A stretch of 60,686 bases of DNA, filler included, from Basidiobolus ranarum (GCA_040143965.1; 8 parts of 8 records of this genome joined end to end with filler, not necessarily neighbours in it), one strand, 5' to 3'. Numbered from the whole stretch's first letter, positions 1-60,686 are shown. Numbers and translations are program-made. The notes: a model not told the origin generated them from the letters alone.

Positions 1-376
1 GTTGAGCACGAATTTTATTACCCTTGTCTGTTTTAGTCGTACTATTCACTCATTGTACATGGTAGAATAGGTAAAATAACTCATATATATATTTCTTTTA
101 TTCATAACTCAGATTAGATTGACTCATCCTCGGGATTACTGTATCTCCGTTTTCAAGCAAAGGTTATTTCTTAATTTTCATTTAGAGTTTTGTTAGCCAA
201 CCCGGTGGATTTGTCTTAAATTTTGTTACATCTCAAATCCTACATTTGGGTCTGAACCAACTCCGGAGTAGCTTTTTGGATGACCTTCGACTGGATGTCT
301 ATCTCATCATTAGAACGATAGTACCATGTACTTGACGCCTCCCCTCAACAATGATGCATGATGACTACTTGATACA

Positions 377-514
377 TATATAGCCTGTTGAACCCTAATG
401 GTCATTTATATAGCCTGCTGAGCCTTAATGTCCATCTATATAGTTTGTTGAGCCTTAATGTCCATCTATATAGTTTGTTGAGCCTTAATGTCCATCTATA
501 TAGTTTGTTGAGCC
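377..514. repeat. 30-bp minisatellite, about 4.6 copies
   Basis: Unit TATATAGTTTGTTGAGCCTTAATGTCCATC starts at 377, 407, 437, 467 and 497 (partial); the first two copies are slightly diverged. Confidence 0.9.
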
Positions 515-559
515 CGTCGACCTAATCTTACTTGTTACGTTTCACAAGAAGATGTTGCT

Positions 560-1420
560 GATACTATTGCCAATATCTGTTGGGTTGGAACCTAGGATTC
601 AGGTTGAGATTACTCTACTGTTTTAGGCTTTCGAGTCACTGGGATATTTTCCCACTGCTTTTCACTCCACCAATCCTTGTCCGCTGTAATCATCTTGTGT
701 CCCAAAAATGGGATTGAAGAGGAAATTTTGGCGATGGTGTCGAGCTGAGAGCGACATCCTGAGCCTGATTCTAGCCCATAGCATGGATACATATCATGAA
801 AATTATTTGCCTAAAAAGGGAATTCCCTTCAAGCTTGGGGGAGCAGGTGATATACGATACCCGTTTTATTTCATAATTAGCGATGGAATCGAACAACCGC
901 GAAAGAGCGAATGGCGCAGAATAGCTACATGGCAAAGCAATGTGCAGTTCCTGTTAACTGTTGACCATCTACGAATGATAACACATGATCGGGTACACCA
1001 ACAAGGTCTTTGCCATGACGTGGAGAATCCATGGCTTCGTTTCAAGTTGTTTTCCAGATTGCGAGGTTTTTGGTAATTTCAAGCACCTCACTTCTCAACC
1101 ATTTGAATCCGATATGCTGAATCATGTTCCCACAAGAGCTACTCTTCATACATACAGGCATGGTACATGTAACTGGGCGACTCCGGGTCAGAACGGGAGG
1201 AGAGGGTAAGATAGTGCAAGATCTATATCTATATATTCCAATAGACTATAGGGCTCACGTGCAGTTTATGCGGATATCCCATCACCAAGTGCTACAAGTC
1301 TACCTAAAGCATACCTTATAGCTTATTTGCCTAACATCTCTTTCTTACCATGGTTCATAATTTACCCCAAAAGTCAACCTATTACTATTAATAAACACTG
1401 TTAGTTCTCTATCATAAGGG
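560..1420 (+). mobile_element. Possible highly decayed Ty3/gypsy pol remnant
   Basis: Only faint motifs in broken frames: KKGIPFKLG resembles the RT-connection KKxxPFxW, and RIHG...TLHTY...NW resembles integrase. No intact ORF. Confidence 0.25.
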
Positions 1421-2021
1421 TAGATTACACACGTCTCAAATCACACAAGGGGCTTCTAAATAGAAACATCCCTCACACGCAAGTGTTGAACAATATTGGT
1501 CCTGTGAGAAAAACACGATCAAGTTCAAGGCCATAGTATTAATCGACCTGTTCTCAAATGTGGTAAAAAACAACCCACAAACCTGTAATTAACTCGTATT
1601 GATGTTAGTTGCAGCTGCTCTCCAGTGATGGATCATCATAGTGAGAGATTTTCGTTGGCTAGTTTGCCATGGGAAACATTCGCCTTCTATCTAATCAAGC
1701 ACTGGGCTACACTTAGGGATACAATAGTGAATCGAGCATTTAAAAGCGCTAAAATAGTTATCTAAACCACATGTTAAAGGTCCGTTGACCTCGATGATGG
1801 GAATAACTAAGATCAAGCACGATATTCCCATTTTTGCTTTGTCAGACACTCGGGTAGATAGTTGATTCTAGGTAACATCCATTTTTATGGGAATCCTTAT
1901 CCATAATCACTAACTGATCCAATCAGTCATCCTATGGAGTCACTATAAAATGGTGAGAGGTCTGTAGTAAGCAGTATCTCAAACACTTTTCCTCACCTTT
2001 CCGCATTCATTCTCGCTTCAT

Positions 2022-3662
2022 ATGTCTGAGAAGGATATTAAATCTGATTCTAGGCAAGTTGGCCATGAAGAAGGCCTTGCCCCATCCACCTCTCCTGCTG
2101 ATATCGAAGGATTACGCAGAGTTGCTGGCAAGATTCCTATTGCCGCCTGGTTCATCATTGTAAACGAGTTCTGTGAACGTTTCGCTTACTACGGTGGTTC
2201 CGCTCCATTTACTAACTACATTCAGTTCCCTCCTGGCAACCCTAAACAAGCTGGTGCTCTTGATATGGGTCAAGCAACCTCTACTGCCTGGAAGCAGTTC
2301 TTCACCTTTTTCTGTTACTTGACTCCCTTGATCGGTGCAGTGATTTCTGACCAATATCTTGGAAAATACAAATCTATCTTGATCTTCTCCATTATCTACA
2401 TGTTGGGATGGCTTATTTTGACTATTACTGCTGCTCCCTCCATTATGTATCAAGCTGGTTATCCTGGCTACATCGTCTCACTTTTCGTTATTGGTATGGG
2501 TACAGGTGGTATCAAACCTTTGGTTTCACCTATGGCCGCTGATCAATACAACCAAAGCGAACTTGAGGTTCGTGTCATCAAAGGAGAACGTGTTGTTGTT
2601 GACCCTGAGTTGAACGCCCAACATTTGTATAACTGGTTCTACTGGGCTATCAACGTTGGATCTTTGATCGGTGGTGTCATCACTCCTCTTCTCGCCCTTA
2701 ATGTCGGTTTCTGGCTTGCTTTCCTCATTCCTACCGTTATGTTTGCCTTTGCCATTATTGTCTTCTTCTCCGGAAACAAACTTTACAACAAGGTTCCACC
2801 CAGTGGTGAATCAGCCATCGTTAAAGGTTACCGTTGCTGGATGTATGCTCGCAAGCGTGCCTCCAAAGCCACACAAAAGTTGCAATTCACTTTGGATGCT
2901 GCCAAATCTGACTGCCCCCACATCCCAGCTGAAACTGACGAGGAGAAGTCACATCGTAGATGGGACGATCGCTTTGTTGATGATGTAAAGCAAACTTTAA
3001 TGGCATGCAAGATTTTCGTCCCAATGACTGTCTACTGGATTGCTTACAATCAGATCACCTCCAATTTGATTTCTCAAGCTGCTGATATGGCTCTCCCCGA
3101 AGGTATTCCCAACGATATCATCACCAACATTGATCCTATTTGTATTGTGCTTTTCATCCCTATTATGGATGTCATTGTCTACCCCGCTCTCCGTAAAATC
3201 AACAAGAGCCCTCGTCCTATGGTCCGTATTACTCTCGGATTCTGGCTTGGTGCTTTGGCTATGATGGCCTCTGCTGTGGTTCAAAATGAAATTTACCGTC
3301 GTCGTGACGCTTCAGAACCACTCTTGAATGTTTGGTGGCAAATTCCTGCTTACTTCCTCATCGCCCTCTCCGAAATCTTCGCCAGTATCACCTCTCTTGA
3401 ATACTCCTACACCCATGCCCCCGATTCTCTTAAGGGTATGGTATCTGCTTTATCCCTATTACCTAATGCCATCTCCGCTCTTATTGGTATCTTCTTGGCT
3501 CCCGTCTCCCAGGATCCTTATCTTACTTGGATGTATGGTGGAGTTGCCATTGCTTGTGCTGTCGTTGGAACTGGTTTCTGGTTCTTCTTCCGAAACTATG
3601 ATAACCTTGACGAGGAAATTAAGCAAAAGCGATTGGAAGCTGAAAAATCTAAAGAATATTAG
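2022..3662 (+). CDS. PTR2: POT/PTR-family di/tripeptide-H+ symporter (MFS), intronless
   Basis: 546-aa ORF with the ExxERFxYYG motif (EFCERFAYYG), GTGGIKP and FYWAINVGSL, about 12 hydrophobic segments and strong codon bias. Confidence 0.95.
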   Translation: MSEKDIKSDSRQVGHEEGLAPSTSPADIEGLRRVAGKIPIAAWFIIVNEFCERFAYYGGSAPFTNYIQFPPGNPKQAGALDMGQATSTAWKQFFTFFCYLTPLIGAVISDQYLGKYKSILIFSIIYMLGWLILTITAAPSIMYQAGYPGYIVSLFVIGMGTGGIKPLVSPMAADQYNQSELEVRVIKGERVVVDPELNAQHLYNWFYWAINVGSLIGGVITPLLALNVGFWLAFLIPTVMFAFAIIVFFSGNKLYNKVPPSGESAIVKGYRCWMYARKRASKATQKLQFTLDAAKSDCPHIPAETDEEKSHRRWDDRFVDDVKQTLMACKIFVPMTVYWIAYNQITSNLISQAADMALPEGIPNDIITNIDPICIVLFIPIMDVIVYPALRKINKSPRPMVRITLGFWLGALAMMASAVVQNEIYRRRDASEPLLNVWWQIPAYFLIALSEIFASITSLEYSYTHAPDSLKGMVSALSLLPNAISALIGIFLAPVSQDPYLTWMYGGVAIACAVVGTGFWFFFRNYDNLDEEIKQKRLEAEKSKEY

Positions 3663-4424
3663 ATTTCGGAGTGCGTATTAACACTTTGTTTATAGCTCTT
3701 TAATTTCCAAATTCCTAACTGATTTAAAGCCCCTCCCTTAAAGTTTCTTCTTTTAAATATGAGGTCACTTCCCATTTTGATTTGATTTACTTTAACTGTT
3801 ACTTGATTGGATTCTTATAGCATCCTCATCCTCATCCCCCTCCTCATTCCCTTTATTTATGAATTAATAATTAAAAATAATCTTTCTAATTACCCGGCAC
3901 TTCGGCTTTGTGGACCAGTCATTATTTGACGAATATATATTTCGACCTTCACCGAATAGATCGACTTGTACCATGTGTAGCTATCAGGGAATTGATTTAC
4001 AATCGAATGTGTGGCGAAATCGAACACATTATTATTACAAGACATAGTAGCAGACCGGGTAAGAGCGGGGCATGACCAGACCCTACCTAGTGTTCACGTC
4101 AAAAGTAGATTGGAATTCGTATCTAGATGCTAGACAAAAAAGTAGAGATATTTCACTTCAAATATTTGGTACTCGAGGACTGTTTATGAAGTTACTCACT
4201 ATATTTGTTAACAATGATTCTTATTGAAATTACACAAGCTCTATGGTTGAATAATAATAAAATCAAAATCACTTGTGTAGACAACCATTTATTTACTGTA
4301 TGTGTGACAGAATAGTGTATAGAGTGTAATAAAATTGCTTCATGAAAGATAAACAATATGCTATAAGATGTTACTGAGAAGAAGTGGGTTTGAGGTTGAG
4401 GTAATAGTTCTCTAGGGAAGAAAT

Positions 4425-4748
4425 CTATTGGCTCTTGCCAGACCAGGAGGAAGTGTTAGGTTTGCTAGCGCCGGTGGAGATCTTGACACTCCATTCACGG
4501 TCAGAGTGAACAAAGCCATCAAGGTTTTTAACGGCCTCCAAAGCTTCTTCTTCCTCCATTTCTACGAAACCATAACGTGCATTGGGACGACGAACATTGG
4601 TGACAGTACCGTATTGGCTAAAAGTAGTCTCGAGCTCTTCGGGTGTGGTGAAGTTGGAGAGGTTTCCAACAAAGATGGTTTTGGTGGCATAGTTGCGAGC
4701 AACTTGTTGAAGGGAGCTTGACTTGAGGCTTCTGATAACGGAGAACAT
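4425..4748 (-). CDS. Small single-RRM RNA-binding protein with a probable mitochondrial presequence
   Basis: RNP2 (IFVGNL) and RNP1 (RYGFVEM) are present. The N-terminus MFSVIRSLKSSSLQQVARNYA is basic, Ser-rich and has no acidic residues. Confidence 0.85.
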   Translation of the reverse strand: MFSVIRSLKSSSLQQVARNYATKTIFVGNLSNFTTPEELETTFSQYGTVTNVRRPNARYGFVEMEEEEALEAVKNLDGFVHSDREWSVKISTGASKPNTSSWSGKSQ

Positions 4749-4977
4749 GCTTAAAGGATTGTAGAGATTGAGTAAGCACGAAGGTGATTCATATACTCCA
4801 GAGAGAAAATTTTACGTGGACAGAGAATTTATTTTTTTATCTTGATCAAATTTCTAAATAAATTATTGAATTTCAACAAATAAATTCCTGTAATTACATA
4901 TCTATACAAATCAGATACTTTATGGTAACAATGCATATCTCGACAATGACGATAGATTCTAAAATTTAACTATCCAT

Positions 4978-6819
4978 TTATTCTTCGTCTTGCTTGTCTT
5001 CCTTGCTTATTCTAGGTAGAGGAATTTGGTTGCAAATTAAAGCGCTGTCAGGAATTGTGCCTTCGGGATTGATATATGTGTAGTATTCAGGGAAGGTGTC
5101 AATTCCTTTAATCCATTGATCGAAGCTAATAAAGTAATGGTGTTAATTTAATATACATATATAAGTATGCAAATCCGCTTTTTTACGTACAAGTTCTCTT
5201 CGTTCTCGACTTGGATCATGGCGTTGTAGATATATTTCTCTTTGAATACCTCCATTTGCTCCTAAAATGCTCAATTTTTAGACGTTATGATCGATTTTAA
5301 CCTACACGGATGAAAATTTACCTGGTATGGGTCAAATTGGATCACTTCTCTACCCATTTCTACGGCTCTCTTGTTGTACGCGCCAAAGACAGGCTTCATA
5401 CAGAACAAATACTAAGGTTAACTCAGGTTCACAACTAAATGAGAAAAATGCTTCTCACTTTCTCTAACAAAAGTCCAATTCCAGGTGCCTTGGGGATGTT
5501 GATCTTCTTTTCCTCAAAGGTTCTGTCCATAAGACTCAAAGGATTGTTGGTGCGAGCCATCAAAATGACCAGACCTATATAAGCAAATACATGAGCATTG
5601 GAAGGTCAGACACGCATACAAGGTTACTTACCAACCATCTTTCTAATTTGATGAATCATAAAGGCTTGGCCGTGTACTTTGAGACTTAACCATTCACAAC
5701 CATCAATGATTTTGGGTTCGGAGCACTAGAGGGATGAGTGAAAGAGTGAGTGATTGTTGTACACTAGTTATTCATGAATCTTGACGTACAGTGAAGCTCA
5801 TAATAAACCGTTTGGCACTAGCATCCTTGAACGATTTTCCATTCGTAAAGTTATGGTAGTTATGAGTTCCGACATATTTATTCAATGCACTTCGAACGTA
5901 GGTGAGGGTCTCTGGCGACATTCTATACTGTCTTTTAATCGCCATTTCCTCAGCAGTAGAAGGGGGGATTTGACGTTCTACAGGAGGTAAACTGTTCACC
6001 TCACCAGATGGAGGTATGAACACATACGAGGGCATCAAGTATTCGTAGTATCTAGAGTCACAATGATTCTTAGCGTGGAATGATGCCATCGCCTTAATGT
6101 ATCCTAACATATAATAACTCGTTTAGTAAAGTATTTCTTAAGCTGAAATACTATATAGATCACATACCCCACACATGGATTTGTTCTGGAAGGTGAGCAT
6201 TAATCTTTTCAATGATATCAGGATCTTCTACAATCATTTTGAGATTGACCACTTGGCCAGCAGCATGGACACCTTTGTCTGTTCTGGCAGCACGAGCAAA
6301 GCCTACCTGTGGGGTAGAAAAAAGAAAATGTTCAGCGTACATACAATAATAAGTGAGTTGCAATAGTTGCACACCTTTTTCTGATCAACAGCGTTGTCTT
6401 TAGAAACAGCACCAGTAGCAATGAGAGCTTTGAAAAGTTCACTTTCGATGGTGATAGCACCAGGATTACTAAACGTACGATTGCAGTCAGTATATAGGAA
6501 AATGTGGATTTTGAAGTGGATCGTCAACTTACACTTGCATGCCCTGGTATCCAGTTCCGCAATAACTCATCAGTAAAGCGACTTTTTTCTTTGGTAGTCT
6601 CTTTTCTTTTTCGACCGATGTGACTTCCGGAGCGTCTTGTTTAGTTGCAACATTCGTAGCGGGATTGACGGACGCGTCTTCTACCTTAGTAGTTACTTCG
6701 ACAGGATCGAGACTTTGTTTTTTCTCGGGTTGCTCATTTTCTGGGCTTTCCAAAGTATGTTTCAAGGAAACAATCTCTTCACTCACGATTTGTTCGGTTG
6801 TTTGTTCTTGCGATGCCAT
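4978..6819 (-). CDS. PUS1: tRNA pseudouridine synthase (TruA/Pus1 family), multi-exon
   Basis: Exon fragments give [32 protein letters not shown] (catalytic Asp), [34 protein letters not shown] and [12 protein letters not shown]. Stop TAA is at 4978-4980. Confidence 0.93.
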
Positions 6820-6918
6820 CTCGTATAGTGGGTTGATATTGTGCTGGTTAAAGACGGTTTACTAATTACAGAAACAACTCAAGATCAGTGTGCGAAAATC
6901 CAATAATTTTTTTCATCC

Positions 6919-6975
6919 AGAACGACCATAGTTACATAAGAACCTGATTAAACTTAGAACGGTTATAGTTACATA
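6919..6975. promoter_or_regulatory. Duplicated 20-bp motif in the PUS1/RPL42 divergent promoter
   Basis: AGAACGACCATAGTTACATA (6919-6938) and AGAACGGTTATAGTTACATA (6956-6975). The core TAGTTACA resembles the Homol-D box CAGTCACA. Confidence 0.35.
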
Positions 6976-7124
6976 TTAAACTAGGGATTTTTTGTGATCT
7001 CCGTGTAAATCAATAGTGTATCTAAGATGGAAAAATTATCAGACCTGATGGACCTTTAAAGATGTTTCGATAGAAAAAAGAGTTTCTTCCTTCTCATTTC
7101 CCGTCTGGTGAATTTGTTATTAGA

Positions 7125-7517
7125 ATGGTTAGTTTAAATTATATCAAGGCATAACATCCATCTGAACTCGAACTCCATCCATCGTAGTATGGTACTTTCG
7201 ACATCAATGATAGCCTTACATAACAATATTCCAAATTTCTTGAACTAACAAGATTCTTGAATACTAAAAGGTCAACATTCCTAAAACCAGAAATACCTAC
7301 TGCAAAGGTAAAAGCTGCAAAAAGCACACCCCTCACAAGGTCACCCAGTACAAGACCGGAAAGGCTTCCCTCTTCGCTCAAGGTACTTCTAAAACGTCGA
7401 TATAGAAACTCTGATATCATATTTTAATCATTCGAATCTGTTGTTTAGGAAAGCGCCGTTACGATCGTAAACAATCCGGTTATGGTGGTCAAACCAAGCC
7501 CGTTTCCACAAGAAGGC
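7125..7517 (+). CDS. RPL42: 60S ribosomal protein eL42 (L44e), 3' end truncated by contig end
   Basis: ATG 7125-7127, intron 7128-7270, exon [38 protein letters not shown], intron 7383-7448, then [17 protein letters not shown]. Confidence 0.95.
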
Positions 7518-7617
7518 NNNNNNNNNNNNNNNNNNNNNNNNNNNNNNNNNNNNNNNNNNNNTTAATTAATTAANNNNNNNNNNNNNNNNNNNNNNNNNNN
7601 NNNNNNNNNNNNNNNNN
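7518..7617. other. Artificial contig linker (N44-TTAATTAATTAA-N44)
   Basis: Identical 100-nt spacer with stops in all six frames, found 7 times at about 7.6-kb spacing. Confidence 0.99.
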
Positions 7618-9986
7618 ACTGGCGGAAATTGTCATAGCAATCAGTGGGTTGGCTTGCTACCAGGAGAAGTGCAACAATGGTCTGCAAAAACAGTAAGAGA
7701 AACATTACTAAAGATGAACGGGAGGCAAGTCGGGCCTTTATAAAGTCCAGCGTGACTCAGTAAAGAGCATGCACTCCAAGTTCTCTGTAGGTCAATTCCA
7801 GTTACGCCACACTCATAATTAGGTTGGTCAAGTAATTGCGCATTTTGAACTAATAAATGATAGCAAACCAGCTTGAATGATAACTTTACCCCAAGCGTTT
7901 CAGATGTGAAACAAGCCAGGCCTGGATTAAAGTTAATTCTGCTGTTCAGCTTCGATAACGTTGAAATAAATTCAGAGTCAATGTACGCATAAGTCGATTG
8001 CAATTAGAATCTAGCAGTTAGAGTTATGTAGCCAATCTTCCTATGCTACAGACCTGCTAATTTGATCTTGATTGGAAAATTTACTGTTGCCGATCATTCC
8101 CTTGTGAGCTTAATATTCTAACAAAAGATTGCACTGAGGTTTGTCTCTCACCTGCGAAGCATAAAGAATACCCAATTAAGGATAATTAGGGAAGTGGCTC
8201 TGGCGAACTACTGAGATGGTCACCATGGAAGCGGCACTAAAGGAAGTGACACAATAGCACTAGTGGCGAAAATACTGACCTTTTCTGAGATGATCTATAA
8301 TTGTAAATGAATAAAGAACTAGGTTACGAAGAATTGAGTTTGAGCAATGATTTATACAAAGCATGCAGTTATCTCTTAAATTGCTAGTAATAAACTTGAT
8401 ATTGGAAGGTCTAAATACAGTAGTTTATGGACAGAGATGAAACAAAATTGAAGTAGTGGCCATCCAGGCAATGCACCATGGAATAAACATCAAGAAGTAT
8501 TCTCTCCTGGAAAGGCGTGTTGTTTAGTATATATATATATAGTTGGAAACATTTTTAAATACGATTTTTAATCCTGTTGCACGGAAACTATTGATAAAGG
8601 GATCTTTCTCCACTGGTATTTTGTAATTAGCTGTAATCTTCTCTTTAGTACCACCGTGCTGCTTAGCTGCTTAAGTTGAGATTCAACCGTCTGTTTTTGA
8701 TTAACACTCTGAAGAGTATGACAATAATCGACTTGTCAATAATATTAAAAAAAACTAAACCATGTGAAAATCTACCATATTGTTTCCTACTAGATAAAAA
8801 AGAAAAACATCCTTCAACTTCTTTCTGCATCATCTCTTTAGTCGTCATGATATTAACGATGTTTCTAATTGTTAAGGATGGATGAGATAAAGACTTGTAG
8901 TAGAGAATACTAATAGTTTGCCATTATAACCTACACTGAAATACTCAAGTATCACCATTTTTATTTCAAGTTTGGCCTTTACCTATGAATTAAAACTAAA
9001 TTAAAGTCAATGTATTAGAATGCCAAATATGATAGAACAAAACTGGCTTTGGTACGTGTCAGTATATATTGATCGTTATAGTATTCTCTGTGTACATATG
9101 AGAGAATTGATCTCATTGATGCGCTTTAGGTCTTCAACTGAGGAACGTAATGGCCGAAAATAATTACTGTACAATCAGTTAACCCAAAGAGAAATGCGTC
9201 ATTTAGGATACATCTTAGACATTGGGCTACGAAGCCTGAGAATTATATACTTTAAAAGTTGTGAACAACTCCAAGAGCCAGAAAGTCAAATAGATATGGC
9301 TGAGGATCGATTTTCTGAAAGGTGATAATTAAAGGCGCGTATAAATATACCTGCTTATGTCATTAGCCTAGATACTGGAGTTGCCAAGTGCTTTCAATTT
9401 TGCACTTTACCACTTTACCTACCATTTCGGGTGTCGCTGTTGTCACCTTGATCAGAGTTGTAGTTATACTACAATCATTGATTAACAGCCGATTATGACG
9501 CACATTTAACAGGCAGTCAGTATGGTTGGTGTTACATAGTAAGAACTGTTGCTTGATTCTTAAGCACAATACATATACAGGTGGAGTGGGATAATGGGCA
9601 TATAAGTATATGACAAGATCTCAAGGATCGAATAAGCCAATTCGGGGTTTTCTTGTACTACTGCAACAACATACCACCAGATGAGATTTTAGTACAAATC
9701 CTATATATCAGGTTATGTTACGGTTAAATTTACCCGGCTGATTGAAAGGTTTAAACCTAGTGATGATACTCCAAGACACCATGAAGAATACTGCGATAAT
9801 AGTATCACTTCGGCTAATCTATGCATTGTAAGATTGAAATTTAAAACTTTTTTCTTCTTTTATTTGTATCGCACTAAACTTGATATCAGCCACTCGTAAA
9901 ACACTAAACATGACATAAATAAGCAATGAAGAGCCAGCCTTCTTACCAATAGAAATATACAGCTTAAAAATACCGTCATCGCGGCT

Positions 9987-10895
9987 AAGGGCTTACTCCT
10001 ATTACTCCTTTCTATCCTTTCCTTGGCTTCATAGCTTAGTTGAAATTGGTACAAAATTTTTATCTGGTATTCCAAGATGCTCCGAAACTGGTGGTTCTAA
10101 CAATGGCAATACATCCCCTATCAATGATAATGGGGTACTGGACCTGGAACTAGTTTCTCACAGTTAGGCCCTTTAAACAAAGGGGACAAAGTAACAATCT
10201 AATGCCAAGGTACTGGCGAGTCTGTCACTGGCTACAATGTCAGGGACAAATTCACTAATGGCAATTGCGTATTTACGTCGAAACCGGCAGCAAATATATA
10301 TCTGGTGTATCTAAATGAGATGGAGACAGTGGCAATGGTAATGGTGGCAATATTGGCGGTGATAAGTCCCCATCAATGACAATGGAGTCCGCGTTCGTTC
10401 AGGGCCTATCTATTCTCAGGTAGTACTTTGAATAAAGGTGATAAAGTAACCATTCAATGTCAAGATACAGGAGAATCTGTCAACGAATGCAATGTCTGGG
10501 ATAAGCTTACTAATGGCAACTGGGTTTTCGATAAATACGTCGAGACTGGTAGTCAGTACGTCGCTGGAATTCCCAAATGTGAGGGTAGGGCTAATGGTAA
10601 CGGTAACTGTAGGAATAACGGCAATGGTGGGTCCAACAATGGTCATTAACCAGGCTGGACTGGATTTGGTCAAGAGTTCTGAAAGATAGTTTCCCAATTT
10701 CTATATTGACCCCGTAGGTATCAAAACTATTGGTTATGGTCATGCCGGTCACTCTGATCCTACTGAGTGTGCCAACATCAGTGTCACCTTAACACTCGAA
10801 GTGAAGATTTACTACGTCGCGATATGGCAAAGTTTAAGAAGTGTGTTAGCGGGCTTATTCAGCCTCTCTTGCTTCAAACCAATTTGCGGCGCTTG
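9987..10895 (+). pseudogene. Secreted SH3-like cell-wall-binding repeats plus GH24 (phage-type) lysozyme, pseudogene
   Basis: Signal remnant KGLLLLLLSILSLAS*. Repeats read INDNGVRVRSGP..LNKGDKVTIQCQDTGESVN..VWDKLTNGNWVFDKYVETGSQYVAGIPKC (two near-complete plus one tail). The catalytic part reads INQAGLDLVKSSER*FPNFYIDPVGIKTIGYGH...EDLLRRDMAKFKKCV...SNQFAAL. Multiple stops and frameshifts. Confidence 0.8.
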
Positions 10896-10992
10896 CAAAA
10901 AGGTCGGGTATTCCTGCTACAACAATAGTGGCTGTTGCTACAAGAAATGTGCAGTAGTTAGTGGCTCCAACCCAACCCGTGCCTGCCGTTAG
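10894..10992 (+). other. Knottin-like (C-C-CC-C-C) cysteine-rich peptide module with stop codon
   Basis: CKKVGYSCYNNSGCCYKKCAVVSGSNPTRACR*, with spacing C-x6-C-x5-CC-x3-C-x11-C. It joins the broken lysozyme out of frame. Confidence 0.6.
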
Positions 10993-11604
10993 TAGTTCGG
11001 GATTATCGTTTCCTTCTCTGAACAAAAACTCGGATTGTTTTCATACAAATTATGGTGGCAAATAGGCTTCTTATCTATGCTTCCTCCTTACTGTTGGTTT
11101 CAGTGGCTGATTATACCTCTGCGTATATCAATGACTTTACCTGCATACAGTAAACAGTGACATCAGCACAGACTAGTGGGCTACACCACATTATCCATTC
11201 CTGGATGTTTGAGCTAGTGTGAGACACCTTGCTTCATTTGATTTGCACGTTGTCTGTTTGGGAGATTCAGTTTATGATTATAATTGGGCATGAACTTTCT
11301 TGTATCCATATGTCAATGGAATTCAATCCACCATTGGTTACGGTAGTGATTATGGTAGCAGAATTGGTTGGAAGAATTGAAGGAGTTTGCAACAGGTGTC
11401 TAAAGCACATCTGAAGTGTGCATATGCAGGAATAGATCATCTGGAGAGAATGCTTACCCCATAAGGGGACTGCATTGCCCAGATCCCTTACCTATCCTAC
11501 TAAACTGCCCCACTAACCCTTAAAGTTCTCGTTGTCCAACCTTTGCAATATTTTATATACACAGTATTCCTGTCAGAATATCCTCAGTTGATTGCTATAC
11601 AATC

Positions 11605-12564
11605 ATGACGGGACTATCATTTGAAGACAGACTACTTGAAGAATTCACAAATATCTCTAATAATGAAGCGTACAAATTAGCCTTTAACGATAGAGTCCTG
11701 CGGCGGAGTGATGATGGCAAGTCATTTGTTGGAAACGATCAACGAAAACATTTCATGCCTCTCTTGATTGACTCTATCAAAGATAAGAAAGCCATTCTAG
11801 ACGTAGGTGCTGGAGCTGGAGAATTCTTAAACGAAGTACATTCATACGTTCAACAAGCCACGTTCTACCTAGAGGAACCTAATTCGGCTTTACTCAATCG
11901 GTACAAAGAACACTTACAACAATATAACATTCAGCTAGGAGGCGCAGATGAGCGTACTATACAGGAATACTTGAAAGGGGATACTAAGATGGGCCCCGTT
12001 GACTGTATACTCTGCACGCATATGATATATCACTTAACCGACTTCACCTCCAAGAAAATCCAGCCGAAAGAGGATTTGATTGATTTTATTGTGGGATTGT
12101 ATGGCCAACTACGGGATGAAGGTAGTATTTTTTTGGTGTATGCAGATCTGGAAATAGCGTATACCGGTAAGATCGTACTTAGCTATTTTGAAACGTTGGA
12201 GCAGACACATTATCACTCGAATTTATCCCAACTTTATAAAGCACGAAATGATTTGTTGAGAGACCAGGGAGCACTTTCTGTATTGCAATCATTGCATCCT
12301 AATGATAGTATCACCATGGAGTCCCACCTGTTCCCAAGTCGATTCTATGGAGATACTATCGGTGATCTGGCAGCGATGAGTTTGGTTGGTGAATTGATAG
12401 AATCCAACGAAAAGACCTTTGAAATTCAGAAACTCAAGCATGCCATCCATGTATTGAACCAACCCAACAATGGAATTCAATTACTCAAGGAGGGCATGTG
12501 GAGTGCTAATCAGGAGCAAGTAGTGTGTATTATCAGAAAAAATTCCCGAAAAGAACTGGCGTGA
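11605..12564 (+). CDS. Class I SAM-dependent methyltransferase, intronless, substrate unknown
   Basis: 319-aa ORF with motif I ILDVGAGAGEF, acidic post-I YLEEPN, DCILCTHMIYHL and LRDEGSIFLV. Confidence 0.85.
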   Translation: MTGLSFEDRLLEEFTNISNNEAYKLAFNDRVLRRSDDGKSFVGNDQRKHFMPLLIDSIKDKKAILDVGAGAGEFLNEVHSYVQQATFYLEEPNSALLNRYKEHLQQYNIQLGGADERTIQEYLKGDTKMGPVDCILCTHMIYHLTDFTSKKIQPKEDLIDFIVGLYGQLRDEGSIFLVYADLEIAYTGKIVLSYFETLEQTHYHSNLSQLYKARNDLLRDQGALSVLQSLHPNDSITMESHLFPSRFYGDTIGDLAAMSLVGELIESNEKTFEIQKLKHAIHVLNQPNNGIQLLKEGMWSANQEQVVCIIRKNSRKELA

Positions 12565-12569
12565 GAAAT

Positions 12570-13470
12570 ATATGTTGAACTGGCCCTAACCTTGACTGGA
12601 TGCTTTTTACTCAGGACTGAGGAAATGGAAGTTAATAAAGTGACCATAGCACCACTGATCTGGAAATAGGCTCGGTTGTTTTGGCTAGGGTCTAATCCCA
12701 ACCCCTTCAAACATTGGTCCTACTTTGTATCTCAACAACTCCAATAGTGTTCTTTTGATCCTTTGATACTCTAATCTAAACAAAGTGACCATTAGGACAG
12801 CAATCTCCTAATATATTGTGATAGAATAGGATCATATCCATACTTGACTACCAATGCATTCAAGTTCTGAGGATGTACAGATAGTGTGTAGGGGAAGGGT
12901 GATAAACCGAAGGGAAGGGAGGTAGGATACACTATAGGAATAATGCAACAGAAAGCTAGAACAGTAGATCTTAAGAAAGGAATTTAGACAGTATGGAGCT
13001 ATTTCTAAAGATCTAACTGATAGTGTATGGCAACAATATCTGACTTTTCAGCTTAATGCATTTGCAAAGCCAGGTCGTATAGAATAGGATCATCTTGGAT
13101 TAATTTTCATCAGGGTAGTGAATTTGAAGGTGTGACAAGTCTCCTTTTGATCTATGGATTTTTGCAATGATGCAGTCTGAGTAGCCAACTTCCTCTCAGC
13201 AGTAGCACTTTTATATGTTACAGAAAGACCTCAAAACATGATTATATAAAGGCTCAGGCAGATCAGCCAGGAGTAGTCTTAATCAATAGCTGATGAATCT
13301 ATCAAGCTTAGAATAGTCCCTTTGGTTCAGCAAGAGTAGATATATACCAAATTGCAAGATTAGTAACACAAATGGCTTCAAGAGTATCTGGAAGTTGTGT
13401 TAGGCTATATTGGGAGGAGTTACTACATGTAACCCATGTACAGCTTGTTTAGCCAGGGAGATTCTGCTGA
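12570..13470 (-). mobile_element. Decayed Ty3/gypsy pol remnant
   Basis: The minus strand shows RPG.ANALS*K (like the RNase H end YRPG..ADALSR) near 13050-13085 and weak integrase-like pieces downstream. Full of stops and CpG-poor. Confidence 0.4.
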
Positions 13471-13511
13471 AATTAGCATTGTCTGAACACCTATATAGTC
13501 ATATATAGCTT

Positions 13512-13759
13512 AGTATTTAGTTATCCTACATTGAACTAAGATTCCGCGAGCTATTCTCAATTGGTACTTAGTTCTCAGATATATAGATTTTTCAAACTAG
13601 TACTAGAAGCCCCAAACTTTGCACACATGTTCTACGTATCTTTTGTTTACCTCTTGACAAAACTATAAATGTCAACTTTCAACTAAATAAATTAACTAAT
13701 GAAACCACCAATTTCTTTGGTTCTCCTAACCACTTCCAACAGGCTCCCAAAATACTTTA
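13512..13759 (+). repeat. Dispersed repeat, copy 1 (copy 2 at 22842-23139)
   Basis: Shared blocks AGTTCTCAGATATATAGATTTTTCAAA, CTAGAAGCCCCAAACTTTGCACACATGTT and CACTTCCAACAGGCTCCCAAAATACTTTA. Confidence 0.85.
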
Positions 13760-14696
13760 ATACGCACCTACAAAGGTAACCCTACATTGTATGGCTATTC
13801 TTACTTCTATAACTGACATACTTAAATTCATTCTCTATTATACGCCAACCAATGGTGGAGAGTTTGAATGGCCGTCTTGACTCACTGAAAGGCAACTGGG
13901 ATTGCTATACTTTTGTGAAGACGTGACAGGCATTTGTCAAATGCGTTAGAAATTAGTATTAGAATGAATCAGTGTCTTGTTGAGTGATCTTAGTGTTACT
14001 TGTTTTGTATCCTTTTCTTTTTGTCACATTTCTTACTTTTCTTGTATATTGTGATGGAATAATCTCAGAATATAATTCTGTTATATCGATCAATCCCCAG
14101 AGTTGATCCAACTGTAGCGATTAATTCATACCATTGATTGTTGAATGCTCTCTAACGGTATAGAATACTCTGAGTGCCAAATTTGGGATAATTGTGATGG
14201 GCTTCCTGCTAAGTTATTGCAGTTTATGGTATTCATGAAACTGAAAATATCGCAAGATCTTCAGTTTGGCAATTGAGTAAATATTATTAAAAACCAGTGG
14301 AATGCTTTAACAAATCTTACTAGTAACAAAATCATCCTTATATAGATTAGTGGATGTGAAATGAACAATCTGCGGAGTTACAGGAAAAGGGAATTGCACA
14401 CTTCCTGACTAAAAGTACTTTAGAATCATGTGTACATTTGGATGTGCTACCAAGTACAACTCTCACTTCTAACTTTTATGGAAATTATTCCGGATTGGGG
14501 ACAAGAAGAACAGGTACGTTCACAATTAATTTGCCCTTATTGACTTAGTTTTTAGACAGGTTTATGCCTTGTTACCCAAGAGTTCCCAGAGGTAAAGTGT
14601 TCAGTGGCATAGTGACACATGAGATGGAAATGGTTATAAAAATGGAGTTTGGTCTCTTTCAATATACAAGAAATCCGTGAATACAACACTAATAAC

Positions 14697-15132
14697 ATGA
14701 AGATCACTCTCCTGGTTCTCTCAGCTATTTCAGTAGCTATTTCTATGGCTCCATCGGCCTTGGCGGCTGACGATAAAGTAATTGTCGGGTATTATGTACC
14801 TTGGGGTAATGTCCAGCCTAGTCAGCTCAGTTACGATAAGGTTACCCATATCAATTACGGTGAGTGGTCCCTAGGGTTTATGACTCCATCTATGTATTCA
14901 CTAATAGGATTATAAGGTTTTGGTGTGCTAACAAAGAAGAATGATCCAGCAAATATCTTCATTGACCCTGATTATGATGGTCCTGCTATTCGCCAACTGA
15001 AAACTTTGGCAGCCGCCAAAGGAGTCAAGGTTCAGATATCCATCGGTGGTTGGACCGGTAGTCAGACTTTCTCACTAGTAGCCCGAGATGCTGCTCTTCG
15101 TCAAAAGTTCATCAATAATGCCCTTGTATTTG
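14697..15132 (+). CDS. Secreted GH18 chitinase, 5' part (truncated by contig end)
   Basis: Signal peptide MKITLLVLSAISVAISMAPSALA, then VIVGYYVPW and VTHINYG|F (intron 14860-14916), then KVQISIGGWTGS and RQKFINNA. Confidence 0.9.
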
Positions 15133-15232
15133 NNNNNNNNNNNNNNNNNNNNNNNNNNNNNNNNNNNNNNNNNNNNTTAATTAATTAANNNNNNNNNNNN
15201 NNNNNNNNNNNNNNNNNNNNNNNNNNNNNNNN
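15133..15232. other. Artificial contig linker
   Basis: N44-TTAATTAATTAA-N44. Confidence 0.99.
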
Positions 15233-16376
15233 ATACTTGAGGTCTCCAATATAATACATCAGTATTAATGTATAGCTAACTGACTGTATTTTTTTATAAG
15301 GTTTTCATAAGGTTTATTCCTAGGGATTAAATGCAATGTTCACATGTTATAGGGAACAATCGATACACTCCAAGAAGATCAAAATCGAATTTCTCTAGTC
15401 ATTGCGTTTTGATAAGCAGGGTTACTTGAAGATACGAGGAATGTGAGCACACTCAACATTAAACATTTCTCTTGTTAAAACTAACAATTGGCAAAAAGTG
15501 AATATCCATTGATTTTTTTAATATCAAGGGGCACACCCCATATGTGCCCAAATAAGTACAACTCGGTACATAAGCGTAAGGAAAACTCACTAGTATAGCT
15601 TCATTTATTTCTGACCAGTCACCACTAATATACTTTAGATTCCGCCAAAGACCAAACAAAGAAAACATCCCAATATATCATCAAATTTAGCAACTTTCAT
15701 GTGTAGAGATCAAACCATAAGCATGCATTATATAATGATGTTGTGTGTTTGATTAGATAACATATACATAACACCAAAGCCAATATTATACAAGTAATCA
15801 GCTTCTATATTCTTAATTACTCTAAACAGAACTATGATCTGCCAGCTAGAAATATGGCAGTAAAGCCCCTAAACTCTGTATAATAGTGCGGAGTTTAAAT
15901 AATAGCCTGTAGAATACTCTACTTCCCTAACCGGAATCATAACCCATACCAGTCATGCATGCAGGTGATAAAGCGATACTCCATCCAACTATCTGTATTT
16001 GGTTCCATGCAAAGGGTAAAACTACAGCTACGGTGAATGAAACAGCCACTAATCACAGCAAGATTGTATAAGCAGCTTACTGTAAATACCATATGATAAT
16101 ACCCTTAGCCCTTAAAGAACCCAGCTATTATTCGCTAATCGGGGCTATCTCAACGTAAATCACCTGCCTTGAATTGTAATTTACCAGTATTCAAAATGAC
16201 TTGCGGCATGGGGTGATTGGATCCTCATACTCCATATTTGGGAAAATACTGTTAGTATTTAATGGCTATGCGGCGGCTTGATCATCTCCAGTTTCCTTTT
16301 TTTATCTTCACCTCTGCATTGTAATTAATTCCTCTTTAGCTACCTTCAACTACCACAATCACCAGGAGCGAATGCA

Positions 16377-17497
16377 ATGGATAGCTCTTTTGACACAACT
16401 TTCAATCAGAATTATCTGAAAATCTCCCCCGAGGAGAAAAAACTTTCTACTTTTGAGGACCCCTCTAAATTTTCACTTGAATCCGCCTACTTTACACCGC
16501 CGCAAAGCTCACGCTCACCATCTTCATCATTTCTATCCAGCGAGTCTTCGCAAAGATATAACCAAGAGCAACCAACCAAACTTACAGAGTTTACCAAACG
16601 AAAAAACTGGCGAAATCGAATTGTCAGTGAATTCGAAGACTTCCATTTTGTGATTTCGCCGAGTTATGGTTTTATATACTGTTCCCCCTCTTCACAAGAG
16701 TTGGTTGGATATAGACCAGATGAATTACTTGGCAGGAATATTATGGATTTCATTCACGTAGATGATGTTGACACCTTCGTCAGGAAAACCAACCTTTCCT
16801 TGGTTAGTAAGGAACTTTATTTCTACTACCGATTCCGAAAGAAGGATGACAAGTTCATTATGTTTGAAGTACATGGTCATCCCTACTACCGACCGGGCGA
16901 TTTATATCCTATATGCTTCTTCTGCATAGGCCGTCCATATGCATCCAAGGCCAGCAGTATGTTGGACACATTCTTAGAGCTTAAAATAGAGAACGAGTTA
17001 CTTCAAAAGCGTCTCAGTGAATTTGAAGGTTCCTCACAGGACCAACCTTCTATCGGTGAGAATTCCAAATCCAAGACCGGATCACCACACATGAATTCCG
17101 AAAAGAGCCCCTCAAGTACTGGAAGAAGTTCCATTGATCTACGCGGGGGAAACAGCGATGTTTCGAGAAGAAACCTTGATAACGATGATAGTTCTTCCGG
17201 ACGAGAGAATCTCTGCAAACCAAAAGCAAAGGTATTCATATGTTTCGATTACCACTCTATATGTTCAAATTGATTAAGCAACTTTAATTTAAAGAAACGA
17301 AAACCGAGTGAAGACAGTCAAAACCATATTTGCACTGAGTGTGGAACAGTGGAATCTCCCGAATGGAGGAAAGGCCCAATGGGCCCAAAAACGTAAGTTA
17401 TCTAACCATGATATATTGGAATATTTGATTTGGTATTAATCATATGTTCAGTCTATGTAACGCCTGTGGTTTACGGTGGGCAAAAAAAGGCAAATGA
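16377..17497 (+). CDS. wc-2: White collar-2-like PAS plus GATA zinc-finger transcription factor (exons 16377-17231, 17295-17392, 17452-17497)
   Basis: EFTKRKNW followed by a PAS domain ([30 protein letters not shown]), coiled coil [18 protein letters not shown], and GATA finger [33 protein letters not shown]. Confidence 0.88.
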
Positions 17498-20400
17498 GAG
17501 CTGGACTTTTAATTGCACCTCTTCCTTAGGGACCTCGACAACTGTAGATTTTTCAAATCCTTTCACATCACTTTTTTGTAGATAGTATCGATACAACCCC
17601 GTATGATGCTTGAAAACTTGCCTTTGCATCTCTTGCCATGTACGCACCAATCCACTGAATGAACATTCTCTTTATTATGATACTCTGTATTAATACATAG
17701 CCATGTAGTCAATTTAAAATCCTAATATTTCACCTTGGTCCGTACTGTATAGTAACAAGTGTTTGGAACCTCTTCTCACATTATCTTTAAACAATGTACC
17801 AATTACCCCTCCCTCCTGTATTGGTTACTTACAGCACATATATAAATTATTTTATGTTCAAATATATATAATAAGTACACTAATAACAAGTGAATCTTGA
17901 TTGTGGTAGCACTTGATACAATTCCTTTTTTTTGTTTGAACCAAAGAAATAGTCAGTTAGATTGGGAGTGACGACCTCTAGACTAAGTATGGAAATAAGA
18001 GGTGGCCGATTTCCTCAAGATCCGATCTATGGTACTATGAAAATTCAATATCATCGGAGTAATATAATCGCTGATCTCAGAATGCAAACTTTGATCGCTC
18101 GTTTTAGGAGTGGGTTTGTCACCTAACTTCTCCTTATGGTATGTACTCAGATTTCATTACCTCATTGAATCTCAGAGAAGTTCCATCTCCCTATAATCCC
18201 TTATCTCCCCCACGCGCAATGCATTATGTAAGAAAGATGCATTCAATGTTCATGAGGCTTTGCTCAGTTCACCAAAGGTTTCAAACTTAATTGCCAACAA
18301 TTCGGCTCAATATAGCTTTATTATTATGCATATATTCCCTTACCCACGATATTCATCCACAGATCCATAACTTTTGGTAGTCGGTAGTATTAATTCAGAT
18401 CGGTGAATATCCTTTCTACTCTCTAACCTGAATAATCCGATTAGGTTTCTGTGGACTCGATAGAACAATCAAGTTATTGCGTACATGAAGTTCGAAAAAA
18501 ATAAATGGTTTTTTTGAGCGGAGTAATTTTAAACAACAGAGGGCTACATTCAGCTACACTTACTGTGACCAGCTATTAGGAAGTTTCCAAAGCAACCGGA
18601 TTTTATGTGATTCAATTACTTATTAGTAAGCACACATAGTACATATACTTGTACATAGGAAGTCATCAGTAAAAATGAGAAGAGGATATACTTCAAAGAA
18701 ACCCAATCACTATAAATTACTTAACAAGTAATATGAGTATGCATCATCTCCCATTAACATCAAGTCACATGGTTATTTTATACTATAGACTTTCTATATG
18801 CTACTATGCTACCCATTCCTGGCGCTTGTGATTTAAGAAAATAGGATGGAGCAAGTATCGTCAAGAAGTGGAGTCACTATGAAAAGTAAACCTAGGAGTA
18901 TCAAATCAAATTTGGCCTCATATTACCTTGACTATGTTCTTTTTAACAAGATCCTTGCAAAGTCAATCTTTCCCCTATCCAGACTAGAATGAGACACCTA
19001 TAAGACTGAACCAATCAGTAGCTGAAAGGCTATTTCAGTCTGTGCTACCTGCCATCCAAACTACATGAGATGGCGGTATCAAGATTATGATCAGTGCCGG
19101 GTGAGATCACGGACCTAAAACGATCATCAGTTTTATCATTGCATCAATGTTGATATATTGTACAGGTTTTTAATGGGGGTGGCATTGCAAAGGATTTGGT
19201 GCGAGACTGTGATGTAACGAAGTGGGGCATCGGGCCAGATCGAAAACCAAGTTCGATCCTATAATAAGAAGTCATTGATTTATTAAGCATCGATCGAGGA
19301 AAGAAAACACTTCCAAGTCATTTGATATTCCACGTTAAATTAAATTGGCCATAATTGACATTACTTAATTTAATCTGAATATATTAGTACTACGTGTATA
19401 TATGCAACCAGTTGGAAAAAGAGTATTTACTGACCAACTCATGGGAAATTGCTGAGGCTCTCATCTAGACACCGTCTAAAACCAAAGGATGCTATTAAGA
19501 ATAGATAGAACCAACAACAATAGTTCATTACCTTGACTACTGAAGACGAAACTAACTCTCTTACCGGGAATCACTTGAGTATGCATCGGATTGTATATTG
19601 GCGTTAAAGGCTGGTATAAGCGTTCTAGTCATCCAATAAGGTATAGTCATCATTTCCATTTTTAGGTAAGTCAGTGCTGCTCATAGGTAATTGAATGTCT
19701 CACATTCTAGAGTCACTATCGATCGGCAAAAGTTGCACGTAGTGAAGAGCTAACAATTTTCACATTGAATTACTTCTGAGCATTGTCGATAACGAATTCA
19801 TCCCTACTTCATGGCTGCAATAGCACCAGAAATGGAGAATCAGGGGTTCAAGTCCATGCATTTCACCCTAGTGGATCATTAAATGGTGATCATGTATAAT
19901 AGATTATATGCGGATGTACAAGGAATCCTCTGTGTGATTGGTAATAGTATGGTCCAAGCATACCAGCTGCACTCAGCTTGGCGCAAACATGAGTGCTACA
20001 CATAGAGATGCCACCAATGAGTCTATTGTTCCTTGACGGGATATATATATGATGTAAGTGATTGAATTGCTAAAAGTAGATCTTTACGCGGCAGCTAATC
20101 GTCATGTTAGAGGTCAATATGGTTTCCCGATTCAGCTTCACCAATGCAGCTATGTTTTAGAGAATCAGACCAATCAAAATGCCGCCTCTCATAAACAATC
20201 TGCATAATACATACAGACGTGGTATTAGTAACAACGTACATGCTTTGTGGTTGCTACAGATCGCTCTTTGAAGAGTGTCGGTGTTATAGAATCGCACAGT
20301 ATCGGAAATAAAGCGGTGCAAACAGGGAATTCAAAGGGGCTGTGATAGCACTGTTGAAACCAATCTGATTACTTAAGCAGCAAGTTATTAACATGCATTG

Positions 20401-20736
20401 ATCTATTGGTTAGTTATAGATCTCCGTGCACTTCTTCATATCTGGTACTAGCCAAGCTTATTGAATTGGATTAATAAATTGACTTACTGAATTGGATTAT
20501 CGAATTAGCTTACGGAATTGGTCACTGCTTCATATTAATGTCAGTTGAGTTGAGATTTGTAATTTGAGAGCTATATAAGCTTGCCAGATCTCAGAAGAGC
20601 AATTCATCAATCAATTTTTGATTTGTATTGCTTCATCCGATCTTTTCTTTCGACGCATACGCCTACTAATCCAACGAGTCACCGAGTCAGATATACTTCT
20701 CCCCTTTGCCTATTCCATCTCGCTAAGAATCCAATA

Positions 20737-21657
20737 ATGGATATTCTAGAATTAATTCACTTGGATAACGCAGAGGAATCTGAAAAGCCCTTTCGTTGTA
20801 CCTGGCCCAATTGTACCAAAGGGTTTTCCCGACGTTCAGATCTTTCCAGACATTGTAGAATCCACACCAACGATAGACCTTTTGTTTGCCAGACGCCAGG
20901 ATGTGCCAAAAGCTTCATACAGGTAGGAGTGTAACTCATTTGACTAGGGTTTGAATCAGTTATTAATTGTGGGAGTACCTTTTAGCGTTCTGCTTTAACA
21001 GTTCACCAAAGGACACATTCAGGTGAACGCCCACACGGCTGTGAATACGATGGTTGTAATAAAACATTCAGCGACAGCAGTTCTTTAGCCCGTCATCGCC
21101 GCATCCATACTGGTAATCGACCGTACAAGTGCAAGTATGAGGATTGTGCAAAGAGGTACATTGAGCTATTTCATGTTCATGCTGAATACTAGTCTAACAA
21201 TATAATGGTTCAAAGTTTTTGCCGAAAATCTGTACTCACTAAGCACTTGAAGGATGCGCATAATTCACATCGCAAAACAAATATGAAACGGGCTGATGCT
21301 GATTATAGAAGTAGCAGTAGTAGCAATGGTAGTTCTAGCGCCGATTATCATATAAATGATACATTCGTTATGGCTCCAATTGGTGTCAATTCCAGCAGTG
21401 ATTCACATCAGTTTCAAGGAGGCGCACTTACCTCCCACATGCTACCCTATCAACATTTTCCAAGTAGATCACAAGAATACTTATCACCCGTATCCTCATC
21501 TCCACCAATGTCCCTATCTCATTCGCCCTTTTCACAAGATTCCGAAGTAGCCAACGATCATGCTTCTTCACCACTTCCCTCTTTTCAGGATTTTCCCGAT
21601 CGTCAAATTCGAAATAGAGAGTTCTATCCACTTGTGGTTCTACCTCCTTGTTCTTAA
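20737..21657 (+). CDS. C2H2 zinc-finger transcription factor with four fingers (exons 20737-20922, 20986-21155, 21216-21657)
   Basis: Fingers CTWPNC..HCRIH, CQTPGC..HQRTH, CEYDGC..HRRIH and CKYEDC..HLKDAH with TGE/NRP-type linkers, then a Ser/Pro-rich tail. Confidence 0.9.
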
Positions 21658-22188
21658 ACTTTTTAGCAGAGTCGGATTGTTATGAAATATAAATCACACC
21701 ATCCATGTACATATATATCCTGCTTCTACCCGTCCCTTCCCTTTCATATATAATTCTTTCGCACTGACTGTCCTCTACTGGGATGTAAATGAATGCGTTT
21801 ATAGACCCTTTCTATCAAAAGCACGACCAATTTTTGAACATGATCCAATGTATAATGCAATATTCTCTCCTCTCCAAGCACTGACTATAAATATTTCATA
21901 ACATTCAACGACACTCCAATCAAATAATGATTTTTCCGAATTAGAGGTTCAATGTAACCCATGCAACTAGCCCCCATGCAGGACGCCGTCTAATTGGGCG
22001 CCCTACGCATGATATGTTCATGGGCGAACTAGAATCCATATCATGTCACACTTCACAATATGAGACAATTAGAAAGCAGATTAAATTCCAGATTGAGATA
22101 GTATCCAAGGAGAATTCATGTTACTAAGTCAAGAGATGAGTTCTTGTGTCTATCGAGGTAGAGACCATATTTAGTGTAGCGGATCTCA

Positions 22189-22274
22189 AGCTAACAGTAA
22201 TCTTATATATATAGCTAACAGTAATCTTATATATATAGCTAACAGTAATCTTATATATATAGCTAACAGTAATC
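22189..22274. repeat. Perfect 24-bp tandem repeat, about 3.6 copies
   Basis: AGCTAACAGTAATCTTATATATAT at 22189, 22213, 22237 and a partial copy at 22261. Confidence 0.95.
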
Positions 22275-22741
22275 AATCAAACTATTACAAAATTTTATGT
22301 TGAAGCAACTCGACATACTGTTCTGGCCCTGGATTCGCTATGGTTGAATCATCGTACCAACTATATTCGTTATTGCTTTACCACTCTATCCATATTTATA
22401 TTGAAGCAGTCTATAAGCAGTAATTCGGGTGTATATAGTACTTATTATTATTCATGCTGTGTATACACAAATCCATGGTTTTTACGAATAAATTGACCCG
22501 TGACTTTCCTTCGTTCTTTTCGAGAGTTGACATCCACTGGTGTGACAATTTGAAGTGAATGAATGATTAGTCAATTGGAAACTCTAATAACTAGATATAG
22601 TGAACTGGTAATGATACTCAATATCCATTTTGAGGTGAGGTACTGATAGCCCACCGAGCCCAAGCAGCTGAGTTAATTCTATTATGATCATATTTGGTAA
22701 TGTATGGTTTCCAATACTTTGAAATAGATATAAATCAACTA

Positions 22742-22841
22742 NNNNNNNNNNNNNNNNNNNNNNNNNNNNNNNNNNNNNNNNNNNNTTAATTAATTAANNN
22801 NNNNNNNNNNNNNNNNNNNNNNNNNNNNNNNNNNNNNNNNN
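22742..22841. other. Artificial contig linker
   Basis: N44-TTAATTAATTAA-N44. Confidence 0.99.
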
Positions 22842-23139
22842 AGTACTTAGTTATCTTGTAATTCACTAAGATATTATCAATTATTCTCAATTGGAATTTA
22901 CTTAGAATATTTTTACCAACTTAGAAGTTCTCAGATATATAGATTTTTCAAATTTGTGCTAGAAGCCCCAAACTTTGCACACATGTTCCTGGGACCTTCC
23001 TTAACACATTTTACATGTTAGTTTGCTTACATCTTGATAAAACTATAAACGTCAGCTTTCTACTCAATACATCAATAAGTGAAAACCACCAATTTCTTTA
23101 ATTCTCGAAAACACTTCCAACAGGCTCCCAAATACTTTA
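22842..23139 (+). repeat. Dispersed repeat, copy 2 (copy 1 at 13512-13759)
   Basis: Same blocks as copy 1 with two small insertions; sits at the contig start. Confidence 0.85.
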
Positions 23140-24263
23140 TCATTTTTTACTAATGAGACTAATTTCTGACACTGCTCTCAATTTAGATTTGTTGTTGAAT
23201 TCCCATTAGTAGTGGTATCTATTTGAAGAAGATGTATTTGCTTATACAATGCACAAATATTCAATATCTAAGTAAAAAGCATTGGCTAATTTTTTTCAAC
23301 ATTGAAATCAAGATGTCACTTAAATATTAACATTTTAATTTTTGATGGTTTAATCATACTTAGATACTGGGCGGAATCCTTGTTTGAATATATTCATGGA
23401 AGCCTCACCATTGATATTGATAACGAGTCATTAAACCAATATACAAACTAAATATTACTATTGGTAAACCAGTTTTCACTTGTATATACCTCTTAGTATG
23501 GAATGTGGTAAAGGTTTCATTATCATTATGAGGTAACATTTTCACACGGGAGGATAACCATGGTAAACAAAAAATTTGGATTGAACAGAATTGGATGGGA
23601 CGGGATGGGAACTTAAACTCATTCGGTTATGTTTGGAACGACAGAATGGGATTACGCAGTGAGGAGGGTATTGATTAGGCTAGGTAGGGTAGGGTAGGGT
23701 AAGATAGAATTGGGAGGCTTAAATTATATCAATGATTAAATAAAGCTATAAAGAGAAACCAATTACCAATACCGTTAGTCTGGAATTGATTTTGGATTTC
23801 CATTGCCATTGCCGTTACCATAATTCCTACTGTCTGCACTCATACTGTTACACCACACATATCGTGGGAATTCTTAATTTTCTATCAATTACGTTGGTGT
23901 AACTAGTGGCGGCTAGTCATATAGGTGGACTTGCAACCCGAATTCTTCACATTATACTACCACACTGCGCCTCAAATTTGAATCTATGCGATGAATCATC
24001 ATTTGATATTATGAAATAATGTAGCTAAGAATGAGTCTTTAATGGCTAACTTTGAAATGTGATTGAATTAAGGGATTATAACATGCAGTTTGGTGGTTTC
24101 TGAATGGAAGTGGGAATCATTGCAGGAGGAAGGAGGGAACATAGTTCTGACAATATGTAATGAATATGAAGATGAAGAAATATAATGTTTATGATACAAC
24201 CCTTCCATCTGTACCATTGATCCCACCACTACCGGCCATTACTACTACACTCATATCAGTAAT

Positions 24264-25959
24264 TTAGTTTTGGTTAGAGGGATAACTCCAGCCTTCGATG
24301 GGGATGAAGTTTTCCTTGATAGAGCGAGGAGAAACGAAGCGGTACAAAAGATTGATAGAACCAGCCTTGTCGTTGGTACCAGAGGCTCTGGAACCACCAA
24401 ATGGTTGCTGACCAACAACGGCACCAGTACATTTATCGTTGATGTAGAAGTTACCAGCGGCGTTACGAAGGATACGAGTAGCGGTAATAACAGCTTGACG
24501 ATCACGAGCAAAAATAGCACCAGTTAAACCATATGCATTGGTGGTGTTGATGAGCTCAAGGGTTTGTTCGTACTCATCAGCAGGATAGACATAGATAGTG
24601 AGGACAGGGCCGAAGATCTCTTCAACCATGGTCTTGGACTTGGGGTCCTTGGTTACGAGGACAGTGGGTTGGATGAAGTAACCTTCGGAGTCATCATAAG
24701 TACCACCGGCGATGATTTCAGTAACATCAGAGGTCTTGGCCCAGTCAATGAAAGACTTAATTTTGTCAAAGGCGACTTGGTTGATGACAGAAGTCATGAA
24801 GTGAGAGAATTCATCAACAGGTCCAACAGTGATCTTCGCATGTTCTTCAAGAAGGGTCTTCTTGAATTCAGGCCAGAGGTTATCAGGGACGTAGACACGG
24901 GATAAAGCAGAGCACTTCTGTCCTTGGTACTCGAAAGCAGCGCGGATAGATTGGTGAACTGTGGTGGTTGGTTCAGCAGACTTGTGGATCATGTGGAAAT
25001 TTTTACCACCAGTCTCTCCGACAATACGAGGATAGGATTTGTAGATATCCAAGTTGTTACCGATTTGCTTCCACAATTGCTTGAAAACGTGAGTGGAACC
25101 AGTGAAATGTAAACTGGCAAAGTCGGGATGCTTCAATACTTGAGCAACAACTTCAGGGGCGGGTCCGGGGATGAATTGGATAACACCATCGGGGAGACCA
25201 GCTTCACGAAGAATCTCAAAGATGATGTAGTTGGAGTAAACAGCAGCGGGAGCTGGCTTCCAAACAACAACGTTACCCATCAAAGCAGGGGCACAAACCA
25301 AGTTACCACCAATGGCAGTGAAGTTGAATGGAGATACAGCGAAGACGAAACCCTCTAAAGCGCGATATTCGGAGCGATTCCAAACACCAGCAGAGTTCTT
25401 GGGAGGTTGTTGTTTGTAGAGTTCTTCAGCATACTGGCAGTTGAATCTCAAGAAATCAGCTAACTCACAGGCGGAGTCGATCTCGGCTTGCCAAGCATTT
25501 TTACCTTGACCTAACATAGTGGCAGCGTTAATCTTGTATCTGTACTTAGTAACGAGTAAATCGGCAGCCTTCAAGAAGATAGCGATTCTGTCGTTGAATG
25601 GGAAAGCTTCCCAAGCTTCCTTGACGGCCAAAGCACCATCAATAGCCTGATATGAATGTTAGATGAGGAACAATAGTAGTAATGTCAGAAAGTGGAGAAC
25701 CAACCTTAGCGACAGTTTCAGAGTCAGCGTTGTGATAGGTACATAAGACCTTCTTGTGGTCACATGAGATGGCTTGTTGCTCGATAGATTGGGACTTGAT
25801 TTCCTGCCCATTGACGAAGCAAGGTACCTCAAAAGGAGCTTGCTCTCTCATTTCTTTAAGAGCAGCTTGCAACTTGGAACGTTCCTCTGAGCCAGGAGCA
25901 TATTGCTTCATGGGCTCGTTATCAATAGCGGGGATCTTAAAAGTAGCAAGTTGAGCCAT
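24264..25959 (-). CDS. PUT2: Delta-1-pyrroline-5-carboxylate dehydrogenase (ALDH4); intron 25647-25704
   Basis: Motifs ATMLGQGKNAWQAEIDS, SPFNFTAIGGN, FTGST, GETGGKNFH, FEYQGQKCSA (catalytic Cys), EEIFGP and QQPFGGSRASGTNDKAGS. Confidence 0.96.
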
Positions 25960-27703
25960 TGTATGATTACTATTAAAGAGAGCAGATAAGAATATGCAAC
26001 TTTATCGTTAACCAATGTGGCAATCAGTCCCGAATTTATAGGAGTTGATACAGGTACTCCCAGTACCAACCCCTGTGGAAAATTCACTGTTATGCGCAGT
26101 TCCACCAAGGAAATCGGGATTTAGATAGCATTCCAAGCAGAAACAAGATGATTGTCAATATTTAGTGTTTCACTCTGGATAATATAATGATATATAAGTG
26201 TAAATCAAATATATAGAAAGGGAAAAGTGGATGTTTCAACCTATCACTCAGATGAACGATGGAGTAATGCGCAGTTGATTCGCAAGTGGTGACTTTTAGG
26301 TAACCATGATTATAGCTATAAGCAGCAGGTAGTTTCAATTATTGGTTTATAAGCTATCATGGCAACTAACCCATGATTTTCATTGATCCCAACTAACCCA
26401 TGGTTTTCATTAAGCTTAGTCTCCATTCCCAATCTATACTAAAACTGCTTAGAATTAAAACTCGCTATATATGGAACAATTGAATAATTATTTTCACAGT
26501 CTTTTGACACTTGGACGCTACTTTCGGATTGTTGAGTAACAGCTGTGTCATGAGTCATGTTCACGAGATCCCACACCAGTGGGGTTTGACATTCGCAATC
26601 ACCAAGTATTTGAAGGGTGGATCTTGATTATCAGTAGCTCGATTTGACCCACGTAACCCTAACCCACTATGAGAATGCACAACAAAAAGAGATCAAGGCG
26701 TGGGACAATAATTCATCCAGTAAACGTCATCGAGGATTCCCATCCGCCTCCTGAAAAAAAGCCATATTAAGGATGTCGAATGAGGGGATAAAGAATTCTC
26801 TTTACCTCCAATGATATCTATCTACTTAGTGTTCAACCACGAATCATATTCTGGCAAATATTTGACAAGCCACTGAAACAGATAACATATATGGATCTAG
26901 GATTGATAGAACCGGAAATAATTTCTTAATTTTTATGAGTCAAAATATCTCTTTTAAATACGATGCTGTCAAGGCATTCCTGGTAAACATTACATACAAG
27001 TGCTATATATTTTGTGTAGCAAGAGGCTTCAGTAACATTAAATAGCATGGTTTATACGTGGCAAGAGGTTTTCATCAATTTTAGCTTCAGGACCCTTCGA
27101 TATTTAGCTTACCATGAAACAATTCAACAGACATGGTTGTACCTGATTTCTGAGCTCTGCAGTAAGAATTCTCAGCTTAATTACTATCTTTAGTTTGGCC
27201 CTGTAATTGCTGGTTTTTCATGGAACCAGTCTTGGTGGAAGCACTTTTGATCAATTGACAAACGCTACTAGCTGACTTCCATTTAACTTCCAATTCTACT
27301 CAAGTTAAAGATAGTAGTATCTGGTTTCATTTTCATTGTATAGTAATCCATATAAAGTAAAAATACGATTCTACTTTTTATGTGAGTTGAGGTTGAATGC
27401 CTCTATATAGATCGTTTGAGTTATTAGTATATATGAAATAAACTCATTCTTTGTTTGCAAATTGAAGCTGCTCCATTAATCCATTTGCCACATAGGGCTT
27501 GTTTGTGCATGAGTTTTTGATCGTAACGTATCAATATGCTTGAAACCTCATATGATATGCTACATATCATTTATACAAGTCATCAAACTGATATTGGTTG
27601 AAAATATGAGATGACTTTATTAACATATTGAATTGATTCACTCATGAATTATTGAGTGGATTGGAAAATCAAATGTACATGGATAGAAATTCAAGAAATG
27701 CAC

Positions 27704-29935
27704 TTAATGTTGATACACATTGTTGTTGGCGGGATGTGAGGTGTTAGTGGGATTATAAGCCTTGGATCCCCATTTAGGGTCGACTTGTTGTGTGGGATGG
27801 AGGGGGTCGGTTGTTTGATGCTCGACACCTTGATTGCGTTGGGCATTGGCAAGAGCTTGTTCAGTGGCTATCGCTAGTTGATTGTCAATGTTGGTCATCA
27901 TCTCGGTGAGCTTCTCTGGGACTACTTGCTCAATCACCTTCTTCACACGTGAGTTGATGATGGGCGAGAGAAGCTTGTAGGTGGTGTCATGCTTGGAGCC
28001 ATGGATCTTGAGCTTGAGGTCGTTGACGCGAGTGTTGCATTCAAGTACCTTAAAGACGTGTGCTTTACCAGTGGCTGGGTTGGTGTCCACAGTCATGTCA
28101 AGCTCAATGCCATCCTCAGGCATGTCCAAATCGATATATCCAACATCCGAGAGCTTGGGGAAGGTCTTCTTCTTGTAGTAGAAGGCAATGTTCTTGGCTC
28201 GGACTTGCACATGTGTGAACTTGATGAACGCCTTGTTGTGGACATTCTGTTTCGCTTGAGGATTGGTGTCGACAACAGTATCAGTCTTCAGGTGGACAAA
28301 GTTGGGGGCAATGTTGCCACACTCAATGACCACATTGTCCAACACCATGTCCATCTTCTCATCCGACTGCTCAATACGAGGAAGGGGGAGATACTCTAGC
28401 TTTTGAGCAATGATTGGGATCAACTTGGCAAAGTCCTTGACCAAGTCATACTTGACCGTGGGGTTACCGTTCTCATCTAGGAATAGACTTTGAGTAAGGG
28501 ACTCAAGATCATTGGCAAAACGCTGGGTGGTACGATCGGATTGGATGGCTCTGTTGAACTCGGATACCTCGCGGCTGATCTGTTCGAATTGTCCCCGGTA
28601 CTTTCCTTCAGTAATGTTGTGAGCACGCTCAATCAAACGGTTTGCATCATCAGTGTATCCTGGACGGTCAACATACTCATACTCTCGGATTGAGCGAAGA
28701 ATGAAGGTTTTCACATCCTCAATGTACTGACTGAGCTCTCGGTCATTCTCTAGACGTACAGAGAGCTCTCTGAATGAGTTCAAGAGTGGGTCAAGTGACT
28801 TGTTCCCAGCGAAGCTCTCGACAAGATCCTTGGCATTTGCTTGGGCAACCTCCAAATCATCAGCTCCCACTTCCTGTTTGGCATTCGCTGTATCTTGTAA
28901 TTTATCGGAAGCGTTCAAGCCGTGTCTCTTGAGGCGAGAGAGAACTTCGATGAGCTCGTCCACTGCTGACTGGAACTCGGGGTTCCCTTGAACCTCGCGA
29001 AGCACCGCCTTCAATCTGTTGATCAGATGATCACGTTGCTCAGGACTAAGCTCAACATTGGCAAGCTTCTGTTCAATGCCAGCTTGCATGTCCTTAGCCG
29101 CTCCGGTGACAGCATCGGTGGCAGAGATGTTCCCTTGCTCAGCCTGCTGGACATGTGGTCTAGCAGTTTCCTTGGCTAGGAAATAGGCAGGTGCAGCGGT
29201 ATCTCTGACTGTGGATTGAACTGTGTTCGCCGCTTCTCTAGGCTCCATCTCTTGTCCGCGTGCATTTGCTTGATACGGATCGGGCTGAGTATGAGGGTAA
29301 GTGGATTGTCCGGTGACCGGGTCTACCGTGGTATTTCCTTGCTGACCAGGATGTCCGGGGACGTTGGTCTGCACCACCTCCTGGAAGATGTTGGTCACAT
29401 CATTGATGAGACGACGGAATTGTGATGAAGTGACGAGTAACCAGGCTACTCTTGAGATCCGGTCAGCTCCCTCACCGGCCAAGTCTCTTGCCTCTTCTGC
29501 GCGGCCTGCAAGTTCACTACGAGTCTGTTGTAGGTCATTCCCTCCGCTCATTGTTTGCCCAGCTTGGCCGCTATGATAAATGGCATTTTGTAGTTGATTG
29601 TTGCTATTCTTCTCGGCTAGCATGGTCTGAGTGGATTCCACAAGACGCTCAGTGTCAGCCATCACTCTCTTGCCAGCGGGAGACATGTTGTTGGCAGCAT
29701 TGTGGAGAGAGTTATCCTCGGTGAGTTTATTCAGGCCTTGGTTGATTTGACTTGTTGTGGGTAGTTTTCCTTCCTGTAGGGCACCTCCAATCTGTTGTAA
29801 GTGATCCCTTGTTTGAAGCACTTGTTCTTGCTTTGTACCAGCCTTAGGTGGTAGGGTTTCGCCTGGTACACCAACCTTGGTGTTTTCATTTACATTGACT
29901 GAGTGGTCGTTACGGTTAGTGTTGTTAGTATTCAT
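27704..29935 (-). CDS. Uncharacterised fungal protein of the DUF5923/DUF4449 (HAM1-like) type, intronless
   Basis: 743-aa ORF. Includes GKLPTTSQIN, NMSPAGKRVMADT, EKNSNNQLQNAIYH, LLVTSSQFRRLIND and a beta-rich C-terminus (LPLPRIE, IAFYYKKKTFPKLSDVG, HGSKHDTTYKLLSP). Family is recalled from motifs, not searched. Confidence 0.75.
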   Translation of the reverse strand: MNTNNTNRNDHSVNVNENTKVGVPGETLPPKAGTKQEQVLQTRDHLQQIGGALQEGKLPTTSQINQGLNKLTEDNSLHNAANNMSPAGKRVMADTERLVESTQTMLAEKNSNNQLQNAIYHSGQAGQTMSGGNDLQQTRSELAGRAEEARDLAGEGADRISRVAWLLVTSSQFRRLINDVTNIFQEVVQTNVPGHPGQQGNTTVDPVTGQSTYPHTQPDPYQANARGQEMEPREAANTVQSTVRDTAAPAYFLAKETARPHVQQAEQGNISATDAVTGAAKDMQAGIEQKLANVELSPEQRDHLINRLKAVLREVQGNPEFQSAVDELIEVLSRLKRHGLNASDKLQDTANAKQEVGADDLEVAQANAKDLVESFAGNKSLDPLLNSFRELSVRLENDRELSQYIEDVKTFILRSIREYEYVDRPGYTDDANRLIERAHNITEGKYRGQFEQISREVSEFNRAIQSDRTTQRFANDLESLTQSLFLDENGNPTVKYDLVKDFAKLIPIIAQKLEYLPLPRIEQSDEKMDMVLDNVVIECGNIAPNFVHLKTDTVVDTNPQAKQNVHNKAFIKFTHVQVRAKNIAFYYKKKTFPKLSDVGYIDLDMPEDGIELDMTVDTNPATGKAHVFKVLECNTRVNDLKLKIHGSKHDTTYKLLSPIINSRVKKVIEQVVPEKLTEMMTNIDNQLAIATEQALANAQRNQGVEHQTTDPLHPTQQVDPKWGSKAYNPTNTSHPANNNVYQH

Positions 29936-30339
29936 ATTGATGCTTGTATTGGTAAAGAAAGTTTTGTTAACTTACGAAACAACATCGAGTTTATAAAGAA
30001 ATTATTATTGCCATTTAGGTAATTTGAATGATTGCCATGACGTTGTAGCTTATCATCCCAAGAGTGACGTTGCTCTGCCATGAACTAACGATGATAAATA
30101 AATCATTTCTAATATGGTAATCCAAGTAGTCAGATAATGAAATCCGTTGTTTCCAACACCTTTTTAGTGAGATTTAGTGAGATATACTTTCTAAACAGTC
30201 TACCATTGATGTACTGATTTTGTTAATGTAATTTTTTGCACCTGAAAATCAATTGTTAATTTTCTATATCATACTTTTCGGGATTCAAACCAACTTACAC
30301 TCAAATAAGGTATACAAGTAACATTTAGTCTATGACTCA

Positions 30340-30439
30340 NNNNNNNNNNNNNNNNNNNNNNNNNNNNNNNNNNNNNNNNNNNNTTAATTAATTAANNNNN
30401 NNNNNNNNNNNNNNNNNNNNNNNNNNNNNNNNNNNNNNN
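30340..30439. other. Artificial contig linker
   Basis: N44-TTAATTAATTAA-N44. Confidence 0.99.
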
Positions 30440-31291
30440 GCCACATTATCTCGGTGGACGAGGGAACGTTCAGCATAACAGTTGGAGCATCGCCAAGGAC
30501 GCTGACTCGCAATCAGCTTCAAGCGCGTTTGTGTAAATCAGATCCGCGGGGCCGCAGTTCCTGGATTTTGTATCCTCAGGCACCTGTGATAAGTGGAAGG
30601 AATTCTTGGTCATAGGTTGACTGAGACAAGTTGCTATTTATTGTTGAGCGAGTGGAACATGTCTTGCACCGCTTCCTCAACTGAGCCTGAATTCAAGCAC
30701 AACCTCAGTGCACGTCCAACTCTGATCATCCATCGTCGCTGCATATGCACACTATTGGCTGAGAAATCTATTGAGCAACCAAAGAGTTACTCTAACGTTT
30801 CGAGTGCAGTTGTGATTGGTTGCCTACCGAGTAAGGTCCGAAATGATTTTCATGTTCACAAGATCGACATAGTTTTATTAGCCAAATCAAGGGCTTTCGA
30901 CTCAGTTCTCGGATACTCATCTCTTCTGCCTGTCATGGTCAGCAATTGTTCCCTGCAGAGTGGAGAGGATTTGGGGATTTGGATGTGGAGAATAGACTTG
31001 GTGGGATTCAGGTTAATTTGGCTTGCATATCCTGCCACTCTAAAACATCCGTCCACGAGCCCACAAACAATAAGATTATCAAAGCACGCTGCATAGCCAC
31101 TCTAGGGCTCGTGGTGTCTTGGTCGATTTCCAAGGATCACGTGGCTTGGGATGAGAAAAGACACGTTGTTGGAGATGATGTATGTACAGCCACAGTACAG
31201 CCACTTGCATATGGAATGATGCCTATATATCACTGGCACAATGCACTTGTATTTACTGAACCGTGACGCGATACCCATTCGCAAAGAAACT

Positions 31292-33347
31292 ATGAGACTC
31301 ACATATCTTTCATCCATCTTTGGTCTTTGGCTGCTATTAGGTTTCTCCGCTTTCTCACAGGAACAAGCTGAAACTAAATCCTCATCAAATGGGCCGAGTG
31401 AATTAGATGACGGATCTGTGCAATCTACCGAGGGCTCAGCCCTCACTGGAGTTACTGAGGATTCTTCTGACTCTTTGGCTGATATTGATATCGTTGAAAA
31501 TCCCTCCGATGCTCTTCCTCAACCCACTGGTGATAATAGTGGTGTCACTCTTACCGAAGCTCAGCAAGCCAATCTTAGAGTAGACTGTGGAGTCCTTCAG
31601 ACTATATTTACCACCATGAATGGTGCGAACTGGGTGAAGAAAGATGACTGGGGATCAGTGAATACTTTGAACTGCTGTAATTGGTATGGTATCTCCTGTA
31701 ATAATGGTGGGAGAGTCAAAGGGATTCGACTTTCAGCAAATGGTATTTCAGGACCCATTCCTCCGGAAATCGGTCTACTTTCTGGCTTGCTTACTCTGTC
31801 AGTTGGCGGCTATTTACTGTTGTATTCAAGAATATATTCTAAACATGATCTATTCACAGGGATCTTAGCAGAAACCAAATATCTGGACAACTCCCTGACT
31901 CTCTCAGAATGCTGACTGCATTGCTCTCTTTGTAGGTTCTTATCAAGCAACACTTCAATCAATGATAACACTAACTCGATCTATATCAGAAATCTTGATG
32001 GGAACAATCTGGGCGGGGCAATTGGCGACTCGCTGGGGGGAATGATTAACTTACAAAACTTGTGAGTGTCATACTTTTGACTCACTATTAAACCAAACTA
32101 ATGGAGAATCTCTAGGCATCTAAGAAACAACTCCTTTACCAGTGTTCCAGAATCTCTCAGCCGTCTGATTGCTCTCAGAGGACTGTAAGTTCCTTCAGAT
32201 TTGCTATCAACACAAGCATAATTTAATCCAATCTATGTGACAGCTTCTTGAGTAACAACCAGCTTTCTGGAGTTATTCCATCGGGCATCTTTAAAATGAC
32301 GAATGTTGAGATTCTGTATGTACCTAAGGATTCACAAAATTTGAAGGAGAATTTTCTAACTTGTGATGTAGAGCTCTCGATTATAACCAACTCACAGGAA
32401 ATATACCCGACGATATTGGAAATATGGTCAAGTTAAATCACTTGTAATTCGTTGTCTATTACTATTCTCATTATGAAATATTGACCTACCTATTGGTTAG
32501 ATACTTGAAGCATAACATGTTGGACGGGTCTTTACCCGAAGGCTTATCAAGATGTACTGAACTTCGTACAATGTAAGAATGAACATGTGACCCATCCATC
32601 TCATTTCCAATCTGATCTGCCCCGCACTAGGTCACTAAGTTACAACAAGATTCAGGGGAACATCCCTACATCATACACCACCAGTCTAACCAATTTGATT
32701 ACTCTGTAAGTAGAGCGTCAACCTATCTAATCACCCTAACCCTAACGAATATTCTAGCGACATGTCACACAATGGGCTAATCGGGACTATTCCCAGTAAC
32801 ATTGGAAATTTGAAGACCCTTGAGAGATTGTAAGTGGCACTCTACCTGATCTCCCCTACTAAACGCACCATTAAATGGCTATGAGGTAGATATCTTTCCC
32901 AGAACCAGCTGGTGGGCCCAGTTCCCAACTCATTGGGAGACTTGGAGCGACTTCAACGCTTGTAAGTACCAATCATATCCACCCTGGGATCGAGGTTGAC
33001 TAAACAATCTACAATACAGGGCTTTACACCTGAATTCTCTGAACAATCTATTTCCAGATATTCCATCCCCGAAGAACCTGACTTTCTGTAGGGTGCAACC
33101 AAATCCTTTTAATGGATGTCCCCCTAATGATCGAATCAGAGATCGTGGCACCATGGCATTTCAGTGTCACCTGGATTGCTCTCGTAAGTCTCTACTAAGC
33201 ATTCACTAAGCCTCTTCCCAGCACTTACTAACCCCATCCATGCTAGCAAAATCAATCAATGCCATGGCTGCTTCTGGCTCCACTATAGCTGCCAACATCC
33301 CATTCATTGCACTGTCAATGCTCTGCCTGTGGACCAGAGTGGAATGA
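31292..33347 (+). CDS. Secreted, probably GPI-anchored leucine-rich-repeat protein, 12 exons
   Basis: Exons 31292-31797, 31860-31931, 31990-32061, 32116-32184, 32244-32315, 32372-32443, 32501-32572, 32631-32705, 32758-32829, 32890-32961, 33020-33183 and 33247-33347. Signal peptide, N-cap CCNWYGISC, plant-type LxLxxNxLxGxIP repeats, Cys C-cap and hydrophobic tail. Confidence 0.88.
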
Positions 33348-33976
33348 GCGCACTCTTTACAATAATCATCATATATCCGATTGTATACATTAAGCCCATG
33401 ATGTGATTCGCTGGATTCATCCAAGAGTTTATGTAAATAAAGATAGAGTAGCAACATTTGTAAATATATCCCAAAGCTCACGAAAGGTAACCAATCAGAA
33501 TCATGGAATCCCCCAAAATTCATCCATCAAATAGCTGAATCCAGTGGCAACCCCCTTTCGTTCATGGCCTAAAGAGTGGAAAAAAAGAAAAAAAGAAGGA
33601 AATGCATTGGTGAATCAAAGAGAGGTATTCAATCGGGAACCACTTACATAATCCCTGCAATGGACTATTTTGTATTACAAACTTAGCAACCACTTAAGAA
33701 TATATTGGAAATTCACTTTAAGCTAGTCATCTCCGCTTTTTCTTCGTGGTATATTCCATCTCACCTCTTACTTCCCCTCTCCTTTCTACCTTCGCCTACT
33801 CACTGTTTACTTTTAACTTTTTACATAGTTCCATTTTATTCTTTACTCTTTGTATACTTTGCAACCGGCTTGCCAATTTTCACCAAGACTAGTCATAGTC
33901 CCCTTCCCGCTTTTAACACTGCATACTTCATCCTGACCTCTCTCAAACCACCTATCTTCTCATATATTAAACAATA

Positions 33977-36900
33977 ATGTCCGATTTTTCTTCACATCAG
34001 TTCGAACCAACCTCACTTGAAAATAGCTCGGATAATTTTGAGGAGCTTTGGGAGTCCAATAAGTTTCCAAACAAAGCCAGTTTACCTTTCAACTTTGAAA
34101 CTTTACACCCAGATGACGCCAAGGATAAAGTCTTTGCCGCTATATTAAAGGCTTTGGTAGAGTTGGGAAATAAACCTAGTTCACCAAAAGAACTCGCTAA
34201 CTGTATAATGAAACATAAATTCACTTTACTGGGGTAAGTTATAGAAGAATTTTTGAACCTATGGACCCCCCCGCTCTCCCCTTTCCTCAGCGTTTATCTG
34301 GTGAATAATTTTAGTTATTACACTAGAGACGCATTAAGAATGAACCGGGCAATCTTTTTTTCCGTAGACTACGTATATACTTGTTTACTAACTACTTATC
34401 AAATAGTGGGGCCACACCGTATGCTACCGTTTCCTCACGTATTTCACAACACTTTAAACGAGCTATTGAACACAAACCTCCCAGAGCCCCACTACTAGCA
34501 CGTTCCGTAGACGAAAAACACTCCAGAAAAATCCATTATTATATTGCTACTGCTGGGGTAAAAATGGACGGCAACCATTTCCCTCGTACACCCTCACCCC
34601 CACCACCACAACCATTAAAACCACCGAAAGGGACCATTAATGTAGAAAGGGGTTATCCAAAACTAAAAATTCGATTGAAAAAACGTAAGAGTAATATAAA
34701 AGGAACTCACGTGTTCAAGAGATATAAAACGATGTTATCCGGGTCTAAACCTGGTATGGGAAAGGGAAAAGGAAAATGGGCTCCACATACTGAGCGTCGA
34801 AGTTTTAATAGTATATATATTACGGATAGTTCTGGTAGTGGAAGTGACGCTGATATTGATGAATTCGGCCTAGAATCTGAGCAAGAGGTTGCCCATGGTG
34901 CTGTCGGCAGCTGTCCTACGATAGAAAGCAATCACATACATTTCCACGGTGAACATTCCCCCTCGCACGATCCCATTTTAGATACCACCTCATTCGAGCC
35001 TTCGGAAGCAAACAGGCCGCCCACAAATTTGCCTATGGACGGGGAATATAGTGATTATTTCGAGGAGATGATGAATGGCGATCTAAGCATCGAGAACTAC
35101 GATGTTGGCTCTCCTTTAGCCAAACAAGAACCAAGCGCATCCTCCTCACCACCATGTCAAAGAGCGTCATCTAATTCAATAAACAGCCCAATTTATGAGC
35201 ATCCTACATCAGCCTCTTCCACGGTGACTCCTGAGCCTACTATACGCAAAAGAAATGGAATGGAGCCAGAGGCAGTCCTTCTAACACCCGGCACTTCATC
35301 ACTTTTCGAGCGAGAGTTTGATTCACATCTTATACCCAACTTTGACGATGAGTTCAATGAGGATTCCGCATTAGCCACTAAGGATTCTCCGTATATTCCC
35401 CTAATGGAATTAAATAACCCGGAAATGATGCCCGTATCAGAGTTAGATGAGCTATTAAATGGCTCTCCGCGTACACACAAGCGACCGTTCGGGATCAACC
35501 GGTCAACAAGATCACTACGTTCTCAGGTTATCCATGATATCTCTCTGAACTCCCGATCAGCTGCTCAACGAGTTTCCTTTCATAATTTCAAACAACATGA
35601 GGACCATGATCATATGGTGCCTTCACGTGAAGATGAAATCACTGAAGCTGACGTTGGAACGTTTAGCTCTAAAATTGATATTTCTCCGATGGAGGTGGAC
35701 ACCAGGTATGAAAGGATCTCAGAGATCAGACCCAGCTCAGTCACCGTCCAAGATCACCAGGAGAAGTCCGTGGAGGGTCTCACTATGGATGGCATTGAAC
35801 ATTTCAGTGAATCATCACTTGATGGCAAAACCCCCATGGTGGTAACCAAGGTATATTCCAACATCAAGGTGTACGAGACCGTGCTTCCCGATACACAATT
35901 CAGGTTGATGCGGTTTCATTCCAATGTCTCGCTGCACGGGGACAGCTCTCCAGAGAACGAGAACAAAAAACGGGGGATCATGTTGGAAGAGAATCGTCAC
36001 ATGGATTTCTGCAATGCCAGTCTATTAAGGAAGGCCGCACAGTCCTATGTGAACCATGGCAAATCCGAAAGTAAAGATGAGTACACTAGATTTGTAGTGA
36101 TACGAAATGGACCTGCGGAGTGTCGTGGAGTATGGTAGGATGGTTTGAAAGTAGCACTTATCGTAAGCAGACACTCATGTTCTTGTGATTTAATAGGGTT
36201 TCCTTGGATCGGGCACGCCATTTAGTTGAGGAGTATGGGATACAAGATGTGCCGCATATTCAACAGCTGCTAAGCGATGATCCCTTGGGTAAACAACTCG
36301 GTATGCCCCCTCTTTCCATAACCTCCTTTGTTTGGGAGATCTCTAGTTCTAAATTTGAAATTTTTTAGGATCCCATTACGACCCAGTAGAAATGGATAAA
36401 CAGCTAGTGGAGTTAAGTGGCATACTAGGAAGTGCCGTGGCCGAATACAATCTCTCTCAGAAAACCAACCAAAGCGAAGATATATCCTACCCCACGGATA
36501 TTAGTGATGCTCCAATGATATTAGACCCTCAGTCCAAAGGAACCGAATTGGTTGATTCTTCTATTGACAGCTGCGTTGATGATATAGATCCAAATGCATA
36601 TATTAGCCTGGATCAAGACGATGAGGAATCGTCGATGCCAGATAGTCAGCATGGATCTTGCGAAAATGATCCATCACGTTCGACGCCACGTTCTCCAGAT
36701 GGAAGCGAGGACTTGATAGATGCTAGACTGGTGAGGGATAAAAAATCCTTTATCCCTACACAGACTCCCACCACACCTGCCATCTATTTGACGGTTATCG
36801 AATCTGTCCCTGTTTATGTCACTTATTTGTCCAATGGACCCGACAGTCATGAAGCCATCCAGTTAATGCGTCGTTTCGATACAGGTTACGTTAATGGGAC

Positions 36901-37762
36901 CAAGTTGCTGATGGCTGGAGGAGTTGAGACTGAGAGTGAGCGAACCATTGTACTCAGCCTTGAGGTGGGACGAATTCGAGTCCGAAAAGAGGACAGTAAA
37001 CTATTCGGAACATGGTATGTGATTATGTGTATTGCCTTTGATTAATTCAACTCAGATATTGACCTCCTCATCTCCACTAAAAATTCTAGGATTCCTCTGC
37101 CTCGAGCTCGAGCCTTAGCCTCCACTTGTTCATTACAACATAAATTGGGACCATTTCTTGAAGATAAACTTTCCAACTATTTCCCGAATCCCCTGCCGAA
37201 CTCTATTACCGTCCCAAAACCTATGCGTCTTACCTCACGTTTACATCAAGTACTCAAAGCCAAAGCATCCACGTTAAACACCAGAAATACTATCGGATCA
37301 AGCATCGGTATCTCACCGCAATCTTTGCACCCATCGAAAAACTTCTTTTCTGGGCCGAATTATCATATTTATCAGATACTCGGTCTACAAGGCTCAAAGC
37401 AGTCCAAGAGTGCCGCTTTGAGTGGGATCTTTGGTGGACCTGGAGTAGTTGGAACCCATGATGATAAGAATGGGAAGAAATGGTCGAAAAAAGTGAAATC
37501 CAGATTTGTTAATGGTAAACGTTCACTCAAAGGATACAAACCCAACTCTCAAACATCGCCCAACCTAATGGTCGCGAATAATGAGACCGAATCCGACCTC
37601 GAAATAGAAGAAGTTAGAAAAACGATACAAATTCAGAAACTTAGTGATCCCGAATTACCATCTCTTCATACATCTTATGATCATGATACGTGTATATCAC
37701 GTGATGGTGATTTGAGTGAGGTGGACATAGGTGGAAGTGATCATGAAGATGACTTACGATGA
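33977..37762 (+). CDS. Large nuclear protein: N-terminal winged helix (Gds1/HARE-HTH-like) plus two KilA-N/APSES-like domains (exons 33977-34233, 34407-36134, 36197-36300, 36369-37014, 37090-37762)
   Basis: AILKALVELGNKPSSPKELANCIMKHKFTLLGGATPYATVSSRISQHFKR; domain 1 LMR...FCNASLLRKAA...GVWVSLDRARHL; domain 2 LMRRFDTGYVNGTKLL...GTWIPLPRARALA. Splice sites are canonical. Confidence 0.8.
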
Positions 37763-37932
37763 ATTATATTTCACTTCAACATGTTAATATCCCAATGTAC
37801 ATAAATCATGCCAATTTATTAACAATACCCAAATATTAAAAAGCAAATAGCATGATTGAATGAATGAACACTTTATTTCCTACAAGAAATTGCGAAGAAG
37901 GGGGAGGGGAGAATCTACAGGGTGTTTACATT

Positions 37933-38032
37933 NNNNNNNNNNNNNNNNNNNNNNNNNNNNNNNNNNNNNNNNNNNNTTAATTAATTAANNNNNNNNNNNN
38001 NNNNNNNNNNNNNNNNNNNNNNNNNNNNNNNN
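37933..38032. other. Artificial contig linker
   Basis: N44-TTAATTAATTAA-N44. Confidence 0.99.
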
Positions 38033-41000
38033 ACTAAAACTTGGCATATAGCTGATTCTTGTTACGGTTCACAATGAAAACAAGCTCTCTCATTTTGGTA
38101 AACTTTAATAAAGAATTGAGCCAAAATATCCTCAACTTGCAGTCAACAAATGTCCCACCATAAGTAGATGTGTCATTGTTTGAATAGATTATCCCATGGC
38201 TAAAACAATAATACTCCATATCTTGATCCATCTCACCAAGAACTCTGTCATGCAGCCCTCCTGTAAATACCATCAGATAATTACACAAACAAATTAGTCT
38301 GAGTTACATAGGTACTTACTTGGTGTCCATGGATTGGGCTTTGTTGTTGTTATTGTACTCAAACAATGCAAAAACCTGAGAACACATTGAAAGGAGCCCT
38401 TTGTTGGAAGGTTGATATACTCTGGAGTCTCCATAACCCATTGCATTACATCCATCACTGATTTTGCTGATACACTGTTAAACAGATTAGCATATGGTAC
38501 TATTGACAGTGTCACATGGAGCATCATTTCACCGCATGTGGCTCCACTGGGACTCCTAGAATCTATAGCAAGGGCCTATAATCTTTAAGCATTGTGAAAG
38601 ATGCAGCAGGGAATGTAATGAATACCAGCATAGATTCAGTCTATCTTTTTTAAACCTGTAATAAAGTTTTGCATATCCAATTACAAAATCTTTGCTCAGT
38701 CAATGTATCTGCCTGAGATCTGCCAATGTGAGTTGATGCAGTAAGAATATGTTAACAATATCCACAAACAACTCCCAATGTTACCAATACTTATCAGGCA
38801 GAAATCTTTTCAAGATTCCACCTGAATATATACAAATTCAATGCTTCCAGTCTTTGCACTTGAATTTATGCCCAGATGAGTGGATGTTGATGGGAGTCCT
38901 GGTAAAATATGATGATATCTTGGTATTTAAAAGCATTTTCCCAATTGATTCAAACTTTGATCCTATCTCAAATGCCTCATTCATATTGAATTTTCCACTA
39001 TATAGCTGGGTAAGTAGGATTGGAATGTGATTGAATAGTAAGTGCATAGTGCCTAATGGCAAGCTCTGGCTCCAGCTGATCTCCTTTAGCAATATAAACT
39101 TGGACTTACAGCTAATGCCAGGTTGATGTTGGACTGACTATTTGGTAAATTGATATCAGTGATCATGTTGAAATCTGACCAGGCTCTTGATGGTAAAACC
39201 ATGGGTTTTAGTTTTATATTTGGAAAGTAGTAATGCATATGCCTGATAGAGTACCCCATTAATTTGACAAAATCTACAACAGGATAGTGCATGGTTCCTG
39301 CAAAAACTCCAAGTTTACTGATGGTAGGAGTGTCACCAATACATATAATTAAATTGGCATTGATAAAATATGCATGGATCTGCACCTCATTACATAGCCA
39401 TTCAAATTCCTCAATCAAAGGCTCCAAGAAGCTATCTATAAGCACTGGAAATTTATGTCCAGATATGATGGATAGTATCAACATAGTATGACTCTTATAC
39501 CATTCAGAAGGAGGATGACTTATGTTAGTTAAGACTATTTGCCAGCAAGCCTTTCCAAAGGTATAATTGTTTTGTAAGAAATTGTCCAGAACCAATGCAA
39601 ATGCATGATCATACATGTTTTCAAAGAAACATTGTCTTTTCAGATTCTGGTAGTGATATCCATCAAGTATATTGGTAATACCATCAGCTTTATGGTGAGT
39701 ACTTCAGTATTGGATTGATAATTTATAATTGGGTGATTTCATCAAAACTTTATGGCTGGGAATCAACAATATGTAAACCAAATATCAATGATATTTACCT
39801 CATTCAGAAGATTGCCAATTGTGTGCAGACAGTACATGATTTCAGGTTTTTCAGATCACCAGTGAATGCCAAGTAACCATTTGGACATGAAGGTAGTTTA
39901 ATTACTGAAGGATCATAAGTCGTACAATTGACAAGTGTTTTCCAGTCATACCAGGTCTGTGGCAAGCACCAGTTGCCAATCAATTATGGTAAAAGTGTAA
40001 GAAAACCATTAAACACCTGGTTGCTAAGATGGGATTGAACTTTCTACTCTTCAATAATCACAGCTGCTTCCTTTACTGCAAGTGTTACGAGTGGACTAAT
40101 CAATTCCAGATACCAAAGAGTCCATAACAAAATCATTGTCTTCTTCTTCAACTTCTGATATACCACCATCAGTACTGGAATAACCAAGGTCAACCTTTAT
40201 CAGCATAGCCTCAAAGTTGTTTAGACTTACTGGTTTGACACAGGTTGCATTTCTATCTATATCATTTGGGTTATTAAACTGTGGTAACTCCACAGTATCT
40301 TGACTTTTGGCAATGTTATCCAAACTTTGAGGCAAAATACAGTCAGTGGACTCAGTGGGCAAAACCTATGCCAATTTTGTGCACTTATTACTGATAATAT
40401 TCACCAGGCTTTGTACAGTGACTGTGCTTATGATTATTTTTTTTATGAAGCCTCTGCCTTTCATAGCACAAGAATTTGTGACAATAATAGCAGGGCTTTT
40501 TTAAACATTTGTGATGTGGCAAGAAAAGGATATTTTGGAAAAAAGAACCCCTCCTATATAAAGGTGGTATTTTAGGTATAGCCCATCAGTGTCATCAGCT
40601 GATTCTGTGATGGTGTCAAAGATGAGACATCAGGGGATCTACAAGATCTTTCTGGTAATGGATGGCAATTTTGATTTATTGTAGGTTGTTTCTAAGCTAT
40701 TTCATTACACCAAGTTTACCATCGTAAAGTTTCAATGCCATAGAAAAACTGTTCAAAATCTAAATCAAAATTGGCTTCCAAGCCAAAGCCTGCTGCCACA
40801 AATGGAAAAAAATCAGCAAGAAGAGAGGACTTAATTGATGAGCAGTCTAGTGATCCACTATTGACTTTGGAAGGCATTAACATGCCGGAAACTAACTCAA
40901 GTAATGATGAAGCATTAATCAATTACAAGATATGTTCCTTTCCAGCAATAGTGCAAGTGAAGATATTGTAATCCTCCAATTACATAGTAAATCAATAGTT

Positions 41001-42625
41001 GAGTAAAGTTCAACCAAAACACTGTCAAGGCCATCCACTTCCAAAATGACTACTTTGCCCACTATTGAACAACCCTCTGCCAAAAATTTGGATAGAATTA
41101 TTACAACAAGGTAATCACAGACAGAGCACCATAATGATTTGTAAGCAATCATAAGTAAAACCTACAAAGTTGCTATACAGTCTATGACAAGTGATAATGG
41201 TGCAATATTGCAACTAATGCAGCATTTGGAAGTGACTAGTTAACAGTTAGCAAGTCACTCAACAATGATACATGACCTTCTGAATGCTGTACTTTAGCTA
41301 CAGCAACATGCTGCTCCCTCAATCCATTCTCATACAGGATTTCAAGCCATCCCATACCATATATATGAATATCATCATGACAATCCAGCAGAGCAGAATA
41401 TGTGTTGGACCACTAAGCCTACACAACAACTTGAAATTGCTTGTGCACATGAAAGTAGAAATCTCATAGGAAAACCAGCAAACTAAAAGGCTCTGAATGT
41501 CAGAGCTGCCAAAACTTAGGTTCTTGACTTATTTCATGTGGCTTATCCTGGGTTTTTGCAATCAAATGGCAATTGGGCTAGTACAAGCATATCATGAAAA
41601 ATCTCAAAAATGTACACAACAATTGACTAGCAAGAGAATGAAAAGTAGCTAAGGAAGTACTCAAGGAGCACAAAGTTAATAAAGCCAAGGAAAAAGCAAA
41701 GGAACCAGTGAGTTTAGGCTCTACGGTCCTACTTACCAATTTCTTTACACCATTACGGAGATCTGCATTTCTGGAGTCAGATATACTGGGAAAAAAGCTT
41801 AATTTCACCATGGAATCAGGTACCCTGGTTGGAAGAGTGGTAAATTTGGAACTTTATCCAACACCTGGCCTCTCTCAACAAGCCAAAACTGTAGCAAATA
41901 AAACTCATTGCTCTCCAACTGCTACTGGTACTTTTCAAAGTGTTGGAAATAGCCCCAAAGTTAAAGGCAAGCAAAAGCAGCACAAACACTGCCAAGCACC
42001 CCCAGTAGTGTCACACTACAAGGATGCATGAAAATAGTTAAAGTGCATGTGGAGTACTTTCAACAGCATAAAGGTAAAAACACAGTGTAAGTATGCAGAA
42101 AGTGGCTTCAGAAGAAGAACATTCAACTTGACATTCAGTTGGGAGTTGACCATGCAGATATCTGGAAAGAACTCAATACAGAGTGGCACAATATCACAGG
42201 GAATCTGCCAGATAGCTGAAAGAATGTTGATTCAGCAACATTAATAGAATGGTGGGCTTTGATGGAGATATTGATTCAAGCTCATGTTAGATATGAGCTA
42301 AACCTTGGGTATGAAGAACTCTATAAAAATATTCAATAGAATATATTACAGAAGCTATGAATTTTGAAGGTGACAAATTGGCATTTGAGTGGTAAATGTG
42401 AAAAAATTTGAGTTACATTTTTGCATATATATTGAGCCATAGTTCTCTGATATTGTAGCCAATCATGTGCAACTATTTTTTGAGATCTTGAAATTTCACT
42501 GATGAAGCTGATAAAATTGATTAAAATCAAATCTAACTTGACAATTCTATGACAGTGAGTAAATGGTCAATCCCAAATGGATGAAAATTGTGACAATTTC
42601 CCTAGAGTAACAATTCTCAAATTTA
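38033..42625 (-). mobile_element. Decayed CACTA/EnSpm-superfamily element, copy A (transposase pseudogene on -, about 38040-40360; divergent ORF2 on +, about 40735-42300)
   Basis: Tnp2-type motifs SCPNG.LAFTG, ALVLD, LILSIISG...LIDSFLEPLIEEFEWL, CIGDTP, MHLLFN.IP, FKCKDWK and HSLLHL. Many stops; homologous to copies in contigs 7 and 8. Confidence 0.85.
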
Positions 42626-42627
42626 TG

Positions 42628-42785
42628 TCTGGGACTTATGTTAGCCCATCAAATATGTCTAACTTGGTGGCTAAAGGTACTTTATGACCTTGATTGATGA
42701 CTGCACAAGATTTACTTTGGTATTGTGTCTAAAATCAAAATCTGAGGCCTTAACTATGATCAAGCACTACAATGAAGAAAAAATC
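42628..42785 (+). mobile_element. Ty1/copia integrase fragment
   Basis: WDLC*PIKYV*LGG*RYFMTLIDDCTRFTLVLCLKSKSEA matches the copia rve core pattern DLxGP...GxRYFxTxIDDxSRxTxVxxLKxKSE. Confidence 0.75.
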
Positions 42786-42849
42786 AGACATATTGCATAC
42801 CATGACATGTGAGAATGTGCGACATGAACCAACTTGTTGGGCTCTTGTG

Positions 42850-43640
42850 ATTAATTGGTGATGTTACCTCAATTCTAGTGATGAGTTGTTCAGATTTTCT
42901 TGTGAAGTAGATATCTTGTCAGGAGTCTCTTCAATTTGGAGTGATCTAATATGTCTATGCAATGGGCAAGATACTCCAATTTGCCTTTGGGAATTCTGAT
43001 TCAATAACTTGTTTAACTTTTCTCTATACATCCCAGTTGATTATTCTTGCCATAGTGTCCCAAAATGTTATTTTGAGCTCTGCAATCTCCATCAACAGTT
43101 GCTGCAAAGTCTCATGGAGTCATGGTAGATATCTATTTAGAATATCTTTTGTCTCTAAAGTTGAGGCTACAATGGTTGCTTCCAGTCCATACTAGCAAAA
43201 ATGTGAGTGGAATCATGTATTTGTTGTCTCAATATTGAAATTTGTATTTATCAGTTCACACTTTATATCCTCATGGGTCTGATTGTATATTTTCTTGCAA
43301 ACTTCTCAAGGCCTGAAGATATAGTACTCTCTCCAAAGTAGAGTCAAAAGTTGTTTCCACTTTTGTCTAATGCCTTCTTTGCCAGCTTGTGTCAAGTTTG
43401 TTAATAACTCCCATATATTCAAGCAAAAATCCATGGTGGATATCTAGGCATCTGTAAAATCATTAGATGCACATGGCTTTGTGCCATCAACTCCTTCATC
43501 TGTCTGCATATGCAAAATTTTGGAAGTGGTGGTTTCCAGTGCCAAAATAGTTTGTGAATCAGGAAGAATCTGCTTTGACATGATAGGTAACTATCATATA
43601 TATCTATGATGTTAGACTCCATTGGTTTCAATCAGAATGA
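42850..43640 (-). mobile_element. Possible non-LTR (LINE) reverse-transcriptase remnant
   Basis: In order on the minus strand: FAYAD (YADD-like), EYMGV (KYLGV-like) and YGLEA. Heavily deleted. Confidence 0.4.
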
Positions 43641-43949
43641 GAGATCTTTTTATATTATTGGTTAAATTGTGAAAGATAATTTCTATTATGTGGTCAAGCA
43701 TCAAGCATCAAGCATTCTACTTGAAGCCATTTCATTATGTATGCAAAATAATTTGATTCAGATTTAATTATGATTGACTTTGCTGATGCAATTTATTTTG
43801 TAATTTCCATGCAATTTACATAATTGAAACAATTGGGATAATAAATGCAAACAGAAATTTTATCATGCGGATTATAGGGAACTTTACCATAATAATTGAA
43901 ACTCTTGGATAAATATTGCATATGAGCAGGAGCAATTAGTATTGAGCTA

Positions 43950-44860
43950 GCTCAATACAAGATTAGTATCATACTCTCCATCTACTCAAAATGGTCATTC
44001 CTCATTAATCTAAAAGCAACTACTGGCCTTCCTCTCAACACCCTACAAGATATATTTGAGAAATACTGTGGCTCATGTACTCCTATACCTACCAGAAAGC
44101 AGCTAGTCAATTTGTCTTGTTACTTCAAAAACTGTTGTCAAATCAGATTTTGGTGCACTATTAATGGTAGCAAAAGTGGGAGATGTTTCCATAACTGGCT
44201 TCAAGTAAGTAGGAATTAGATAGCTTCAAAGATGAATGATGTTGAAGGTGCCTGGGACAAAAGATTTGATGACTCCAATTTCTTTCCATTTCCTGTAATA
44301 TTTCCCAATAGAGTTCATATCGGAAGTATTCTTGATATATATCCTGTGAGAATTAACAGGCTCAAAAGTAACCAAAAGTTATTCTGTTCTGGCAAGTACA
44401 AAGCTCACTATGTAAAGTTCTAGGCTTTGACAGATGTGGATGGAAATATCATTTGGTTGAGTGGGCAACATATAGGGAGACACCATGACAAATGGCTTTG
44501 GGTTGAGAGGCATGGACCGTTTGTAACATATGAGAAGACAATAGCTGATTTGACATATGTTGGGGAAGAATGCAGAGGGCTAGGATATGTCACAGCTAAC
44601 AAGAGGTCCAGAGGAGGGATACTCACAGAGAGGCAAAAGCTTTACAATTAGCATTTTTCCCATTTTAGGGCATACATAGAACATAGATTAGTTTTCCTAA
44701 AGTGATATAGCATTGTAGCAGGAAAGTATAGAGGAAAATCATTTTGCAGGCCTCAATCAAAGTTAGGCAAAGTAGTCATAATCTGGATTAATACTCAATA
44801 CATCCATACTCAAAGATATCCATTGAGAGTACTAGACTGAAGACATTATGAATGAAGCTT
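43950..44860 (+). mobile_element. PIF/Harbinger-ISL2EU (DDE_Tnp_4-like) transposase pseudogene
   Basis: NQKLFCSGKYKAHYVKF*ALTDVDGNIIWLSGQHIGRHHD...IADLTYVG...KRSRGGILTERQKLYN*HFSHFRAYIEH...LK*YSI...KYRG. Confidence 0.8.
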
Positions 44861-45055
44861 TCATCATCTTTTGGATGTCACTAATATCTAAAAGTACTTT
44901 TGCTAAATATACCACATTAGTAAAACTACTGTTTCTGAAATGGTAATTAACATTATGCCAGATATTGCCCAATTGTGCTAATTTGTGCTGGCACACTTTT
45001 TAGCTGACCTGCTCTGGCTCAACAAAATAGAACAAGCGTTTTCAATGATATTAGC

Positions 45056-45523
45056 TTAAATAAAAGAATTACCCTTCTTAACCCCAATTGACAACCATTC
45101 AAATTCTGCAATCAAAGGCTCCAAGAAGCTATCTGTAAGCACCAGTGATGTAGGTCCAGATACAATGGGTAGTAACAATATATTATGACTTTTATACTCT
45201 TCAGTAGGAGAAAGACTTACACTAATTAAAATTATTTGGCAGAAAGCCTGTCCAATAGTGTATTTGTTTAGGGAGAAACCATCCAGAGCCAATGCAAATG
45301 CATGATTATATGTGTTCTCAAAGAAACCTTGACTTTTCAGATTCTGGTAGTGATATCCATCACCTATATTGGTAATACCATCAGCTTTATGATGAGTACT
45401 TTGGTATTGGATCAATGATCTATATGTGGGTGATTTCATCAAAACTTTAAGACAGGGAATCAATGGTATGTAAGCCAAACATGAGCAATAATTACCCAAG
45501 TCAGTGATTGCCAATTCAGTGCA
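45056..45523 (-). mobile_element. CACTA transposase fragment
   Basis: YHYQNLKSQGFF..AFALALDGFS..ILLLPIVSGP..DSFLEPLIAEFEWL, paralogous to 39400-39800. Confidence 0.85.
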
Positions 45524-45623
45524 NNNNNNNNNNNNNNNNNNNNNNNNNNNNNNNNNNNNNNNNNNNNTTAATTAATTAANNNNNNNNNNNNNNNNNNNNN
45601 NNNNNNNNNNNNNNNNNNNNNNN
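45524..45623. other. Artificial contig linker
   Basis: N44-TTAATTAATTAA-N44. Confidence 0.99.
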
Positions 45624-46263
45624 CAAAGCACCCTCAGTGGTGTTACACTACAAGGGTGTACAAAAATAGTCAAAGTGCTTGAGGAGCATTTTGAAAAGTA
45701 GAGGGGAAAAACACAGTTCAAGTATGCAGAAAGTGGCTTCAGAAGAAGAACATTCAACTTGACATTCAGTCTGGTGTTGACTATGCACATATCTGGGAAG
45801 AACTTAATATGGAGTGGCACCATATTTCAGGGTATCTGCCAGATAGCTGGAAGAATGTTAATTCAGCAACACTTATACAATGGTGGGCTTCGACGGAGAT
45901 ATTGATACAAACTCATGTTGGATATGAGCTAAACCTTGGGTATGAAGAACTCTATAAAAGTATTCAGGAGAATATATCAAAGAGACTAGGGATTTCAAAG
46001 GTGACATATTAGTGTTCAAGTGGTAATTGTGTAAAATTTGAGTTACGTTTTTCACACATGTGTTGATCCATAGTTCTCTGAGATTTTAGCCAATCAGGTG
46101 CAACTATTTTGTGAGATCTTGAAGTTTCACTCCTGAAACTGAAATATTGATTAAAATCAAATCCAACTTGATGATTTTATGATGGTAAGTAAACGGTCAA
46201 TCCCAAATGGATTAAAATTGTGACGGTTTTCATACAATAACAATACTCAAATTTCTGTTAGGG
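45624..46263 (+). mobile_element. CACTA-family ORF2 end and terminal arm, ending ...TTTCTGTTAGGG
   Basis: Collinear with 41990-42625 and 53209-53539. The end is the reverse complement of CCCTAACAGAAA. Confidence 0.8.
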
Positions 46264-47480
46264 CTAACCAAATCGGACTATTTACACTTGCCTGTAGACT
46301 TCTCTCCATCCCTGTTCTCAAATCTTGAAACCCCCCAAGGAGGGCTTACCTCTTATTACCCATCTTTCACAAGCTTCTGTGCTAAGTGAAAGGTAGCCTC
46401 CACCATTGAACAATTGCTATAAGTGCATCCTTATTAAGACACTACCAGTTGAGTTTACAGTTGTTTTTGATTAAAGAAGCTTTAGTACTTGATCAAGATA
46501 CCAGCATACTCTTTTGTCAAGGTACAAATCATTTCTTCCACAGAAAGTTTGATATTTCATTGTTATTATCATTCCAAGAGAAACATGGGGTTTTAAACTT
46601 CCCCCTTGCAACATAGTAAGTATTATATCCACACCAGCCCTCACAATGGAAGATGTTATGCAAGCCCTTACTCAGCTTCAGCAAGAAAATAAAAAAAATT
46701 GTGCTTCTCTTGCTCAATTACCAAATTCAGCTCCACCCAACAATCCTGCAAATCCAACTCCTTAACCAAACATCATCTTATCAAATAAGTTTGATGGCTG
46801 TTGCCAAAACTATTGTGATTTTATCAACCAAGTAAACTCATCATCCAGCTACATCCCCATTGCTACCCCTCTGACCAAACAAAAGTAGGCTTAGTGGGAA
46901 CACTATTATCAGGAACAGCTCTATCTTGGTTTGCTCCTTTTATGAAAAGTCAATCTCATCTTCTTTCAAAATTCCTTGCCTTTCTTGCTGAACTGGAAGC
47001 TACATTTGGAGATGCAGATAAGGAAAGAGCTTCCACCACCAAGCTCTGTGTATTTAAACTAGGGTCAAAGCCTGCATCAACTTAAGCTGCAGAATTCCAC
47101 CTTCTTGCCTGTGATCTCAATTGGGGAGAATCTGGCCTGATCAACCAATTCAATATGGAGTCTGAGAAATTATTGAGGATCTTTTTCTCACTATGACTGA
47201 CTTGGTGACCTTGACTGATGCTATCCATCAGGTAGTTAAATGTAACCACCAGTTGTTTGAAAGACAACAACAAAGAAATATGGCTCCTTTCTTCTCTCCT
47301 TCCTCATCTACTTTCAGACCTCCCTTGCATCAAACACAAAATACAACTCAAGGAGATAACCCAATGCAAATTGATGTAACTCAATTCAGAAAGCTTAGCC
47401 CTAAGGAGAGATATTGAGACCAACAAGAGAATCTATACCTCTATTGTGGAGCTCCTGGACATGTAGCCAGAATACAGGAC
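46264..47480 (+). mobile_element. Ty3/gypsy remnant: partial LTR (to about 46612, ends CA) plus decayed gag from 46646
   Basis: KFDG..FINQV..IQLHP.CYPSDQTKVGLVGTLLSGTALSWFAPFM..LEATFGD, AAEFHLLACDLNWGESGLINQF, PMQID and zinc-knuckle remnant LYCGAPGHVA. Confidence 0.8.
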
Positions 47481-47489
47481 TTCAGATCA

Positions 47490-50400
47490 ATTTAGGATTG
47501 TTGTTTTAGGGAAAACCATCACAATTTTTGCATGTGCAAAAAACTTAACACAAATTTTTCATATTTACCATTAAAATGCTAATTTGTCACCTTTGGAATT
47601 CCTTGTTTCTTTGATATATTCACCTGAATACTTTTATATAGTCCTTCATATCCAAGGTTTAGCTCACATCCAACAAGAGTTTGTATCAATATCTCCATCA
47701 AAGCCCACAATTGTATTAATGTTGCTGAATCAACATTCTTCCAGCTATCTGGCAGGTACCCTGCAATATTGTGCCACTCTGAATTAGGTATTTCCAGATA
47801 TCTGCATGGTCAACACCAGACCGGTTGTCAAGTTGAATGTTCTTCTTCTGAAGCCACTTTCTACATACTGGCCCTGTGGTTTTCTCTTCATACTTTTGAA
47901 AGTACTCCTCAAGCACTTTGACTACTTCCATACATCCTTGCAGTGTGACACTACTGGGGGTGCTTTGCAGTATTTGAGTGGCTTTTAGCTGACCTTTAAC
48001 TTTGGTGCTAATTTCAACACTTTGAAAAGTACAAGTTAAGGATGGTGAGCCGTGAGTTTTATTTGCTGGTGCTTTGGCTTGTTGAGAGATGCCAGGTGTT
48101 GGATAAACTTCAAAATTTAGCACTCTTCCAATTGGTTTACCTGGTTCCATGGTGAAATTAAGCTTGTCAGCCAGTATATCTGACTCTGGAAATGCAGAAC
48201 TTTCGAATTGGTGTAAAGAATTTGGTAAGTGGGACAGTAGAGCCTAAGCTCACTGGCTCCTTTGCTTTTCCCTTGGGTTTACTAACTTCCTGCTCCTTAA
48301 GTACTTCTTTAGCTACTTTCTTTCTTTTCCAAGTCAATAATTGCATATATTTTTGATATGTTTCATCAATAGGCTCATACTAGCCCAATTGCCATTTGCT
48401 TGCAAAAACCCAGGATAAGCCACATGAATATATAAAGAACACTCAGAGCAATGCCTGGTTTTTGGTTTTTCCTCAATTGGCTCAAATCAAGGTGATTTTG
48501 GGCAAGATTCTGCACAGTTTCCAAAATGGCAAACTGCTCATCATCAGAGCAAGTGATGGCAGCTCTGACATTCAGAGTCTTTTGGCTTGCTGATTTTCCT
48601 ATGAGATTTCTAATATCATATGCCCAAGTAATTCAGGGTCATTGCTTCCAAATGCTTCATTAAGCAAAATATTGCAGTATTATTGCTTGCCATAGCCTGT
48701 ATACCAGCTTTGTGGTTTTTTACTTATGATTGCCTACAAATCACTACAGTGTTCTGTCTGCAATTCCCTTGTTGTAATAATTCTATCTAAATTTTCCATA
48801 GAGAGTTGTTCAATAGTTGGCAAAGTAGTGGTTTTGAAAGTTAATGGTCTTGACAGTGTTTCAGTTGAGATTTGCTCAACTGTTGGTTTACTACATATTT
48901 TAGGGATTACAATTTTGTCACTTCCACTATTGCTAGAGAGGCACAAATCTGGTTAATTGGTCAATGCTTCATCATTAATTGAGTTAATTTCTGGCATGCT
49001 AATGCTTTCCAAAGTGGATAGTGGATTGCTAGACCATTCATCAATGAGGTCCACTGTTCTTGCCAATTTTCTTCCTTTTGTGCTGGCTGGCTTTTGCCTA
49101 GAAGCAGATTTTGATTTTGATTTTGAATGCTTGTTGAATGGCATTGAAATATTCAGATGGTAAGCTTGGTGTAATGAGATTGCTTAGAGACAGCTAATAA
49201 TAAACAAAAATTGCCATCCATTAGCTGAAATATCTTGTAAATCCCCTGATGATTCATCTGTGACACCATCTCAGAATCAGCTGATGATATTGATGGGCTC
49301 TACCTGAAATACCACCCTTATGTAGGAGGTGTTCTTTTTCAATAATATCCTTCTCATGCCACAGCACAAATGTTTAAAGAAGCCCTGCTGTTAATGTCAC
49401 AAATTTTTGTGCTATGAAAGCTGGAGGCTACATAGAAAAAGTAATGACAGGCATGGTCACTGTACAAAGCCACCAGCTGCACAAAGCCAGGTGAATATCA
49501 ACAGTAATATGTACACAAAATCTACTTTAGTTTTACCCACTGAGTCCACAGGCTGTGCTTTGCCACAAAGTTTTGGTAACACTGCTAAAAGTCAAGATAC
49601 TATGGAGTTACAACAGTTATATTAACAGAATTATGTAGGTAAAGATACAACTTTGGTCAAACAAATAAGTCCAGACAACTTTGAGGATATGATGCTAGAT
49701 GATGACCTTGGTTATTTCAGTACTGATGGTAGTATTTCATAAGTTGAAGAAGAAAATGGTTTTGTTAAAGACTCTTTGTTTGCTGCCATCATTGGTACAC
49801 TCGTAACACTCACAGTAAAGAAAGTAGCTTTGTTTATTGAGGAGTGGAGAGTTCAATCCAATCTTGGCAACCAGGTGTTTACTGGTTTTCTTACACTTTT
49901 ACAATAGTTGAATGGTAACTGCTGCTTGCCAAAGACCTAGGGCAAGTGGAAAAAACTGGTCAATTGTATGACTTATAATCCTTCAGTAATTAACCTTCCA
50001 TCATGTACATATGGTTGTTTAGCTTTCACCAGTGATCTGAAAAACCTGAAGTCATGTACTATTTGAAGAAAGTTTGCAATCACTGAATCAGGTAGATATT
50101 GTTCCTATGTGACTTACATATTATTGATTCCACATCATAAAGCTTTGATGAAATCACCCAAATATATATCATTGATCCAATACCATTGCACTGAGCATAA
50201 AGCTGATGGTGTTACCAATATACTTGATGGATATCACTACCAGAATCTGAAAAGTTAAGGTTTCTTAGAGAACATCTTTGATCATGCATTTGCATTGGCT
50301 CTCAATGATTTCTCACTGAAGAAATATACCATTGGAAATTCTTGCTGGCCAATAACGTTAGTTTACTTAAGTCTTCCTTTTCTGAAAAGTACATGAGTTA

Positions 50401-52030
50401 TAATATTTTGATACTATCCATCATATCTGAGCCTAAATCACCAATGCTTATAGATAGCTTCTTGGAGCCTTTGATTGCAGAATTTGAATGGTTATCTAGT
50501 GGGTTTTGGATGGGTGAACATTGTATTAGAGGAATTGTCATTTTATGTATTGATGTCACTCCTGACATCAGTAAACTTGGAGGTTTTTGCAGGCACAATG
50601 AACTATTTTGCTGTAAATTTTGTTGAATCAATGGAGTCTACTCTATCAGGCATATGCATTACTATTGTCCAAGCACAAAACTAAACTCCAGGATGTTACC
50701 ATCAAGAGCCCAGTCAGATTTCAACATGAACACTAATATTACTTCACCAAATGGTCAGTCTATCATCACACTCCGTACACAGAATAAGGGAATGAATACC
50801 AGAGGAAAACTATAGAAAGTGCAAATATAGGGTCAGGAATACCTTAAGAAAATGGTAGGAAGAAAGGACTGGTAGAGAAACTGTAAGAAAATTGTTGCAA
50901 TATCAGCACAATACCATTATAAAACAGTCAGAAAATAGTATGAAATGCAAATTTAAGTTTTCTTTGTTAGGGACATGGTATTTGCCATATATCTAAGATT
51001 ATATTGCCAAAGGCAATCAGCTGGAGCCAAAGCTTTCTATCAAGCACTATGCACTTAGTATTCAACAACATTCCAATACTACTTACTCAGATATATAGTG
51101 GAGAATTCAATATGAATCAGCCATTCAAGATAGGATCAAAGTTGGAATTGATTAGGAAAATGATTCAAGATATCAAGATACCATCATATTTTACCAGGAC
51201 TCCAATCTATATCTACTCAGCTAGGCATTTATTCAAATGCAAAGACTGGAAGTATTGGATTTGTATATATTGAAGTGGAATCTTGAAAAGATTTCTGCCT
51301 GATCAGTATGGGCAACATTGGGGGTTGTTTGTGAATATTGTGAATATATTCTTCCAGCATCAACTCACATTGGCAGATCTCAGGCAGATACTGCAAATGT
51401 GCAAAGATTTACTAATTGCATATTAAAAACTCTATTACAGGCTTAAAGTAGATAGATTGAATTTATGCCAGTATGCCATACATTCCCTGCTGCATCTTAC
51501 ACAATGCTTAGAGATTATAGACCCTTGCTATATATTCTGGGAGTTCCCAATGGAGTGTACCTGTAGTGAAATGATGCTCTGTGTGAAATATTCAATAATA
51601 CCATATGCTAATATGATGAACAATGTATCAGCAAAATCATGATGGATTTAATGCAATGGGTTAAGGAGACTTTGGAGTATACATAGCTTCCAATAAAGGG
51701 CTCTTTTCAATGCGCTCACAGGCTTTTGCATTGTTTGAGCACCATAACAGCAACTAAACCCAATCCATAGACACAGAGTAAGTACCTCTATAATTTGGAC
51801 TAATTTGTTTATGTGATAATCTGATAGTATTTCTAGGAAAGCTGCAAGATAGACTTCTTGGTGATATATATCAAGATGTGCAGTATTATTGTTTTAGCCA
51901 TGGGCTAATCTGTTCAAGCAATGACACATCAATTTGTAGCCAGACATTTGTTGACTGCTAGTAAGGGATATTTTGACTGAATTCTTTAAGGATATTTGCA
52001 AAAATCCACAAACTTATTCTCATTGAGAGT
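47490..52030 (+). mobile_element. Decayed CACTA element, copy B, inverted relative to copy A (ORF2 on -, about 47590-49144; transposase on +, about 49500-52030)
   Basis: ILILSIISEPKSPMLIDSFLEPLIAEFEWL, GFCRHN..CCKFC, MHLVFNNIP, FKCKDWKYWICIY, IHSLLHL and FWEFPME. Confidence 0.85.
50772..50972. mobile_element. 201-bp MITE-like insertion in the copy B transposase, with imperfect TIRs and a 2-bp TSD (AC)
   Basis: Absent from the paralogues near 39125 and 56265. Ends are TCCGTACACAGAA and TTCTTTGTTAGGG, flanked by AC at 50770-50771 and 50973-50974. Confidence 0.7.
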
Positions 52031-52099
52031 AGTAACAAGAATCAGCTATTTGTCTGATTTGACTTTTGATTGCATACATCTCATTATGGTGTTATGCCT

Positions 52100-52926
52100 G
52101 AGATTCTCTTGATGTAATAATTCTATCCAAATTGTATAGAAAGGCATGTTCAGTAATGGCAAAGCAGGTATTTTGGAAGTTGATGGTCTTGAAGGTGTTT
52201 CTTTTAGTCTTTGCTCAACTATTGACCTACTATGTAGTTAGGTGATTGTAATCTTTTCACTTGCTCTATTGCTAGGAAGGAACACATCTGGTAAATTGAT
52301 TAATTCTTTGTCATTACTTGAGTCAATTTCTGGCATGTTAATGCCTTCTAAGGTAGACAGTAGATTGCTATGCTCCTCATCAATGAAATCCTCTGTTCTT
52401 GCTGGTTTTGTTCCTGGTGTGCCACCAGGCTTTTGCTTGGAAGCCAATTTTGATGTAGATTATGATTGCTTTTTGAATGGCATTGAAATATTAGATGGTA
52501 AACCTAGTGTAATGAAGTTGTTGAGAAACAGCTTATAATAAATCAGCATTACTGTTCATTATTGGTAAAATCTTTTAAATCCCCTGATGACTCATCTGGG
52601 ACAGTGTCTCAGATTCAGCTGATGATATTGATGTAAAATACCTAATATACCACCCTTATGTAGGAGTTGTTCTTTTTTCTACAATATCCTTCTCATGCTA
52701 TGACAAAACATTTAAAGAAGCCCTGCTATTATTGTCACAAATTCTTGTGCTATGAGAGCTGGCAGCCTTGTAGAAAAACTAGATTCCCCATCTTAAAGCT
52801 TTGATGAAATCACCCAAATATTAATCATTGACACAATATGAATATACTCACCATAAAGCTGATTGTATTACCAATATAGTTGATGGATATCACTACCAGA
52901 ATTTGAAAAGTCAAGGTTTCTCTGAG
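52100..52926. mobile_element. CACTA-family fragment (ORF2 5' end, intergenic region and a transposase piece)
   Basis: ASKQKP...EDFIDEEHSNLLSTLEGINMPEIDSSNDKELIN is paralogous to 40771-40920 and 48953-49144. Confidence 0.8.
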
Positions 52927-53108
52927 TGTCATGATTCTGATCTCGGCATACTGATCCACTGCATATGGAACTCTTCTATTATTAGATTATGACATCATAT
53001 CTACTGTGCCATCCCTTCTCGGCAATCTGGTGTCAGTTCATCCAGATTACCTTATATGGAAGTCATGTTCTTTGGAACATTCCATGAAACCTAACCAATC
53101 ATGTCATC
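52927..53108 (+). repeat. LTR-like repeat starting TGTCATGATT (inverted copy at 53540-53793)
   Basis: Interrupts a transposase piece, starts with TG, and aligns by eye to the reverse complement of 53610-53793. Confidence 0.6.
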
Positions 53109-53208
53109 NNNNNNNNNNNNNNNNNNNNNNNNNNNNNNNNNNNNNNNNNNNNTTAATTAATTAANNNNNNNNNNNNNNNNNNNNNNNNNNNNNNNNNNNN
53201 NNNNNNNN
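53109..53208. other. Artificial contig linker
   Basis: N44-TTAATTAATTAA-N44. Confidence 0.99.
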
Positions 53209-53539
53209 ACCTTGGGTATGAAGAACTCTATAAAAATATTCAGGAGAATATATCAAAGAGACTAGGGATTTTGAAGGTGACAAATTAGCATTCAAGTGGT
53301 AATTGTGTAAAATTTGAGTCATGTTTTTTGCACATGTGTTGATCCATAGTTCTCTGAGATTTCAGCCAATCATTTTCAACTTTTTGCAAGATCTTGAAAT
53401 TTCACTCCTGAAACTGAAAAAATTGATTCAAATCAAATCTAACTTGACAATTTTATGACAGTAAGTAAACAGTCAACCCCAAATGGATTAAAATTGTGAT
53501 GGTTTTCCTACAATAACAATCCTCAAATTTCTGTTAGGG
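53209..53539 (+). mobile_element. CACTA-family terminal arm ending ...TTTCTGTTAGGG
   Basis: Closely similar to 45933-46263; the similarity ends one base after TGTTAGGG. Confidence 0.8.
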
Positions 53540-53793
53540 CACAGGGGGATGATGTAAGGATGATCAGGTAACAATCCATGGAAGATCTTGGTGGAAATAT
53601 ACTAATTGTGTGACAATATGATTGGTAATATTTCATGGAATGTTTGAGAGAACATTACTTCCATAAAAGGTAACCTGGATGGACTAGCACAAGATTGCCA
53701 TGAGAGGGTGGCACAGCAGATATGATGTCATAATCTAAAAGTAGAATAATTTCATTTGCAGTGGATGAGTATGCTCAGGTGAAAATCATGACA
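53540..53793 (-). repeat. LTR-like repeat, inverted copy of 52927-53108
   Basis: Ends ...AATCATGACA, the reverse complement of TGTCATGATT. Confidence 0.6.
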
Positions 53794-54709
53794 AAGACTC
53801 CAGACTATAGTAACCTTCTAACATAGGTCTCTTTTCAATATGCTCATGGGCTTTCCCACTGTTTGAGCATGGTAACAGCAATGCAACCCAATACAAGGAC
53901 ACAGAGTAAGTATCTCAATTATTTAGACTACTCTGTTCTTGTGATAATCTGATGGCATTTCTAAGAAAACTTCAGGATAGACTTTTTGTGAGATATAGCA
54001 AGATTCACAGTATCATTGTCTTAGCTATTGGGTAATCTATTCAAGCAATGACATAGCTATCTGTGGCAAGAGATTTGTTTATTGCAAGTTCAGGATATTT
54101 TGGCTGTATTCTTAATGGAAATTTGCCAAAATATCAAATGATTATTCTCCGTGCTAATGGTAACAAGAGTCAAATATTTGCAAAGTATTGACTCTATTCT
54201 AATTTTCAGATGTTCAGCAATTTTTCACTGTTAGTTTGCTAGCAACTCATGTTGATGTTGATGAGTTATCTCTCATCAACCAAATATATGCATATTTAGA
54301 GACTAAATACAATGAGGTTCTGGTATTTTTTGATTCTCATTAAGGCTGGAATACAAAGCCTAAAATATCTAAATAAAGGCATGCATACAAACTTGAATTC
54401 CTATAGCAGTAAACCAAGTAATTTGCCATTAAAAATTGGTTTTTTTGGAAAATTGTGGTAGGAAGTTAAATAACACAATCCATGTATTAAGGAATAATAT
54501 TTCAGCATGTGAGATTACTTTAGCAATACTATCAAGAAGCCACCATCATACCATCAAAATATTTGGCAGAATACAAGCAATCAATATTGTCAAGGTCCTC
54601 TGACAGCTTTGTGCTTGAGAATGGTGGAGCCAGTCCAGATTGAATAGATTTTTTTATTGTTAGGATTAAAAAGTCCTTGCTGCAAGGTTCCACATGACAG
54701 TGCCTCTCA

Positions 54710-57390
54710 CCCTAACAAAGATAAAATTAATTTGATCCTGATTTGATTCACCTTCTCTGGTAGTAATCCTGTCATAGAACTGTGACAAAGTTGTTTGCTG
54801 GTATTTTACCAGATTGAAAGATGATGCAAATTTGGTATCCTGATGCTATTCTAATAGCATTAAGTTGTGTTAAATCACTGATACTCATTCTCTGGCAGGC
54901 ATTTTTTAAATCCTAATGATATAGGAAAAATAAATTTTTTGTCTGGCATTTTGATTGGTTTACTGGTTTAAGAATCTAGCATTCCTTTATTTACAAATCT
55001 TAGGCCTTACATTCCAGCTATAATATGAATCAGCAAATAATTGCATCTTGTTATGATTGGTCTATACATATGCACATACTTGACTAATCAGACACCTTTT
55101 GACAATATTACTACTCTTTGGTATCAGACACATGGTGTAAAAATTGCTGAATATTGGAAATGTTAAGCACCATTAAAACCTGGCAAATAGCTGCTTTTTG
55201 CCACCACAGAAAATAAAAATATGCTTGTTAAGTTGTGTGAGCTTTTGGAATGCATTTGGTCAAATAATCTCTGACTCACAAACTATATATGATCTATTGA
55301 AAGTGCAATTGTCACTACCTGATTATATATGCAAGACTAAGACAAAAAGTACCATGTACCTTAGTCTATATCATGGAGAAGTCTCTCTTGCAGCTTTCCT
55401 TTAAATCATATTGGAAACATGATAGCCATGAAATGGTTCCAATAGATATATATTTGCTAACTCTCCATGCATTTAGTTTTATTGCTTTTATTATGCTCAA
55501 ACAAATCAAAAACCTGTGAGCACACTGGAATGAGCCCTGAGTAGGATGACTACTACTATCTGGAGCTTTTTTAAGCATTGCATGATATCCATTACTTATT
55601 TTGCTGTTACATTATTGATAAGATGGGTATATGGTAGTATTGATGCTTTCACATGTAGCATCATCTTCTTTCTACAAGTATGCTCCATAGGGTACTCTCA
55701 GAATATATAGCAAAGCCCTAGGATTTTTAAGTCATGTGAAAGATGTAGTAGGCTTTTATACAATACCAGTGTAGATTCAGTCTATCTTCTCTAAGTCTCC
55801 AGTAAAGTTTTTTGTGTCCAATTACAAAATCTTTGCAAAGCCACACTAGTAGGCCAAGATTGGGCAATCTGAGTTGATGTTTTGAAAATATATTTACAAG
55901 AACCATACCCACTGCTGATGTTGCAAGTTCTTATGATACAGGAATCTTTTGAAGATCCCACTTGAGTATATGCAAATCCAACACTTCCAGTCTTTGCATT
56001 TAAATAAATGCCTTGAGGAGTGGATGCTTATGAGAGACCTTGTAAAATATGTTGGTAGCTTGTCATTTTCAAACATCCTGCCAATTGATTCAAACCTTGA
56101 TACTATCTTGAATGGTTCATTTGGATTGAACTTTCAATTGTGAAGTTGAGTCACTAATGCTGGAATGTTGTTAAACAGTAACTGAAGTGTAACTAATGGG
56201 CAACTCTAAGTGCAGCTAATCTCTTTGAACATTGGAATTCTAGACCCAGGGCTGATCCCAACTTTGATATCAGACTGACCTATTAGTATATTGCTATCAT
56301 GGAGCATATTGAATTCTAAATGAGCACTTGGTGGTATAATCTTTTTGGTATTGTCTTTGGATAGCAGTGATGAATATCCTTGTTGAGTAAGTACTAAGTA
56401 TGAAACAGAATCTACAGCAAGATAGTGCATTGTTCCCACAAAAACATAGAAGTCTACAAGTGGCTGGGGTGTCACCAATAAATATAGCAAAATTAGATCT
56501 GACAAAATATTGGTTTATATATACTCCATCAGATACCCATTCAAATTCAGCCTGCAATGACTCTAAGAAGCTATCAATGAGCATAGGTGGTTTAGGTCCA
56601 TGTATGATTGATAGTATTTCATTGCTATCACTCTTATACCATTCAAAAGGAGGAATATTTTAGTTAATTAACATCATTGGCCAGCATGCCTTTCTAATGC
56701 TATGTTTGTTTTGTGAGAACCTATCCAATGCCTAGGCAAAGGCAGGATTGTATGTATTCTGATAGAAACTTTGACTTTTCAGATTTTGGTAGTGATATCA
56801 ATCAAGTATATCAGTAATACCATTAGTCTTATGGTGAGAACTTTGTATTGGATTGTTGATCAATAATTTGCCAACTTGAGCAACATTTTGAGATGTGGTA
56901 GCAATGATATATATGGCAATTGGTAACAATATTTAACCAACTTAGTGGTTACCAATTCTTTTCAAAGAATGCATGATATTTTGTTTTTCATCTTACCAGT
57001 GAGAGCCAAACAACCATTTGGGCATGAAGGAAATTTAATCACAGAAGGATTGTATGTCAAATACTAGTTACAAGTTTTCCGTCTTTACCAGGTATGTGAT
57101 AGGCAACAGTCAACAATCAGCTGTGACAGAAGTGCAAGACAGCTGGTGCATGCCTGGTTACTTTAATTGGGGCTGACTCTCCACTCTTTGATAATCCAAA
57201 CAGCTAGTAGACTTACATTTACTGATAATAAGGACTTATGCACACAACTGTTATCATTTTCCTCATCTAATATACTTGCATCAGCACCAGTATAAGTTAA
57301 GTTCTCAGTATCAAGCAGTATATCTTCAAAATCTTCTGAACTTGCTGGTTCCACAGAACCAGCACTACTTGTAGCTAGATTGTGCTCAGG
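54710..57390 (-). mobile_element. More divergent CACTA element: terminus CCCTAACAAAG at 54710 and transposase pseudogene on -
   Basis: FPSCPNGCLALTG, LIDSFLESLQAEFEW, IFIGDTPA..FCGNNALSCCRFC and RHLFKCKDWKCWICIYS. Confidence 0.8.
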
Positions 57391-57399
57391 TAAATGTGA

Positions 57400-57855
57400 T
57401 TGGGAGTATTAGTAGAAGAAGTGGACAAGTCTATTTGCGTTATAGGAGCAAATATGTATTATCTCATCAATGTGAAGGCGTTGATCTACCCAGTGTTTGT
57501 CACAGATTTGCAGCCTCCTATGGCTACCCTGCTTACACAAGCTTCCGGGGTGAGTATTTTAGCTGATTATGTCTACAGCAATTGGTTCCAACAAATCCCT
57601 GAATTGGTACACATGGGCGTGAAAATTAGGATAGAAGGACGCTCAGTGATTATTGAGCCTTCCGAATTGAATGCAGCAAAAGTAGAAGCACCAGACCTTC
57701 GTGCAGGAGTCGCACTCGTGATTGCAGGCCTAGTTGTACCAGAAGGCGTTACAGAACTTTCAGGCGTAGAATATATTGACCGAGGATATGATCATTTAGT
57801 AGCCAATCTTCGTAATTTGGGTGCAGAAATTTGGCGGCATGCAGAAGAAGGCTAG
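57400..57855 (+). pseudogene. murAB: C-terminal fragment of bacterial UDP-GlcNAc enolpyruvyl transferase (MurAB/MurZ type)
   Basis: VKALIYPVFVTDLQPPM, ELVHMGVKIRIEGRS, DLRAGVALVIAGL and IDRGYDHLVANLRNLGAEIWR. The N-terminal two-thirds is missing and several conserved Arg are replaced by Cys, Trp or His. Confidence 0.9.
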
Positions 57856-57882
57856 TATATTTTAATACTGGTAGTCAAACAA

Positions 57883-58410
57883 ATGGAACTATAACTTTCT
57901 GAACTGAAGGAAATAAAATTAACAGACTATTACTTATTAGCGACGGAATTTTATGTTCCTTACTATAATACTAAAGAATCTATCGTCACAATTCTTATAG
58001 CACAAGCCGAAAAAGGTACTCCTAATGCTGGAGAAACATTCTTACGAAGGGAATTGCAAATATCATTACGACCAACTACCAGACTAATGATCTCTTTGTA
58101 TTACTAACAAGCGTCCGGAGGAAGTAATGGATATGCCATGCTTGGTAATTGGGAAGACAGTGTTTTTGAAGTTGACAAGTTGCTCGAAAATGATATTAAG
58201 TTCACTGAGCTGGTTCTAGAGTGTATCTTAAGACTTATTGAAAATAAACAAAATGTTGTCATTTTTATGGATAGCCATTCCACCATGTGCTAATATATTG
58301 AACGGAGAGGTTAATCCCGCTGCATTATATTTCCTAAAGGATTTTTTGAGTCAGTGCAGAAAATTGGCTACATGGTGATTTGATATTCAAAATAGCATTT
58401 ATCACTGCCC
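57883..58410 (+). pseudogene. rho: Decayed, internally deleted bacterial transcription termination factor Rho
   Basis: Across frameshifts: MEL*LSELKEIKLTDYYLLATEFYVPYY..ILIAQAEK (Rho N-term), PNAGET (Walker A PKAGKT), IANIITTNY..DLFVLL, RPEEVMDM, ELVLECILRLIENKQNVVIFMDS (Walker B) and IPP...G.VNPAAL..PKGFF. Confidence 0.85.
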
Positions 58411-58619
58411 ATTTCCAAGTAAAGATATAGTAACCTATGTTAGCATTTATTAGCCTTTACGGAACCTTTTTTATGATATAATTCTTTGTTTTAGACACAG
58501 GAACGTAGCAGTGTGCCAAGATGAAACGATTTTCTCTATCCAACACTCTTCTTCATACTTTATACTCACGTTCATATACAGAGAGTGAATGATTAATCCT
58601 GATATGGGTAATTTCGAAA

Positions 58620-58720
58620 TCATTGCGTCCTTATAATGTCTGAATATAGTCTTGAATGTATAAAAGGGCTCAATAGTATTGTGTTTTCGTACAGCTTCAG
58701 TTGGTTCTTCAACCAGTAAT
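58620..58720 (+). promoter_or_regulatory. TATA-containing core promoter, duplicated at 60022-60110
   Basis: ATCATTGCG...GTATAAAAGGG...GTTTTCGTACAGCTTCAGTTG versus ATCATTGCG...GTATAAATGGG...GTTTTCATACAGCTTCAGTTG; each TATA starts 76 nt before its ATG. Confidence 0.65.
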
Positions 58721-58734
58721 TACTTCCACCAAAA

Positions 58735-59418
58735 ATGTCTCTCAAAGTTACTCTTATCAGCGCCATATTGTTAGCCTCTGTAACTAATGCAGCCGACAAT
58801 CAGTTGAGCACACCTGCTGACCATACTGTTGAACTCTCTGCGCCTAACTTTCTATTAGGTGAGAAGTTGATCGTTGGCGCGGGTACTTATTTTATCATTC
58901 CTGACATCATGTTAGATAAAGAGGTTGAACTCACCCCCGAGGAATCACAAATGCGTCGTACCATCCTTCGGAAAATATTATCTCGCTTGTCAAAGACCTC
59001 TGGGGTCAAGAAACTAGGCAAACTTGTGACCGAGATGCCTCTTGAAACGGATGACCAAAGCGCCAGTACTTCTGTTTCTCCTAATGTGGACAGTGCTGGG
59101 AATAATGATGTTGACTATAGTGTGCATGGTGAAAGGGACATAGATTTAGATACTTCCCCAGAAGAAACTGAGTTACGACGAGGAGGTCGTGGTGGGCGTG
59201 GGCGAGGTCACGGCCGTGGTCGCGGTGGAAGAGGCCGGGGACGTGGTCGTTTTGGCAGAGGTCATGGTCGCTTTGGCCGTGGCCGGTTTGGTAGAGGTGG
59301 AAGATTTGACCGTTTCGGTGGTCGCGGTTTTGGTAGATTCGCCAGATTTGGGAGATTTGGCTATGGTGGATACGGATGGAATGATGATTGTGGCGGAGAT
59401 GATTGTGGAAGCTGTTAG
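58735..59418 (+). CDS. Secreted multi-peptide precursor A (signal, acidic pro, RR, cationic helix, acidic spacer, RR, Gly/Arg-rich peptide)
   Basis: 227-aa intronless ORF in good start context (AAAAATGT). Signal MSLKVTLISAILLASVTNA, TPEESQMRR (aa 67-75), SPEETELRR (aa 141-149). A tandem paralogue supports coding status. Confidence 0.85.
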   Translation: MSLKVTLISAILLASVTNAADNQLSTPADHTVELSAPNFLLGEKLIVGAGTYFIIPDIMLDKEVELTPEESQMRRTILRKILSRLSKTSGVKKLGKLVTEMPLETDDQSASTSVSPNVDSAGNNDVDYSVHGERDIDLDTSPEETELRRGGRGGRGRGHGRGRGGRGRGRGRFGRGHGRFGRGRFGRGGRFDRFGGRGFGRFARFGRFGYGGYGWNDDCGGDDCGSC

Positions 59419-60126
59419 TTGATTTGTACCGAAAAACTGATGATCTTGAGCGATCCTTCGGAATCTCTTTATACCAAATTTTCACACCCTTACCCTACTA
59501 TTCCTTTTGTCTAATGAATAAAATCATTCACCATCCGACTCCGTTCCATGTTAGTAGAATATTTTGATAAGAGTTTGAACATCCCAACAAAAAGCAGACA
59601 CCTGTATTATATTGCGTGAGAAACAAATCTGTAAATATATCTCTCACTAAACACCAGATCAAATACTGATTACTTCCTACTAGAAGTTTTTACTTATGGA
59701 CATCACTACCAATTTGTGCATTCAAGCCGGGATATTCAACAGTACTATTAGTTCGTCTCACTGATAACTTTTATAAATAAGTTGTTTTTTCAAGCATAAT
59801 AAATCCTGTTACCATCTATTTCCAAGAAATACACAGCTGCTTAAGTTATCATTTATTAGCCTTGACGGAACTGTTTTTACGATATGGCCTTCCGGTTTAG
59901 GCACAGGAATGTAACAGTATGTTAGGATGAATTGACAATCTCTCTCCAACATAACTCTCTTCAATACTTTAAACTCGTTAATATAAAGGCAGTGAATACT
60001 GAACTCCAACATCACGACGATATCATTGCGAAACAGTTTAGTATTCAGTGTATAAATGGGCCTGGTATCACTTTGTTTTCATACAGCTTCAGTTGTTTTT
60101 TCTACTATCACTTACTCGTACCAACA

Positions 60127-60686
60127 ATGTATCTCAAAGCTACTATTGTCAGCGCCATACTGCTCGCCTCTCTAAGTAGTGCAACTGACCACAAGCTAAG
60201 CACACCTCCTGGCCAAAATGTTGAATCTTCTGCATCTACTTTTCCACTAAGTGACACGATGGTCATTGACGCGGATACCAATTTCTTTGTTCCCGACTTC
60301 ATGTTAGAAAAAGAAATTGAACTCACTCCTGAAGAATCCCAAATGCGTCGTATCAACCTAAAAAAGGTATTATATCGCTTATCCAAGGCCTCTGGAGTGA
60401 AGAAGGGAAAACTCAACCCACTCAAGGTCAAGAAAGTTAACAATTCTGTGACAGAGATGAGTCCTGAAACAGGTGACCATGACACTAGTAACTCTGCCTC
60501 GCCTGCTGTGGACAGTGTAGAGGATCACAATATCGATTACAGTGTAGATGGTGAGGGGGACACAGATTCAGATGCTTCACCGGAAGAAACGGAGTTACGA
60601 CGAGGAGGCCGTGGTGGACGTGGTGGACGTGGGCGCGGTCGTGGAGGTCGTGTTCGCAGTGGACGCGGCCGGGGACGTGGTCGCTT
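60127..60686 (+). CDS. Secreted multi-peptide precursor B, tandem paralogue of A, truncated at the sequence end (absent from the ORF track)
   Basis: MYLKATIVSAILLASLSSA...PDFMLEKEIELTPEESQMRRINLKKVLYRLSKASGVKKGKLNPLKVKKVNNSVTEM...DASPEETELRRGGRGGRGGRGRGRGG..., open to the end of the sequence. Confidence 0.85.
   Translation, partial: MYLKATIVSAILLASLSSATDHKLSTPPGQNVESSASTFPLSDTMVIDADTNFFVPDFMLEKEIELTPEESQMRRINLKKVLYRLSKASGVKKGKLNPLKVKKVNNSVTEMSPETGDHDTSNSASPAVDSVEDHNIDYSVDGEGDTDSDASPEETELRRGGRGGRGGRGRGRGGRVRSGRGRGRGR

Follow-up and report, generated by a model that had tools for sequence, protein, structure and literature searches.

A broken murA–rho fragment of Paenibacillus type, probably integrated in a Basidiobolus-like fungal genome

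To our knowledge, nearly all claims of gene transfer from bacteria to fungi concern genes that are intact and useful, and the objection regularly raised against them is contamination. For Basidiobolus, Tabima et al. 2020 (PMC7466969) report a bacterial origin for 2–5% of gene models, name Firmicutes as one of the three main donor groups, and describe a screen of the candidates that used coverage and the presence of fungal neighbours. The main text of that report never uses the word "pseudogene", and the available text of a survey of 44 early-diverging fungi (PMC11291939) contains no word beginning with "pseudogen". Decayed bacterial insertions are well known in insects, and pseudogenes of horizontally transferred origin have been described in termites in a recent preprint (bioRxiv 10.1101/2025.03.16.643567). 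The kind of object described below is therefore already known, and is met here in a fungus noted for gene acquisition. A search of the literature returned no paper linking Basidiobolus with murA.

The locus analyzed here holds the remains of two neighboring bacterial genes, murA and rho. Our preferred reading, to which we give a probability of about 0.7, is that this relic of ∼1 kb is non-functional Paenibacillus-type DNA integrated in a Basidiobolus-like fungal nuclear genome. It resembles the acquired genes of PMC7466969 in its host group, in its Firmicutes donor, and in the placement of bacterial sequence beside fungal genes on one scaffold. Those genes, as that report presents them, are intact models from predicted-protein screens, many of them expressed, whereas the relic is a broken fragment of housekeeping genes that a screen of that type would miss. 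With the Wolbachia insertions and the termite pseudogenes, as far as the published accounts go, it shares the state of unselected bacterial DNA that has kept its gene order and has decayed by stops, frameshifts, and deletions. Those cases concern animal hosts, whereas here the host is fungal and the insertion a single 1-kb piece; moreover, Wolbachia is a germ-line endosymbiont, while the donor group considered here consists of free-living soil and gut bacteria. When compared with the murA–rho pair of living Paenibacillus, the relic agrees in order, orientation, and direct adjacency, its MurA part is 64–70% identical to 82 Paenibacillus-type sequences, and its rho remnants align by tblastn in the order of Rho_N, Walker A, RPEEV, and Walker B. 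It differs in keeping only the last 151 codons of murA, in having a spacer of 27 bp rather than the 55–514 bp estimated for 100 Paenibacillus-type loci, and in a rho that lacks the OB domain and the C-terminus, carries stops and frameshifts, and has a GC content of 35%.

The window, by which we mean the whole stretch of 60,686 nucleotides that was analyzed, contains 616 N. These belong to seven identical linkers of the form N44-TTAATTAATTAA-N44 that lie ∼7.6 kb apart, at 7518–7617, 15133–15232, 22742–22841, 30340–30439, 37933–38032, 45524–45623, and 53109–53208. The pieces between them measure 7517, 7515, 7509, 7498, 7493, 7491, 7485, and 7478 bases, and the protein collection records the proteins encoded by the last of these eight on a contig of 7478 bases. 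We therefore take the window to be a series of eight complete contigs from a fragmented assembly, not one stretch of a genome; its features are not to be read across the linkers. The relic lies in the last contig (53209–60686, 7478 bp). The first-pass annotation of this DNA had stated that no linker separates the relic from its flanks, and this is correct: the closest linker is the one ending at 53208, and none falls inside the relic. Other pieces of the window carry ordinary fungal genes (PTR2, aldehyde dehydrogenase, HAM1-like, GDS1) and a Transposase_21 ORF.

On the plus strand, the relic opens with a C-terminal piece of MurA (57400–57855), a frame of 151 codons that contains neither an indel nor an internal stop and runs to a native TAG at 57853–57855. 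It corresponds to the 3′ third of a murA of the MurAB/MurZ type and lacks ∼274 N-terminal codons. That a MurA C-terminal fragment ends at 57855 had been proposed at the outset, and profile and protein searches agree. The segment matches Pfam PF00275 over profile positions 277–416 of 417 (E 2.7e-18; 66.4 bits against a cut-off of 22.8), and residues 275–423 of Paenibacillus MurA align to it with 66–68% identity (tblastn, E ∼1e-64). In most alignments the DNA-level homology to murA starts at 57401, and no match to the rest of MurA was found upstream of 57400 or elsewhere in the window. Judged by its sequence, the piece is a fragment and not the full two-domain enzyme of about 420 aa. The catalytic cysteine of MurA sits in the N-terminal part of the protein, and with the N-terminal two thirds missing the piece is presumably functionless now. 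Its composition is coding-like (GC1/2/3 of 0.61/0.35/0.36), and its overall GC content is 43.9% versus a Paenibacillus median of 51%, with some Paenibacillus species equally low in GC3.

The murA stop is followed by a spacer of 27 bp (57856–57882), with an ATG next at 57883; direct reading of the sequence thus returns the gap that had been reported between the two genes. Beyond it, on the same strand, the fragments of rho appear in the order of the protein. The first is a probable Rho_N relic (57883–58017) covering Rho residues 6–52, with a stop at codon 4 and a deletion of three codons. It aligns by tblastn to residues 6–64 of Paenibacillus Rho (E 2e-12), and 24 of its 45 residues match the Paenibacillus consensus. 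Joined straight to it, with Rho residues ∼53–181 deleted in between, is a Walker A relic (58018–58104) that reads PNAGET and has lost the P-loop lysine, showing AGET where Rho has GKT. A KRPEEVMDM segment comes next in a different frame (58100–58162), followed by a return to the first frame in a Walker B relic, ..NVVIFMDS (58159–58275; tblastn E 3e-10), in which 23 of 37 residues match the consensus. The last recognizable segment, IPP..NGEVNPAA (58277–58366), lies after a short deletion, is frameshifted, and is the weakest, with 10 of 30 residues identical. These colinear pieces, with best tblastn E-values of 2e-12 and 3e-10, bear out the initial description of a frameshifted Rho with remnants of Walker A and B and RPEEV and, in all likelihood, of its N-terminal domain.

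The loss of the OB RNA-binding region of Rho, also noted at first reading, is equally clear. The residues without counterpart (∼53–181) take in this domain, which Pfam places at residues 58–129 (Rho_RNA_bind) in the Rho of locus L001, as well as the first part of the ATPase domain. The last ∼140 residues of Rho are missing too. The Rho homology had been drawn to 58410; it holds for 57883–58366, but the final 44 bp (58367–58410) align neither to Rho nor to the paralogous fungal gene unit described below. Rho carries stops, has been frameshifted at least three times, and has lost ∼129 codons to a deletion, and the segments of its ATPase core are divided between two frames with stops separating them; the gene is clearly dead. 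A Pfam search with three stop-free pieces of it returned no family at E up to 1, so the identification as rho depends on tblastn searches with actual Rho sequences. The GC content of the rho part is 0.348, as against 0.346 in the fungal non-coding flank.

Which bacteria the piece came from was addressed with several collections. A scan of one genome per prokaryote species gave 439 confirmed relatives. The best 80 of these 439 loci are 69–76% identical over their best segment, and 77 of them are titled Paenibacillus, two Saccharibacillus, and one "Bacillus sp." Because the species scan relies on shared peptide words, an even sample of 301 Bacilli genomes was searched as well. All of them contain a MurA match, with 24 standing apart at 66–70% identity (E 1e-60 to 1e-63) and the next best at 56% (E 6e-45). 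In three of the 301, the best match contains one or two stops (G276:C1:3066143-3066586, G179:C17:348243-348692, and G215:C25:72052-72501), which may mean that the genes are broken or that the sequences contain errors. Within three Paenibacillus genomes, the piece is 68–69% identical to the rho-adjacent copy and 39–46% identical to the next-best paralogue; by this measure it belongs to the rho-adjacent MurAB/MurZ-type paralogue and not to the second one.

Among 5.8 billion proteins, the best full-length matches plateau at 67–71% identity, and the named ones are nearly all Paenibacillus. Its relatives in the ESM Atlas are bacterial MurA clusters only. A tree of 87 C-terminal MurA sequences, built by a quick method from 149 columns, places the window sequence among Paenibacillus rows without resolving its exact position, and gives it a terminal branch of 1.51 versus a median of 0.03. 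The genome scan, the Bacilli sample, and the paralogue and protein comparisons all point to an origin that is bacterial and of Paenibacillus type, and in so doing uphold the likeness to Paenibacillaceae proteins that had been proposed at first reading.

Gene order leads to the same donor group. The ORF downstream of murA in Paenibacillus loci is Rho (Rho_N, Rho_RNA_bind, ATP-synt_ab). From 115 loci, a MurA ORF was recovered in 104, and in 100 of these Rho lies downstream on the same strand. The Rho ORF aligns over at least 400 aa in 88 of the 100, none of them broken, and the remaining 12 are not judgeable for length. In the six next-best Bacilli loci outside Paenibacillus, by contrast, the two genes are separated in every case by 1.09–1.35 kb; in the one such locus tested (L112), the gap contains glpX. 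The direct adjacency seen in the relic is thus the order found in Paenibacillus. The first-pass annotation had placed murAB/murZ just upstream of rho in Bacillales generally. This stands for Paenibacillus but not for the six other Bacilli, and that direct adjacency is, in the loci compared, a Paenibacillus arrangement rather than one general to Bacillales is new here. The accompanying claim that the operon order is retained is right, as murA precedes rho on the same strand just as it does in Paenibacillus. When the ORFs of nine Paenibacillus murA–rho neighborhoods were compared with the whole window, all 41 hits fell within 57300–58500, with no second piece.

To the left, the relic meets a truncated and decayed copy of a CACTA/En-Spm-type transposon on the minus strand (55367–57397), its frames broken. 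The stretch 55367–57205 shares 68–72% DNA identity with repeats in contigs 6 and 7, and a transposase relic within it (56378–56842, minus strand) is matched by the Transposase_21 ORF of contig 6 (52% amino-acid identity, E 1.6e-45), which itself matches PF02992 (E 2.9e-7). No stop-to-stop frame longer than 120 aa is present in the contig to the left of 57400. The left flank was correctly recognized at first reading as a fungal CACTA pseudogene. A more sensitive alignment extends the repeat homology, at ∼60% identity, up to 57380–57397. The copies in contigs 6 and 7 run on together for at least 490 bases past that point, which means that the transposon copy beside the relic was cut ∼3 bp from murA. 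No transposon homology was found to the right of the insert. The repeat family as a whole is common in contigs 6, 7, and 8 (38033–45523, 45624–53108, and 53209–57397), with 68–91% identity, and contig 7 has inverted segments within it.

To the right, a fungal gene unit begins on the plus strand (58411–59418), consisting of an upstream region and an ORF (58735–59418) of 227 aa with a hydrophobic N-terminus, RGG/GRG repeats, and a Cys-rich end. Homologues are limited to six proteins of Basidiobolus ranarum, five of them at 40–45% BLASTP identity, and two of these relatives share one contig; the host is accordingly a Basidiobolus-like fungus. A paralogous unit on the plus strand (59818–60686) follows, encodes a protein with the same three features, and is cut by the contig end. 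The two units are 70% identical at the DNA level (58411–59252 versus 59818–60686), and this homology starts sharply at 58411. The description of the right flank as fungal secreted genes was apt in that the homologues are confined to Basidiobolus ranarum, while "secreted" remains a reading of the sequence. The relic is therefore bounded on one contig by fungal DNA on both sides, the transposon copy reaching 57380–57397 and the gene unit starting at 58411.

It is from this position, together with the decay, that we infer integration in the fungal genome. The signs of residence are a disabled rho whose composition equals that of the flank (34.8% versus 34.6% GC) and a murA part whose GC content lies below the Paenibacillus median. 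A fragment of a Paenibacillus-type chromosome that included the 3′ third of murA, the intergenic spacer, and rho would have entered the fungal genome. The piece may have been longer on entry and trimmed later, and end-joining probably inserted it where a chromosome had broken within transposon-rich DNA. The left join would be with a truncated CACTA-type transposon copy, and the right join with the upstream region of a lineage-specific gene.

Were integration confirmed by reads, bacterial DNA would be shown to enter the Basidiobolus genome in bulk and, for the most part, to decay there, and such uptake would be the raw material for the reported 2–5% of acquired genes. For two broken housekeeping genes lying in bacterial order between fungal sequences, either contamination or selection is hard to invoke. 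Frameshift-aware screens of intergenic DNA could measure the true rate of uptake.

The two halves of the relic have not decayed equally. Among positions at which at least 95% of Paenibacillus sequences agree, 17 of 212 (8.0%) have changed in murA and 75 of 262 (28.6%) in rho (Fisher p 6e-9). Two of the rho segments are poorly aligned and inflate this contrast, but with only the three best-aligned segments the figure for rho is still 36 of 164 (22%; p 1.6e-4 versus murA). The corresponding Jukes-Cantor distances are 0.085 for murA and 0.26–0.36 for rho. At the protein level, MurA keeps 66 of the 76 columns invariant among 82 Paenibacillus sequences and has lost 10, while Rho keeps 53 of 105 (83 sequences, 162 aligned residues; Fisher p 2.4e-7). 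The changed share per 75-base bin is 15, 10, 8, 6, 8, and 3% along murA and 11, 28, 28, 35, 29, 24, and 36% along rho, counts that are too small to say whether the change is abrupt where the genes meet or gradual. Of the murA changes, 12 of 17 are from GC to AT. Uniform neutral decay does not fit these data, and the proposal that the piece has been decaying neutrally as a single unit needs revision.

Two explanations for the high divergence of rho were considered and rejected. A divergent donor lineage does not account for the gap, since Rho is at least as conserved as MurA in the six outgroup Bacilli loci; within Paenibacillus, the median pairwise identity over the columns compared is 92.5% for Rho versus 81.9% for MurA. 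A RIP-like process was also dismissed, as the rho changes comprise 41 transitions and 34 transversions and are not of the transition-only kind. Selection is not needed to explain the open murA frame. In simulations with substitutions only, 30% of neutral murA copies keep an open frame at d = 0.085 (P = 0.30), versus 2–5% at rho-like divergence, and we take the open frame to be a chance survival at low divergence.

The 3–4-fold lower divergence of murA most likely means that the halves began to decay at different times or that the local mutation load differs. It can be read in several ways: selection may have maintained a longer murA for some time, whether in the fungus or in the donor; rho may have been dead already in the donor; or the local load of mutation and repair may have varied. 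The strongest competitor to our preferred reading takes up the first two of these courses and supposes a history in two phases, with rho decaying 3–4 times longer than murA. Either a longer murA was selected in the fungus and truncated afterwards, or rho was already a pseudogene in a degenerating, host-restricted Paenibacillaceae donor. This account overlaps with the preferred one, because integration is real in both, and we regard it as possible, though at odds somewhat short of even. It draws on the contrasts in conserved-site divergence and in retained invariant residues, on the many indels and stops in rho when murA has none over 151 codons, on the coding-like composition of the MurA piece, and on the failure of a divergent donor to explain the gap. 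However, we know of no role for MurA in a fungus, which has no peptidoglycan. Rho is intact in all judgeable Paenibacillus loci, which would make a donor that had lost its rho an unusual one. The bin counts are too small to establish an abrupt change between the genes, and the two poorly aligned segments inflate the contrast.

That the unequal decay records a real history of either kind, the fungus having long kept murA under selection after rho had died or the donor having been a degenerating host-restricted Paenibacillaceae, strikes us as rather unlikely. In the first case, an enzyme of the peptidoglycan pathway would once have been useful to a fungus. In the second, with rho dead and murA alive in the donor, the relic would be the trace of an otherwise unknown fungal–bacterial symbiosis. 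In any case, the unequal decay of murA and rho could give a handle on timing.

An artefact of assembly or contamination, in which bacterial reads were falsely joined to fungal ones and the piece lies outside the fungal genome, is decidedly improbable in our estimation, but several observations count toward it and against integration. The contig comes from a fragmented assembly and is both short (7478 bp) and repeat-rich, its left end lying in repeats. In the protein collection the MurA relic stands alone, with one member on one contig, its own. No closer donor or orthologous copy was found among the 5.8 billion proteins, and an exact search of metagenome contigs for a 30-base word spanning the left junction returned nothing. 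Contaminant MurA proteins do receive fungal names, as illustrated by P0225, an intact, Paenibacillus-like MurA of 413 aa that is present on 19 contigs and filed at NCBI as a Hortaea werneckii hypothetical protein; its occurrence in the Hortaea werneckii assembly is probably bacterial contamination. A contaminant would, however, be expected to carry intact genes as P0225 does, so the broken state of the relic speaks against this origin. Two false joins around a 1-kb piece would be required, along with a bacterium having a shattered rho and a murA cut at codon 275, and no such rho was met among the 88 loci in which it aligns well. The match in GC content between the rho part and fungal non-coding DNA is a further argument against a false join.

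It is very improbable that the MurA-derived ORF, whether taken as the 133 aa from the ATG at 57454 or as all 151 codons, is a working fungal gene today. The frame is open to its native stop, a gene caller predicted it (P0001), and the divergence is below that of rho. On the other hand, only the last third of a two-domain enzyme is present, 10 of 76 invariant positions are lost, the terminal branch is very long, and neutral copies stay open often enough at this divergence in the simulations. The ESM Atlas model of the protein is poor (pLDDT 0.48), and no relatives of the truncated form are known: nothing exceeds 70% identity among proteins of 83–265 aa, or 71% among longer ones.

Finally, CACTA elements are known for picking up gene fragments and the piece adjoins such a copy, but the idea that it is a passenger captured inside the transposon and present in several copies is hardly credible, since the relic does not appear to be enclosed by both ends of a single element, the transposon copy breaks off at the junction and no homology to it was found beyond the insert, the related copies in contigs 6 and 7 lack the bacterial piece, and the relic is a singleton. 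Elsewhere in the window, a long frame at 11524–12561, in which no intron is visible, gives weak matches to methyltransferase domains (E 5e-7).
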